Shown here in pieces: positions 1 to 54,641 of a DNA stretch of 54,641 nt; the stretch's first letter is position 1; each line of letters starts with the position of its first letter. Under the pieces are notes generated by a model. That model was given only the letters and a program-made list of their open reading frames with translations. It was not told the DNA's origin and did no database searches. The stretch is from positions 1-54,641 of IMG/VR virus record IMGVR_UViG_3300048851_000182, one strand, 5' to 3'. Position numbers and translations under genes: made by a program. The stretch comes from a virus. Taxonomy: Duplodnaviria > Caudoviricetes.

Positions 1-546
1 ATGCGCAGAATTGCGTTGGAAGAAAAGCTGGACGCAGAACAGAAATACATTGGTCCGCCCAACTTGCTGATTCCAACTAACGAATTCCTACAGGGTTATT
101 TTCAATCTATTGTGCCGTACGCCCGAAGCTCGGGGGCGGCCATGACCGACGAGATGGGCATTCTGAAAGTGAAGGAAGGAGTTAAATTATTACTACTTGC
201 ACTTCCTGGGCTGCGAAACTTTTTGTTCGACTTTTCACAACCTTACAAGATCGATTTGGAACGGTTCATGCTCAGTAACTTTCATTTCAACGTTCCCATT
301 GAAAAATTCGCGCAGCTTACCGGTCGCAGCCTGGCAGCTTTCAAACGTGATTTCCTGAAAATATTCGGCGTTCCGCCACGCCAGTGGTTACAAGACAAAC
401 GGTTGACCGAAGCAAAGCACCTCATTGAAACCAAACGTGAAAAGCCCTCGGCCATTTACCTTGATCTGGGATTTGAAAGTCTGTCACACTTCTCACGCTC
501 CTTCAAGAAAAAATTCGGGATGGCGCCCACTGCCCTACCCCGCTGA
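1..546 (+). CDS. AraC-family transcriptional regulator (probably 5'-truncated by the window edge)
   Basis: C-terminal double HTH signature (FAQLTGRSLAAFKRDF ... LGFESLSHFSRSFKKKFG). Confidence 0.9.
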   Translation: MRRIALEEKLDAEQKYIGPPNLLIPTNEFLQGYFQSIVPYARSSGAAMTDEMGILKVKEGVKLLLLALPGLRNFLFDFSQPYKIDLERFMLSNFHFNVPIEKFAQLTGRSLAAFKRDFLKIFGVPPRQWLQDKRLTEAKHLIETKREKPSAIYLDLGFESLSHFSRSFKKKFGMAPTALPR

Positions 547-562
547 CCCACATCATTGCCAG

Positions 563-913
563 CTATTCACCCTCGATAAATGTTGCAATTTCTGTTGGTG
601 TGTGTCCAAATTGCTTTTTAAAAGTGTAAGAAAAGTGCGATAAGGTTTCAAAACCCAATACCAAATAAATCTCGGACGCACCTTTGTTCTTTTGTGTGAT
701 AAGAAAATGTGCTCGTTCCAAGTGTTGTTTTTGCAACCATTTCTCGGCTGTCGTGTTGAAAATCTTTACAAAATCACGCTTAAAAGTAGATAAGCTTCTG
801 CCAGTTAGTTTCGCAAATTGCGCCAAAGGAATATTGTATGAAAAATGTCTTTTCATATACGCTTCCAAATCAATTTTGTGAGGCTCACTAAAATCAAACA
901 AAAAGTTTTTCAA
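563..913 (-). pseudogene. Truncated AraC-family paralog (HTH region only)
   Basis: Clearly similar to the C-terminal half of 1..546 (NFLFDFSEPHKIDLE, LTGRSLSTFKRDF, GFETLSHFS). An in-frame stop lies about 14 codons upstream, so there is no N-terminal domain. Confidence 0.65.
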
Positions 914-1194
914 TGCAGGATTGCTGTCTTGAAACGTCCAGATTTTCGCGGGTGGTTAGGTTCGACAAGGATGTCTGAGAATAGTTATTAGACCTTCTTA
1001 CCGATGAACCGTTACAGTACGCTGCGAGGCGCCCGGGATAGTGTTTATCGATGCTCAGGTCGACAAGCCCGTTTTTCACCACGGTAGCCTGCCATGCGTT
1101 TTGACACGTATTCTAGTATTGGTAGCGGAGACAGTGTGCCAATCAGCGGAAGCAGAGTAGTTCCCTTCTTGGCAGCAAAAAAAATACATCACAT

Positions 1195-1225
1195 CTTGCG
1201 TTTAAAGATTTTGTTTCTATTTTTG
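1195..1225 (+). promoter_or_regulatory. Bacteroidota-type promoter of the tRNA
   Basis: TATTTTTG (TAnnTTTG, -7 box) at 1218-1225 with CTTG 19 nt upstream; 30 nt before the tRNA. Confidence 0.65.
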
Positions 1226-1255
1226 CACCATGTTTCGCATACGGCGAGATATTTT

Positions 1256-1340
1256 AGAGAGATGGCAGAGTGGTCGATTGCGACGGTCTTGAAAACCGTT
1301 GACTGTAACAGGTCCGGGGGTTCGAATCCCTCTCTCTCTG
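1256..1340 (+). tRNA. tRNA-Ser (anticodon UGA); probable prophage integration site
   Basis: Acceptor AGAGAGA/TCTCTCT with discriminator G, anticodon arm ACGGT-CTTGAAA-ACCGT, long variable arm, T arm GGGGG-TTCGAAT-CCCTC. Confidence 0.97.
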
Positions 1341-1370
1341 CAGGAAGGTGCGAAATGTACAAAGTATTGC

Positions 1371-1399
1371 AAGCTCGGCCACGGTCGAGCTTTCTTTTT
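1371..1399 (+). terminator. Intrinsic terminator after tRNA-Ser
   Basis: AAGCTCGGCC-AC-GGTCGAGCTT hairpin followed by a T tract. Confidence 0.75.
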
Positions 1400-1442
1400 G
1401 GGCTGACATTGCGGTTTTCGGGGAATGTAACCGACTGATGAT

Positions 1443-1482
1443 TTTTCTACCATGTTTTATACCATCAGAACATGGTATAAAA
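1443..1482. promoter_or_regulatory. Direct and inverted repeats, candidate integrase arm-type sites
   Basis: TTTTCTACCAT and TTTTATACCAT in tandem, plus inverted ATGGTATAAAA, between the tRNA and the integrase. Confidence 0.5.
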
Positions 1483-1547
1483 TTTTGGATCGCGGTTACT
1501 TTTCACCAACTCTCTAAAACTATGCAGTACTTAAAAAAAACATCAGA

Positions 1548-2693
1548 ATGCGCGTTCGTTTTATCTTACGTAAAGCCCGCCTGAACAAATTAGGACAATG
1601 TCCGCTGGATTGCCACATCCGTGTTAACGGCATTCCTTCCACACCTTTCTCAACTTCCATCTTCGTAGCACCTTCCAAGTGGGATTCCAAGCTTCAACGT
1701 GTAAAAGGTGCTTCCGATCAGGTTTACAATCAAAATAAGAAGCTCGACCAGATCAGGACCGAGCTTGAAACAATCCGGGATACCCAGCTGGCAAGAGGAA
1801 AAAGATTATCAGCACGTGAGATTGTGGACATATATCACGGCAAGCGTGAAGTCTCGTGTACATTCCTTTCTTTGTGTGACAAGAAGATAGAATCCCTCAA
1901 ATCTCTGAACCGGGCCCCGGCCACAATCGGTATCCACAAAAAGTGTCACGCCTACCTATACAACTACCTGAAAGAAGATCTACCTGTTCATGAAATCCAG
2001 AGGAGGCACGTCTCAGGATTCTGGCAGCATTTGAAGAATCAGGGTTATGATCACGACTATGTAAACAAGACAGTGGCCAACTGTGTGAGCCTTTTCAAAT
2101 TTGCCGTCGCAAAGGGTTTCGCAGATTCTAACCCGTTCGCTGGTGTATCCTTCGTATGGGAGAATAAAGTTGATCTTACCTGCCTTGATGAGTGGGAGAT
2201 GGAGAAGCTCAAAACATATACTTGGAGCAACACTTTACAGCAGGTGGTAGATAGCCTGTTATTCATGTGTTACCAGGGAATGCACATATCCGATTACAGA
2301 AAGCTCAATGAAACCAACATCTCCACAATAAAAGAAATTAAATGGATCCGCATTGGGCGGACAAAGACAAAGGTGGAAGCGATAATACCACTTCATTCCG
2401 AAGCAGCAAAGATCATTGAGAAGTACGGAGACCTGTCGAAGCTTCCAAAACTGTCCGGGCAAAAGTCGAATGAATATTTAAAGATTGTCGCCGAGCGGAT
2501 TGGCACTGTAAAGCACTTGACCAACAAAGTAGCCCGCAAAACCTTCACGAACATGTGTATTAACGAATATGGCATGAGCGATGAGGCAGTTGCCGCGATG
2601 CTTGGTCATACGTCTACTAGGTTCGTCAAGAAATACGGAGCAGTTAAGCAAAACAGGATCCTTGCTGAGTGGAAGGACAAGAAAGTAGCATAA
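1548..2693 (+). CDS. int: Tyrosine recombinase (phage integrase)
   Basis: N-terminal arm-binding-like region, central core-binding region, catalytic region with RTKT, ARKTF, LGH and KKYG; adjacent to a tRNA. Confidence 0.92.
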   Translation: MRVRFILRKARLNKLGQCPLDCHIRVNGIPSTPFSTSIFVAPSKWDSKLQRVKGASDQVYNQNKKLDQIRTELETIRDTQLARGKRLSAREIVDIYHGKREVSCTFLSLCDKKIESLKSLNRAPATIGIHKKCHAYLYNYLKEDLPVHEIQRRHVSGFWQHLKNQGYDHDYVNKTVANCVSLFKFAVAKGFADSNPFAGVSFVWENKVDLTCLDEWEMEKLKTYTWSNTLQQVVDSLLFMCYQGMHISDYRKLNETNISTIKEIKWIRIGRTKTKVEAIIPLHSEAAKIIEKYGDLSKLPKLSGQKSNEYLKIVAERIGTVKHLTNKVARKTFTNMCINEYGMSDEAVAAMLGHTSTRFVKKYGAVKQNRILAEWKDKKVA

Positions 2694-2718
2694 GCATCAG
2701 AAGATTTTACTCAACGTT

Positions 2719-2994
2719 ATGGCTGAACGTATACTTACAGAAGAAGATAAGACACGTATCATTTCTAGCGTATATTCCAATGTAAAGAAGTTAAAGATTG
2801 CCACTTCTATACACGCATTGAAAGAGTCAACCGCGGATGAGCTCAGTGGCCGCACGGGCATCAAGGCAAACCTGATTACAACCTACCTTAAAGAGATGGA
2901 GAACGCGGGCATCATGGAGACTCGCCGAGAATCATACTTCATCTATTACCGACTTACTTCTTTCGGTGAAAAAATCGTCACGTTGTTCAATTAG
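2719..2994 (+). CDS. Small winged-HTH (ArsR-like) DNA-binding protein
   Basis: TADELSGRTGIKANLITTYLKEMENAGIMETRRESYFIYYRLT matches the ArsR-type wHTH pattern. Confidence 0.75.
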   Translation: MAERILTEEDKTRIISSVYSNVKKLKIATSIHALKESTADELSGRTGIKANLITTYLKEMENAGIMETRRESYFIYYRLTSFGEKIVTLFN

Positions 2995-3000
2995 CCAGTA

Positions 3001-3225
3001 TCATTTTTGACACAGGTAAGTTCGAAAAAACCATTTCATGTAAGTGGATATCCCGAACATTACTATTACAGTTCCATACATTCGGAGCTGATCATCAAAA
3101 GTAACTTGTCCGCTTAATAGAAGATATAAATTGAAGGCAAGGACAAGGACATACACCACTTGTAGGAATGTAAACAGCCCTATTGCTACCTTATAGTACG
3201 ATACTGGTTTTTTTATTACTGCCAT
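3001..3225 (-). CDS. Small membrane protein (two TM segments), antisense moron
   Basis: Two hydrophobic stretches; start placed at MAVIKK within ORF 3001..3375. Confidence 0.55.
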   Translation of the reverse strand: MAVIKKPVSYYKVAIGLFTFLQVVYVLVLAFNLYLLLSGQVTFDDQLRMYGTVIVMFGISTYMKWFFRTYLCQK

Positions 3226-3328
3226 TTCGAAGGGGTGAAGTTTACTTTTCAAAAGTAACTTAAAGTCGCAAGCTAATGCTCCGAGAAAAAACTTTTCCAT
3301 TTGAATCAAAAATATTTGATTCATTTTA

Positions 3329-3336
3329 TATCTTTG
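3329..3336 (+). promoter_or_regulatory. Candidate -7 promoter box upstream of the packaging operon
   Basis: TATCTTTG matches TAnnTTTG, about 30 nt before ORF 3365. Confidence 0.45.
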
Positions 3337-3364
3337 AATACCCACTCTATACTCACACCTTTTA

Positions 3365-3562
3365 ATGAACTTCAAAGAAGTGATGGCCGACCAGGGCTAT
3401 AAATCAAATAAGACCGCTAACATCTGTCAAAATTGCGCGAACCTGGAAGAAAAGAGCTTTCCTGCCAAAGATTTTGAGCGTCCGTCAACCCGCATAATTT
3501 GTGGAGTCGGGCGCTTCTTCGTAAAGAACTGTTTCACCTGTAACATGTTTGAATCGAAATGA
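3365..3562 (+). CDS. Small Cys-rich hypothetical protein
   Basis: CxxC plus further Cys; stop overlaps the terminase small subunit start (ATGA). Confidence 0.6.
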   Translation: MNFKEVMADQGYKSNKTANICQNCANLEEKSFPAKDFERPSTRIICGVGRFFVKNCFTCNMFESK

Positions 3563-4017
3563 GCGCGCCAAGTAATAATAGCTTTTGGATGCTCAGAAGT
3601 AAACATGGCAGGGATGCTTTGTTTAGCTCTCCCGAAAGTATGTGGGAAGCAGCATGTGAGTACTTCGAGTGGTGTGAAGAGAATCCACTGATCGAAATTG
3701 ACTTCGCTGGCAAGGACGCTATTAAGGTCGAAAAGCCTAAAATGAGGCCATTTACAATGCAGGGGCTTTGTAGGTATCTGGATTGCAACACTGAATATTT
3801 CCGTCAGTTCAAAAGTAAGCTCGACGAAGACCCGCAAGGTTTTTCTCGGGTCATTACACGCATAGAGGAAACGATCTACGAACAGAAGTTCACCGGCGCT
3901 GCTGCCGGCTTTTTGAATGCCAATATTATCAGCCGTGATCTTGGCCTGATCGATAAGAAGGATGTCAAGGTTGATACTGATATCATAGTCGAATTCACGG
4001 ATCCGGATGAAGCTTAA
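3559..4017 (+). CDS. terS: Terminase small subunit (P22 gp3-like)
   Basis: N-terminus MSAPSNNSFW..RSKHGR..WEAACEYFEW and C-terminus AAAGFLNANIISRDLGL resemble the gp3 packaging family; directly before the large subunit. Confidence 0.9.
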   Translation: MSAPSNNSFWMLRSKHGRDALFSSPESMWEAACEYFEWCEENPLIEIDFAGKDAIKVEKPKMRPFTMQGLCRYLDCNTEYFRQFKSKLDEDPQGFSRVITRIEETIYEQKFTGAAAGFLNANIISRDLGLIDKKDVKVDTDIIVEFTDPDEA

Positions 4018-5368
4018 AGTTGATAAGCGATTCTTTAACCGTGCGTTTTGGGTGATCACCAACGCGGTAGCGCGTTTCGTGGTGATACGGGGAGGCTCGA
4101 ACTCCTCTAAAAGCTGGTCCAACTACCAGGCTCTCGTTCTTTGGCTTTTACAGGGAAATGAAAATGCGATAGTATTCCGTAAGCAAGGATCGACGTTGCG
4201 CAATTCGGTTTACGAGAACTTAAAGCTCGTAGCCAAGCAGCTCAAAATCGATCATCTGTTTGAATACTATTATTCAGGCGACAAACGCGAGGTAGTTTGC
4301 AAGGTTGGAGGAAACCGAATCGTGATGTCAGGACTCGATGAGCCCGACAAGTTGAAATCCATTGTCGGGATTAAACGCGTGGTTCTTGAAGAAGCTGACG
4401 CTTTCACTATCGACGATTTCAAAGAGCTAGTTCGTCGTTTTCGCGGTGTAAAGGGCATTCAGTTCTTTTTCATCTTTAACCCGGTTTCGGAGAAGCATTG
4501 GCTGAAAGAGGTGCTCTTCGATACTCCGCAGTATGCAGAGCGCGCTGAACACCACGTATTCACCATAGATGACAACCGGTTTGCTACTGCCGAGGATTAC
4601 GCAGAGCTCGAAGCGCTCAGGGAGATTGATGAAGATCAGTACCGGATTTACCGGTGGGGCGAATGGGGTATCATTCGTGCTCAAAATCCATATCTGCTGC
4701 ACCTTAAACGGCCAGTTAACGCTCGGAAGGTCATTGACAACGAAGACGAGGGCATTATCCTATCCTTCGACTTCAACATTAAAAACTCTGTCACCGTTTG
4801 GCAGAAGTGGCTTGACGAAGATGATCAGTGGCATGTACAGTGTTTGCGCGAAATCAGAATGGGTGGAACAGAAGATACGGACCTGGAAGCGATCTGCCAG
4901 ATCATTGCCACCGATTATGGAGACAGAGAGATCAGTTTCAGCGGCGACAGCTCGGGCAACAATGGGTCCGCTCTGACAAAAGGCAATGCGGAAGCTTTCA
5001 AGATCGTGTACAGCTACTTGATGAAGCATGGATGTGAATTCCTGACCTACAATAAGCTGCAAAGCAATCCGCGTCGGAAGAAAAGCCGGTTTGTCACAAA
5101 CGCCATCACCAAAGAGCTGGCTGAAAACTTCGCGATCGATGAGAGCTGCACCGAATTATGGGCTGACATCGTAGCCATTCCCTGCAACGCGGAAGGTGAT
5201 TTGGATAAGAAGTTCTGTGATGATAACGATGTTGGCCACTTATTGGATACGCTCAGATACTTTGTCTGGGTGTTTTGCTTCGATATCTGGCTTGACGTTA
5301 AAAAGAATATTGCCGTGCCGAAAGAATTCCAGATTGATGACAACAACGTCAAGAAGAATGCGGCTTAG
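4007..5368 (+). CDS. terL: Terminase large subunit (PBSX-like)
   Basis: Walker A-like GGSNSSKS, GLDEPDKLKS, Walker B VVLEEA, FNP coupling motif, nuclease DFN and HLLDTLRY. Confidence 0.93.
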   Translation: MKLKVDKRFFNRAFWVITNAVARFVVIRGGSNSSKSWSNYQALVLWLLQGNENAIVFRKQGSTLRNSVYENLKLVAKQLKIDHLFEYYYSGDKREVVCKVGGNRIVMSGLDEPDKLKSIVGIKRVVLEEADAFTIDDFKELVRRFRGVKGIQFFFIFNPVSEKHWLKEVLFDTPQYAERAEHHVFTIDDNRFATAEDYAELEALREIDEDQYRIYRWGEWGIIRAQNPYLLHLKRPVNARKVIDNEDEGIILSFDFNIKNSVTVWQKWLDEDDQWHVQCLREIRMGGTEDTDLEAICQIIATDYGDREISFSGDSSGNNGSALTKGNAEAFKIVYSYLMKHGCEFLTYNKLQSNPRRKKSRFVTNAITKELAENFAIDESCTELWADIVAIPCNAEGDLDKKFCDDNDVGHLLDTLRYFVWVFCFDIWLDVKKNIAVPKEFQIDDNNVKKNAA

Positions 5369-5497
5369 CGAATATAGTGTGTAGAGTAATCGCAATAGTA
5401 TTTCCGTTGGATTGACCTATTGTTTCATTCTTGGATAAACACAACGACTTTGATGTTAATGCGGCGGTTGATCGTCGCCCAAACGTAAAATAGTACA

Positions 5498-5695
5498 ATG
5501 TCACAACTCAGAAGAGCCCGGCGAAAGCAGCAGCGAGAACAGGGTAAAACGATGAAGAAGTTTGTCGACCTGTCCAAACAGCAGCAGGATTTGGAAAACC
5601 AATTTGCCGCAACCTTCCGGGAATACGGACTTGATCCGTACGGAAAAGACAGCGACGCGTTTCAGCAAGCATTGATCACACATAAAATAAAGTAG
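5498..5695 (+). CDS. Hypothetical protein
   Basis: Co-oriented ORF in the operon, basic N-terminus. Confidence 0.55.
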   Translation: MSQLRRARRKQQREQGKTMKKFVDLSKQQQDLENQFAATFREYGLDPYGKDSDAFQQALITHKIK

Positions 5696-5697
5696 AT

Positions 5698-6036
5698 ATG
5701 CCAATTCTTTTTAACCAGCCTCTTGGATCAAAGGAAGTTACCGTTGTCGAATTCGGAACAGGAGATGTCGCCATGTACCCAGATATGGGCGCTTTTAATT
5801 CATTGTATTTGGTGCAAGATGTTCCGAAGCCTGTTGAAGAATGGAAGCTCGGCGAAAACCTTTTTGACACCGGTGAGAGAAAAACCACCGACGAGCTTAA
5901 TGGCGATATCGTTCAGTTATTCTTTGGGAGAGTTGAATCGGTCACTTCATTGATAGAGAGCTTACAGAGGGTTCGCGACAACATGGCCAAAAACGAGAAG
6001 TCGTATCACGATTTCAGCAATGATCCTAACCAATGA
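5698..6036 (+). CDS. Hypothetical protein
   Basis: Tightly packed co-oriented ORF. Confidence 0.65.
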   Translation: MPILFNQPLGSKEVTVVEFGTGDVAMYPDMGAFNSLYLVQDVPKPVEEWKLGENLFDTGERKTTDELNGDIVQLFFGRVESVTSLIESLQRVRDNMAKNEKSYHDFSNDPNQ

Positions 6037-6401
6037 AAAAGGCAAAAAAGAAGGACATCATGTTCTTCGCCCCTACTCTATCGGAAAAGCCGAAAGGTGT
6101 CAACATTGACCATGTGAAAGGACTCTTTCACTACTTCGGTTACGAGCCAACGACGCCAGAAGTGGGCGGGTTTATGGGATTTGAGCATAAGCTATTTGAA
6201 GGAAACAAAGTCATTTACGAACAACGCAGTGGCTTTTTGTGCAAAATAACGTTCTGCGAGCCAGGTACCGGCAGTTTCGCAACAGGGTCTCAATCCGTGT
6301 GTCCAAAGACATGGTCTGGCCTGTTCACGGCAATTAAAACTCATACCCGAAGGTTGATTTTCATCCGGGATCTCGCTCAATCTAAAAACAAAGCAGCATG
6401 A
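6033..6401 (+). CDS. Hypothetical protein
   Basis: ATGA overlaps at both ends. Confidence 0.65.
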   Translation: MKKAKKKDIMFFAPTLSEKPKGVNIDHVKGLFHYFGYEPTTPEVGGFMGFEHKLFEGNKVIYEQRSGFLCKITFCEPGTGSFATGSQSVCPKTWSGLFTAIKTHTRRLIFIRDLAQSKNKAA

Positions 6402-7405
6402 ATCCACTCGAATCTTTGGTAGGACTTTCGCCCGTTGACGCCGGATCAACCCGGATGTATGTCAATCGGCTTCCGAATGCCAATCCTGAATTGATCAAAG
6501 CCATCGCAGAAGACGATGATAAATCCCAAGGAGATCCGGCCGGGCTTGCAACGATCTGGCAGGAAGTGAAGGATGAAGCCTACGACTGCCTGAGATCAGA
6601 TCTGCTTTCCGAAATGGCAAAGCGGGCCAACTTCCGCGAGGTAGTTGAAAGCTCTGCACTGCCTGATATCATCAGCAATCCGGAATCGATCATTTTTACA
6701 GAGGAGAGAATCATTGGTGTGATGATCACCATGCCGAAAAGCCGGTATCAGTCACTGTACATCCGCAACCTGTATGTGAATTACATGATCGGAGCCTTTC
6801 CAGCAAGTGCAGTACTGAAGGTATTCGATATTGACAAGGGTGTACAGATCGGTGACGATATTGAGGTATCAGTAACTGTTGACATGGATTGTCTCCCTGT
6901 GGACGTAACTATCGATTGCAGCAAAACCGGTAACCGGTCCATCTTTGTCGGTGTGGTCGTTGATGAAAATACCGAGCTGCTATCAATGGACTGGTCAAAC
7001 CCGTGCAGCTACGCAGGTGCTTATCTGTACAATCTCACAAATCCGGATTCTCCTATCCTTTCAAATCTGAACGATATGGATGATTGCTATGTCGCGCTCG
7101 AATATGAAATCAGGCTTTCCATTGACCAGGTAATTGCTCAATTCTCCGAAAAGCTGAAACGGACTTATGCGCTCATGTGCGCAGCTGGCATCATTGATCG
7201 CGGCCTCAAATCCAAACGAGCGAGCAAGTGGACACTGGTCAATCGCGATGCGGAACGTCAAAACTTGGAAGATATCCGGGCCGATCTGAAAAAAGAAATT
7301 GCGGGTGCCTGCCGGCTGATCTATGGCCAGGTTGAACAGGAGAAACTTGCACTGATATCACGGCCAGACGACCAGCAGGGGTATTTCATTGGCAGCTTTG
7401 TTTAA
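6398..7405 (+). CDS. Putative virion structural protein (head-tail connector candidate)
   Basis: 335 aa ORF at the start of the neck/tail cluster; function from position only. Confidence 0.5.
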   Translation: MNPLESLVGLSPVDAGSTRMYVNRLPNANPELIKAIAEDDDKSQGDPAGLATIWQEVKDEAYDCLRSDLLSEMAKRANFREVVESSALPDIISNPESIIFTEERIIGVMITMPKSRYQSLYIRNLYVNYMIGAFPASAVLKVFDIDKGVQIGDDIEVSVTVDMDCLPVDVTIDCSKTGNRSIFVGVVVDENTELLSMDWSNPCSYAGAYLYNLTNPDSPILSNLNDMDDCYVALEYEIRLSIDQVIAQFSEKLKRTYALMCAAGIIDRGLKSKRASKWTLVNRDAERQNLEDIRADLKKEIAGACRLIYGQVEQEKLALISRPDDQQGYFIGSFV

Positions 7406-7414
7406 TCACGAATT

Positions 7415-7897
7415 ATGATAACCAAATCCGACAGCCGCGAAGTACTGGAAGTTGCGATCTCACTGCAAAACATGGGTAAGCTGATCGAAGAAGATCTCGA
7501 ACGCGAATTGCTCAGAGCCGGTGCCGATGTGGTAGTCGTAGTTGCACACCGGATAAGGCATAATGGAAAGGATGCGCTCGGCAACACGCTGGATACCAAA
7601 TCAAAGAAACGCGAAGGCGCATACTCCCAAAGATACGCCGGCATCAGGAGAGACGCTGGTAGGCAAATCAACCGAGTAGACCTAAACATGACCGGCAGGA
7701 TGATGCTCGACTACAATCTTACGGAGCGAACTACGCGCATGGTTGGAGTAGGCTTCATGTCGGAGGAGTCTGACGAGAAAGCTGAGTACCTGGAAGAATA
7801 TTACGGTGCTGAGATATTCGTGCCTTCCGAAGAAGAGGAGGCAGATATCATGGAAGATGCGATGGCCAGAATCGAAAAACACATTGATAAATTATGA
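7415..7897 (+). CDS. Putative neck / tail completion protein
   Basis: YSQRYAGIRRDAGRQINRVDLNMTGRM resembles the virion morphogenesis L-x-x-T-G-x-L/M motif. Confidence 0.6.
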   Translation: MITKSDSREVLEVAISLQNMGKLIEEDLERELLRAGADVVVVVAHRIRHNGKDALGNTLDTKSKKREGAYSQRYAGIRRDAGRQINRVDLNMTGRMMLDYNLTERTTRMVGVGFMSEESDEKAEYLEEYYGAEIFVPSEEEEADIMEDAMARIEKHIDKL

Positions 7898-8424
7898 TCA
7901 ACCATCGGATTCAACACATTAATGCTACTTTCTTAGACCTGCTTCCGAGGCAATGCGGTGAGCTGGTTTGGCGTGTACAGCTCAATGAATTGGGTAAACT
8001 CGTATGGAGCACTGAGGATAAAAACCGCTACATGCATGATCAAGACAGATCCTTCATTGTGCGCGAAGATGAGTTTGATCTGCAAACATGTCATCTGGTC
8101 GAGAGGGTCAGAAAGCAAAAGGTGGAATCCGGCATTAACGTTCCGGTTTATACCGTTGAGTGCAGCTGGCTCGGTGTAGGTACCACGCTCACAGCTGGTC
8201 TGTTGGCGATGTCGGTTTTCGAAGATTTGGAACATTACAATATCTCTGCATCGGATCTAAATACTAACACTGAGCAGATCCTTTCCGCTTATTGGGGAAT
8301 CGATCGGGATACCTTCGGGCAGAACCCACAGTATAACGCATTTCGCATTTCTTATTCATACACACTGCCGACCTTGGATCGCGAGGATCTCATGATTCTG
8401 GAAGGCCTAACCGATTTAGACTGA
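7894..8424 (+). CDS. Putative tail terminator-like protein
   Basis: Size and position after the neck gene; function inferred. Confidence 0.4.
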   Translation: MINHRIQHINATFLDLLPRQCGELVWRVQLNELGKLVWSTEDKNRYMHDQDRSFIVREDEFDLQTCHLVERVRKQKVESGINVPVYTVECSWLGVGTTLTAGLLAMSVFEDLEHYNISASDLNTNTEQILSAYWGIDRDTFGQNPQYNAFRISYSYTLPTLDREDLMILEGLTDLD

Positions 8425-8672
8425 TGTCACCAATCGAATTCACCGGCGTAAATGTGATTTATGCCAAAGATCAACCTGAGTATCTGCCCCTTCCAGTAAT
8501 GAAATTGCAAGATGGAACTGTGATCTCCTGCTGGCAGGTAACAGACGAAGATCTTGAACGAATTATTAAAACGCGACAGGTCTTTGTGTCGCAGTTGACA
8601 TTTAATACTCCGTTGCAGCCGCTAAACGTGGTGACTGGGTTGGATGAATTGGTACAATTTGTAAACGGATAA
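8424..8672 (+). CDS. Phage hypothetical protein
   Basis: Translationally coupled ORF (AKDQPEYLPLP ... ISCW). Confidence 0.7.
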   Translation: MSPIEFTGVNVIYAKDQPEYLPLPVMKLQDGTVISCWQVTDEDLERIIKTRQVFVSQLTFNTPLQPLNVVTGLDELVQFVNG

Positions 8673-8678
8673 TAATTG

Positions 8679-8855
8679 ATGGAATTGATCTGGATGATAT
8701 TCATTTTTTCCGCATGTCTTATCGCTGCCGAAATATTGGCAGACCTACTATATAGTGCTGTTAGCTTTATTCTCGAAGCCGTGCAAATAATCGGAGAAAC
8801 GGTGTACAGGCTGAGCTTTTTTATTTGCACGAAACTATTCAAATCACTTCGGTAA
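8679..8855 (+). CDS. Small hydrophobic protein (58 aa, not in the ORF track)
   Basis: ATG 8679 to TAA 8855, MELIWMIFIFSACLIAAEILADLL...; fills the gap between its neighbours. Confidence 0.5.
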   Translation: MELIWMIFIFSACLIAAEILADLLYSAVSFILEAVQIIGETVYRLSFFICTKLFKSLR

Positions 8856-8859
8856 CTCT

Positions 8860-9576
8860 ATGCATCCACAATTAACCTACGCCCTCGAACGCGGATACGT
8901 TGAGCCAGTCTTGATGCCCGATGGCACTCAGATGGAAATCAACGGAACCAAATACTTTGTCTTTTCCAATTCAGGTGAGAAGCTGACACAATCTCGCCTT
9001 TACGCATTCTCTGACTTTTTGGATGAATCAAACAGATTTATCGCCAAGAAAGAGGATCTGGAAACAGCAATGTCCTTCATTGAAGAAACACTCGCTGAAG
9101 CGCTCATGGTGGTAAACACCGAGCCGCGCGAATGTCTCGACCTGATCACTCAGGCCAGGTACCGGGCTCAAAGCACGAAGCAGCGTATCCAGATGGGTGC
9201 TAGTATTGAACGCATCTGGGAGATATCAGCGATCTGGTTTTTATCAGAACACGAGGATCCGGAAATCAATGATCCTATCATCAATCGGAAGAAGGTCGCT
9301 GACTTCCAAACCAGGCCGGAGCTTACCGGTTTTTTTCAGAGATGGGCAAAGAACGTATGGAACGCTTTGCCCAAGTACTTAGAGGGCTTTTCGCTGAATG
9401 CTATGAGAGATCTCAATCTGGGGGACATAATTCAGAACCAGATTTTCACTCTATCCAACAGTGGCGCGTTTTCACGGATAAGCAGCGAACTACGCGGCTC
9501 CTTGAACTCGCAAACGGAGACGTGGGCAAATGTGAACGATACCTTCGACTACCTGCATACGAGTTCCACAAATTGA
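8860..9576 (+). CDS. Putative tail assembly chaperone, zero-frame product
   Basis: Directly upstream of the tape measure gene; contains slippery T TTT TTT at 9330-9336. Confidence 0.7.
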   Translation: MHPQLTYALERGYVEPVLMPDGTQMEINGTKYFVFSNSGEKLTQSRLYAFSDFLDESNRFIAKKEDLETAMSFIEETLAEALMVVNTEPRECLDLITQARYRAQSTKQRIQMGASIERIWEISAIWFLSEHEDPEINDPIINRKKVADFQTRPELTGFFQRWAKNVWNALPKYLEGFSLNAMRDLNLGDIIQNQIFTLSNSGAFSRISSELRGSLNSQTETWANVNDTFDYLHTSSTN

Positions 9577-9689
9577 TGTCATACCATCAGGAGCAATACC
9601 GAAAAAAGAATGACCAGAAAAACAAGCGCCAACGGCCAGAACGCAATCATGCTGACTCGCAGTGGCAGACAAGCGAACAAGATGGATAA
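8860..9689 (+). CDS. Tail assembly chaperone, -1 frameshift product (G-T type)
   Basis: A -1 slip at 9330-9336 enters the frame of ORF 9342..9689, which runs up to the tape measure start. Confidence 0.7.
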
Positions 9690-12600
9690 TTGAGGCAACC
9701 TCAAATATTCCTGACATTAATACTCAGTTGGAGCGGTTAATCAAGCTTCAACAAACACAAAACGAACTTACCCAGCAGAACACTACTTCGACTGCTCTGG
9801 CCATTCAACGGCAAAGAGAGCAGATCGAGCAGCTATCTGCCGCCCAAAGCAAGGCTAATACAACAACATCGCAGGGTGTAAAGCAGCAATCCGACATGAT
9901 GGGCGCGCTTCGAAAGGAGTACGACCTGATTTCTCGTCAACTCTCAGGGATTGTCAATCTCGCTGCCGGCGCATGGGCAGTCGGTCAGCTGAAAACTTAC
10001 GTCATGGAAGTGATAAATGCCAAATCCGCTCAGGATGGGTTTGTTGCTTCAATGGAAAAAATGCTTGGTTCCCGCTTAAAGGCGGAAGAGCTGAATGCGA
10101 AATTGATGGACATTGCTTCAAAATCTCCGTTTTCCATCACCCAAATTCAAGATGTAACCAAGCAATTGCAAGGTATGGGGGTTGAGACAAATAAGCTCAT
10201 ACCCTACATCAATGCACTTGGAGATATTGCTGCTATCGTTGGTACCGGCAAGCTGCCATTGATAGCAAAGGCCATGACCGATGTTCAAAACAAAGGTATT
10301 TTGATGGGTGGAGAGATTCGACAGTTTACCGAAAACGGTATTCCTCTGTTTGATCTTCTCGCGAAATCAATGGAAAAGCCACGTGAAGAAGTGGTTAAGC
10401 TTGCAAACGCTCACAAAATTAGCTTTGCAGAAGTTGAACAGGCCATTTTGCAATCGACGCAAAAAGGGGGCTTGTATTACGGTCAAATGTCCGCTCAGGC
10501 GGAGCAGTTGGGCGGTAAGGTTGCCAACCTAGGGGATAAATACACTTTGGCAAAAGCGAAAGTTGGGGATTTCTTCGAAAATGGTATTAAGAAGGGTATC
10601 GAATTTTTGGGCGATCTGATTGATGCAACTATCGGCAGCGCTTCGGCAATCGAACGTTTAACAAAGTATTTCAGTGCGGCATTAACCATGTGGGTTTCTT
10701 ACCGGGCCGCTGTACTTTCCACATCTGCTGCGCTCAAAGCAAATCAGGTTGCTACCCTGGAAGATCTCGCAGCAAAAGAAGCATCCACCCTTGCGACGGT
10801 GACAATGTCAACAGCAACGACTGGATTGAAAACATCATTATCCGGCCTATGGACCGTAATGAAAGCAAATCCTTGGGGTGCATTAATAACTGTTGTCACT
10901 GCTGCAATAGGTGTATATCAGCTTTGGGGTGCTGCATCCACCGAAGTAATAAGTGCGCTCGGCGAGGAAGAGATCAAGCTCAAAAATCAAAAGCAGTTAT
11001 TCAGTGATTCGGTACTATCGGTCATGGCCTTGAAAGAAGGCACCGATAAACGACGGATAGCGATGGAAAACCTGATCAGCAATTATCCCGAATATTTTAG
11101 AGGGATGTCTGCTGAACATACCAACAATGCTACGCTCAACGCAATGCTGATCAAGGTCAATCAGAGTTATGAGCAGCGTATTGGGCTGGCCCGTCAAGCT
11201 TATGTTGTAGGTGAATTGGAGAAGAAGAGAACAGAGTTCTTGCAAGAGGAATTCGAGTTAATGGAGCGCATTAAAAAGCGGTCACCTGAACTCTATGCGC
11301 AATTAGGAGGGGATATCAATAAGTTGATGTCTGAGATTAATAAAGGAGGAAGCGCTTTCCTACAAGATCTCGACAAAAAGGGCGGAGCGCTCCGTAACAT
11401 GTGGGATAACGCTATGAATGGAACAATCGTTAGTTCAGCTGCTAAAATCTCCAAAGGATTAAAGGACATCGATACCCAGATTCAAGCCGCGACCAAAAGT
11501 AGGGAGGTGATAACCCAGAAAGAACACTCTGCTGCTATTGCTGCTGAGAATCAGAGATGGGCTTCGGTTTCTGCTCAGATGAAAAAGGGCACTAAGGAAT
11601 ATGAGGCCGCGCAGGCAGAGCATGAGGAAAAAGTGCGGGAGATGTCTGGGAAAACTAAGGATCTGATATTCAAAGTCGAGGGCGAAAAGGCAGCAAAAAA
11701 GAAATCGACCTTGGAGCTTAGTCTGGAAAATGATGTCAAGGAATTGAAGTCAGTCCAGCAGACTTACGAAAATAAATTAAAGCTGGCAACCGCAGAAGAG
11801 GCGCTGGACATTGAGCGAGCGAACCGAATGATTAAGAACAAGCAAGCTTTGGAGGATCGCATTGATTCCATTCATACTCAGTACGCTTTGAAACGAGCCA
11901 AAATAATGGCTGAGGAGATCGACAAGCGTATCGATTACGATATGAAGGACTTAAAAGCTGCCGAGGATGCATCTAAAAAAGCTATTGCAATCAAAGAAAA
12001 GGAGGCCGGGGTTTTTGAGGATTTGTCCAATTACATTACGGGTTTGCAGCAAAAGCAAAACGATGAACGGATTAAGGATTATCACGAGGCGAGTAAAAAA
12101 ATGCTGGAAATCGCGCAGGACTTTTACAAAATCTCAGTGCAATACGGAGCGAGAGAGGCGGAGGATAACAAGAAAATTTGGGAGACCAAAGAAAACGCCG
12201 TTCTCCGGTACTGGCAGAAGATCCGCGAGACCGAATTAAAGGAGCTGAATGAGGCATATTTGAGGCAGGTCGCTCACAATGAGAAAATGTTGCAGCTATA
12301 CGGAGGTGACAGCTCAGAGTATACGGACGGTGTTTCCAACCTCATTGCAATTCGAGGCAAGATCAAACAGGTTGAAATGGAGTCCGCTGATTCAAGTAAG
12401 CGAATGGGCGAAAACTCCAAAGCGGCACTCGCGGCTGTTATTCAAGCCTTGTACGGGATTTTCGAGGCAGTAATGGAGCTTGTCATTGCTGGAAAGGAGC
12501 AGATCGTTGACGCTTACAGCGGTGCAATTGATGCAATGGACGGACTTGCGGATGCGAACCGCGCTGCAATGGACGATATTATCAGCGATACCACCTTGAC

Positions 12601-14365
12601 CTATGATGAGTTAGAGGTTAAGTTAACAGAGTCCATAAACCGGCAAAAGGAAATTCTAGCGAGCTCTCAGTCGTTCGCAGAATTGAGGAGACGGGCCCAA
12701 GAGGAATTGAGCCAAGTTCAATCGGATATGGAGTCGGTCAGCAAAGGCGTTGGTGCTGTTACCAGCTTCTTAAATGGAAACATTGGGGACACCTTCTCAA
12801 ACTTGGTAGGGATGGTGATTGAGTGGGGAACTCATACTAAGAGAATATTCTACGAAAGTCAGGCAGAGCACCATAAAATGCTATCCGACCGATGGCAGGA
12901 TACTATTGATTTGCTTAACGCTGAAATGGCGGCAGAGGAAGCTCTTTATCAAAAGAAAATCGAGCTTTGGGATAAGGAGCTTGAAGAATTCAGACGGGTA
13001 ACGAACGAGAAAACCGCTGCTTTTCAGGAATCCGCTAATTCTCAAAAAGAAATAGAGAAAAACCTGAATGAGGCAAAAAATACATACCTGCAAGAAAACG
13101 ACAACTATCGAAATCAGCTGCTTGTAGCTGGTCACGAACGCAGGGTTGCTGATTTGGAGCGTCAACGTGATATGCTACTTCACGAAGCTGCTTTGAAGGG
13201 AGCTACGGAAAAGGAAAAAGCAGATATCACCCTTGCATTTGCAAACCTGATTCAGCAAGAAGAGGAGAAATTTGCTTTTGCCAAAACTCAGCGAGAAATA
13301 TACGATTTGGAGCAATCCAAAAACCGTATGGTTCAGATGGCAACAGAGCGAGGCGCAACCGCTCAACAGATAGCCGAGATCGAACAGAAGTATGATCAGC
13401 AGATCTTTGAGCTGAAAACCAAATTAGGTAAAGATTCTCTGACCGAAAGCGAGAAAAACAAGCTTGCACAGGAAGAGTTAAAAGCTCAGGAGTCGGATAA
13501 TATCAAATCGATCGAGACGCTTCTAAATGAGGACATTAAGAAGCTGAAAGACGAATTAAAAGCAAAAGAGCAGGAAGTTTCAGACGCGAAACAGCAGGCT
13601 CAGAAAGATTATGCAGAATACGTTCGGAATGCCAATGCGCAGATTTTCGAAGCTGAAAAGCAGATGGCGATCCAACAGATCCGCGTAGAAATCGCATTGC
13701 TGAAAGCTAAAAAGAACTGGTTCAACGGAGGTAAAATTCGTGAGGCAATCGGAGATCTGGAAAACGCAATTAATGAAATCAGCGGGTACGGAAACCCCTA
13801 CGGGTACGTAACTCCCGATAAGCAGTACACCCCTGATAACCCGAGAGGCCAGCAAGATCCTGACGGAGACGGAGAAGGAAATGGCGGCGGCGGTGGTGGA
13901 GGTGGCGGCGGTGGAGATAGGCCTGACAGACCAGGTGATAGACCTAGGCCGCTCTTCCATGGAGTTCCCTGGCTGGATTTGGGAAGCAATCCCGATGGCA
14001 TTGACACTATCCCAATCAGAGCCCACAAGGGGGAAAGGATAGTACAAACCTATCTAAACCAATTCTTAGGTCCGGACACCTCAAATGAGCAGCTTGTCCA
14101 CGGATATCTGCAGTACGCCAACTTCATGGACCGGCTTCCCAGCACCCAGATACCAGAATCTATTCCAATGGTTTTACCTGACTTCTCATACGCAAGCCAG
14201 AATGTCATTTCAATGGATCGGCTTGAAACTGAAATTCGAGAAATGCGCAAGGTTTTCGAAAAGAAATCTCTGCTCAATGTCAACATCGACGGAAATGCTG
14301 TGAGCATCTCCGAACAATGGGAACAGCACAAAGTCAATTATTACGACACTATCTTCAAAAAGTAA
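9662..14365 (+). CDS. Tail tape measure protein
   Basis: 1567 aa, helical. N-terminal tape-measure domain (ASKSPFS..ALGDIAA..EIRQFTENGIP), ANPWGALI motif, C-terminal DTIPIRAHKGERIV. Confidence 0.93.
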   Translation: MADKRTRWIIEATSNIPDINTQLERLIKLQQTQNELTQQNTTSTALAIQRQREQIEQLSAAQSKANTTTSQGVKQQSDMMGALRKEYDLISRQLSGIVNLAAGAWAVGQLKTYVMEVINAKSAQDGFVASMEKMLGSRLKAEELNAKLMDIASKSPFSITQIQDVTKQLQGMGVETNKLIPYINALGDIAAIVGTGKLPLIAKAMTDVQNKGILMGGEIRQFTENGIPLFDLLAKSMEKPREEVVKLANAHKISFAEVEQAILQSTQKGGLYYGQMSAQAEQLGGKVANLGDKYTLAKAKVGDFFENGIKKGIEFLGDLIDATIGSASAIERLTKYFSAALTMWVSYRAAVLSTSAALKANQVATLEDLAAKEASTLATVTMSTATTGLKTSLSGLWTVMKANPWGALITVVTAAIGVYQLWGAASTEVISALGEEEIKLKNQKQLFSDSVLSVMALKEGTDKRRIAMENLISNYPEYFRGMSAEHTNNATLNAMLIKVNQSYEQRIGLARQAYVVGELEKKRTEFLQEEFELMERIKKRSPELYAQLGGDINKLMSEINKGGSAFLQDLDKKGGALRNMWDNAMNGTIVSSAAKISKGLKDIDTQIQAATKSREVITQKEHSAAIAAENQRWASVSAQMKKGTKEYEAAQAEHEEKVREMSGKTKDLIFKVEGEKAAKKKSTLELSLENDVKELKSVQQTYENKLKLATAEEALDIERANRMIKNKQALEDRIDSIHTQYALKRAKIMAEEIDKRIDYDMKDLKAAEDASKKAIAIKEKEAGVFEDLSNYITGLQQKQNDERIKDYHEASKKMLEIAQDFYKISVQYGAREAEDNKKIWETKENAVLRYWQKIRETELKELNEAYLRQVAHNEKMLQLYGGDSSEYTDGVSNLIAIRGKIKQVEMESADSSKRMGENSKAALAAVIQALYGIFEAVMELVIAGKEQIVDAYSGAIDAMDGLADANRAAMDDIISDTTLTYDELEVKLTESINRQKEILASSQSFAELRRRAQEELSQVQSDMESVSKGVGAVTSFLNGNIGDTFSNLVGMVIEWGTHTKRIFYESQAEHHKMLSDRWQDTIDLLNAEMAAEEALYQKKIELWDKELEEFRRVTNEKTAAFQESANSQKEIEKNLNEAKNTYLQENDNYRNQLLVAGHERRVADLERQRDMLLHEAALKGATEKEKADITLAFANLIQQEEEKFAFAKTQREIYDLEQSKNRMVQMATERGATAQQIAEIEQKYDQQIFELKTKLGKDSLTESEKNKLAQEELKAQESDNIKSIETLLNEDIKKLKDELKAKEQEVSDAKQQAQKDYAEYVRNANAQIFEAEKQMAIQQIRVEIALLKAKKNWFNGGKIREAIGDLENAINEISGYGNPYGYVTPDKQYTPDNPRGQQDPDGDGEGNGGGGGGGGGGGDRPDRPGDRPRPLFHGVPWLDLGSNPDGIDTIPIRAHKGERIVQTYLNQFLGPDTSNEQLVHGYLQYANFMDRLPSTQIPESIPMVLPDFSYASQNVISMDRLETEIREMRKVFEKKSLLNVNIDGNAVSISEQWEQHKVNYYDTIFKK

Positions 14366-14366
14366 T

Positions 14367-14621
14367 ATGCCGTCGATCTCAGCAAAAAAGTCATCAGGTA
14401 AGCCAGTAAAAAAGGAGCGAAAAGTCAAGACTGCTACACCCGTAGCCGTGTTCGATATTGATGAGCTCGACAAGATCATTACAGCATTTTCCATGCTGAT
14501 CAACAAGGAGAATGAAACGGCACAGACCCGGATCAATATCAATCACAATGCGCGCAAGCTGCAATCTGATTTGAAGAACTACCGTAGGCGAATGACTGAA
14601 TACTATAAACTAGCTGACTGA
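14367..14621 (+). CDS. Hypothetical protein
   Basis: Coupled ORF between the tape measure and tail tip genes. Confidence 0.6.
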   Translation: MPSISAKKSSGKPVKKERKVKTATPVAVFDIDELDKIITAFSMLINKENETAQTRININHNARKLQSDLKNYRRRMTEYYKLAD

Positions 14622-16432
14622 TGTTCTATTTAAACGGTACCCAGATCGACGAGCCGGCAGGATGGTCTGGCGTATATTGGACAAGGGTAAGGCATCCGGA
14701 TTACTTCGGTATTTGGCGCCATCGTACAGCGAAGGTGATGGGAGTCGGGGAGGTTGGATTTGATGGCGAGGCGCGGTACCTTCTACAATCCTTGCGTAAA
14801 AAGTACGGCGTGAACGCCGCGGCCTTGTTTGAAGTAAAGGATGGTGGAGAGGTTATATACAGTGCCGAGATTGACTTCGCTGTTTGGAATGACAATGGTC
14901 GGTACTTCAACGTCAGCTTCCGGGATGAAGATATAGAGCTCGACTCCCTTTCAGGTGTGCTCTTCTCCGTAGAGCCCAAAATTCAGATCGAGTTTCCGGA
15001 ACAACCTATCTCTGACGGTCTGGGATATACCGTATCATCGGACTTTATGAACCCATTCTATGCAGGTGCGCGGCATTCGATACCGCTTGCAACCAGTAAA
15101 AGTGGTGAAGGGAATGGGCTCAGTGTTGAAACTCCTGCGAATCAGGAGCCTATTTACCGCAATGGAACGAACAGGAAGTCGGTGTTGCAGCTACAAGGGA
15201 ATATCATTGGTATCTGGCAAGGAACCGGAAATGTTGAGCTGCGCGCCGAAGTGGTTCAGGAAGGTAATGTGATCGATTCTCGCTTAGTGTCCGTGTTCAA
15301 TGCTTCCGGTGGTCAGCAGCACGCACATGTCCTTGAAAACATCGAGATTCAGCCTGGCGCATACCTTCGGCTAATCGTCAGTTCTGGAAGCGGGCTCAAC
15401 GTTAGCTATTCCGCTGAAAGCTATTTGACCATTTACGAAAATGCAGAAACTAAGTCTGCACTGATATGGGGTGTGACCTGGAAGCAGGTTATCGAATCAT
15501 TGCTCGCAAATATGACAGGTGGAAAGGTGCGCCTTTCAAGTACATACTTGTCAAAAGGTGATGGTGCGTCGCGGACTTTGACCAGTGAGCGCAATATGCG
15601 CGGATACCGATCCAATCTCCTGGTATCATTCAAGGCTTTTTGGGACGATATGAACATGATCGACAACTTGGCGTGCTGGCGGCGCGGCAATACTTTACAT
15701 ATCGAAAAGAAGTCAGATATGATTGGCAAGGTCGGATTCAGCCGGATATACGACTTTGAGTCCCTTGTACATTATCCATCACCGTTTTATTCATCATCCT
15801 ACCAGGTCGGCTACAAGAATTGGCAATCCGGTACGTCAGCCGGTCGAGAAGAGTTTTGTACTGAACGCACTTACCTAACTGAGCAGCAGAAAGTCAAAGC
15901 GTCGCGTCCGCTGACAGTCAATACGCTGAGCGCTTCCGGTAAAACCATGGAAGCACTGAGGCGAAACCCCAACTCGGACAAGGCAGATACTGCTCAGGAC
16001 GAAAAGCTGTTTGTAATTGTCGCAGATAAAGCCGGCAGTACTTACGTATCCCGGACTGGTCATGTCGAGGGTGTAATCAGTCCAGCCAATGTTATCAATG
16101 CAGATATATCACCCAGACGAAACCTGCTGCGCTGGATCAACACGCTCGGCGTCAACGGGAGGGCAATGTTCACGGCCGGCACCGGGAATATATCGGCAGT
16201 ATGCTATAATGTCTCCGAAAGTGCTGGCGTGGATCCTTCCCAGATTCCGCAGATTTTCACCGACCGTTCATTATCCATTGAAACTGGCATGACCATGCGA
16301 CAATACTCGGAGCTGGGCGAAGTGATCGAATACCATGATCATGATGGAGAATTAAAGTCTGCCTTGATCATGGAAGACAGTTACAGATTCACAACGGGGA
16401 AAGTTCTCATAAAAGCAATCGAATTACAATGA
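14621..16432 (+). CDS. Putative tail tip / hub protein
   Basis: Beta-rich 603 aa ORF after the tape measure; N-terminal DEPAGW and late ISPRRNLLRW. Confidence 0.6.
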   Translation: MFYLNGTQIDEPAGWSGVYWTRVRHPDYFGIWRHRTAKVMGVGEVGFDGEARYLLQSLRKKYGVNAAALFEVKDGGEVIYSAEIDFAVWNDNGRYFNVSFRDEDIELDSLSGVLFSVEPKIQIEFPEQPISDGLGYTVSSDFMNPFYAGARHSIPLATSKSGEGNGLSVETPANQEPIYRNGTNRKSVLQLQGNIIGIWQGTGNVELRAEVVQEGNVIDSRLVSVFNASGGQQHAHVLENIEIQPGAYLRLIVSSGSGLNVSYSAESYLTIYENAETKSALIWGVTWKQVIESLLANMTGGKVRLSSTYLSKGDGASRTLTSERNMRGYRSNLLVSFKAFWDDMNMIDNLACWRRGNTLHIEKKSDMIGKVGFSRIYDFESLVHYPSPFYSSSYQVGYKNWQSGTSAGREEFCTERTYLTEQQKVKASRPLTVNTLSASGKTMEALRRNPNSDKADTAQDEKLFVIVADKAGSTYVSRTGHVEGVISPANVINADISPRRNLLRWINTLGVNGRAMFTAGTGNISAVCYNVSESAGVDPSQIPQIFTDRSLSIETGMTMRQYSELGEVIEYHDHDGELKSALIMEDSYRFTTGKVLIKAIELQ

Positions 16433-18810
16433 ATATCTATGAGCACGTAATCCGGTTTGCGAAATCGGATGGCAATGATAAAAGCTACTTTGCACCGAAA
16501 GAAAAGCTCGATGCACTCGAAGCACAAAAAGGAGATCTTTGGCGCTGGCTCGCTCCCAAGTCCATTACGCAAGGAATTGATGAGCGGAATCTTGCTGTGG
16601 TGCTGGTTAAGTCAGCTTATTCCCCTCAATGTGGCGATCCGGTCCAGGTCAATGCTGTTCGTTATAAGATCGGCAGGATCCGTCCGCAGGAATCTGAAAA
16701 GTACGTCGAGTTTGCGATCTGGGTTGGCGCGCTTCCATCGGCAGGGAACTGGAAACAGTTTGCTTTAACCAGGGCAAACGGGCAAAAGGTGATCGGCACC
16801 TTCAAGGGACAGCAGGACAACAAAGCCGCATACATGCAAGCCCTTAAAGAGTTTTACGAATCATTTCCATACACGAAGGTGCTTTGCGACGTAGATGGTT
16901 CGAAGATGCGGGTACGCATTTGGGAGAAAGATGGAGTCTTGAAACTTGCCGATGAAGGTTTAACTGTTGGGCTCGGACTTTCCACTGAAACTAATTTGAA
17001 CAGCCCATCAATTACCAGGATCCCGCAAGCTACCCATGTTTATCCTGCCCGCGACAGCTATCACCTGACGGTTGGTCCAAGTGTGCAGGAAGGGAACATA
17101 TATAAACTTGGAACTCGCACGCTGATTGCCGTTGCGGGGGATACGGCGGAATCGATCAAACAAAAGCTTCTAGGAGATGAAGAAAGATACATTGTTGCTA
17201 AGAACGCCGGCGTGAATGTCTCGACCGAAGTCGGGATTCGAAGTATCAGCAATACGAATAGGCTTGCAATTGAAGCCGTATTTGTGGAAACTGACGATGA
17301 GGATGATAATTTTTACATCAGGGTTTCAGGATCCTTGCAGCCTGGTAACATCGTGCAGGTTTCTGCCACGGGTAAGGTGACCAAAAGCTATACAGTACAG
17401 CAGGGAGATTCGACCGAAACTATTGAAAACTACTTTAATTCAGATACAGGTGGATTCTATACTGTTGCATCAGGCGTAATTCCGACCGCGAGTTACTTGC
17501 CAGGCAGCCAAAGAATTCAGAACTCGAACAGCCCAAATCTAACACTGACGAACCTTGAACCTATTGCGTCCTATACCGTAAAGCGCTGGCAAATAATTAT
17601 CGGACCGGATGTCAAGGCAGGTAATGTCTTCAATGTGCTTGACCAGGTGTATGTCGCACAGGACGGCGATAATGATCTAACTGTTGCCGCTGCGCTGGGT
17701 TATGATTCGATATCATTCACTGTCGAAACGGCTCCGACTGAAACGCCGACTGCATTCGCCACAAAAGGATACTTGCACAATGAAAATAATATTGCCGATG
17801 TCACCATTACGGAGGGTCCAAAGCTGGCCCGATCTTCACAGATAATTGTCGATGTTGAGTTTACATGTGACATCGAGCCAGGTACTTACCAGTTGGGCAT
17901 TGTAGACGAGCGAAGCGAAGAACCAGCCTTGATCGCGCTCGGAAATTTCATACGTCTAAAAAGCGAAGCAATTGGCGAGATAATCGAGGTTGCAGACTAT
18001 GGTGACGCTTTCGGGTTTGAATATTACGAAAACGGTTTAACACAACGTTTAAGGCTCCCCGTGTATGTCAATTCTCCAAAACAGCAAACTGAGGAAGAGC
18101 GGGTGGTGAAATTTATGGGCGGCTATCGAAGGACTACCACTAAGATTGAATATGTAAGCCGTCTTGTTACTACCGCTGCACATCTGCCACTGCACGTTAC
18201 GCTCGCCACATTCTTAAAACACGACCACCTGCGCGTTGGAGAAAAGGCTTATTACAATGCTGGCGAATACTCCGAAAATATGCTGATCAGTGGTAGTGAT
18301 CTACGTCAAGCCAGCTGCGATATCACCGAACTAAGTAAAGAGAAAAACAACTTTTCTCGGTATAGATCAAACTATTATCAATCAGGCATTTACGGGGGTT
18401 TTTGCAAAGTTATAGGTGAAGGGCTTAGAGGTAGGTTGCAGCTCTGGCTTCGCAGTTCTGAAATTGTAAGGGAAATAGAAGAATGGCAGCTTCTCAACAC
18501 TGCTTCTTACCAGCTGATAGCTGAAACATTTGACTACGTAAACCTTACCATTTATCATGCCGGATCTCATTATCTAACTGCATTTCTTCCGAAAGGTCAG
18601 CGGATCAGACTGTCCAATTACCTGAAACTGCAAACCGGTGAAAGCTGGATTATCCAGGTTGGTCTTTCCAGCGCCTGCTCTACTGCTCCGGAAATTACTT
18701 ATAAGTGCGAATCCTCTCAACAACACACATTAATTTATGACTGCGAAGCAATTGAAAAGCCAGCTTTCGGTGAGTTTTCAGATGATTTTAGTTCTGATAC
18801 TACTATCTAG
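16429..18810 (+). CDS. Putative tail tip protein with internal repeats and a C-terminal FSDDFSSD motif
   Basis: Three similar V/LxxGN..GD segments; ends FGEFSDDFSSDTTI. Confidence 0.6.
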   Translation: MNIYEHVIRFAKSDGNDKSYFAPKEKLDALEAQKGDLWRWLAPKSITQGIDERNLAVVLVKSAYSPQCGDPVQVNAVRYKIGRIRPQESEKYVEFAIWVGALPSAGNWKQFALTRANGQKVIGTFKGQQDNKAAYMQALKEFYESFPYTKVLCDVDGSKMRVRIWEKDGVLKLADEGLTVGLGLSTETNLNSPSITRIPQATHVYPARDSYHLTVGPSVQEGNIYKLGTRTLIAVAGDTAESIKQKLLGDEERYIVAKNAGVNVSTEVGIRSISNTNRLAIEAVFVETDDEDDNFYIRVSGSLQPGNIVQVSATGKVTKSYTVQQGDSTETIENYFNSDTGGFYTVASGVIPTASYLPGSQRIQNSNSPNLTLTNLEPIASYTVKRWQIIIGPDVKAGNVFNVLDQVYVAQDGDNDLTVAAALGYDSISFTVETAPTETPTAFATKGYLHNENNIADVTITEGPKLARSSQIIVDVEFTCDIEPGTYQLGIVDERSEEPALIALGNFIRLKSEAIGEIIEVADYGDAFGFEYYENGLTQRLRLPVYVNSPKQQTEEERVVKFMGGYRRTTTKIEYVSRLVTTAAHLPLHVTLATFLKHDHLRVGEKAYYNAGEYSENMLISGSDLRQASCDITELSKEKNNFSRYRSNYYQSGIYGGFCKVIGEGLRGRLQLWLRSSEIVREIEEWQLLNTASYQLIAETFDYVNLTIYHAGSHYLTAFLPKGQRIRLSNYLKLQTGESWIIQVGLSSACSTAPEITYKCESSQQHTLIYDCEAIEKPAFGEFSDDFSSDTTI

Positions 18811-21800
18811 CTCCGTTCTAGCCCAATCCAAAACCAGTATTTTGAGGCAAAGGATCAATCAAGATCTTCCTTCGAATAATAGTAAATCAATTACGGCGGC
18901 AAAGCTACGGTCAGTTCTTGGGGCGTCCGCTGATGCGATAGATGAAATTTATAAGACTATTTCGTTAGCCGACAGGCTCGGCGTATATAATGCGACGACT
19001 GGGATAGCGACCATTTCGGAAACCGGCATTACCAAAACACTCGTAGCTGCTCCATCCGACGCAAAAGGGAAGTACTACGATGTAGTTGTCGCGGGCGTCA
19101 ACTCGGTCACCGGCGTGTCTGAAACCTGGAATATTCAGGACCGGATCATTAGTGCAGGAACGAAATGGGATCGGATTCCCTTTGCTATTGGGACTGATGT
19201 AATAGGCCGGTCTCAAATACAATCGTCCGCGGTCACAGCTGACAAAACAGACATGTTCCAGACGGGCAAAAACCGGTTCAATGTCGCTGATCCTGGCAAT
19301 ATACCCAACAAGTACATTAATGAATCGACTGGCGCGGAGGTGAATAGCTCCAGCCACCATACTTCCCACTTTATTCCCGTTACCGCTGGGCAAGAATATA
19401 AAGTATCGTCAGCAGGGACGTCAAAGACAGCAAGGTACATTTGGTACACAAGCGCGAGTGCAAACACGTATATTTCCGGCCAGATAGGCCCTGTTTCGAG
19501 GACTGCACCAGTTGGGGCAACATTTTTGAGGGTGTCTGTCAACGCAACCGAGGTTCCGCCAAGTACTCTCCAAGTCGAGAGTGGCGCAGTTGCCACCGCC
19601 TATGAACCTTATCGGAAGGTACTGACATCAAGTACAGGCATCCCCATCATCGCAAATGCTTCGTTATCGGCAACTGTTTCTGAAACGGCAAATAATCTGT
19701 CTCCGGCAGCGAGGGCTACCGTTGATCAGATGTCCTATTTGAAGGGTAAGAATCTTTTCAATATAGCGGATACGACCAACCTTTCTGATCGGTTCATTAA
19801 TAACACCACGGGTGCAATATCCACGCTCTCAGGTTACCGCACCACCCACTTTATTAAGGTAGGAGCTGGAGTTACAATAACCATGTCTTCAACACAGACC
19901 GGTAGCCTTAGGGTAATATACTATGATGTAAATAAGGATTTTATCAGCGGGGTTGCGGGTACCCAATTGACCAGAACGACCCCGGGAAATACAGAATATA
20001 TTCGTCTTTCGGTTGATGGCGCCACAACATCCTGGGCGAACATGCAAGTTGAAATCGGAGCGTCGGCAACATCTTATGAGCCGTTTGGGTACAAAATTGA
20101 TAAGGTTTCAAACATCCCTATAAGTGCCAAACGAGCCGACTATGCACTTGTGTCCGCATCGACCACATCTCTGGATTCGTCTTTACGTGCGTCGGCAAAG
20201 CAATTATCATATTCGCAAACTCGGAATCTTTTCAATATAGCGGATACGACCAACCTTTCTGATCGGTTCATAAGCGAATCGACAGGCTTATTTTCATCGC
20301 TTACAGGATACAAAACCACGCATTTCATTAAAGTCTCGCCTGGGGTAAATATCTATGTTTCTTCTCCCACTTTCGGCGGCGCGAGACTGATCTACTACAA
20401 TTCAAGTAAAGGATTTATTGGAGGCACCGGTCCTGGTACGGCATGGCCTCGCGTCACCCCGGCATTAACTGAGTATATACGGGTTTCGGTGAACAGTGCC
20501 ACGACAAATTGGGAGAAATTGCAAATTGAGATATCGGCAACAGCAACAGATTATCAGCCATTCGGTTACGTTTTGGATCAAATAGCCGGTGTAAAGGTTT
20601 TCGCGAAGAACTCTTTGCCGGTTAACGCATCAACATCTTTATCTACTCCTGTAATCGCGCCCATTATCTATTTGCCGCGTCAGAAAGAATTGATCGTCTA
20701 CAATGAAAACGTACACCAATATTTTGAATTAGAGGGGAAAGGAAAAACTAGGATTGAACTGAACGGCGAGCCGGCCGGTATGAAAATCCGTGATAGGGGT
20801 ATGAAATTTCAGCAGACGTCAACCACCGCTCCGCTGACAGCATTACCAGGGACAATCCGGATTTACGACAAGGATTACGAAGTTGCTAAAACCGTGAATT
20901 TTACGGTGCAGCCCGTAGATCAAACACTCAATACTGCCAAAACAATTATCAACATAGGGGATTCTTACACCCTACGTTCGACCTTCGTTGACGCAGCTTC
21001 TTCAAGTGCGGCCGCATCGGGTTTAGCATTCTATGGAATGCGTCGTTCTGCTTCAAATGGGGCTACAATTCAAGTGAATTGTGAGGGGCGTGGCGGATGG
21101 CTGATGAGCGACTATCACACCACCAGAACAGATTTATTCTCACCGTTTCGCCAACCCCAGGATCCCTATAAGTATTATGGAAATACTGACTATTGGAAAA
21201 GTGCTAAGGCGGGCCCGTTGATCGGAGAGTTTCCAATTAACTACGACTGGGGCAATATTCAGCCTGGAATTTTGGCATTATATAATGCATCCACGGGTTT
21301 GTTAAACTCACCAGCCGTTAACGACGTGATGTATGTTAATGCAGAATCAGCATACAAGCGATGGAATGGAGCCAGTTGGGAAGCGGTAACGGGTCTGACG
21401 TTCACATTCAATTTTGCTAAATATCGTACTTTGTATGGTACACCACAGGTGGACATCGTTCACATCCTGCTCGGGACCAACGACTTTTCTAGTACAAGAG
21501 CGTCAACCTTCGCAGCTACTTATTCGACATTTAAGAGCAGGATGGATGATGTGATAACTTCATTTAAAGCTGACAATCCTGCTGGGAAATTTATTGTTGG
21601 TATTCCGCCTAGTTCAGGGCGTCAGGGAGGACAAGGTGTTTACGAAACAGAGCGCAGAAAGATTGGCTATTGGCTTCTCGCCAAAGCGTTAATTGCTGAT
21701 TACGGCGGCAGGGAAGCAGAAGGAATTTTGATTGCCGATTATCACTCGACAACTGATAGAGTTTATGGATTTCCTGTCGAAGACGAATTGCCATTTGACG

Positions 21801-21910
21801 GTTACAGTGGGTCAAAGAGAGTTGATTATACCAGTGATCCAGTGCATGCCTCTGATGGCTTTAAGCAAATGGCTAATATTTATTTTGGTGTAATCCAATC
21901 ATTAAGATAG
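18737..21910 (+). CDS. Putative tail fibre/spike with three tandem beta domains and a C-terminal SGNH hydrolase; N-terminal signal-peptide-like segment
   Basis: Three NxFN...Y(E/Q)P(Y/F) domains; SGNH blocks GDS, GRGG, GTND, DPVH; N-terminus ..MILVLILLSSSVLA|Q. Confidence 0.75.
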   Translation: MTAKQLKSQLSVSFQMILVLILLSSSVLAQSKTSILRQRINQDLPSNNSKSITAAKLRSVLGASADAIDEIYKTISLADRLGVYNATTGIATISETGITKTLVAAPSDAKGKYYDVVVAGVNSVTGVSETWNIQDRIISAGTKWDRIPFAIGTDVIGRSQIQSSAVTADKTDMFQTGKNRFNVADPGNIPNKYINESTGAEVNSSSHHTSHFIPVTAGQEYKVSSAGTSKTARYIWYTSASANTYISGQIGPVSRTAPVGATFLRVSVNATEVPPSTLQVESGAVATAYEPYRKVLTSSTGIPIIANASLSATVSETANNLSPAARATVDQMSYLKGKNLFNIADTTNLSDRFINNTTGAISTLSGYRTTHFIKVGAGVTITMSSTQTGSLRVIYYDVNKDFISGVAGTQLTRTTPGNTEYIRLSVDGATTSWANMQVEIGASATSYEPFGYKIDKVSNIPISAKRADYALVSASTTSLDSSLRASAKQLSYSQTRNLFNIADTTNLSDRFISESTGLFSSLTGYKTTHFIKVSPGVNIYVSSPTFGGARLIYYNSSKGFIGGTGPGTAWPRVTPALTEYIRVSVNSATTNWEKLQIEISATATDYQPFGYVLDQIAGVKVFAKNSLPVNASTSLSTPVIAPIIYLPRQKELIVYNENVHQYFELEGKGKTRIELNGEPAGMKIRDRGMKFQQTSTTAPLTALPGTIRIYDKDYEVAKTVNFTVQPVDQTLNTAKTIINIGDSYTLRSTFVDAASSSAAASGLAFYGMRRSASNGATIQVNCEGRGGWLMSDYHTTRTDLFSPFRQPQDPYKYYGNTDYWKSAKAGPLIGEFPINYDWGNIQPGILALYNASTGLLNSPAVNDVMYVNAESAYKRWNGASWEAVTGLTFTFNFAKYRTLYGTPQVDIVHILLGTNDFSSTRASTFAATYSTFKSRMDDVITSFKADNPAGKFIVGIPPSSGRQGGQGVYETERRKIGYWLLAKALIADYGGREAEGILIADYHSTTDRVYGFPVEDELPFDGYSGSKRVDYTSDPVHASDGFKQMANIYFGVIQSLR
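19750..20271 (+). repeat. Exact 48-bp direct repeat (19750-19797 and 20224-20271)
   Basis: GAATCTTTTCAATATAGCGGATACGACCAACCTTTCTGATCGGTTCAT occurs twice, 474 bp apart and in frame. Confidence 0.9.
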
Positions 21911-22848
21911 TGGCACTAGCGATCATCACATCCGGATTTTATTCAGAAAGCGTATCGGTAACTGTGGTTGCGGATGTTGCTGACGGAACTGATGTGCTCA
22001 TATATGACGATGAGAGCAAAGAGCTGCTCGGTACAGCAGTGATTGACGAAGGCAGTGCGGATGTTACCGTTTCGCCGATCCTTTACACTGGCCAGCGCAT
22101 AATTGCATATCTGGGCGAATTCGGGAAAGATACATATGGTTCAATAATAGTCACTGACTCAGATAAGGAGCATACCGGCTGGAAAACACCCGAAACGGTA
22201 GACGGGCAACCCTATGATGTTTATCTTTCAAATGGCGGAGCACATCTGGCTGACGTATATGATCCATCGAACTGCAGGAATATTTCCCGTGACATGGATG
22301 CGATCGATCGAGTACTTAATGTTCCGATCACCTTTTTAGTGAGGCAAGTTGAGAGCATGGCAGGAACAGTCCAAGTCCTGATTGAGAACATCGAGAATGC
22401 TATTGGAGGCTACCGCCTTAAATTCGATTCAGATGCCCCCGGCTCGGCAACTAGCAAAATCTATTCGCAGAATGGATCCTACTCCGTAAAGGTTTGGGGT
22501 GTGAACCAAATCGAAGCAGACGCAATACAGGTCACCTATGATTTGGTTATGCCTGCGGCAACTGTAAGCTTCGGGCCAAATGTGACCGACCTTTTTGCGA
22601 GTGTTGATTTTGGCTATGCGGGGTCGCCCGGCCAAAGAGCTATCATGCTTGTCGCTCACAGTAGTGTGCCCTGCGAGTTTCAAATCGACGGTGTATTCGA
22701 CTGGGAAGGAGGTGTGTGGCAATCCGGCGGCTTGGCATTCCGAAGCAACATCAGACTAATTGCGGCAGGTGAGCATACGATCAGAGCTCGGAATGCATCC
22801 AACCCGACCGAAGAAATTGCCCGTCAAATCAAACTTGTAAACTTCTAA
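21910..22848 (+). CDS. Putative virion protein with beta-sandwich (Ig-like) segments
   Basis: Beta-rich, with GSYSVKV and GEHTIRAR strands; coupled to the fibre gene. Confidence 0.55.
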   Translation: MALAIITSGFYSESVSVTVVADVADGTDVLIYDDESKELLGTAVIDEGSADVTVSPILYTGQRIIAYLGEFGKDTYGSIIVTDSDKEHTGWKTPETVDGQPYDVYLSNGGAHLADVYDPSNCRNISRDMDAIDRVLNVPITFLVRQVESMAGTVQVLIENIENAIGGYRLKFDSDAPGSATSKIYSQNGSYSVKVWGVNQIEADAIQVTYDLVMPAATVSFGPNVTDLFASVDFGYAGSPGQRAIMLVAHSSVPCEFQIDGVFDWEGGVWQSGGLAFRSNIRLIAAGEHTIRARNASNPTEEIARQIKLVNF

Positions 22849-23072
22849 TGGCAAAGAGAGCGAAAAAACCAGTCATTAAGATCGAGATCGACAAAACAGG
22901 ACCGCTGGTTCATGTGACCATTCCAGAGTTTAACGGCTGGATAAAAATGTTCATGAACGATCGGAAACTCGGCCCTGGCGTTTTCAAGGTCATAGATGGA
23001 ATGATAAGCATCCAACTGTCGGGAGCACTCCCGAATGAATATAGATTCCGAGCGGAAGTGCTCAAAAAATAG
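22848..23072 (+). CDS. Hypothetical protein
   Basis: Coupled small ORF. Confidence 0.6.
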   Translation: MAKRAKKPVIKIEIDKTGPLVHVTIPEFNGWIKMFMNDRKLGPGVFKVIDGMISIQLSGALPNEYRFRAEVLKK

Positions 23073-23101
23073 TACAGTTTCAACTTTAAACCTTAAAGCA
23101 C

Positions 23102-24028
23102 ATGCTAGGTTATTTTTTAACATCGAAGGGGGTTGATTTGCAACCACTTCACAACTATAACAGCGAGGCAGATCAAACCCTGGGGGCGTACATCGCGCTC
23201 GGTATGGTGGACGCTTCTGTTGGATTGAGACTCGGCGGCACTTATGAGGCCGAAATAGTCACGGCTGGAAACATTGTTACCATCATCAAGGAGCTTTGTT
23301 TGACTGATCAGGCGTATTTCTTCGGAAGCTCTGACATTATTGGGCAGGAAGCTGACCCTGCTATCACTGCTGAGGCGGAAGCTTTTGGGCATATTGCCGG
23401 CCCTCGCCTGACTGATACATTGCTGGGAACTGTCGTTTGGAGGTTGAACCATGCTTACAGCGCACGTAAGTTTTTAAATATGCTGATGGCAAACCGAGAG
23501 TTTGACTTCTTCATGTTTACCAACAACAGTGTCGAAGCGGCGTACTACGATGATCACGGAATCGCTTATTCTGCCATCTCCAATGCGAAAGGTAATAAAG
23601 ATGCGAAGATCACAGGCGGGTTTACTTCTATGTACAAATCGTTTCAGGGCTTCCTCCCTGTTGAATTGGGGATCGTTCAAGCTTCATTGAAAAACGACGT
23701 AAAATTTGTGATGGCCGAGCCGGTGGCCACCGAGGATATCGTTGTTGCCACATGCTCGACACTTGGTCGCAAAAAGTACACAAAGTTGATTGCCGAATCC
23801 GGCACTTTGACTTTTGCAACTAATCCGGCTAATGCTTGTGTGGACTGGTATTGCACCCAAGTCGATGGATCTGCTTTGCCAGCTGCTGGGAAAGGTTCAT
23901 TCAACTCTGGTACTGCAACATTAACACTACCGAATACCCTTGCGGCTGGCAAGTATATCTATAAGATATTCTGCGTAAACGCAACGGGTGTGAAAGGTGA
24001 ACTCTTTGTTGAAGTACTGGTAAACTAA
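23102..24028 (+). CDS. Putative major tail (tube) protein with C-terminal Ig-like domain
   Basis: 308 aa, beta-rich, ends with Ig-like TATLTLP..AGKYIYKIFCVNATG. No better tube candidate in the window; assignment is inferred. Confidence 0.5.
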   Translation: MLGYFLTSKGVDLQPLHNYNSEADQTLGAYIALGMVDASVGLRLGGTYEAEIVTAGNIVTIIKELCLTDQAYFFGSSDIIGQEADPAITAEAEAFGHIAGPRLTDTLLGTVVWRLNHAYSARKFLNMLMANREFDFFMFTNNSVEAAYYDDHGIAYSAISNAKGNKDAKITGGFTSMYKSFQGFLPVELGIVQASLKNDVKFVMAEPVATEDIVVATCSTLGRKKYTKLIAESGTLTFATNPANACVDWYCTQVDGSALPAAGKGSFNSGTATLTLPNTLAAGKYIYKIFCVNATGVKGELFVEVLVN

Positions 24029-24084
24029 TACAGCTATCGTTCGGAGATGATTTCGGCGACGATTTCGGAGACTGAGCGATAGCT
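24019..24084 (+). promoter_or_regulatory. Candidate -1 frameshift signal (G GTA AAC plus 13-bp stem-loop)
   Basis: Heptamer 24019-24025 just before the stop, 6-nt spacer, stem 24032-24044/24072-24084. The -1 frame reads LIQLSFGDDFGDDFGD to TGA at 24075. Confidence 0.6.
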
Positions 24085-24109
24085 TCACACGAATTATACA
24101 CGCACTGAA

Positions 24110-26050
24110 ATGTTGGATTTTCAACGAGATATCGCACCGTATCTGATCAAGTATGATACAGAGCTTCCGGATAAGAAGCATCTGCATAAATACTATGACC
24201 AGTCGGTGGCGCACCAAAAACTTGTTGAAAGTGTATTCGGCGATGACTTCCCGGACTTTTTGAAGGTTGAAAGGCCGAAAGAAAAGGAGAAAAAGAGCCA
24301 CTCCAAATTCAGGGCTGCGATCTACAAAGCAATTACCAAGCCTTTCCGCAGAAGGCTGATCAGGACGATTTCGGCAATCCGGAATGCAGATGATTTCACG
24401 ATCGAATTTCCGTCAGTCGACACTTCCATGCCTTTCGAGGATACTCTGAGTTATTACACCTCTGAAAACTTCGGGGCATGGAAGTCACTTGAACAATGGT
24501 TCTGGGAGCAGGGTATTCAACATTTCGTTGATGATCCGAACGCCTGCGCGGTTTTGCTGCCTACAATACCGGAAGATCCTACAAGTTTCCGAGAAGTAAC
24601 TCCAATATGGGCGCTCTCAAAACAGGTGTGGTACTACGGGGAAGGTGAAAAGGCGGTGATCTGCGCTCAAAAGAAAAGCAATGTTCGTGTTAATGGAAAG
24701 CTCGAAAACAAAGGCCTGGTCTTGTATTTCTTTGACCGCGAAAGCTATTGCATTGCTCAGCAGGTTTCCGTTTCCGGTGGAAAGACTGAATGGGACGTGA
24801 TGGGCTTGCAGGCGATGCAAGACGAAACCGGTCAGTTCACCGGATATGCCGAAAACTTCCCGCTCCATTATTTCCGGTCTATGCCTGTTTTCAAGGTTGG
24901 CTCATTGATCAGACAGACATCTGAGGATGGAGTTTTCAAGCTTTTCGAGAGCTATGTTTCTGATGCAATCCCTGCATTGAAATCTGTTTTGCAGCGAGCG
25001 TCCGACATCGACATTGAAGCGCTTCTTCATACCGGATCACTGGAATGGCAGTATGTTACCAACAAATGTAACAGCTGCTCAGGTAGTGGGCACATCAAGA
25101 GCTTTTCTGAAACCAAAGCAGGCAGAAAACGGGAAACCACTTCCAAGTGTACCAAGTGTGGCGGCGCTGGCTATGAGATTTTTGATTCCAATCTGGAAAA
25201 GATCCTGATTTCTCCACCCGTGCAAAGCAGCTTTGACGATGATACCAAACCCGTAACGTTGCCAACGCCGCCTGCCGGGATGATCGAGCGATCTCCAAAT
25301 GCAATCAAAGAGTTCAGGGAAGAGTATAAGCGGAACATGATCGAAGCTTATCAGGCAATTGGTCTAGGCCATATTGCTGATCAGATTTTCATGTCAACAT
25401 CCGGCACATCGAAGCGCTATGACCGTGATGAAGGCGAGAAGATGATCATGGATACTTCGCGGCATATTGTCGAGAGGCTCCTGCACCCAATCTATTCAGC
25501 CACTGATGCAATTCGGTACGGGCCCATTGGAAAGCAAGGCGAACAGGTACCCAACATTGTTAGCCCTAAAAGGTTTGATATCAGCAGCATCGACATGACT
25601 CGGGAGGAGTTGAACGACGCTATGACTAACAACTATTCCGAAGAATTGAAGGACGCATTGCAAATGAAGTACCTGGATCAGACCACTGGCAAGGACTCGA
25701 ACGAGTACAAGGCTTTCCGGGTGAAAATGCGTCTGGATCCGCACCGAAACAAGAATGATGAAACCAAGTCTTTCCTGCTTTCGCAGGCTTATCTGACTAT
25801 GGATAGGACCAGTGATGAGTTCAGTAAGACAATTGAGCAGCTCCAATTCTCCATCAACTTTGAGACTGTGCTTCGTGATGTGGTTCTTGGTAACGATGAC
25901 TTTTTTAAGCTTCCGGTTGATAAGCAATACGAGTTGATGATCAAGGAGAATAAAAAGTACTTCTCTGTCAAACCTGCTGGTCAGCCAATCGAAATGAGCA
26001 CACTCGCGCCGCTGGTTAACGCCAAGGACATTAACCAGATGAACGAATAA
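24110..26050 (+). CDS. Putative portal protein with a CxxCxGxG zinc-finger insertion
   Basis: 646 aa, before minor head, scaffold and capsid genes; portal-like TSGTSKRYDR segment; CNSCSGSG and CTKCGGAG. Confidence 0.7.
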   Translation: MLDFQRDIAPYLIKYDTELPDKKHLHKYYDQSVAHQKLVESVFGDDFPDFLKVERPKEKEKKSHSKFRAAIYKAITKPFRRRLIRTISAIRNADDFTIEFPSVDTSMPFEDTLSYYTSENFGAWKSLEQWFWEQGIQHFVDDPNACAVLLPTIPEDPTSFREVTPIWALSKQVWYYGEGEKAVICAQKKSNVRVNGKLENKGLVLYFFDRESYCIAQQVSVSGGKTEWDVMGLQAMQDETGQFTGYAENFPLHYFRSMPVFKVGSLIRQTSEDGVFKLFESYVSDAIPALKSVLQRASDIDIEALLHTGSLEWQYVTNKCNSCSGSGHIKSFSETKAGRKRETTSKCTKCGGAGYEIFDSNLEKILISPPVQSSFDDDTKPVTLPTPPAGMIERSPNAIKEFREEYKRNMIEAYQAIGLGHIADQIFMSTSGTSKRYDRDEGEKMIMDTSRHIVERLLHPIYSATDAIRYGPIGKQGEQVPNIVSPKRFDISSIDMTREELNDAMTNNYSEELKDALQMKYLDQTTGKDSNEYKAFRVKMRLDPHRNKNDETKSFLLSQAYLTMDRTSDEFSKTIEQLQFSINFETVLRDVVLGNDDFFKLPVDKQYELMIKENKKYFSVKPAGQPIEMSTLAPLVNAKDINQMNE

Positions 26051-26871
26051 TGGAAGAGCTCGAATTCCTAGAACAGGCAGAGGTAAAGCAAGAAAAGTCG
26101 CTCGCGTCGTTTTTTGCCGGCATCAAGAAGGTTGCCGGATCATTTATGGACGCGATCATCGAGATCATGGATGAGCTGGAAATGCGGCCGGAATCTAGAA
26201 TGAAGGATTGGCAGACTGTGACCAGGTACCGCCTGTTCTTTCGGACCATGCTTTCCCAGGCTGGGTACGATGTAGCGGTTTCAGGCTTGATGGATGAAAT
26301 GAAAGCTGTCACCATTGCTATCGAAAGCTACTACGAGCCGTACGGAATGAGCAAACACTCTTCCTTTTTTCAACAAGCCGGACGGGAAGCTCTGGAAAGA
26401 GTCAGAACGCAGCTTATGGATGTCATCCCTGAAACAGCATTCATTGAGCCGGTTTCACAGGCATTGGAAAATGCAGTAATGCGCGGGCAAAGCTTGCCGG
26501 ACCTGAGAAGAGAATTGAAAGAAATCGTACACACAAGCGAGCTACCGGCAAATTATGTGTATAACCAGGCGAAGCAAAGCCTATGGATGTTTCACCGAAA
26601 CTATTCAGGATCCATCGGAACAGCGCTCGACCTTGCACACTACTATTATGACGGCGTGGCAGTTCAGCATAGCCGAGGGTTTTGCCTGAAACGCAAAGGG
26701 AAAGCTTTCACCAAAGAAGAGGTGGAAGAGTGGGTAAAGGAGGACTGGCAGGGAAAGATTCCCGGAACAACGAAGGAATCAGTCTTCTGGCTATGTGGCG
26801 GGTACAACTGCATTGATGTACTCCGTCCGATCACAAAACAGCTCTACGAGCGATTGAGAAGTAACAATTAA
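26050..26871 (+). CDS. Minor head morphogenesis protein (MuF / SPP1 gp7-like)
   Basis: Follows the portal; YYYDG..SRGFC and GGYNC Cys motifs. Confidence 0.7.
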   Translation: MEELEFLEQAEVKQEKSLASFFAGIKKVAGSFMDAIIEIMDELEMRPESRMKDWQTVTRYRLFFRTMLSQAGYDVAVSGLMDEMKAVTIAIESYYEPYGMSKHSSFFQQAGREALERVRTQLMDVIPETAFIEPVSQALENAVMRGQSLPDLRRELKEIVHTSELPANYVYNQAKQSLWMFHRNYSGSIGTALDLAHYYYDGVAVQHSRGFCLKRKGKAFTKEEVEEWVKEDWQGKIPGTTKESVFWLCGGYNCIDVLRPITKQLYERLRSNN

Positions 26872-26883
26872 ACCAGTTTATAA

Positions 26884-27450
26884 ATGAAAAAGTTAATTGC
26901 CTTAACTATGTCCCTGGCTATGTTCATTAGCCTTTCAGCGAGTGCCCAGAACTGGCGCATTTACTACACTTCGGCCGACCAGGTGCGCGTCGACTCTGCA
27001 TCCGGCGGTCTTCACCGGTTGTCACCTGCCAAGGATCTGAAAGTTGTTCAGAAGGGTAGCAAGATCGGATTCACATTTGCCGGATTCGGGATGACGCTTA
27101 CACCCAACCAGGTACGCAGAGCGGATTCAACTGCTTACGGCACTACCGTTTCAGGTGTGATCACAGCTTTCATTTCTGGCTCGGATGCGGTAACAGATCA
27201 GGCTATCATCACCAGCACGACAACCGGGACACTCGCGGCCAGCACTTACAGCTACGTTGAGCTTTCCAATGATCATGCGTCGGCAGCGGCATCCATCTTG
27301 GTCGGCGGGCAAACTGTTAGCATACCGGCCGGGAAAGTTGTCGCCTTTAAAGCATTGCGATCGCCTAAAACAGGGAGATACAAGCCGATCCCTACCATCG
27401 CTTACACGGCCACCGGATCCAGTTTAAGGATTTACACAGTCAAAGAGTAG
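26884..27450 (+). CDS. Signal-peptide-bearing beta protein in the head cluster
   Basis: MKKLIALTMSLAMFISLSASA|QN is a typical Sec/SPI signal. Confidence 0.7.
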   Translation: MKKLIALTMSLAMFISLSASAQNWRIYYTSADQVRVDSASGGLHRLSPAKDLKVVQKGSKIGFTFAGFGMTLTPNQVRRADSTAYGTTVSGVITAFISGSDAVTDQAIITSTTTGTLAASTYSYVELSNDHASAAASILVGGQTVSIPAGKVVAFKALRSPKTGRYKPIPTIAYTATGSSLRIYTVKE

Positions 27451-27509
27451 TCGACTGTACTTCAACCTAGTAAAAATAAAATCAGTTTTCCAATCAAATA
27501 CCACGAGCT

Positions 27510-27974
27510 ATGACTCAGGAAGAAAAAAATGCAGCCGACAAAGCCGCTGCGGATAAAGCAAAAGCCGACCAGGAAGCTGCTGAAAAGGCATTAGCGGACA
27601 AGGATGCCGCTGAAAAAGAAGCTGCGGAGAAAGCGAAGGCCGACAAAGCAAAGGCTGACAAAGAAGCCGCTGATAAAGCAAAGGCCGAAAAGGAAGCAGC
27701 CGAGAAAGCCGCTGTGGAAAAAGCGAAGACGGCAAAAAAGAAAACCCCGGCTGATTTGAAATCATCCGATGATGTGGTGATCGAATTTAAAAATCCGGTT
27801 CACGTCGAAGAAGATGGAGAAAGCTCAGTCAAAAAAGAGAAGATCGTCCAGCACGTGAAATATGCTTTCTGGCAAGGTCTCAAAAAAGACGACAAAGGAA
27901 ATCCGGCATATTCAACCCTGAGAGGCGCAAAGCTGATCGGATATGTCGAGGACGGCAAGGTGATTCAATTTTAA
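27510..27974 (+). CDS. Ala/Lys/Glu-rich repeat protein
   Basis: About 70 aa of KAAADKAKA-type repeats followed by a small globular region. Confidence 0.75.
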   Translation: MTQEEKNAADKAAADKAKADQEAAEKALADKDAAEKEAAEKAKADKAKADKEAADKAKAEKEAAEKAAVEKAKTAKKKTPADLKSSDDVVIEFKNPVHVEEDGESSVKKEKIVQHVKYAFWQGLKKDDKGNPAYSTLRGAKLIGYVEDGKVIQF

Positions 27975-28035
27975 TAAAAGTATCTCATTCGCCTGCGGGC
28001 AAACACTATAAAATAGGTTGCGACCTACAACACAC

Positions 28036-28854
28036 ATGGCAAAATTAGCTGACAATCTTACCTCACTTCTGGCTGCGGCCGGTGTGAAACTATCCGATGA
28101 GCAAAAAGCCGTTTTGGCTGAATTGCCACAGGAAGAAGTATCTGCAACCGTTCAAAGTTTCTTTGATACGGTGGCAAACCAGGCAACGAGTGAGTTTGCG
28201 AACCTCTCGAAAAAAGCTGGAAATCTGGACAAGTTCGATGATGGACTTGCCGCGTGGGCTGACATCTTGGGTGACGATATAAAAACCATCGCCAAAGAGA
28301 AAGGTCCGCAAAAGCTTGAAAAGATCAAAGCTCAAATTGCTGCCAAGATCGAAGCGGCTAAAACTGCTGCGGCAGGAGGATCCGGCGACTTGGATAAGCT
28401 AAGAACTGAGATCACCGCTCTTCAAACAAAGCTGCAAACCGCCGAGGTGGAAACAGCAGCCGCGCTTGAAAAGCAGAAAGGCGAATACGAAGGCAAAATC
28501 TTTAATTCCTCAATGCTCACCAAGCTGCAAGGGAGAAAGGACATTGTTGAAGCATACGCCAACCAAGATGCATTGTCGATGCTCGTTTTGCCGAAAGTAT
28601 TGGCGCACATTGAGGGCAAAGGGCTCAAAATTAATCCCGACAAGTTGGATGTTGTCACCAAGGATACCGGAACCCCTTACATGAAAGGCGCCAAGGCTGT
28701 GACGCTTGACGAACTGTTTGACGAAGCGTTGTCTGAAAACAAGTTCAGACAAAACGCCGGGCCGACCCCTCCGAAGACAACCATAGAAACAGATGGTAAT
28801 GCTCCAAAGGTCACTAAAACTAGCTTATTGCGCCCGGCAGTAAGCGAATCGTAA
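28036..28854 (+). CDS. Putative capsid scaffolding protein
   Basis: Coiled-coil, charged, directly before the capsid gene; start placed at MAKLAD. Confidence 0.65.
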   Translation: MAKLADNLTSLLAAAGVKLSDEQKAVLAELPQEEVSATVQSFFDTVANQATSEFANLSKKAGNLDKFDDGLAAWADILGDDIKTIAKEKGPQKLEKIKAQIAAKIEAAKTAAAGGSGDLDKLRTEITALQTKLQTAEVETAAALEKQKGEYEGKIFNSSMLTKLQGRKDIVEAYANQDALSMLVLPKVLAHIEGKGLKINPDKLDVVTKDTGTPYMKGAKAVTLDELFDEALSENKFRQNAGPTPPKTTIETDGNAPKVTKTSLLRPAVSES

Positions 28855-28874
28855 ATTCTAAACGACTTTTTGAA

Positions 28875-30089
28875 ATGCCAAATAATGTAAACCTTGGTAT
28901 TGCCAGAACCGTGCAAGCGGCTCTAATGCATACTGCGAATAACGGCTTGAAGTTTAATCGCTACGGCGCTGCTCAGGCTATGCTTTCTCCCGCCGTTCAG
29001 GAGGTAAGAACTCAGATCAGCCCGTACGGTCCAACCGATAGTACCTCGGTTATCTGGGGATCTACGCCAGGGCGCGACATTCTGGTACCCAAAGTTCAGG
29101 TGAACACTTACCCGGCCAGGGTAGTGTCCGGCTATGACGAAAGAACACGGGATTTGAACGGCGAGGACTTCTCTGATCCATTGACTGTCGACGTGGTCTA
29201 TGATTTCTACAAAGAGATCAAGGTCAACCGTTCACTGGCCCGTGAGTTGTTCGAGCCGAAAGCTTTGGAGTACATGAACAACTACGTGGCGGGCAAAATG
29301 TCGGACACGCTGGATCCTAAATACAAAGTGTTTGTGGATCGTCTTGCTCTACAAATTATCCAAGATTTCGATTCCGGTGTGGCGAATCCTTTTGCAACGT
29401 ATGTGTTGACTTCTCTGATCGCGCGTATCGGCAAAAATGCAGCTTACCCAACGGCCAATACGCCGACAGCTGCGGCGCCATTGATCGACGTGCCGACGTT
29501 CAATGCTGACAGAACATTGAAGGCTGAATTTTGGGATTTTATCAACGAAACCAAAATCGCCAATAAGATTACAGGCAGGTTGATCATGATCGGTGGAACG
29601 CTCGCGCTACGTGCGATGCGTCGTGAAGGAGTACTGGCGATCAACGACGCTGGCTATGATTGGTCTACCATGTTCGGACGAACGCCGGTGGATTTCTACT
29701 ATGATGAGCTGATCGATACGATTTATGGTGCTGGGCGGATCCTTCTGATCGATTCAGGAGCAGCTGCTGCGGAAACATTCTGCTATGCTGACTTCCCGGA
29801 AAAATTTGGAGATCCTACAAATAGCGATGACACCGCCGACGCGAAGGGCAAGATCATGTTCCTGAACCTTCCGGAAGATGAGACAATCTTGCAAAATGTT
29901 GCGACTTCCTTTATTCGCGATGTGGATGTTCGTGTGACTCGCAAGCGCGATGCCAATGACTTCGCGGTAACAACTGCTACCGTAGCTCTTCCTGCTGGTC
30001 TTTACATCCGTCCTAATGGATGGTTCACTGAGGATGTAACCAACGTACTTCATGGAGTTTCCGGCATCTTCGCCGCGAAACTGATCTAA
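28875..30089 (+). CDS. Putative major capsid protein
   Basis: 404 aa, after the scaffold and followed by a strong hairpin. Confidence 0.7.
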   Translation: MPNNVNLGIARTVQAALMHTANNGLKFNRYGAAQAMLSPAVQEVRTQISPYGPTDSTSVIWGSTPGRDILVPKVQVNTYPARVVSGYDERTRDLNGEDFSDPLTVDVVYDFYKEIKVNRSLARELFEPKALEYMNNYVAGKMSDTLDPKYKVFVDRLALQIIQDFDSGVANPFATYVLTSLIARIGKNAAYPTANTPTAAAPLIDVPTFNADRTLKAEFWDFINETKIANKITGRLIMIGGTLALRAMRREGVLAINDAGYDWSTMFGRTPVDFYYDELIDTIYGAGRILLIDSGAAAAETFCYADFPEKFGDPTNSDDTADAKGKIMFLNLPEDETILQNVATSFIRDVDVRVTRKRDANDFAVTTATVALPAGLYIRPNGWFTEDVTNVLHGVSGIFAAKLI

Positions 30090-30094
30090 TCACA

Positions 30095-30133
30095 TAATAA
30101 AGGGGCGGCGCAATGTCGTTCGCCCCTTTATTA
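30095..30133 (+). terminator. Terminator / stabilising hairpin after the capsid gene
   Basis: Perfect 13-bp stem TAATAAAGGGGCG / CGCCCCTTTATTA. Confidence 0.8.
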
Positions 30134-30146
30134 CTTCGCACACACA

Positions 30147-32558
30147 ATGAGACATTTTTTTATGTTGCTGTTCAGTTTACTACAACTGACAGCTTTTGCT
30201 CAAAACAAGGTCACTGGAACTATTCAGGTCGACCTTTCCAATTATTACACGAAGTCCCAGACTGATAGCATATTTAAAGTATCTGGTGGTGTGGTAAAGC
30301 CGCCCGTCAAGAAACCGGACTGCCAGAAAGGGCCGGACGTATGGGATATTCGTGACATTACAATGAGCTCCGCTACCCTACAATTCGACGGTCAGGGTGT
30401 CGACACATTGCAATTTGAGGTCTGGAAAATTGGCGGTGCTCAGATATCATCCGGATTGATCGCTCCCAAAAGTTCTATTGTTTCTATCGGCTATCCGAGT
30501 CAAACCGGGTCTGCAAACTTAGCAGGTTACACGCTGGTTATTCGTGGTTATTCCTGCAAGAGTGATGATGACAGGCGAGATTTTAAAATCAAGAGTGACG
30601 TTGGTGGTGGTGTAGTAATTCCCCCCGCTCCTGTTACTGGAAAGAGCAAAGTCCTTGGTGCATACACTGAGCGCAAAAACGGAAGAAATTTCACATTCAA
30701 TAAAACCGGAAGACTCGCTCTAACATTCAATGAGGACGGGACTATCTCGGATGGGACAAAAGGGCTTAACACGAGCGGGAAAATCCACACTGTTGACGGT
30801 CGCAACGTGTTTTATGCTATCGGTTACGCGATTGATGAAACACCGACAGGAGAATACAGAGGTTTTCAGAATGTTTATCTGCCGGACGGAATATATACAA
30901 TCCGGCAGTTTGTCGTTGATGCAGACAAAATCCCCTCTCAGAGTGCTTTTAGAACTGGTTTTGATGGATGGCCTAAACCTGACGGCAATCCCGGCGTAAA
31001 TATTGAAACCGGCGAAATGTCTGAGATCTTTATCTCAATATTTTCGGACAAGAAAGAGGGTAACGGATCTACGCCTGATTGGTTGCGCGTGTCAAGAGCT
31101 TTGAACGCTCCGAATGTTCTTCCTGCAATGGATTGGGCACCGTACAACCGGACTTTTTCAACAGGGTACATTAACCGAGGGGACTCTCAGGTTACCTACC
31201 AGCGCGTAGGGATGCAGCCCTACATTGATCTGGGTAATGAAGCACGACAGCCTGATACGTGGCATACAATCAAGTCGGGTCACGAAGGTTTTCAGTCTGA
31301 CGATTATCTGAAAAGCTTAGGCAGGCATTTCGCCGAAAGAATGGGGCCCAGTATCAGATCTGTTATCACCTCTGAGTTGGGAGAAAATTCTCAGGGGAAG
31401 GATCCTGATGAATACGGTCGTGTTCAGCAGACGTACAAAGCAGCTTTTGAGCTATACAAAGAACTTGGTTTAACGGACAATCCACTTTATACCGGGTTGT
31501 TCGGCGACTACGGAGGCGAAAACTACCACGGCTATTTTAATGAATACCTTCTTTTTTACGACCGACCTACTTTCGAGAAAAGTCTAACAACTCATTTGCA
31601 CAAGGGTTTTGGAGCTCTGAGCAATGGAGATTTTGGTTTCAGTGATAATGATCATCAATTCTACACAAGAGATCATATCGGAGTCCGGAATCTCAATAAC
31701 AAGTACTATTTCTGGAACCGGGTTTATTACCTACCCTACGAGTTGATTTATGCCAATGAGAAAACCAAGTTGGGTACAAAAACTTGGCAGGGGGTCGATC
31801 GTGAGAGGAAGGTAAGTACATTCACGACGGTCAAGATAGAGAGCTTTGTTGCAAATAATAAAGGTCAAAAAACCGGGATTGAGCAAGCAAGAACCGGGGA
31901 AATTATACCATTTCCAGGCGGAGAGATTCTGACAAAATTTAACAGTCAACCTCCTGCTCCGTGGGATGAAATGTATACTACTTCATTGTGGAGTATGCTG
32001 CTCACAGGAGGAATCCAACTTTGGGACGCTCCTGGATCCGCCTTTGGTCAGGATGAATCAAAATTGCACTGGTGGAGTGATAAATATGTCGGTTGGAGAA
32101 AGAACGGTGAGCAGGATTTCAGGCCATTCAACAGCGGTCAAGATGGAGCACCGGAGGAGAGTTATCTAGGGTTAACGCACACGCTTTTTGCGCCGCCTCT
32201 TGACGCGGCCGCAGCAGGAGCTCAGGTTGTTTACGATATCAGGGACAGGCTGGAAAGGATTTCGGCTGTATCCTACAAATCCAGCTTAGGGGAGTTTTTT
32301 GTTAAGCCCGGATCAGCCGGCTTCAACCTGAACGGGTTCGGCCCGATCAACCGCAATTTCTTCTTTTTCCGGGACGCGATGGATCAGAAAAAGGCGATTG
32401 TTCTGGTCTGTGAGGGAAAGGGTGGTGTGGCACTAGTCTATTATAACGGCTATTTAAGTCCGAGAGACTACGAGGATAACGTAATTATCAGGTACGCTGG
32501 AACTGATTACAATCTCGGCAGGGTCTACGGCAGACAAACGATCATCAAGAAGATATGA
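30147..32558 (+). CDS. Large signal-peptide-bearing protein with a fibre-like N-terminal motif
   Basis: MRHFFMLLFSLLQLTAFA|QN, then VDLSNYYTKSQTD, Pro-rich linkers and a large aromatic-rich domain. Confidence 0.7.
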   Translation: MRHFFMLLFSLLQLTAFAQNKVTGTIQVDLSNYYTKSQTDSIFKVSGGVVKPPVKKPDCQKGPDVWDIRDITMSSATLQFDGQGVDTLQFEVWKIGGAQISSGLIAPKSSIVSIGYPSQTGSANLAGYTLVIRGYSCKSDDDRRDFKIKSDVGGGVVIPPAPVTGKSKVLGAYTERKNGRNFTFNKTGRLALTFNEDGTISDGTKGLNTSGKIHTVDGRNVFYAIGYAIDETPTGEYRGFQNVYLPDGIYTIRQFVVDADKIPSQSAFRTGFDGWPKPDGNPGVNIETGEMSEIFISIFSDKKEGNGSTPDWLRVSRALNAPNVLPAMDWAPYNRTFSTGYINRGDSQVTYQRVGMQPYIDLGNEARQPDTWHTIKSGHEGFQSDDYLKSLGRHFAERMGPSIRSVITSELGENSQGKDPDEYGRVQQTYKAAFELYKELGLTDNPLYTGLFGDYGGENYHGYFNEYLLFYDRPTFEKSLTTHLHKGFGALSNGDFGFSDNDHQFYTRDHIGVRNLNNKYYFWNRVYYLPYELIYANEKTKLGTKTWQGVDRERKVSTFTTVKIESFVANNKGQKTGIEQARTGEIIPFPGGEILTKFNSQPPAPWDEMYTTSLWSMLLTGGIQLWDAPGSAFGQDESKLHWWSDKYVGWRKNGEQDFRPFNSGQDGAPEESYLGLTHTLFAPPLDAAAAGAQVVYDIRDRLERISAVSYKSSLGEFFVKPGSAGFNLNGFGPINRNFFFFRDAMDQKKAIVLVCEGKGGVALVYYNGYLSPRDYEDNVIIRYAGTDYNLGRVYGRQTIIKKI

Positions 32559-32875
32559 AGATCAATGTTCACAAACTAACTGCCGTGTTCGCAGTGGTAG
32601 TCTTGATCCTTACAGCTATTTGGCTTACAAGATCGTGCGCCCACAAGCCGATCGTGACTACAACCTGGAAGCCAGCCGACAGCCTGGCGTACTACAAGAA
32701 ACTCGCCCAGCAGGATTCGGCAATTTCCTCCAAACACACACAACAGTATGAGCAAGATTATAACCGCTACCTCTATCCTGATTCTGTTGGCCGTGACAGC
32801 CTGGGCGCAAGAATCTGGAACGCAGCTATCAGAAAAGCAGAAGCAGACAGCGTACGCAAACGCGCTCCTCGATAG
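32555..32875 (+). CDS. Putative spanin-like membrane protein
   Basis: N-terminal TM ending LTRSC, helical tail; in the lysis cassette and overlapping the next gene. Confidence 0.5.
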   Translation: MKINVHKLTAVFAVVVLILTAIWLTRSCAHKPIVTTTWKPADSLAYYKKLAQQDSAISSKHTQQYEQDYNRYLYPDSVGRDSLGARIWNAAIRKAEADSVRKRAPR

Positions 32876-33131
32876 TGCGTACCGTTACGAGCTACTAAAA
32901 CCTACATTCTTTCATCTCAAAACCGCTTATGAATCGAGGGGAAAAGAAATCGACGACCTCCGAAACGCTTTGCGCATGTCCGAGCTGCAAACTGCATTGC
33001 AAAAACAAAGCTTTGAAGCCACTATCAGTGAAGAAAGGAAGAAGACCAGAAAGGGATATTGGAAAGGGTTCAAACATGGATTCGGCGCCGGTTTCCCGAC
33101 TGGATTTTTAACCGGGCTTTCAGTCCATTAA
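32748..33131 (+). CDS. Putative spanin-like exported coiled-coil protein
   Basis: Signal AWA|QE, coiled coil, Gly/Phe-rich C-terminus; overlaps the previous gene by 128 nt. Confidence 0.5.
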   Translation: MSKIITATSILILLAVTAWAQESGTQLSEKQKQTAYANALLDSAYRYELLKPTFFHLKTAYESRGKEIDDLRNALRMSELQTALQKQSFEATISEERKKTRKGYWKGFKHGFGAGFPTGFLTGLSVH

Positions 33132-33142
33132 TCTTCAAACAA

Positions 33143-33730
33143 ATGAAACTTTTTGAACATTTTAATCTCACGTCAATGCTCGCCTCTATCGGTTTGACAA
33201 TTAAAGGAATGGTCACAAATCCCGCATTCCTTTTGCTCTCTTCTTCGACTGTGGGATTTATACAGGTCTTTAATTACAGGAAGGATCTGACTATCGATTT
33301 AATTGCTGCTGTTACGATCGGGTTTGCCCTGATGACGTTTTTAGGACTTGTGAAGCATTACAAGTCAGGTGAAGCCAAAGCGGAGATCTTTGTCAAGAAA
33401 ACCATTGAACAGTTTGTCGTGATGGTTTCCGTCGTGCTGCTGGGCTATATTGCCTCAATCATCCTATCAGTGGTTTTCAAGATCGTTACCTCCCAGGTGC
33501 CTGGCGCTAATCCAGTCCCGGGCGTTGCGCTCTACTTCATATTTGCCGGGTACGGTGTAATGTTCACTTACTACTTCATCAAGTCCTGTGACCTGGTTGA
33601 TCAAATTCTTCCAAATCTGTTGCCGAAATGGTTTAGCGCTCCATTCCGGAAGTTCCGTCAGACTGGCGATTATAAGGACCTACTCTCATTTGTAAAGGCG
33701 GAGGAAGAAGCCAAAACACCGGTACAATGA
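33143..33730 (+). CDS. Putative holin
   Basis: Several TM segments, directly before the endolysin; start placed at MKLFEH. Confidence 0.65.
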   Translation: MKLFEHFNLTSMLASIGLTIKGMVTNPAFLLLSSSTVGFIQVFNYRKDLTIDLIAAVTIGFALMTFLGLVKHYKSGEAKAEIFVKKTIEQFVVMVSVVLLGYIASIILSVVFKIVTSQVPGANPVPGVALYFIFAGYGVMFTYYFIKSCDLVDQILPNLLPKWFSAPFRKFRQTGDYKDLLSFVKAEEEAKTPVQ

Positions 33731-34173
33731 AAAGCCAGGCTCAACTCATCGCCAAATTCGGCAATCCCTACGATAATAAGCTGGCATTTGAACGTAAATG
33801 GATGGTTTTTTGGGAGGTTCCAAAAGAGATCACGGAGGCAATCCCAATGCTTCCGAAGAAGATTTACCTGAATTACTATGCAATTGTTCCGCTAGAAGAT
33901 ACACTCAAAGAGCTAATTGCTAACGGGCTTCACACTGAGATTAAGACTTGGGACGGATGTTTTAACATTCGCCCCAAACGCGGCAGTTCTGGTATTTCCA
34001 CGCATGCATGGGGTATTGCTGTTGATCTGAATGCGAACTGGAATCCCTTCCGAGGGAAAGTCACCTGGTCCAAAGAGTTTTTACAAGCTTGGCGGCAGAA
34101 TGGATGGATTTGCGGAGCGGATTGGTCAAAGACATCAGTTGACGGCATGCATTTTCAGTGGGAAGGATTTTGA
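33727..34173 (+). CDS. Endolysin, M15-family zinc peptidase
   Basis: STHAWGIAVD (SxHxxGxAxD) and DGMHFQ. Confidence 0.9.
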   Translation: MKSQAQLIAKFGNPYDNKLAFERKWMVFWEVPKEITEAIPMLPKKIYLNYYAIVPLEDTLKELIANGLHTEIKTWDGCFNIRPKRGSSGISTHAWGIAVDLNANWNPFRGKVTWSKEFLQAWRQNGWICGADWSKTSVDGMHFQWEGF

Positions 34174-34186
34174 CACTTCAAGTTTA

Positions 34187-34405
34187 TTAGAACGTTGGGC
34201 ATCCATTTTCTAACCACTCCTTGAATTCAATAAGTCGAAGTCGGAAGCTATCTGCCCCCTTATAGTCGGGCCTAACCGTCAATATGTTTAACTCCGAGGC
34301 GACAAATTTGGCAGGATTCTCAACAGTGGTGTATTTGTTGAATTTTATCGGTCCTACGGGTAGCTCTTTCTCTGCGAAGTAGTCAATCAGTTCTTTTGTT
34401 GTCAT
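34187..34405 (-). CDS. Small hypothetical protein
   Basis: Compact ORF convergent with the endolysin. Confidence 0.7.
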   Translation of the reverse strand: MTTKELIDYFAEKELPVGPIKFNKYTTVENPAKFVASELNILTVRPDYKGADSFRLRLIEFKEWLENGCPTF

Positions 34406-34484
34406 CAGGGAGTTTTCTATGACTCGAAGTTACATGATACCGATCTAAAAAAAATTTCTAAATCTTTCCTGCTCCATTTAGCCT

Positions 34485-34516
34485 AAAGGTCGATTTTCCG
34501 AAATCGGCCTTTTTTC
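34485..34516 (+). terminator. Intrinsic terminator, likely the end of the late operon
   Basis: AAAGGTCGATTT-TCCG-AAATCGGCCTTT followed by T residues. Confidence 0.75.
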
Positions 34517-34585
34517 ATGTTGACATAGATTATGCATTATGATACTTTTGAAATCTTCTTTAAGATACCAAAAATATCATCAACA

Positions 34586-34774
34586 ATGGAAAACACTGAG
34601 ATTCAACGTTTTTTGCTTGCAGGAGCACTTGACTATTTAAATCAACTTAGCCCCGAAAGAAGACAGTGCCTTGGGCCATGCTATCTGCAAGGCCTAAACG
34701 GAGCAGCTTATGTCGTGACATTCATATATACCGATAAATGGGAGATTGGTACATGCGTTAAATGGATAAGGTGA
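34586..34774 (+). CDS. Small hypothetical protein with its own promoter
   Basis: TACTTTTG at 34543-34550 with TTG 20 nt upstream; start placed at MENTEI. Confidence 0.5.
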   Translation: MENTEIQRFLLAGALDYLNQLSPERRQCLGPCYLQGLNGAAYVVTFIYTDKWEIGTCVKWIR

Positions 34775-34814
34775 GATGGTAACTTAGAAATTATAGATTA
34801 ATTCGACTAGAAAG

Positions 34815-35534
34815 CTATTTCTGCGTGTCTCCCTTTGTAGTAGTAAGAACCTGCTGAATTTTACGCAATTCATCTGTCATTTTTTCTAACTTTTCTGGGA
34901 TTTTCGTGAGACTATAATATGCCTTAGTCGATTCTTTAGCATGATCCAACGTCAGTCTTCCGGCTTCCATTGATATTGGAATGATGTAGTCAAACTTGTT
35001 ACCCGATTCCAATTGATCAAAAAACTCCACTCTCAAAATATAGTCAGTTGGATAAGGATTTTTCTTATAAAAGGCATTGTAACCATCGATAATGACAAAG
35101 TGTGATTCATCTTTTTGAAGAGAGACAATAAAATCGAAATCTGGGTTTTTGTGTATCTGCACAAATCCCCCAAAGATAGACTGTGGCTTTCCATATCGCT
35201 TTTTTGTTGGCCCATACTCTTCAATCCAGGAGAGTTTAATTCTGTATGCAGTAGAACCACCGATATTTTTAACAACCAATTGTAAGAGGCTGTACCTACT
35301 CTCGCCGTCGATCTTCACAATAATTTGGGGGAGTTGATTGAGACTGCCCTGATGAATTACCTCAAAGGCAAACATTGCAGACACCAATGCTGCAAAAACT
35401 CCCAAGCAAGATACTGCTTCTGACCACTTACCTTCGTGTATTGCTAACCCTGCAACGACAAGCATGATTATCGATGACCAAATCAATAATCCCATTATGC
35501 CTTTGCGTTTATCGATGATAAATTTGGGAATCAT
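34815..35534 (-). CDS. Membrane-anchored hypothetical protein (moron)
   Basis: Two N-terminal TM segments, soluble beta domain (VKNIGGSTAY), C-terminal coiled coil; AT-rich by eye. Confidence 0.75.
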   Translation of the reverse strand: MIPKFIIDKRKGIMGLLIWSSIIMLVVAGLAIHEGKWSEAVSCLGVFAALVSAMFAFEVIHQGSLNQLPQIIVKIDGESRYSLLQLVVKNIGGSTAYRIKLSWIEEYGPTKKRYGKPQSIFGGFVQIHKNPDFDFIVSLQKDESHFVIIDGYNAFYKKNPYPTDYILRVEFFDQLESGNKFDYIIPISMEAGRLTLDHAKESTKAYYSLTKIPEKLEKMTDELRKIQQVLTTTKGDTQK

Positions 35535-35626
35535 GCTTTCAAATTTTAAAAAGTCATAAACTCTTTAAAATTAGGAAAGTTTGAGAACGCAGCGTACTCT
35601 TTTGAACTATCAATGCTTTCGGCGTC

Positions 35627-36106
35627 TTAATATTGGATGCTCTTATTCCAGCAAATGATTTGACCATTGAAATCATGCGGATATTTGAACCATTCCAAGA
35701 AATCCGAGAATGAAAGCCCATCATAAACGGCAGCAACTTGGACATCATAAGCGTTTATCGGATTGCCTGCAATAAACACCTGACGGTCTTTTACCTCGAA
35801 ATTCCACACGTTCTCTATCCTGACATCATGAGCTAATGTGACTTGCTTTGTGTGGTAAGGCTTTCCTGACCATACTCGCAAACTGGCCATCTCGCCCGCC
35901 TTCCAACGAGATCCGGCTCGTACGGTATGAAATTTAGGTTCACAATCTTCGTAGATCTCTTCATCCAGTTCAAGTTCATCCACCTCTAAAATAGGATGTT
36001 TGAGCAATTCGAGTCCTTTAATTACCTTTTCTGGGAAAAAGGTATCTTTTCCAGCCTTTGAATGATATGCTGGAAACCTTCGGGTAAACGTGATCACTTT
36101 GGCCAT
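35627..36106 (-). CDS. ASCH/PUA-like phage protein
   Basis: KFHTVR..RWKAGE and AVYDGL..F..WF patterns. Confidence 0.6.
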   Translation of the reverse strand: MAKVITFTRRFPAYHSKAGKDTFFPEKVIKGLELLKHPILEVDELELDEEIYEDCEPKFHTVRAGSRWKAGEMASLRVWSGKPYHTKQVTLAHDVRIENVWNFEVKDRQVFIAGNPINAYDVQVAAVYDGLSFSDFLEWFKYPHDFNGQIICWNKSIQY

Positions 36107-36531
36107 TATGAAAGGAGTTTATGTTGCCCTTCCTTGATCTCTTTGTAAAGAGTGGACCCCGATTTTGTAACTGCATAAGGCAGGAATATTTCAGGCATCT
36201 CGGCCAGCCCGGCTTCAATAATTGCGCACTGAGCTTCGATCCAGTCTTTCAGGATCCGCCATGCTATCCGAACTGCTTGATCCTTCGTGCAGAATGAGCG
36301 TGGGATCTTCTTCTCCTTTTCCATCGCTTTCAATACGCCAGTGTAATTTGCGGGTAAGGAAAAGTACGTCATTCGATCTCCCATCCAAAGACCGAAAGTT
36401 ACTGATGACGGTGTTTTGTCTTCGGAATAATCGCAAACGATCTTGTTTGCACCGTGCTCGACCAAGATTTCCTGAATCTCGCCGATGCTTTTATTTGCCG
36501 AGATTTTGGTAGTGTAATTGAGAATAGGCAT
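36106..36531 (-). CDS. Phage hypothetical protein
   Basis: Coupled ORF (QAVRIAWRILKDW..IFLPY). Confidence 0.75.
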   Translation of the reverse strand: MPILNYTTKISANKSIGEIQEILVEHGANKIVCDYSEDKTPSSVTFGLWMGDRMTYFSLPANYTGVLKAMEKEKKIPRSFCTKDQAVRIAWRILKDWIEAQCAIIEAGLAEMPEIFLPYAVTKSGSTLYKEIKEGQHKLLS

Positions 36532-36575
36532 GTTGTAAATATTGATTTTGTTATTTTGCGTATAAATAATGCACT

Positions 36576-36839
36576 ATGGCTAGCAAAGAATATCCCCAAG
36601 AGAGGTACGAATTTAGAATTGAAAAATTCGACCTAACAGTAAGGGCCAGGATTACGGTCAATCGAGATGGGCATTATACGTGGTATATAAGTCACCTCTT
36701 TCGTATGCCAGGTGCGATAGGCGTTTACTCTCCTTCTCGAAGGATGGAATATAGCTTAGCGGGAGCTAAGTCGCGCTTGGAAAGTTACATTAGACAATTT
36801 GAAAGCGCTGAGGACTACGAGCCATCATCAGAGTTTTGA
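36576..36839 (+). CDS. Antisense moron, hypothetical
   Basis: Fills the gap between minus-strand genes; AT-rich leader. Confidence 0.6.
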   Translation: MASKEYPQERYEFRIEKFDLTVRARITVNRDGHYTWYISHLFRMPGAIGVYSPSRRMEYSLAGAKSRLESYIRQFESAEDYEPSSEF

Positions 36840-36843
36840 ATGT

Positions 36844-37227
36844 TTACGACTCAGGTGCTACGTGGAATTGTTGGAGACCAGGTGCGTAATCCAGATAATC
36901 CTTCTGAGGATCGCAAGCATGTTCAAGCAATATGTCCATTCCCATAACAACCCGGCCCCAACCGGACGCAGCCTCGTAGAGCTCCTTCAGATACTCATAG
37001 ATTACCAAGCGGCTATCCACATCTTCTTCGTTATACCCCAACTCGTCTGCTATATCTTTGCGAATTCGCGTCATTCTAACTTTGTCTCCGTCTTCATCAT
37101 CTAAATGAAGCCATTCTTCTTCTGGTGACGAAAAACCAAATCTTCTGTGCTCCATGGTAAGCTCCGCCATCTGCATAAATTTATACATAGCATCAAGGTC
37201 TTCTCGGCTTGCTTTTGCCATTCTCAT
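36844..37227 (-). CDS. Hypothetical protein
   Basis: Start placed at MRMAKAS within ORF 36844..37296. Confidence 0.7.
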   Translation of the reverse strand: MRMAKASREDLDAMYKFMQMAELTMEHRRFGFSSPEEEWLHLDDEDGDKVRMTRIRKDIADELGYNEEDVDSRLVIYEYLKELYEAASGWGRVVMGMDILLEHACDPQKDYLDYAPGLQQFHVAPES

Positions 37228-37250
37228 AATGGTAGAGATTATAATGTAGG

Positions 37251-37475
37251 TTAGTTTAAGTAGAAAACGACAGGCGTGACCGGATTGTAAAGACATCCGT
37301 ACCGGTCAACCACTGGCGTAAGTGTGATCCATTCGTGCTGAATAATCTTCCGGTTCTGAGCTTTGAAAGCATACCATTGCAAGCTGTTTTCAAACATGAA
37401 CCGGATGAAGTTTGTATCGTGTGAAACTGGGCTCCATTTGATTGGATAGATTTTCCCTGTACTTTGAAATTTCAT
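37251..37475 (-). CDS. Hypothetical protein
   Basis: Co-oriented ORF with AT-rich leader. Confidence 0.55.
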   Translation of the reverse strand: MKFQSTGKIYPIKWSPVSHDTNFIRFMFENSLQWYAFKAQNRKIIQHEWITLTPVVDRYGCLYNPVTPVVFYLN

Positions 37476-37501
37476 GGTTAATAGGAGTTGATATTTGATC
37501 G

Positions 37502-37852
37502 TTAAAGAATTTGATCGTCAGTTGAAATCTGATAATCCTTGCCTTGAAAAGGCTCAACTTTTATCATTTCGCCATTTTGAGTATCCCACCACTCCCACTG
37601 CTTTTTCTTCACATTCCGGCGTTTTTCGCAGTACAGGGAGTGGAAAACATAACCATCTTTGATGTTTCCAGAGAGAACATTGATTTCCGCCTTCTTGGCG
37701 TCGATCTTGGCTTTGTAGCTCGAAGTGACGCTTTTCTTCTCGTCTTCTAGTGAGTTCATTTCGATCTGCTTTTCAGCCAAAGTGAAAGCCATGTCGTTGC
37801 GCTCTTCTTGCGTCAATACGTGCTTGATATTGACGTATTCCATTGTCGCCAT
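37502..37852 (-). CDS. Hypothetical coiled-coil protein
   Basis: Co-oriented ORF. Confidence 0.75.
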   Translation of the reverse strand: MATMEYVNIKHVLTQEERNDMAFTLAEKQIEMNSLEDEKKSVTSSYKAKIDAKKAEINVLSGNIKDGYVFHSLYCEKRRNVKKKQWEWWDTQNGEMIKVEPFQGKDYQISTDDQIL

Positions 37853-37863
37853 AGTTGTAGAAT

Positions 37864-37995
37864 TTAAGAGTTAATAATCGATTTGAATACCTTCCAAATG
37901 CCGCCAATTACCAGGAATGGCAGGACAGCTATGAAGGCGGTCAGCGTAGCAATGAGCCAGATGATTCCTTGAAAGATTCGCGTGGCAGTGATCAT
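37864..37995 (-). CDS. Small membrane peptide (43 aa, not in the ORF track)
   Basis: MITATRIFQGIIWLIATLTAFIAVLPFLVIGGIWKVFKSIINS; co-oriented. Confidence 0.55.
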   Translation of the reverse strand: MITATRIFQGIIWLIATLTAFIAVLPFLVIGGIWKVFKSIINS

Positions 37996-38087
37996 GATAG
38001 TTGTTATTTGAGAAGTGACCCGCAAGCGCGGGGCTCAGATTGGTACGTCTGGCGGCGTGCTGCTAAACCATACTCTAATCCTAGACC

Positions 38088-38861
38088 TTATCTCTGGAAG
38101 TATTCATCCAATACTTGCGAAGCAATGGCTGTCGTGTCTGTTGGGAAGTCAGCCTTGTTAACCATCCAACTTATAAAGTCTATATGATCCTTGGCAGGAT
38201 TGCCGCGGTGCTTTCCGAAGTTCAGCAGCAGCTCACCCTCTTTGTTGTAGACGAACTTGCCTGAAAGGTCAGCGATCTTGTTTCCGTAATTTGTGTACAG
38301 CGCAAGCTCATCCGGCGTTTTGGGAAATCCTTCTTTGTCTCCATACTTTTCGAGCATGGCCAAAAACACATCGAGCGTGGCTTCGATATCAGCCTGGGCA
38401 CTATGCGCATCTTCCAGGTCCTTGCCCAAGTAGAACTTGACAGCAGCTGTTAGCGTGCGCGGCTCCTGAATCTTGAACAGGTTCCCCGCGTCAAACATCA
38501 GAAACTGATTGTAGTCCCAATAACGGCCGGCGCGCTCAAACTCATGAAAAAGCAGCGGTACGTCAAAGCTATTGCTGTTGAAGCCGGCTACATCACAACC
38601 GCTTATCAGGTCGAGCAGGCCTTTTGCCAACTGTTTGAAGGTCGGCTCGTTTGCCACATCTTCATCTTTAATCCCGTGGACATCGGATGCGCTGACAGGA
38701 ATGGGAATAGTCGGATTGACTTTTCGGCAGACGGTTTTAATTTGGCCGGAATCAGTATCCAGCTTGCAAACCGCAATTTCCACTATGCGATCGTTTTCAC
38801 GGTCCACACCGGTAGTTTCCAGATCGATAAAAGCGATCGGTCGTTCAAATTGAATTTTCAT
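38088..38861 (-). CDS. DEDDh 3'-5' exonuclease (DnaQ-like)
   Basis: IDLETTG, FNSNSFD, HSAQADI; C-terminal LNFGKHRG module. Confidence 0.92.
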   Translation of the reverse strand: MKIQFERPIAFIDLETTGVDRENDRIVEIAVCKLDTDSGQIKTVCRKVNPTIPIPVSASDVHGIKDEDVANEPTFKQLAKGLLDLISGCDVAGFNSNSFDVPLLFHEFERAGRYWDYNQFLMFDAGNLFKIQEPRTLTAAVKFYLGKDLEDAHSAQADIEATLDVFLAMLEKYGDKEGFPKTPDELALYTNYGNKIADLSGKFVYNKEGELLLNFGKHRGNPAKDHIDFISWMVNKADFPTDTTAIASQVLDEYFQR

Positions 38862-38864
38862 CTA

Positions 38865-40007
38865 TTATTCAATGATTTGAGGTAACACTTCTCTCCTACT
38901 CCATTCTGGTAGCGACATCCGGACAATACCACGATCACCACTTTCGGCAAAGGAGTCGAAGCCTGGCCATAGGTCTTTTGCCAACGCTTCTTTTACATTT
39001 CGCAGAGCGGTACGGTACCGGTATTTCCCATTTGCCAGATCTTCCGGATCGTAGATAAACACGACTGGCAAGTAGGGCAACACTGTTTGCAGCATGATGC
39101 AGATTACTGCTCCGACCTTTCGACCGGTAACGTTCTGGAAGACCTCGGCATACATGCCTTCGGTCATATAGTACATGTATTTAGCCGCGTCATACTGCAT
39201 TTTGCCGAGATTGTCGGCATGCGTAGTCTTGAAGCTGATGATCGCATTGCATCCGATGTTTTCCTCGATCTGGAATGCATCGGGGCGGATCTTCACCGGC
39301 AGTTCCGTCTCTTCGTCCGTTCCGTAAATGCTCACTTCCGGTACACAGCCTTTCAGTAGTTCAGGTATGATACCATCACCGTACCGGTAGTAGTTGCGTT
39401 TGATCAGGTCGACAACCTGATAGCTTTTCCGATCGACAGATACTTTACCGGTCATACGTTTCAGATGAGACAGGTAGCAACGCATCCCGTCTATCTTGTC
39501 GACGTTCAGCCCGGATCCGATGGCCTGAATGTAGGCCTCGGTTTTGATCAGCTCATCTTTCTTGTCTGCGAGGTCTTCCCAGAATTCAATCAGCTTTTGA
39601 ACTCCTTCCTTACTGGCAGCGGTGGCGCCTTCCGGTTCCAGCGCAAGTGCGTCGAATTTTTCGGGTTCCAGAAATGCAGTATGACAGAACGTGCCCAGTT
39701 CAAAGTGCGTTTTATCCGGCCGTACCTGCTTTTCTTCCGTGGTGATCAGGTAGTGCAAAGGCGATTTGAGCGCTTCTTTTAACGATCCGGATGAACAGGC
39801 TTTTGTATCCAGGTAAATGCTCATGTCTTCTTCCAGAACACGGCCGTTAAGGCTCATTTGTGGAAGCAGCGGCCGGATATCTGTTATCTTCTTTCGCTTA
39901 CTGATGAAAGATACGATGTCTTGCAGGTCTGTGTATTCATCCGGATCCGTGAAGGTTGGATTTAGTTCGGGGCCTTCCTGAGCGTTAAATAGTAGATCGA
40001 AGTTCAT
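38865..40007 (-). CDS. RecE / exonuclease VIII-like PD-(D/E)XK nuclease
   Basis: SSGSLK, LGTFCHTAFLEP, PEVSIYG, KIRPD, SFKT; start placed at MNFDLL. Confidence 0.8.
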   Translation of the reverse strand: MNFDLLFNAQEGPELNPTFTDPDEYTDLQDIVSFISKRKKITDIRPLLPQMSLNGRVLEEDMSIYLDTKACSSGSLKEALKSPLHYLITTEEKQVRPDKTHFELGTFCHTAFLEPEKFDALALEPEGATAASKEGVQKLIEFWEDLADKKDELIKTEAYIQAIGSGLNVDKIDGMRCYLSHLKRMTGKVSVDRKSYQVVDLIKRNYYRYGDGIIPELLKGCVPEVSIYGTDEETELPVKIRPDAFQIEENIGCNAIISFKTTHADNLGKMQYDAAKYMYYMTEGMYAEVFQNVTGRKVGAVICIMLQTVLPYLPVVFIYDPEDLANGKYRYRTALRNVKEALAKDLWPGFDSFAESGDRGIVRMSLPEWSRREVLPQIIE

Positions 40008-40112
40008 ACGATTATAATTTGAAAACGATAAGCGGGTGTGTTGGAACGTGAGTAGCAGCTCCAACCAAATTTTTACCGATCTTCATGCGACCGACGTTTG
40101 ACTAATTTTTTG

Positions 40113-40349
40113 ATGAAGAGACGAATAGATAAAAAGCCCTTCGTGATAATAGCTGCAATGATCCTTATAGTGATCGGTTGTATTGTATCAGGAATCGGAT
40201 ATACACATGACTTTGGAGACATTAAGGTCAGCGAAAATTGGTTTCTAGTAGGTACTTCGGCAATGGTAATCGGCATAATGTCAATTGCCTTATGTATTCT
40301 CATCTATATTATTGACGCTATTAAGGCCGCTTTAAGCCGAAAAAGGTAG
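40113..40349 (+). CDS. Small two-TM membrane protein, antisense moron
   Basis: Two hydrophobic helices with basic termini. Confidence 0.6.
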   Translation: MKRRIDKKPFVIIAAMILIVIGCIVSGIGYTHDFGDIKVSENWFLVGTSAMVIGIMSIALCILIYIIDAIKAALSRKR

Positions 40350-40350
40350 T

Positions 40351-40372
40351 TGGCAGGGCGTTACCCCTGCCA
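40351..40372. terminator. Hairpin between convergent genes
   Basis: TGGCAGGG / CCCTGCCA stem; no clear U tract. Confidence 0.45.
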
Positions 40373-40375
40373 GGT

Positions 40376-40831
40376 TCAGATGTTAATGATCAAAGGCTTG
40401 ATCGACCAGCTATCCGACTTAAATGCATTGCTGCGATTCTTCTTTTTGCCCATGTAGGTAATCTTCAAAGCGGTACCTCGCTGCACGTTCTGAGCGAGCA
40501 GTGCGCCCACAAGCCTTTTAGATCCGTTACGGATTGACTTGATCTCCTTGTTAATATCCTGTTCAAGGAAATATGCGCATTCTAGATCAATCAGAACCGG
40601 GGTTTCATCCTGTGTGAGCACCTGGGAAACATCAATCCGGTCGAAAAATACATACTTGTATTCTCCTTCCTTTTCGGGTGTCCAGTAATCGGACATCAAA
40701 TCGAGCGGCATTTCCGTTGCGTCTGCCAGTATTGGGAGATCGACAATGGATCCTGTCAGGTCGAACACTTGGCCCATCGGGCGGGATACGGCTACACCTG
40801 TTACTTCTTCGGTTTTTACGAGTTCACTCAT
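40376..40831 (-). CDS. Hypothetical protein, possible OB-fold ssDNA-binding protein
   Basis: Next to the RecE-like gene; YWTP..GE and LKITYMGKKK patterns. Confidence 0.5.
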   Translation of the reverse strand: MSELVKTEEVTGVAVSRPMGQVFDLTGSIVDLPILADATEMPLDLMSDYWTPEKEGEYKYVFFDRIDVSQVLTQDETPVLIDLECAYFLEQDINKEIKSIRNGSKRLVGALLAQNVQRGTALKITYMGKKKNRSNAFKSDSWSIKPLIINI

Positions 40832-40891
40832 GATTGATTTGATTTATGAATTAGAATTAGATTTGGTTCAATTACTTGAGTGCGGTTATGC

Positions 40892-41245
40892 TTATACGTC
40901 GAGCAGTCTGGGTAAGCTTTTGATCACTTGCGTCAGCGATTCCATTAGTGTCAGCTGACCAGTACCCGCAATAGCAACAAGGATCACCACAGCTACAAAA
41001 AAGATGATGAGTACTATCGCCAGCTCGAAAACATTGCCGACATGCTCCCTGACCTGCGGGCTTATCTGGAAGTTCCATAGGTTTTCCGTTTGCGCGTTTT
41101 TGACAGTGTAGATGAAAAAGGCAGAGAAAAACAGTATTCCGATTCCGGTTATTCCGGCAAAGCCTATCCTGTCAATGACAGAGGACAAAAACTTGAAGGC
41201 TCCGAAAGAGGCAAACACACAAAGGAGAGTTAAGGCAGTTTTCAT
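40892..41245 (-). CDS. Membrane protein
   Basis: Three hydrophobic segments. Confidence 0.65.
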   Translation of the reverse strand: MKTALTLLCVFASFGAFKFLSSVIDRIGFAGITGIGILFFSAFFIYTVKNAQTENLWNFQISPQVREHVGNVFELAIVLIIFFVAVVILVAIAGTGQLTLMESLTQVIKSLPRLLDV

Positions 41246-41269
41246 GCTAGCGATGGTTTAAAATGAAGG

Positions 41270-42355
41270 TTATTCGGCTTTAACCAGGGTGCTTGTTTTG
41301 ATCAGCAGATCGATTCCGATCTTGAAGTCAGCATGAGCGGCTTTCCCTTCCTCTGTTTTGAAGGAGAATGCTTCAAGTACAGTCAAGATCTGCGAGGTCA
41401 TGTCCGTGAACTTCTCGATGTCGGGACGGCGGGCGAGCTTTTTAGCCTCCTTCTCCTTTGCACTCCGGTCCGCTTCGGCCTTTGCTTCAGTTTCCTGCTT
41501 TGCCTTCAACTCAGCCTCTTTTCGGGCCTGCTCAGCTGCTTCTGCACGCGCGGCTTCAATTTCAGCTTGTCGCTTTTCTACTGCTGCTTTTTCGTCGGCT
41601 TCCTGCTGAATGCGGCGGGCTTCTGCTTCTTTCTCTTCCTGCTCAGCCTTCAATGCAGCCTCATGGGCTGCTTTTTCATCGTCAAGCCTCTTACGCTCGG
41701 CTGCAAGTTCCTCTTGTTGGCGTTTCAATTCGGCGGCTGCGGCTTCCTGCTCTTTGCGTGCTGCTTCTAGCCTGTCAGCTTCTTCTTTTGCGATTCGTTC
41801 AGCCTGCTGGCGGGCTTCTAAAATGGTTTGATACTTGGCTTCAAAGGCTTCTACCTTTGTTTGGAATGCATCATCTGACATGTTCTCAATTCCATCTGCG
41901 TCGATGGTAACATCTTGCAAGATGTAGGATACCCCATCGAATAGCACGTCTGGTATGGAGGCAATGACCAGACAGCGCGCCCGCAGCTTTTCTTGGCGCT
42001 GGCGTTCAGCTTCCTGTTTCAGCCGCTCGCGCTCGGCAATAAAGTCATTCTCCTTCTGCTGCAAAGGCTCTTCAATTTCCACCAGCTGCCCAGTGATTCC
42101 CTTGGCTACTTCGTTAACCTGACGCTGCCATTTTACGGCATCATCAATCAGTGTTTTTCTTTCCTTGTCAACCTGAACGCGAAGGGCTTTTACTTCTTTG
42201 CGGGCGGCAGTTACTTTCGCAAAGCCCTCTTTGTCGTTGGTGTCCTTAATTGTCAATCCTGCATATGCTTCACGCATGCGAACAATTTCAGATCCCACCT
42301 TTGTAATAGGGGCTAGCTTTTCAGCCTCGGGTATTTCGAGTACTTCTACGGACAT
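41270..42355 (-). CDS. Long coiled-coil phage protein
   Basis: E/A/K/R-rich helical protein in the recombination region. Confidence 0.8.
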   Translation of the reverse strand: MSVEVLEIPEAEKLAPITKVGSEIVRMREAYAGLTIKDTNDKEGFAKVTAARKEVKALRVQVDKERKTLIDDAVKWQRQVNEVAKGITGQLVEIEEPLQQKENDFIAERERLKQEAERQRQEKLRARCLVIASIPDVLFDGVSYILQDVTIDADGIENMSDDAFQTKVEAFEAKYQTILEARQQAERIAKEEADRLEAARKEQEAAAAELKRQQEELAAERKRLDDEKAAHEAALKAEQEEKEAEARRIQQEADEKAAVEKRQAEIEAARAEAAEQARKEAELKAKQETEAKAEADRSAKEKEAKKLARRPDIEKFTDMTSQILTVLEAFSFKTEEGKAAHADFKIGIDLLIKTSTLVKAE

Positions 42356-42386
42356 GACGTATAATGTTTAGAGTTAATGTAGAATT

Positions 42387-42521
42387 TGGTTGGTCGGGGC
42401 GGGATTGGCTACCCGCACGTGTTGCGACTTACTATTCCGGCAAGCAGAGTTTCGCCTCGCAGAGCACCGCTTTGTTTCCAGCTGGGGGTTTCTGGCTATG
42501 TCTGATTCCATCACCCGACCA
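42387..42521 (-). ncRNA. tRNA-like RNA with an expanded central region
   Basis: Acceptor TGGTCGGG/CCCGACCA then A-CCA, D arm ATG-GAATCAGA-CAT, T arm GCGGG-TAGCCAAT-CCCGC, about 80 nt in place of the anticodon and variable arms. Confidence 0.65.
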
Positions 42522-42529
42522 ATATTTAA

Positions 42530-42712
42530 TTACTTCGGCATGTTGCCGGTAGTATGGAAATGTGACATGAACACTGTCGACCGGATCGCCTGATACTTTG
42601 CTTTACCTTCTTCTGAATCGAAGTCGTATGCATTTACCAGATCCCATAGTGCCTTTGACAGTTCGGCTAATTTCTTGTCTTCTGATACGATTGTTATTTC
42701 GGGAGTTTCCAT
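42530..42712 (-). CDS. Hypothetical protein
   Basis: Co-oriented small ORF. Confidence 0.6.
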   Translation of the reverse strand: METPEITIVSEDKKLAELSKALWDLVNAYDFDSEEGKAKYQAIRSTVFMSHFHTTGNMPK

Positions 42713-42726
42713 GATCGGTGAAGTGG

Positions 42727-43053
42727 TTAGCAGGTGAGAGAATCGAAAGCGCGGCCTTGTGTTACTGACGGGTGTTCATAGTTGTCACGTTCGTAGCGTT
42801 CGATACCGTCGCGATACTCATATTCCTGATCTAACAGGCTATCAAAGCGCTCCTTTACAGATTCGGCAGTGTCGTCGAACTGCACTGCAACATTCAATTT
42901 GAAGTCTCCATACTCGGAGTCAACGATAACGGTGATCAGGTTGCCCGATACTGAGCTGTCCTTTTCGTAAGGCAGGTGCAGGTCCAGGTAAAGCTGCTGC
43001 GTGAAGTCTGCAAGGCTCAATGCTTGCTGGGTGGAAGTTTGTACTTTTGTCAT
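42727..43053 (-). CDS. Hypothetical acidic protein, first gene of the leftward operon
   Basis: Follows the promoter at 43142-43172. Confidence 0.7.
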   Translation of the reverse strand: MTKVQTSTQQALSLADFTQQLYLDLHLPYEKDSSVSGNLITVIVDSEYGDFKLNVAVQFDDTAESVKERFDSLLDQEYEYRDGIERYERDNYEHPSVTQGRAFDSLTC

Positions 43054-43141
43054 CGAATTAGAATTAGTACATCCGGTTCGGCTTTGCCTGCCGGGTGTCT
43101 TTATGGTTTAGTGTTAGTATTTTTTTGCCGTGCCAACAATA

Positions 43142-43172
43142 CAAATGTACACTAAAAATTACATAAGTCAAG
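43142..43172 (-). promoter_or_regulatory. Leftward Bacteroidota-type promoter
   Basis: Minus-strand TACATTTG (43149-43142) with CTTG 19 nt upstream. Confidence 0.7.
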
Positions 43173-43318
43173 TAAAATATACATAAAAGTTAGCATTTTG
43201 TATTTTCTACTTTCATAATTACCTCGCCTTCAATTCCTTACGCTAAAATTTCTTTTGATATTATTCGAGGTTTTTGTAAGATTACTCTCAGTACTAATCA
43301 GACCTCTATCAACAATCT

Positions 43319-43939
43319 ATGAATAAACTGCTACCTCTGATTTCAATTTTTCTCTTAACTACTACTTGTTTCGCGCAAAAAAAAGATAGAAGAGAAGGTT
43401 TCTATTCTGCGTACTTGTATTCGGTGGAAGGGCCGCATGATCATAATCTCGACAGTGTAAAGTCAGTTTATGAAGATCCTATAATTAAGATTGATTGGGA
43501 TTATGCTTCCTCGCAAATAGGATTCGAATTGACAAATAAGTCGGATCAAACTATGAAGATACTTTGGGATGATGCTGCCTACATATCAATGTCGAATGAG
43601 TCTGGCCGTGTATTTCACAAGGGTGTCAAATATATTGATCGAGAAAATTCGCAGCCGCCTACCTCTGTTTATAAGAATACAACCCTTTCGGATTTGATTT
43701 CGCCGACATCGTATACCAGATATGTTCCTGGACAATATGGAGGTTGGACATCGAGTGCACTTATACCCGTGACGCAAGGTGTAATGTCCAACAAAATTGA
43801 ATATAAGGAAGAGTTGATTGGGCAGACAATGAGAGTTGTACTGCCAATCAAAATGGGTGAGGATGTGCTGGAATATATATTCAGTTTTCGAACTGAGTTT
43901 GTCGCTAAGAAAAGAGTTAGGGATATGCAGACTGAATGA
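43319..43939 (+). CDS. Exported protein (moron)
   Basis: MNKLLPLISIFLLTTTCFA|QK signal peptide; beta-rich domain. Confidence 0.8.
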   Translation: MNKLLPLISIFLLTTTCFAQKKDRREGFYSAYLYSVEGPHDHNLDSVKSVYEDPIIKIDWDYASSQIGFELTNKSDQTMKILWDDAAYISMSNESGRVFHKGVKYIDRENSQPPTSVYKNTTLSDLISPTSYTRYVPGQYGGWTSSALIPVTQGVMSNKIEYKEELIGQTMRVVLPIKMGEDVLEYIFSFRTEFVAKKRVRDMQTE

Positions 43940-44204
43940 GTTGCGTCGGCTTTACACCCCCTTCCTCTTCTACGCCAATGATGATGACGGGAAGGTTGAT
44001 TCGTATAACTGAAAACTAACAAACCAATTATAATATACTGACTCAGATGAAATTGGAGGTAAAAAGGACAACTGTGATTTCTAAGTTCAACGGGTACAAC
44101 TGAAATTGGCTTCCAGCCAAAAGACCGAGTGCCAAGCTCGACCGGCCGAAATAGCAGGTTAAAAGTCAATTCTGAAATCGAATTCAAAATAATTCAATTA
44201 CTGT

Positions 44205-44375
44205 ATGAAAGAATTTAGAATAGTAAGTGGGACAAGTAAAGACGCAGTCGAAGACGACGTAAACCGTCAATTTAGCCAAGGGTGGGAAGTTTTGGGAGGA
44301 CTCCATGTCGGACAAAATCAAAAAGGTGATCTCGTTTTCTCCATTGCTTTAATACTTACTGACGATGACGATTGA
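44205..44375 (+). CDS. Small DUF1737-like protein (56 aa, not in the ORF track)
   Basis: MKEFRIVSGTSKDAVEDDVNRQFSQGWEVLGG..FSIAL resembles the VN..L..GW.L.G pattern. Confidence 0.7.
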   Translation: MKEFRIVSGTSKDAVEDDVNRQFSQGWEVLGGLHVGQNQKGDLVFSIALILTDDDD

Positions 44376-44426
44376 CAAGTTGCCTTGAAATTTTTAGATA
44401 ATTTATAGCTGACAAAGCACTTTTAA

Positions 44427-45770
44427 ATGGACGACAAAGATCCAAAAAGAATTGAGACCGAACCGACAAAGGACTTTTTCATTTCGATGCTTATAAGAGA
44501 TGTATCCTTAAAAGACGTTATTGGTGATTTAGTTGATAATTGCGTCGATGGAGCAAGGAGTAAAACTATAAACGACGACTATAATGGCTATAATATTGAC
44601 ATTGTTTTCGACAAGAATGGATTTTCGATATCAGATAACTGTGGAGGTATTGAGGTTGAAATTGCTCGACATTATGCATTTCGAATAGGTAGAGCAAAGG
44701 GGTTTCCCGGAGTTCCTGGTTCGGTCGGGCAATTTGGGATAGGAATGAAGAGGGCTTTATTCAAGATCGGGAAGTACTTCACAATTAGCTCTGCTGCGCC
44801 TAAGTCATACTGGGAATTAGACGTTGACGTAGATGATTGGTCATCCAGAGAGGGGTGGGAATTTCAATTTAAGGAATTTGAGGAGAGCTCGGAGCCTAAA
44901 CAAATGTTGGGTACTCATATACATGTGACAAAGTTAAATCCTGATGTCGTCACTGATTTCACGGACCGAAAGTTCGTGAATGAACTGAAAGCGGAACTGG
45001 AATTGGAAAACCTTTATCCAATTAGCAAGGGACTCAACATCACTTTAAACTCGATCCAACTAGGCAAACGAAATTTAGAATTATCCACTTCAGATACGAT
45101 TAAGCCAGCCTACTACGAATACACGTCGGAAAATAATGTCCACGTAAAAGTAATTACTGGAATTGGGGAACCTAGTTTAGAAGACGGGGGGTGGTATTTA
45201 TTTTGCAATGGAAGACTTGTTTTAGGCCCCGAACAAACTCCCATCACGGGGTGGACGGGTGGTCGTCTAGGGGATGGAGGTCCCAAGTACCATGGTCAGT
45301 TTAATCGATTTAGAGGATATGTCTTCTTTGAGGCCGATGATGCGGGTTTATTGCCGTGGAACACTACAAAAAATGGTGTGGATTTAGATTCAGCCCTTTT
45401 CAAGAAAATTCGAGCTAGAATGATTGAAATGATGAAGCCGGTAATCACTTTCTTAAATAAAATGAAAGATGAAAGAGAGGGAGATCCGTCACCAAGTGAT
45501 CTGTTTTATCAAAACGAAGTTGATAAAACAAGCAAGGTTAATATTGCAGAGATAGCAAGTTCAGCAGGTGCGATAGCTGCCTACACAGCAAAAGTCTTCA
45601 CGCATCCAGCGCCGGCAATCCGTGCAGAAAGGGTGAATACGATAACAATTAGCTATAAGAAACCAAAAGAAGAAGTTGATAAAGTCAAAAGGATTTTGGA
45701 AACAAAGAGTAATAAGGAAGTGGGAGAGCGGACTTTTGATTATTTTCTGGATATGGAGGCCGACAACTAG
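44427..45770 (+). CDS. GHKL (MORC-like) ATPase
   Basis: DLVDNCVD, DNCGGI, GQFGIGMK and GTHI motifs; second domain GWYLFCNGRLV. Confidence 0.88.
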   Translation: MDDKDPKRIETEPTKDFFISMLIRDVSLKDVIGDLVDNCVDGARSKTINDDYNGYNIDIVFDKNGFSISDNCGGIEVEIARHYAFRIGRAKGFPGVPGSVGQFGIGMKRALFKIGKYFTISSAAPKSYWELDVDVDDWSSREGWEFQFKEFEESSEPKQMLGTHIHVTKLNPDVVTDFTDRKFVNELKAELELENLYPISKGLNITLNSIQLGKRNLELSTSDTIKPAYYEYTSENNVHVKVITGIGEPSLEDGGWYLFCNGRLVLGPEQTPITGWTGGRLGDGGPKYHGQFNRFRGYVFFEADDAGLLPWNTTKNGVDLDSALFKKIRARMIEMMKPVITFLNKMKDEREGDPSPSDLFYQNEVDKTSKVNIAEIASSAGAIAAYTAKVFTHPAPAIRAERVNTITISYKKPKEEVDKVKRILETKSNKEVGERTFDYFLDMEADN

Positions 45771-45772
45771 AT

Positions 45773-46810
45773 ATGAGCTTTACAAAAATCAACTATAAAT
45801 TAAGGCCCGCGAAAACCGTCGAAAGGAAGATGATTGCGGAAGCCTTTCGCAAATTAAGCACCTTTCATCGCCTTCAAGAATATCAGTATATAGGTTTTGG
45901 TTCCATATATTTTGTAGACTTTTCTTTATTTCACAAAAGTTTGGGATTGCACAAAATGATCAGTATTGAAAAAGAAGAGAAGGCTCGAGCGAGGGTAGAG
46001 TTTAACCGTCCATTCTCTTGTATTGAAGTATATTTTGATACTTCAAACAATGTTCTGCCAACCTTGGACTATGATCAGCCATCTATAATCTGGCTAGATT
46101 ACGACGGTAAATTAGATTCTGATTGCTTGTCCGACATAAATACCGTATGTGCAAATATTCAACCTGGCGGTATGTTCTTGATCACCGTCAACGTTCAGCC
46201 GGAGTCTCTTCAAAGTACACAAGATGAGCCCGCCAATGATGAGAATGGCCCAGAAATCGCTGCCCAGCCCAATGAAAAGCTTTCCCTCTCAGAATATCGT
46301 TTGCAAGCATTACATGCACAGGTAACTCGGCAGCGAGTACCGGCGCGTTTAACTGGTAAAGAGTTGTCAATGTCTGGTCTGCCTCCTGTAATTAAGGAAA
46401 TTATAGAGAATGAAATTTACAGTGCGCTAAATAATCGCAACGGAGGTCTGCCAAATGACCAAAAACTTCGGTTTGAACAACTTTTCAATATTCGATACAA
46501 TGATGGAGCCAGCATGCTAACGTTTGGGGGCGTTTTTTTGAATGACTCTCTCGCGGAGAGCTTCAACGTCGCGAATTTTTTTGAACTGCCATTCTGTACC
46601 CAAAACTCATCCGTATATCAATTGAAAATGCCCAATTTAACAAACAAGGAAGTGGCATTTTTAGATTCACAACTTCATGAAATGTATGATTTTAACAGAT
46701 CATCTCTTGTGAAAAACAGGCCAGAAGTGAAGATAATTCCAGAATCAGATATCAATAAATATGCCCAAATTTACCGCTTTTATCCTACCTTTACCGAATC
46801 GATATGGTAA
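45773..46810 (+). CDS. Putative SAM-dependent (O-)methyltransferase-like protein
   Basis: Rossmann-like YIGFGS, MISIE and IWLDYD; N-terminal YKLRPAKTVER. Confidence 0.65.
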   Translation: MSFTKINYKLRPAKTVERKMIAEAFRKLSTFHRLQEYQYIGFGSIYFVDFSLFHKSLGLHKMISIEKEEKARARVEFNRPFSCIEVYFDTSNNVLPTLDYDQPSIIWLDYDGKLDSDCLSDINTVCANIQPGGMFLITVNVQPESLQSTQDEPANDENGPEIAAQPNEKLSLSEYRLQALHAQVTRQRVPARLTGKELSMSGLPPVIKEIIENEIYSALNNRNGGLPNDQKLRFEQLFNIRYNDGASMLTFGGVFLNDSLAESFNVANFFELPFCTQNSSVYQLKMPNLTNKEVAFLDSQLHEMYDFNRSSLVKNRPEVKIIPESDINKYAQIYRFYPTFTESIW

Positions 46811-46829
46811 TCTTTGACATTTAGCGAGA

Positions 46830-48104
46830 ATGACGCAACCGAAATGGACTGTCTTCGATTTGTTTGCCGGGGCTGGTGGTTTTGGATTGGGCTTTGAAAT
46901 GGCAAATTTTGACTTGAGGGTTTCCTTGGAGAAAGATGCTTGGGCGATAGACACTTTAATTGCTAATAAATCCAATCCCTCCCATCTTATAATTGAGGAA
47001 GATATACGTGAATTGTGTTCCTTAGAAGCTATTGTAGATCTAACTGCTGGTGTCCAACCGGATGTTATTATTGGAGGCCCTCCGTGTCAGGGATTTAGCC
47101 TAGCTGGCCCACCCAAAGATCCTGCTGATCCGAGAAATACTCTCTTTATTAATTTTGCTAAATGGGTCGAATTTTTGAGGCCCGAGGTGTTTGTGATGGA
47201 GAATGTACCGGGTATTCTTGGCCGCAAGAATGAACAAGGTGATCGCGTCATCGACATCATTCAAGCATCTTTCAGAGATCTGGGATATTACGTCGAGGTT
47301 TGGCGACTAAATGCAGTTAACTACGGGGTTCCGCAATCTCGTGAACGTGTCTTTATAGTGGGCAATTTGCACGGAAAAGAAATTGGTAAGCCCGCCGCCA
47401 CCCATGCATCCGGCAGCAGTATAACATTAGGGGCTCTCTCGCTCTTGCCACCGGTGACGGTTGGCGAAGCCATAGGAGATCTTCCGAATATTGCGGCAGG
47501 TGAAGGAAGCGAGATTATGGAGTATAGTAAGCCAGCTATTTCAGATTACCAGTTATGGGCCCGACAAGGATCCTCTAATGTAAATAATCATGTTTCAATG
47601 CTTCATACTAAAAGAATGGTGGAGCGATACTCGCTGCTTCAAAGTGGTAAGACGCTCGACGAGATTCCAGAGCTATTGAAAGTTAGAAAGCGGAACGGAA
47701 ACGGCGCATTGTCGACCAGTTCTTATCAATCGAATTATCGGCATCTTAAAGCTGACCAAGTGTCGTTTACAATTCCCGCTTCCTTTTACTCGACGTTTAT
47801 TCACCCTTTCCGTCCAAGAAATCTTACATCTCGTGAAGCCGCTCGGCTTCAATCTTTTCCTGATCACTATGTCTTTAAAGGTAAGCGGACTCTAATATCT
47901 ACCAAACTACAGGAAAAAAAGGGAGAAGTTCACCAAGGTAATCTGTCTCAATATAATCAAATAGGAAATGCTGTGCCGCCTCTCTTAGCTTTTCATATCG
48001 CTATGAGGATAGGTAAATTCTTAAACGAACAAACTAAAAAGAGCCGGGAATTATTTATTCCGTATTTAGACACGGTCCTACAAGAAACGGTAATAGGAGT
48101 TTAA
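46830..48104 (+). CDS. DNA (cytosine-5) methyltransferase
   Basis: Motifs I FAGAGG, IV GGPPCQGFS, VI ENV, VIII QSRERVF, IX REAARLQSFPD and X IGNAVPP. Confidence 0.95.
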   Translation: MTQPKWTVFDLFAGAGGFGLGFEMANFDLRVSLEKDAWAIDTLIANKSNPSHLIIEEDIRELCSLEAIVDLTAGVQPDVIIGGPPCQGFSLAGPPKDPADPRNTLFINFAKWVEFLRPEVFVMENVPGILGRKNEQGDRVIDIIQASFRDLGYYVEVWRLNAVNYGVPQSRERVFIVGNLHGKEIGKPAATHASGSSITLGALSLLPPVTVGEAIGDLPNIAAGEGSEIMEYSKPAISDYQLWARQGSSNVNNHVSMLHTKRMVERYSLLQSGKTLDEIPELLKVRKRNGNGALSTSSYQSNYRHLKADQVSFTIPASFYSTFIHPFRPRNLTSREAARLQSFPDHYVFKGKRTLISTKLQEKKGEVHQGNLSQYNQIGNAVPPLLAFHIAMRIGKFLNEQTKKSRELFIPYLDTVLQETVIGV

Positions 48105-48108
48105 GTTG

Positions 48109-48321
48109 TCAATCTCTACCGCAATAGCGCAAATCCTTTAATTTGACCTTTATCCCGCTCTGATTCTCGGTATCAATGACATATCCGTCACATAAAACTT
48201 CCCGAACCAGTGCCTGGATTTTTATTTCTGACCCGGATCGGTGAGGTAAGTGAACGAGCTGGGCACGGTCGCCAGCTTTGAATCTGACGTTTGGCCTTTC
48301 GATTGTATCAGTAATGGTCAT
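48109..48321 (-). CDS. Small hypothetical protein
   Basis: Coupled to the upstream methyltransferase gene; FKAGDRA pattern. Confidence 0.55.
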   Translation of the reverse strand: MTITDTIERPNVRFKAGDRAQLVHLPHRSGSEIKIQALVREVLCDGYVIDTENQSGIKVKLKDLRYCGRD

Positions 48322-49448
48322 CGAACGAAATGCTTTAAGAGTAGATCACGGAACGCTAATTCTGCGGTTTGTTCGACCACTGAGTTGCCAATGGCACGGT
48401 GAAGATCTTCTGTAAAGTTGTACCCATCAATTGTATAGACCAGGCTGGATTCAAGCGTGCGCGGCTCTTCCCATTCAAACTGGAACGCCCCTTGCCCTGC
48501 CGGAAATCTGTCATAGTCCCTCTTGCAACTGCGTCCCGTAGGTTTGCAAAAGTTGAACGACCCGGACGGATCTCCGTCACTTCTTTGTGAATAGCCTTGT
48601 CCGTTTTGGGATCCATTTTGTCCATTGTAGTTGGAGTCGGCCATTTCTGATGAACAACCTGATTTTGTAGCCTGTCTAACCTGCTCTTCCCGTCCTTGCG
48701 AGTTAGGTATTCCTCCGACACTGCTCCTTTCCAGAGATTTGCGTCTGGGGTGCTCCAATTCCGAATTTGCTCCGATAGTTTGGGGGAGAAATCTTCCCTT
48801 GTCGTCCCGCCAAAGTCCGATGCCATTGGGGTGCGCCAGTTTACTACCTGATCCTCTACTCTCGATTGAGATTGCTCCTTTTCGTAGCCGATCATTCCAT
48901 TCGTCGCTACCCGTGGCGTCCCCCAAGATTGCAAGTATGAAAAGGCGTTCCCGTTCATGCGGTGCGCCAACTTCCTCCGCTGTATAGATTCCTGCCTCAA
49001 CGCGGTAACCCAGATTTCGAAGGCTGCGGTAAACTTGGTCATATCCCATGCTAAGGTGCCCTGCGACGTTTTCGAAGAAACAGCAAAAAGGTCTAACTGC
49101 TTCTGCAATTCGGTATACAAACGGCCAAAGGTGTCTTGGGTCATAAATGCCTTTTCTGTTACCGGCAAATGAAAATGGCTGACACGGGTACCCTCCAAGT
49201 AGGATGTCAACGAGACCTCGAAACGGTCGCGGGTCGAAGGTTTTAAGGTTCGTCCAGATAGGTGCCGGAGCCACCAAACCCGCTTCCATTGCAGCGAGAA
49301 GGTTTTCACAGATAAAGGCTTCGATTTCCACATAAGCGGCGGTTCTGGATTCTGGAAATACTCTTTCAACTCCTCGTTCGAGTCCGCGTAGTCCTGGGCA
49401 AAGGTTGAGGAGAGTGGGTGATTGTTTGGTAAGATCCACATGGTGCAT
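48318..49448 (-). CDS. C5 DNA methyltransferase, catalytic (alpha-like) chain
   Basis: Motif I variant LCPGLRG, IV GGYPCQPFS, VI FENV, VIII PHERERLF, X AIGNSVV; no motif IX. Confidence 0.88.
   Translation of the reverse strand: MHHVDLTKQSPTLLNLCPGLRGLERGVERVFPESRTAAYVEIEAFICENLLAAMEAGLVAPAPIWTNLKTFDPRPFRGLVDILLGGYPCQPFSFAGNRKGIYDPRHLWPFVYRIAEAVRPFCCFFENVAGHLSMGYDQVYRSLRNLGYRVEAGIYTAEEVGAPHERERLFILAILGDATGSDEWNDRLRKGAISIESRGSGSKLAHPNGIGLWRDDKGRFLPQTIGANSELEHPRRKSLERSSVGGIPNSQGREEQVRQATKSGCSSEMADSNYNGQNGSQNGQGYSQRSDGDPSGSFNFCKPTGRSCKRDYDRFPAGQGAFQFEWEEPRTLESSLVYTIDGYNFTEDLHRAIGNSVVEQTAELAFRDLLLKHFVR
48356..49441 (-). CDS. Overlapping +1-frame chain (beta-like) carrying motif IX and WxTP repeats
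   Basis: 361 open codons nested in the methyltransferase gene; WGTP, WRTP, WSTP, WPTP and RLNPAWSIQLMG. Confidence 0.75.
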   Translation of the reverse strand: MWILPNNHPLSSTFAQDYADSNEELKEYFQNPEPPLMWKSKPLSVKTFSLQWKRVWWLRHLSGRTLKPSTRDRFEVSLTSYLEGTRVSHFHLPVTEKAFMTQDTFGRLYTELQKQLDLFAVSSKTSQGTLAWDMTKFTAAFEIWVTALRQESIQRRKLAHRMNGNAFSYLQSWGTPRVATNGMIGYEKEQSQSRVEDQVVNWRTPMASDFGGTTREDFSPKLSEQIRNWSTPDANLWKGAVSEEYLTRKDGKSRLDRLQNQVVHQKWPTPTTMDKMDPKTDKAIHKEVTEIRPGRSTFANLRDAVARGTMTDFRQGKGRSSLNGKSRARLNPAWSIQLMGTTLQKIFTVPLATQWSNKPQN

Positions 49449-49456
49449 TGGTTGCC

Positions 49457-49975
49457 TTATCTGAAATGTAAAATTGTGTAAATAGCATCCCTGACATCAT
49501 CATTCATCCGGTGGGATAATCCGGATTCTTTCTGCACATAATTCCGGCCGTGCTCGGACCAGGATCCGTCCAGGTCTTTGAAGATTCCCTTTTTAAGTGG
49601 TGAGAATTCGTTAACCGCATAGGCGGCCTTTCGCAGGATCTTGGCGATCAGTTTGCCGGTTGCGTGATTCTCGCCGACGTTGCGGGCTTTGGCCTGAGCG
49701 GTATAGTAATTGCCGCCGCGGATGTTGTGCTTTTTAATCTTCCAGCCGGCTTCGATGTAAATGGTTGTTTCTTGCGGCGGTAATCCGGCCAGCGCTTCAA
49801 GAATGCTTTCAATGCTGACCGACTTGGCAAAGAGCCATTCCCTGGTTTTCGTGTTCCAAGCTGCGATCCCGGAGGCATTCAGATCCGGGTCGATGGCAAC
49901 TAGGTATGGGGTGGGACAATTGGAGCGTGGGATGAATTTCATAGCTGCATACCTTTTGAAGTGATTCGCCGCCAT
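49457..49975 (-). CDS. RuvC-like Holliday junction resolvase
   Basis: VAIDPD..SGIA, IYIE and DVRDA acidic residues of an RNase H fold. Confidence 0.7.
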   Translation of the reverse strand: MAANHFKRYAAMKFIPRSNCPTPYLVAIDPDLNASGIAAWNTKTREWLFAKSVSIESILEALAGLPPQETTIYIEAGWKIKKHNIRGGNYYTAQAKARNVGENHATGKLIAKILRKAAYAVNEFSPLKKGIFKDLDGSWSEHGRNYVQKESGLSHRMNDDVRDAIYTILHFR

Positions 49976-50328
49976 TTTTCTGTCGCATCATACCGCAGGT
50001 GGCATATCTGGCAAAGTGCTTTCAGCCGATCATCGGCAACTTTGTGGTTTTCTTCATCATGGTCCAGGTGCGCGATGGTTAGCACAACCTTTACCGGCCT
50101 GACGTCTCGCCAGTCAGTATTTTCGCGTTCCGCGTCGCGTTGGCTGCTAAACCAGATACAGCGAGCCTTATAGCGTCCGGCTTCATCCTTTACTGTCAGC
50201 TTGATTGAGAATACCGTCGCGCCATGTTCAAGGCCGCAATCTTCGCAGCAGTTGTTTGCTCTGGCCATGATGCGCGGCCGGATTGTTTTCAGCCAGTCAG
50301 GCGGATAGCGATTGTAGTCGATTGGCAT
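49939..50328 (-). CDS. HNH-family nuclease-like protein
   Basis: CEDC ... LTIAHLDHDEEN ... LCQICH; start placed at MPIDY. Confidence 0.8.
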   Translation of the reverse strand: MPIDYNRYPPDWLKTIRPRIMARANNCCEDCGLEHGATVFSIKLTVKDEAGRYKARCIWFSSQRDAERENTDWRDVRPVKVVLTIAHLDHDEENHKVADDRLKALCQICHLRYDATEKWRRITSKGMQL

Positions 50329-50330
50329 AA

Positions 50331-51227
50331 TTACCTTCTTCTTGATTTTGCAGTTGATGGATATTCGATAACGTTGCACATCTCTCGCAGCCGGTCAGCG
50401 ACGCGGGCTCCATAGAAGCTTTCAAGCTCATCCATTGCCAGATTGCTGGTGAAGTGCGTAAAATAGTGCGGGTATTTTTTGTGCCGTATCTGGATGATCT
50501 CGCCCATAACATTGCGTTCGTTCCCCATGTGCTTGCCGAGAGGCTCGGCTCCGAGGTCATCAAAGAAGCGTCCGAGCTGCGGTTGAGCGAAATACTTCTC
50601 TCGGCTGGTGTTCATCGGACTTTTGCCATATTCTTCGAAAACTGCCGGTCCAATGTCTTTGGTAGAGTACTGCTCGACGATGTCCTGACAATCGTGCTGC
50701 GAGTAAGAGAGCTTCGGGTTTTCATTGCAAATCCGCATGAGCTCCGTTTTTCCGCAACCTATCGGCCCGATCAGTAGAATTCCCTTGTTGAACGAGAACG
50801 ACGGATCCACTTTCAGAAAGTCAGGATCAACTGTGAAATACATGCAAAGGGTGTTGATGATCCCTTTATTTTGCTCGTCAATTTTGAACGCGTCTGGCCA
50901 TAATTTATCTGTAGACCTAGCTTTGCCTACGGCAAGTATGATTTCACGAAATTTCACCTTGTCCAAGGCTGGAAACTGCGGCTGCTGGCTGACCTTTTTG
51001 GCGTAAGCCTGATTGTACAGCTGCTGACCTTTTTCCAGCCTCGCATTGTCGATTGCTACGCGGATCGCAACTTCGACAACCGCGTCTTCTTCTTCTTCGG
51101 TTAGTTCCGGCAAAACTCGTTCACTAGAATTCCACGTGCGCAACGTTTCCAGATCCGCTTCGCTTAGATGGTTCAGCGATGGACGTAGGACGTAGCGTGC
51201 TGCCGCTTCGTGTGTTGGATTTTCCAT
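50331..51227 (-). CDS. DnaC/IstB-like ATPase (helicase loader)
   Basis: GPIGCGKT, FFDDLG, FTSNL and RVADRLREM; follows the initiator gene. Confidence 0.85.
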   Translation of the reverse strand: MENPTHEAAARYVLRPSLNHLSEADLETLRTWNSSERVLPELTEEEEDAVVEVAIRVAIDNARLEKGQQLYNQAYAKKVSQQPQFPALDKVKFREIILAVGKARSTDKLWPDAFKIDEQNKGIINTLCMYFTVDPDFLKVDPSFSFNKGILLIGPIGCGKTELMRICNENPKLSYSQHDCQDIVEQYSTKDIGPAVFEEYGKSPMNTSREKYFAQPQLGRFFDDLGAEPLGKHMGNERNVMGEIIQIRHKKYPHYFTHFTSNLAMDELESFYGARVADRLREMCNVIEYPSTAKSRRR

Positions 51228-52167
51228 TGGATGATTTGGAGTTGAATTTTAAGTCGTTCTCGTGCCAGGTGACCAGTCGGCCGGGAAGGTGCCAGGTACC
51301 CCGCTTTGAGTTCAGTTCCCGATACCATTTCGGCACACCCTTTCGGTCTGGCGTAGACCAATGCCGAATGAATTTTGAATACATGTCCAGAGAGTACTTC
51401 TCTGGATGATCTTCGTGATATTTCTTACATGCAGCTTGCAGGACTTTGCAGGTGGCAACCTCGTCTTTAAAAATCAGGTCGTACGGTTTTTGTTTTTCCC
51501 CACACCCCTTTTCAACTTCAGTTAAATCCTTTTTGTTAATAGATACTTCTTTAGTATCTATATATAGGTCGCCTGATGCTGCATGCGGTAAAGTTTCTTT
51601 ACCATCTTGGTCAAGTTTCTTTACCGGTTCTTGATTTTGTTCAACGTTTTCCCGCTCTTGTTGGTAAAGATTCTTTACCGCACCCGTTTTGATCGGTAAA
51701 GTTTCTTTACCACTATTCTTTTGTAAGTGGTAAAGTTTCTTTACCGACAAACAGTCTTCTGGTAAAGTTTCTTTACCACTAACATTTGTATAGCGGTCAA
51801 CTTTCTTTACCGCATCAGTGCTTTCCGGTAAAGTTTCTTTACCGTCAATGGTGAAGCTCGGTAAAGTTTCTTTACCATCCTGTTGGGTAAATTCACTTGC
51901 CTTGGTAAAGTTTCTTGACCACTGATCGGAGCATTTGAGCCGACCTCCGGCGTTTACAATGTATCCCGATTGGTCAAGTTTCTTTACCAGATCAATCGTC
52001 GCTTGTTTGGAAACACCCAGATTTGCAGCCATATCGTTGCGCGTCATCGTACAATACTCTTCGGTTTTAGTCAGAAACTGAACCAAAAAGCACAGGTAGA
52101 ATTCATTCCAAGAAAGTCCTAAGGCAATCCGGATGTTATTGAACTCGATCATTAAGCGTATTGTCAA
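51124..52167 (-). CDS. Phage replication initiator
   Basis: N-terminal HTH (RNDMAANLGVSKQATIDLVKKL), central iteron-encoded repeats, upstream of the DnaC-like gene. Confidence 0.8.
   Translation of the reverse strand: MTIRLMIEFNNIRIALGLSWNEFYLCFLVQFLTKTEEYCTMTRNDMAANLGVSKQATIDLVKKLDQSGYIVNAGGRLKCSDQWSRNFTKASEFTQQDGKETLPSFTIDGKETLPESTDAVKKVDRYTNVSGKETLPEDCLSVKKLYHLQKNSGKETLPIKTGAVKNLYQQERENVEQNQEPVKKLDQDGKETLPHAASGDLYIDTKEVSINKKDLTEVEKGCGEKQKPYDLIFKDEVATCKVLQAACKKYHEDHPEKYSLDMYSKFIRHWSTPDRKGVPKWYRELNSKRGTWHLPGRLVTWHENDLKFNSKSSNGKSNTRSGSTLRPTSIAEPSKRSGSGNVAHVEF
51587..51988. repeat. Eleven 17-bp palindromic iterons, putative replication origin
   Basis: GGTAAAG-TTT-CTTTACC and variants at 51587, 51609, 51663, 51695, 51729, 51761, 51795, 51827, 51860, 51904 and 51972. 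Confidence 0.88.
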
Positions 52168-54641
52168 AAGAGAGTTAATGCCGACATCTTCGCGTCAGCT
52201 GACTTGGCATGTCGAATGCTATCTTTCCAGTACTCAGTCTTCAACTCGCAGCCGTCACCGAACCTGCCCATCTTCACAGCTTGGTAGACCACGGATCCGA
52301 TTCCGTTGAAAGGATCTGCTACAACATCGCCCGGATTGGAATACCGTTCAATACACCGCTCGATGATGTCGAGCTGTAAGGGGCAAATATGCTTGGTCAG
52401 ATTCTTGCGTGTCTGCGTTCCGTTCAAGGTATTTACACGGCTGATATCATCCCATATCTCTGTACTAAGCGCCTGAGGAGGTACGGCCATGAAAGTCCGT
52501 GGCAACATCTTTACCTGGTCCAGCTTCTCACAAATCTCGATATGCTTGTGATAATCGTAACGTTCGGTAGTGTCGAGTGCTCGCCATGCTTTCAGCACGT
52601 CAGACAAGTCCAGCCGTTTCAAATATTCAGGATCAATCAGCCGCTCACCTGATGTTTTCCAGTGAGCATGTGCGTCCAGTTGCCATCGGGCAAGCGTATA
52701 CTTCTCTTTTGAGTGATGGACTGGTTCATCAGCATACGCGTTTTCTGATCCCGTAGGCGGCTTGCGAAAGATCAGCACGTATTCTGGCAAGCCTGCACCC
52801 ATCTTGGTCATGTCCTTGCAGGCTTCCGTCCAAGAAAGCCGGTAAGTTTGATTGTTTTCCTGAACCACGTCGGTGTCGATGGTGATACGTGAAAGCAGGT
52901 GAAAGCCATGTTTTCGAAAACATGCTGTTGTGTCATCCGAGAATGGGTCTATGGACGTAAAGCCTGTTCCATTCATATAGCTGTACCGGATCCTATCTTT
53001 CACATGGATTGCCGCGATTCGCCCGGGTTTCAGGCAACGGTATAGATGGGGAACCAGAAAATCCATTTGCTCAAAGAACTTCTCGTTGGTTTCATTGTGC
53101 CCAAAGCAGTTGTAATTCTCTGAATATTCGTAGTGATTTCCGAACGGAATACTGGTAACGATAAGCCCTATACTGCAGTCCTGTTTTCGGGAATATTCAT
53201 CCACTGAATCATTGTTGACCTGGATCCAGTTCGAGCCCCTCGCCTCTTGCCGGCCCGTAAACATCTCACGTTTGAGCTGGTATTGGTATAGGTCGGAGTT
53301 GAGGCCGAACTCTTGAATGATCGTGGTCATCTCAGATTGCAGGTTAATGTGCTCCTGCCATTTCTCTTCCAGCGTCCGCAAAATTTCAAGTTCAGCGTCG
53401 GTGAAGATCAGGTGTAGGTGGCATTCATGTGCCTGCATAAACCTGTATACCCGAAAGACCGCCTGTATGAAATCGTTAAATTCGTAGTTGATCCCTACAA
53501 AGATGGCATTGTGGCAGTGGTATTGGAAATTGCTCCCACTTCCCAAGATCGACGGTTTGCTGGAAAGATATTTGAACTCACCTTCCGAAAAGCCCTCAAT
53601 GTATTTTTCCTTTTCGTCAATTGATTGGGAACCGAAAACCGACTTGCAATCGTCTCCGAGCGTCTTTTGTATTTGAACACGCTCATCTTCCAAGTGGTGC
53701 CAGGCGATGAAATGATCATCGGGGCTTTCGTCAATGATTTCCTTCATTTTGGCAATCCGGTGGGGCATGCTCAGCCGCTTCTCTTTGGCTGCTTCGGGCA
53801 GGCTGCTCGATGAATCGGGAATGAAGGTTGATTGGCCGGTTTTCTTGTCCACCTTCGTCTTACGGTCAAAAGTGACCATGTGCCGGTGAATGACTAACGG
53901 AGGAAGCACATAACCCGTATCATCGTATCCCAGATCTGATGGTTTGGTGATGAATACAGCCCAGCTCGACATCCAGAACCAGAATTCCTTTTCTCGCTTT
54001 TTGTACAAGGTGAGGTTTCCGGCCGTGGTAGAATCACGCTGGAAGAACCTTGTAAGTGCCTGCCCTCGATCCATGATGCCAAGGTATTCTGCATAGTTGA
54101 TCAGTTCCAGGTACCGGTTTGGTGATGGTGTCGCTGTATGGACAAACCGAAACGGAACGTTGCCAAATGTATCCAATATGGCGTTCGTGGTGTCTGTTTC
54201 CAGATTACGCAGGCAAGAAGCTTCGTCGAATGTAACGGAAATGAATTTGGATGCATCGATGTCGCCCTTCCGGATCCGCTCATAATTGGTGATGTAGTAA
54301 GGCAAGCCTTCTTCTATCTGATCGTTATTGGTGATGTACTTGATCCGCTCGATTCCCAGCTTCTTCCCGTCCTTTGAGAATTCCCGCTTCACACCGAGCG
54401 GGCAGACGAACAGTACGTTTCCACCTTTGTAGGTATGGATTAAACGGTTTGTTTCCAGCTGCATGATTGTCTTGCCCAGTCCGAAGCTGGCAAAGATCCC
54501 GCGCCGTCCACCTTTGATGGACCACTGAACAATATCGCGCTGATGTGGTTTAAGGATAGGGTGAAGGTCTTCTGGGTGGATATCAAAACCCGTTTTGGGG
54601 GCAATACGGATCTTGGCTTCCAAAAAGCTTTGGTAGTCCAT
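52164..54641 (-). CDS. SF2 (SNF2-like) helicase fused to an N4/N6 DNA methyltransferase
   Basis: FGLGKT, DEAS, TATP and QAVFRVYRF; methyltransferase TSIPF, HICPLQ and DPFNGIGS (beta-type order). Confidence 0.88.
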   Translation of the reverse strand: MDYQSFLEAKIRIAPKTGFDIHPEDLHPILKPHQRDIVQWSIKGGRRGIFASFGLGKTIMQLETNRLIHTYKGGNVLFVCPLGVKREFSKDGKKLGIERIKYITNNDQIEEGLPYYITNYERIRKGDIDASKFISVTFDEASCLRNLETDTTNAILDTFGNVPFRFVHTATPSPNRYLELINYAEYLGIMDRGQALTRFFQRDSTTAGNLTLYKKREKEFWFWMSSWAVFITKPSDLGYDDTGYVLPPLVIHRHMVTFDRKTKVDKKTGQSTFIPDSSSSLPEAAKEKRLSMPHRIAKMKEIIDESPDDHFIAWHHLEDERVQIQKTLGDDCKSVFGSQSIDEKEKYIEGFSEGEFKYLSSKPSILGSGSNFQYHCHNAIFVGINYEFNDFIQAVFRVYRFMQAHECHLHLIFTDAELEILRTLEEKWQEHINLQSEMTTIIQEFGLNSDLYQYQLKREMFTGRQEARGSNWIQVNNDSVDEYSRKQDCSIGLIVTSIPFGNHYEYSENYNCFGHNETNEKFFEQMDFLVPHLYRCLKPGRIAAIHVKDRIRYSYMNGTGFTSIDPFSDDTTACFRKHGFHLLSRITIDTDVVQENNQTYRLSWTEACKDMTKMGAGLPEYVLIFRKPPTGSENAYADEPVHHSKEKYTLARWQLDAHAHWKTSGERLIDPEYLKRLDLSDVLKAWRALDTTERYDYHKHIEICEKLDQVKMLPRTFMAVPPQALSTEIWDDISRVNTLNGTQTRKNLTKHICPLQLDIIERCIERYSNPGDVVADPFNGIGSVVYQAVKMGRFGDGCELKTEYWKDSIRHAKSADAKMSALTLF

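Follow-up and report, generated by a model that had tools for sequence, protein, structure and literature searches.

What, if anything, is encoded in the apparently intergenic DNA behind a tail gene of an uncharacterised group of phages? The question is raised by a locus in a 54,641-nucleotide stretch of DNA, called the window below, which belongs to a prophage of the soil bacterium Dyadobacter. The initial annotation had proposed that a hidden -1 frameshift at the end of a putative tail tube gene appends a short repeat peptide to a fraction of the tube subunits. After analyzing the locus and its homologues, we consider it likely that a real -1 frameshift extension exists at the 3′ end of this gene. 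The proposal is supported by a conserved heptamer, a conserved -1 frame, a covarying stem and the suppression of synonymous variation; that ribosomes shift, how frequently they would do so and what the tail would bind are inferences. The features under discussion are collected in Table 1.

Table 1. Positions of the features discussed, numbered from the first base of the window.
Feature	Position	Strand	Basis or remark
Tape-measure gene	9662-14365		PHROG 9959, E 7.4e-36; Pfam TMP_3, E 1.7e-18
793-aa tail protein gene	16429..18810	+	Second gene after the tape-measure gene
In-frame C-terminal tail of the 793-aa protein, IEKPAFGEFSDDFSSDTTI and stop	18751..18810	+	Sister copy of the extension motif
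Major tail (tube)-like protein gene, 308 aa	23102..24028	+	ORF and fold model
Proposed -1 shift site G_GTA_AAC (GGTAAAC)	24019..24025	+	Adjoins stop TAA (24026-24028); identical in 6/6 distinct homologues
-1 frame extension LIQLSFGDDFGDDFGD and TGA, 16 codons	24025..24075	+	Start codon absent; kept in six sequences
Long imperfect RNA hairpin, proposed frameshift stimulator	24032..24084	+	Folding energy, conservation, covariation
646-aa gene, possible portal (context)	24110..26050	+	Start 25 nt past the hairpin

The assignment of the 308-aa protein to the tail tube, which was tentative at the outset, is now backed by a confident fold model. Searches of Pfam and PHROG gave a family match in neither. 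The AlphaFold model built from a 47-sequence alignment (pLDDT 87.8, pTM 0.81) has a putative tube-like domain at the N-terminus and an Ig-like domain at the C-terminus (approximately residues 201-308); an earlier model, built from a 25-sequence alignment, had reached a pLDDT of 59.6, and Foldseek had matched only its Ig domain. With the second model, the best Foldseek match in the PDB is the lambda tube protein V (7t4f_A, E 4.9e-7), followed by 8iyk_D and 8iyd_A; the lambda gpV chains score E-values of 4.9e-7, 2.0e-6 and 1.2e-5, with TM-scores of just 0.25-0.30. Of the top 13 matches in BFVD, those that carry a name comprise four entries called "Major tail protein", one "Tail tube protein" and one "Distal tail protein". 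VIA-align lists are dominated by the Ig domain (residues 201-308, Z up to 10.3, rmsd 2.5 over 92 residues), and the single row for the N-terminal domain is 4qxz_B (Z 8.5, residues 28-186). A He_PIG Ig domain is present in 3 of the 47 members of the tube-protein family. Judged by its best match, the modelled protein resembles gpV with its C-terminal Ig domain.

The gene lies behind tail-tip and fibre-like genes and in front of the 646-aa gene and, unlike in the lambda gpV-type arrangement, it is not directly upstream of the tail chaperone and tape-measure genes. None of 12 distant homologues adjoins a recognisable chaperone or tape-measure gene either. We recognised no second tube gene in the window: the family profile did not match the 176-aa and 335-aa proteins encoded there, and an Atlas look-up of the 176-aa protein returned weak leads only. 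Its position suggests that the 646-aa gene is possibly the portal gene; the gene after it has a weak Mu F-like match (E 0.0038, below the Pfam cut-off). An ORF beginning with MLDF follows the tube-like gene in the six close relatives and in the distant homologue L009, and an ML(D/S)(F/Y/L) beginning is found in the downstream frame of 6 of the 12 distant homologues (L026, L031 and L033-L036), with a different ML or MI start in L029 and L032. Within the 646-aa protein, the string VFGDDFPDFL (nt 24236) was considered as a further copy of the extension motif and rejected as a coincidence. It belongs to a different conserved motif, with the equivalents VFSDECPDFL, VFSDSFPDFL, VFGGEYPEFL, VFGDAYPEFL and TFADIYPGFL in the homologues.

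The 3′ end of the tube gene reads GTA CTG GTA AAC TAA, in agreement with the G GTA AAC TAA of the initial annotation. In the -1 frame, the window is open only from a TGA at 24010-24012 to a TGA at 24073-24075, reading STGKLIQLSFGDDFGDDFGD, and ATG, GTG and TTG are absent from that frame (24010-24075); the earlier description of a frame without ATG that ends at the second TGA was therefore correct. Because of the TGA at 24010-24012, any -1 shift in the window is confined to the last four codons of the gene. The A-site half of the heptamer, A_AAC, fits the X_XXY_YYZ rule and the P-site half, G_GUA, does not. The heptamer is thus non-canonical, and the reservation expressed from the beginning still stands: after a tandem slip from GUA to GGU, tRNA-Val keeps one of its three pairs. 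The zero frame beyond the stop is also open, for at least 13 codons, in all three sequences read for this purpose (the window, L001 and L002). Therefore, an open frame alone is weak evidence. A 12-nt repeat (2.8 copies, 85% matches) is detected at 24040-24072 by Tandem Repeats Finder, and the copies do vary synonymously between GGA and GGC and between GAT and GAC, as had been noticed.

Conservation was assessed in six distinct close homologues, namely the window, D. alkalitolerans, Dyadobacter sp. CY347, D. endophyticus and two metagenome contigs, whose tube proteins are 71-88% identical in amino acid sequence. These six are the independent DNA sequences behind the conservation; about 15 further close homologues are known as proteins. 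The comparison of homologous genes that had been suggested as a check found the heptamer, the 16-codon -1 frame, the motif and the covarying stem in all six. In each of them the invariant, non-canonical heptamer abuts the stop codon (TAA or TAG), no ATG, GTG or TTG stands in the -1 frame between heptamer and motif, and the extension is exactly 16 codons long, with no indels and a stop (TGA or TAA) at one position. The six extensions share the pattern F-x-x-D-F-x-[DN]-[DY]-F within the full consensus L-x-[EQ]-[PL]-[AST]-F-x-x-D-F-x-[DN]-[DY]-F-x-x. The three Phe residues and the acidic residues preceding them are kept throughout; the final two residues vary, and a Leu in the window corresponds to Pro in the five others.

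The nucleotides at the shift site are constrained as well. Over the amino-acid-conserved columns of the six sequences, the last five codons of the gene have 1.25 of 15 pairwise codon differences, compared with 7.7-9.7 in the five other bins of the last 100 codons. A single codon is used in all six sequences at 9 of 60 conserved columns, and 3 of those 9 lie within the last four codons, while GTA accounts for 33 of the 138 Val codons (24%) in the six tube genes. In this comparison, synonymous variation collapses over the last five codons, at the shift site.

The feature is limited to one clade. It is missing from the 12 distant homologues with a readable gene end and from the distant L008 and L009. 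The phage collection yielded no matching homologous DNA; the viral, metagenome and genome collections yielded no homologous loci beyond those analysed. Of 401 genomes searched at family level, 21 gave matches; only five of these were close homologues, all among the known loci. An in-frame version of the tail occurs in none of 25 aligned homologues of the tube protein, and all 26 homologues in the database are annotated or predicted to the zero-frame stop only.

Downstream of the heptamer, the initial annotation had described a stem-loop of 13 bp that begins after 6 nt. The length and the spacing were right; the simple stem-loop was not, since its loop contains a second conserved helix. The outer stem pairs AGCUAUCGUUCGG (24032-24044) with CUGAGCGAUAGCU (24072-24084) and starts 6 nt past the heptamer. 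Inside it lies a further helix, interrupted by a U-U/U-U internal loop and capped by a 4-nt apical loop, and the whole extension is coded within this one long imperfect hairpin. The region 24010-24110 has a predicted folding energy of -28.1 kcal/mol (z -3.57) and the region 24026-24090 one of -26.4 kcal/mol (z -5.21), each equalled by 0 of 200 shuffles. The hairpin is predicted in all six homologues (dG -18.8 to -28.8 kcal/mol, z -2.9 to -6.3). The main stem starts 6 nt past the heptamer in the window and 7 nt past it in L001, L003, L005 and L007, and the predicted stem reaches to 3 nt in L002; a spacer of 6-7 nt in five of six sequences compares with the approximately 5-9 nt expected of a canonical -1 cassette.

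The two arms covary. When the six sequences are laid on the hairpin, 89.0% of cells are paired, compared with 24.6-42.4% in slid controls, and none of 500 shuffles is as high; 8 of 20 hairpin pairs have compensatory changes in which both sides are altered. Some of the non-synonymous changes are compensatory in the RNA, as with CGGAGA/UCUCCG in L001. None of the six sequences has lost the U-U/U-U internal loop, which fits a double constraint under which the Asp-Phe codons on both helix strands cannot become Watson-Crick pairs. A search of Rfam found no family near threshold, with two sub-threshold snoRNA matches (E 2.7 and 7.2), and the window contains a single exact match to GATTTCN6GAYTTC. 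Of three sequencing runs, one is probably the source of this DNA and two contain a 179-base contig with 7 differences, none of them listed within the hairpin, a result that has no bearing on expression.

A second copy of the motif, in another tail protein, bears on the origin of the extension and is the most powerful of the new pieces of evidence. The 793-aa protein has a family match in neither Pfam nor PHROG and, going by its position, would occupy the tail hub or Tal-type place; the gene of an SGNH-esterase fibre protein adjoins it. The 793-aa protein ends, in frame, with EKPAFGEFSDDF, containing the motif KPAFGEFSDDF... This tail is kept in all 25 full-length homologues (core [ED]FS[DNS]D[FY] in 21 of the 25) and is conserved with synonymous changes across three genomes. 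RNA structure at this segment is not significant (z 0.70, 0.80 and -1.25). The two tails are homologous: a six-frame search of 264,543 bases with the motif pattern gave 22 matches, 17 of them extensions and 5 of them 793-aa C-termini, and the two tail segments align locally at the nucleotide level with a score better than that of all 2000 shuffles in two genomes and of 1993 out of 2000 in the window. The CY347 extension is the top scorer against every copy of the 793-aa tail. As the motif is kept in frame at the 793-aa C-terminus, where there is no RNA structure, the peptide itself is real and the tube extension was copied from the 793-aa tail. Thus, the 793-aa tail is the apparent source of the motif, and the extension appears to be its diverged copy. 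Gene conversion between the two tails was considered and rejected, since similarity within genomes is no higher than between genomes; an Asn common to both tails of D. alkalitolerans (FSNDF and FDNDF) is a single co-occurrence and too little to serve as a sign of conversion. A complex prediction between the conserved N-terminal part of the SGNH-type fibre protein (1057-aa ORF, residues 30-160) and the last 60 residues of the 793-aa protein gave "no answer" (score 0.00), a neutral outcome.

Conservation of the hairpin allows another explanation, namely that it works on the transcript behind a highly expressed structural gene, for instance by stabilising the 3′ end, by marking a processing site or by terminating weakly. 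The motif would then be an untranslated relic of an old duplication of the 793-aa 3′ end, preserved for the sake of the helix. Covariation in the outer and inner helices does reflect real selection on RNA structure, and GAUUUC is quasi-self-complementary, so Asp-Phe repeats and a helix arise together. The invariant stretches GAUUUC and UUC are largely paired in the hairpin as well; RNA constraint alone could therefore explain part of the apparent conservation of the peptide. Moreover, the codon periodicity of the extension is weak in the aligned sequences. For codon positions 1, 2 and 3, respectively, 9, 7 and 11 of the 15 columns are variable and the pairwise differences add up to 64, 64 and 98, a modest third-position excess; synonymous to non-synonymous codon differences are 39:97 in the -1 frame and 24:104 and 20:112 in the other two frames. 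The heptamer is non-canonical, which also suits an untranslated element, and L008 and L009 have only plain terminator-like hairpins at the same place, with neither heptamer nor long hairpin. However, this explanation does not account for the suppression of synonymous variation in the last five codons, which are upstream of the hairpin, nor for a heptamer that is always at the stop, the complete lack of indels and a stop kept at one position in six diverged sequences. Judged from its sequence, the hairpin is not an intrinsic (rho-independent) terminator: it is followed by CACACGAATTATAC, with no T-run, a terminator scan made no call here, and four of the six homologues already have a separate GC-rich, terminator-like hairpin with a T-run farther downstream. 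The 793-aa source segment has no hairpin propensity of its own. A dispersed RNA element was considered and rejected, as a covariance model run over 173,592 bases recovered the six training elements and one reverse-strand echo of one of them, with no other copy. That a helix was built while the frame, the three Phe and the acidic residues were kept points to selection on both levels, and we regard an element acting only as RNA as improbable.

A free peptide of approximately 14-18 residues, produced by a start or restart after the TAA in the -1 frame, would also be consistent with the conservation of that frame, and ATA or ATC does occur near its beginning in two of the six sequences (the window and L002). 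Yet none of the six offers ATG, GTG or TTG, the near-cognate codons are not conserved, and the homologue of the motif forms the very end of a large virion protein, as would suit an appended tail; we therefore think a separate micropeptide very improbable. Equally hard to sustain is a chance open frame in a repeat-containing spacer, or a DNA site whose 12-bp direct repeats bind a protein on the duplex. The 12-nt tandem repeat is there, and short open frames are not rare in T/G/A-rich sequence. But compensatory changes indicate a folded single strand rather than a site bound as duplex, six diverged sequences show the same pattern, and the similarity to a real protein tail is far beyond chance. 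The covariation, the specificity of the motif and the nucleotide alignment largely refute this reading of the sequence, to which we give very little credence.

Returning to the frameshift extension, we provide a putative mechanism for its production. Most ribosomes would terminate at the TAA and release the 308-aa protein. A fraction would slip by -1 on G_GUA_AAC, either with both tRNAs or, while the A site is occupied by the stop codon, with tRNA-Asn alone (AAC to AAA). A stable hairpin with its main stem 6-7 nt downstream would help the slip, and the slipped ribosomes would translate 16 more codons inside the hairpin and end in its 3′ arm, at the conserved TGA or TAA. They would thus make the tube protein with a flexible, acidic, Phe-rich tail of 16 residues behind the outward-facing Ig-like domain. 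A set minority of tube subunits would thereby carry the same short acidic and aromatic docking motif as the 793-aa protein.

That the motif may be a docking site was already suggested in the initial annotation as a docking tag, and the idea gains indirect support from the conservation of the same motif, in frame, at the end of another tail protein. We tentatively speculate, as a possible but doubtful scheme, that a docking motif of the hub protein was copied out of frame behind the tube gene and now reaches a constant minority of subunits through a non-canonical -1 slip. The hairpin would be built from the motif's own Asp-Phe codons, which is feasible because GAU-UUC pairs with itself, and peptide and stimulator would co-evolve. 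The tagged subunits could mimic the docking site of the hub. Along the tail they could then attract the partner of the hub, for which the SGNH-esterase fibre protein is one candidate, or else they could single out a particular ring of the tube.

If the frameshift is true, it is a conserved recoding event in Bacteroidota phages, at a heptamer that departs from the X_XXY_YYZ rule and is sited right at the stop codon, and it adds a short linear motif common to a second tail protein. One 50-nt stretch would be selected simultaneously as a peptide and as the RNA structure that enables translation of that peptide. Such frameshift products are overlooked by gene callers. Translation signals in Bacteroidota are believed to differ from those of model organisms, and to our knowledge few recoding sites have been described in this phylum. 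The extension would also make it possible to test how accessory parts are attached to the tail in a group of phages that is otherwise uncharacterised. We did not find it described in the titles and abstracts of the matches listed for the heptamer, for Dyadobacter prophage tails and for Bacteroidetes tail frameshifts.

Extension of major tail and coat proteins at the C-terminus by frameshifting is established in phages (PMC5009743, PMC8718954). A close likeness is to Bacillus phage SPP1, whose tail-tube gene is reported to yield, by frameshifting at its 3′ end, a minor extended subunit, gp17.1*, at a gp17.1 to gp17.1* ratio of 3:1, with the extension pointing outward (PMC8718954). Here too, a minor C-terminally extended tube subunit would stand beside the major form. 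However, the gp17.1* extension is a folded FN3 (Ig-like) domain, whereas ours consists of 16 residues. The SPP1 shift is, in addition, a +1 shift.

According to the account in PMC5009743, T7 10A/10B, T3, Lactobacillus phage A2 and Listeria A118, A500 and PSA make a longer second product from a major virion gene by shifting -1 or +1 close to its end, and copies of modules that land out of frame become expressed through frameshifting. Those coat-protein extensions, such as T7 10B, comprise tens of residues or whole Ig-like domains and extend past the stimulatory structure; in contrast, the present one is a short motif from another tail protein, coded fully inside the stimulatory hairpin. The lambda G/GT tail assembly chaperone keeps its two products at a fixed ratio through a conserved -1 shift of low level in a tail gene (PMC5009743). 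The Dyadobacter prophage has an apparent G/GT-type shift site of its own, T_TTT_TTT, at 9330-9336. Lambda G/GT differs from the tube extension in its canonical heptamer, in products that stay outside the virion and in a shifted part that is a folded domain.

Bacillus subtilis cdd offers a cellular parallel. There, a -1 shift at CGA_AAG, in which one tRNA slips on A_AAR near the stop, adds a short C-terminal extension, so that both the non-canonical site near a stop and the short product are alike; however, cdd is a cellular enzyme gene, and its stimulator is an upstream Shine-Dalgarno-like sequence and not a downstream hairpin. The identical heptamer, G_GUA_AAC, is found in Circulifer tenellus virus 1, where, in the wording of the passage concerned, it is "believed" to be used for a -1 shift, which is not demonstrated there (PMC3832450). 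That virus is a eukaryotic dsRNA virus, and the product would be an ORF1-RdRp fusion. Known frameshifted minor forms of phage tail and coat proteins add whole Ig-type domains. In our reading, what is new at the Dyadobacter locus, compared with these systems, is a non-canonical heptamer at the stop codon, a short motif in place of an Ig domain, and the location of the extension wholly inside its stimulatory hairpin.

The tube-like gene, which encodes a 308-aa protein, ends in the codons GTA CTG GTA AAC TAA, with the heptamer GGTAAAC at 24019-24025 and the stop codon at 24026-24028. The -1 frame is shut upstream by a TGA at 24010-24012 and downstream by another at 24073-24075, leaving 20 codons between them (STGKLIQLSFGDDFGDDFGD), and in the window this interval contains no ATG, GTG or TTG in that frame. 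Because the upstream TGA closes the -1 frame, a shift in the window is possible only in the last four codons, and the shifted product would be the 308-aa protein followed by LIQLSFGDDFGDDFGD. A 12-nt tandem repeat (2.8 copies) occupies 24040-24072, and a 13-bp stem, in which 24032-24044 pairs with 24072-24084, begins 6 nt past the heptamer; its folding energy (-26.4 kcal/mol, z -5.21) was reached in 0 of 200 shuffles. Every element described in the initial annotation, namely the gene end, the start-less -1 frame, the repeat, the 13-bp stem and its 6-nt spacing, was confirmed.

We found 26 database relatives of the 308-aa protein at E up to 0.001, all unnamed and 191-312 aa long, and a C-terminal [VI]N was present in 21 of the 25 aligned. 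Close homologous DNA beyond the window comprised five distinct sequences, from D. alkalitolerans (L001 and its duplicates), Dyadobacter sp. CY347 (L005), D. endophyticus (L007) and the metagenome contigs L002 and L003; a Persicitalea MAG (L008, 62% identity) and Pseudarcicella (L009, 45%) supplied more distant DNA. In all six close sequences, the window included, GGTAAAC is followed by TAA or TAG, and the -1 frame runs for exactly 16 codons, without an indel, to a TGA or TAA at the same column. The encoded extensions are LIQLSFGDDFGDDFGD in the window and LVEPTFNGDFDNDFSG, LIEPAFGDDFSDDFMN, LTEPAFGDDFSDYFMT, LTEPAFDDDFGDDFMI and LTQPSFGGDFDDDFMI in the others, and the heptamer, the stem and the -1 peptide, on which the proposal of a frameshift had been built, are all kept in six of six. 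Neither L008 nor L009 has the heptamer, the -1 frame or the long hairpin, terminator-like hairpins being all that they carry. The heptamer and -1 frame are likewise absent from twelve homologues that are more distant again and whose gene end is readable; these came from 401 sampled genomes of the family. Across this sampling, the feature is restricted to one clade.

The entire extension lies inside one long imperfect hairpin in all six close sequences. Besides the outer stem, this hairpin has an inner helix, either AUGA/UCAU or CGGAGA/UCUCCG, together with a U-U/U-U internal loop, UCG/CGA and a small loop at the apex; its folding energies run from -18.8 to -28.8 kcal/mol (z -2.9 to -6.3). A pair count on the alignment gave 89.0% paired cells, compared with 24.6-42.4% when the partners were slid by 1-3 columns. 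Both sides had changed at 8 of 20 pairs, and shuffles matched the observed pairing in 0/500 cases on four of five measures and in 11/500 on the fifth. Together, these results indicate that the hairpin structure is under selection. Rfam contained no matching family, and no further copy was found in 173,592 bases; therefore, the hairpin is not a dispersed element. We also considered a terminator, but no T-run follows the long hairpin, which departs from the usual terminator criteria, and this ruled against it. A separate GC-rich hairpin with a T-run occurs further downstream in four of the six: in L001 (~3985-4010), AGCCCT...AGGGCT and a T-rich run occupy part of the interval from the long hairpin to the next gene, and the same arrangement recurs in L003, L005 and L007 but is missing from the window and L002.

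A motif scan of the six frames of the window found the motif in frame at the very end of the 793-aa tail protein (16429-18810), whose C-terminus reads IEKPAFGEFSDDFSSDTTI before the stop codon. This tail is kept with synonymous changes in three Dyadobacter genomes. All 25 full-length homologues from the database have it, 21 of them with the core [ED]FS[DNS]D[FY]; no significant RNA structure was detected at this segment of the gene (z 0.70, 0.80 and -1.25). The tails align as EKPAFGE-FSDDF (793-aa protein) and -EPAFGDDFSDDF (tube extension), and the extension has stayed like the tail of the 793-aa protein both in which aromatic and acidic positions are conserved and in which positions vary. 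A search of 264,543 bases in all six frames gave 22 matches to the motif pattern, every one of them in an extension or at a C-terminus of the 793-aa protein; the window's own extension, with Leu in place of Pro, lies outside the pattern. The nucleotide similarity of the tail segments beat shuffles in 2000/2000 cases for two genomes, 1993/2000 for the window and 1868/2000 for a fourth. The extension is thus a diverged copy of the tail segment of the 793-aa protein, and that segment is demonstrably translated and conserved.

The main rival to translation of the -1 frame is that such a relic copy serves as the base of an untranslated RNA element. A coding test is complicated by the RNA constraint because GAUUUC self-pairs, and the Asp-Phe codons double as both strands of the inner helix. 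Pairwise differences summed over the extension were 64 at each of codon positions 1 and 2 and 98 at position 3, and synonymous to non-synonymous codon differences were 39:97, compared with 24:104 and 20:112 for the two remaining frames; this periodicity is modest and alone leaves the question open. At amino-acid-conserved columns, the last five codons of the tube-like gene showed 1.25 of 15 pairwise codon differences, whereas five other bins among the last 100 codons gave 7.7-9.7 of 15. All six sequences share a single codon at no more than 9 of 60 such columns, three of them within the last four codons, and GTA is a minority Val codon (33/138). Synonymous variation collapses exactly where a shift site must be, and the hairpin cannot explain this constraint, since it begins 3′ of these codons. 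The upstream constraint and the occurrence of the motif as a real protein tail are independent observations, and they settle most of the translation question. The U-U mismatches kept in the helix also fit a double constraint, because Watson-Crick replacement would destroy Asp or Phe codons. We regard the untranslated element as unlikely. The -1 frameshift extension proposed in the initial annotation is very probably genuine, as suggested by the shift-site codon constraint, the conservation and the homologous protein tail.

The shift might follow either of two routes, which would give the same product. One is a tandem slip on G_GUA_AAC: a shift from AAC to AAA in the A site is a well-known event, but the P-site tRNA would re-pair poorly on going from GUA to GGU. 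The hairpin lies 6-7 nt from the heptamer in five of six sequences, a spacing that fits the usual geometry of this route. CGA_AAG of B. subtilis cdd is reportedly on record as a non-canonical shift site. Alternatively, peptidyl-tRNA-Asn could slip on A_AAC while the stop codon stands unread in the A site, a "shifty stop", as the term occurs in PMC5009743. For a dsRNA virus, this very heptamer has been put forward as a shift site (PMC3832450). PMC5009743 gives a scenario for Ig domains in which illegitimate recombination places a copied module out of frame and frameshifting later brings about its expression; the origin of the extension fits it by analogy.

Neither Pfam nor PHROG gave a family match for the 308-aa protein, and a profile search of 1.84 billion representatives returned 51 relatives. 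The best solved matches of its AlphaFold model (47-sequence alignment, pLDDT 87.8, pTM 0.81) were lambda tube protein gpV (7t4f_A, E 4.9e-7; 8iyk_D; 8iyd_A), with further matches to a T5-like tube chain and a mycobacteriophage connector/tube chain; TM-scores are low because the two domains are oriented differently. Named top matches in the viral model library were major tail or tail tube proteins, and the C-terminal part of the model (residues 201-308) is an Ig-like domain with Z up to 10.3. Lambda gpV combines a tube domain with an outward-facing Ig domain (PMC8718954), and the model, with its probable tube domain ahead of the Ig-like domain, would share this architecture. The tube assignment, tentative in the initial annotation, is backed as probable by the gpV matches, the library names and the Ig-like domain, and no other tube candidate was recognised in the window. 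The 308-aa protein is probably the major tail protein; we grade this as probable rather than proven because an unusual gene position stands beside the tube-like fold and the lack of a competitor.

An unstructured acidic and aromatic tail is predicted at the C-terminus of two virion proteins, the 793-aa protein, in the hub position after the tape measure, and the tube subunit. The simplest reading is a short motif by which both proteins would dock to one partner, a minority of tube subunits thereby copying the docking site of the hub. An obvious candidate for this putative partner is the SGNH-type fibre protein encoded beside the 793-aa gene. The 1057-aa ORF after that gene (18737-21910) overlaps its C-terminal motif; possible starts are ATG 18782 and TTG 18842, and one candidate ATG lies within GAT GAT TTT codons. 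Ten homologues of 633-1188 aa, several of them named SGNH/GDSL hydrolases, share the conserved N-terminal module of this ORF (residues ~33-148) and have variable distal parts. Such a layout is typical of fibres in which an anchor domain carries exchangeable distal domains.

The window is a prophage plus flanks, with an unusual module order (1-54641): integrase, large terminase, connector-/tail-like genes, tape measure, tail tip and tube-like gene, then a portal-like gene, a Mu F-like gene and head genes.

Landmarks of the prophage in the window
Feature	Position	Strand
tRNA-Ser	1256-1341	
Integrase	1548-2693	
Large terminase	4007-5368	
Tape measure	9662-14365	
Further tail genes	between tape measure and tube-like gene	
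Tube-like gene, 308 aa	23102-24028	+

The tube-like gene is oddly placed, 3′ of the tail-tip genes and immediately 5′ of a 646-aa gene (24110-26050) that may encode the portal. An ORF starting MLDF... comes next after it in the six close relatives and L009, and among 12 distant family members whose gene end is readable, 6 (L026, L031, L033-L036) have a similar ML... start in a downstream frame; the remainder have another start, or none inside the stretch read. The 646-aa protein carries a DnaJ-type CxxCxGxG zinc-finger-like insert at residues 317-357 (Pfam E 2.9e-5, below the gathering score) and a conserved N-terminal motif, VF[GS]xx[FYC]P[DEG]FL, whose window version happens to read FGDDF. 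Between the Mu F-like gene and the probable capsid genes, 15/30/45-nt tandem repeats (AEKEAAEKAKADK...) at 27510-27974 encode a 154-aa Lys/Ala/Glu-rich protein, which is scaffold-like by this position. A perfect T_TTT_TTT heptamer (9330-9336) lies in the X_XXY_YYZ register of a 238-aa ORF (8860-9576) immediately 5′ of the tape-measure gene, with the -1 frame open over 9303-9689; it looks like the tail-assembly-chaperone (G/GT-type) frameshift of this phage and is unusual in lying ~240 nt ahead of the zero-frame stop. An array at 51663-51876, in the region of minus-strand ORFs 51124-52167 and 52164-54641, holds ~6.5 copies of a 32-34-nt unit, each with the small palindrome GGTAAAGTTTCTTTACC; the array is iteron-like, possibly a replication origin.

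We found no published description of the extension in the literature, supplements aside. Frameshift-made minor forms of major tail or coat proteins are established in SPP1 (gp17.1*), T3/T7 (gene 10), Lactobacillus phage A2 and Listeria phages, as described in PMC5009743 and PMC8718954. In contrast to these systems, the extension here is a 16-residue linear motif rather than a domain and is encoded whole within its own proposed stimulatory hairpin, behind a heptamer that departs from the X_XXY_YYZ rule and adjoins the stop codon. Moreover, its motif is common to a second tail protein, and the hosts are Bacteroidota.
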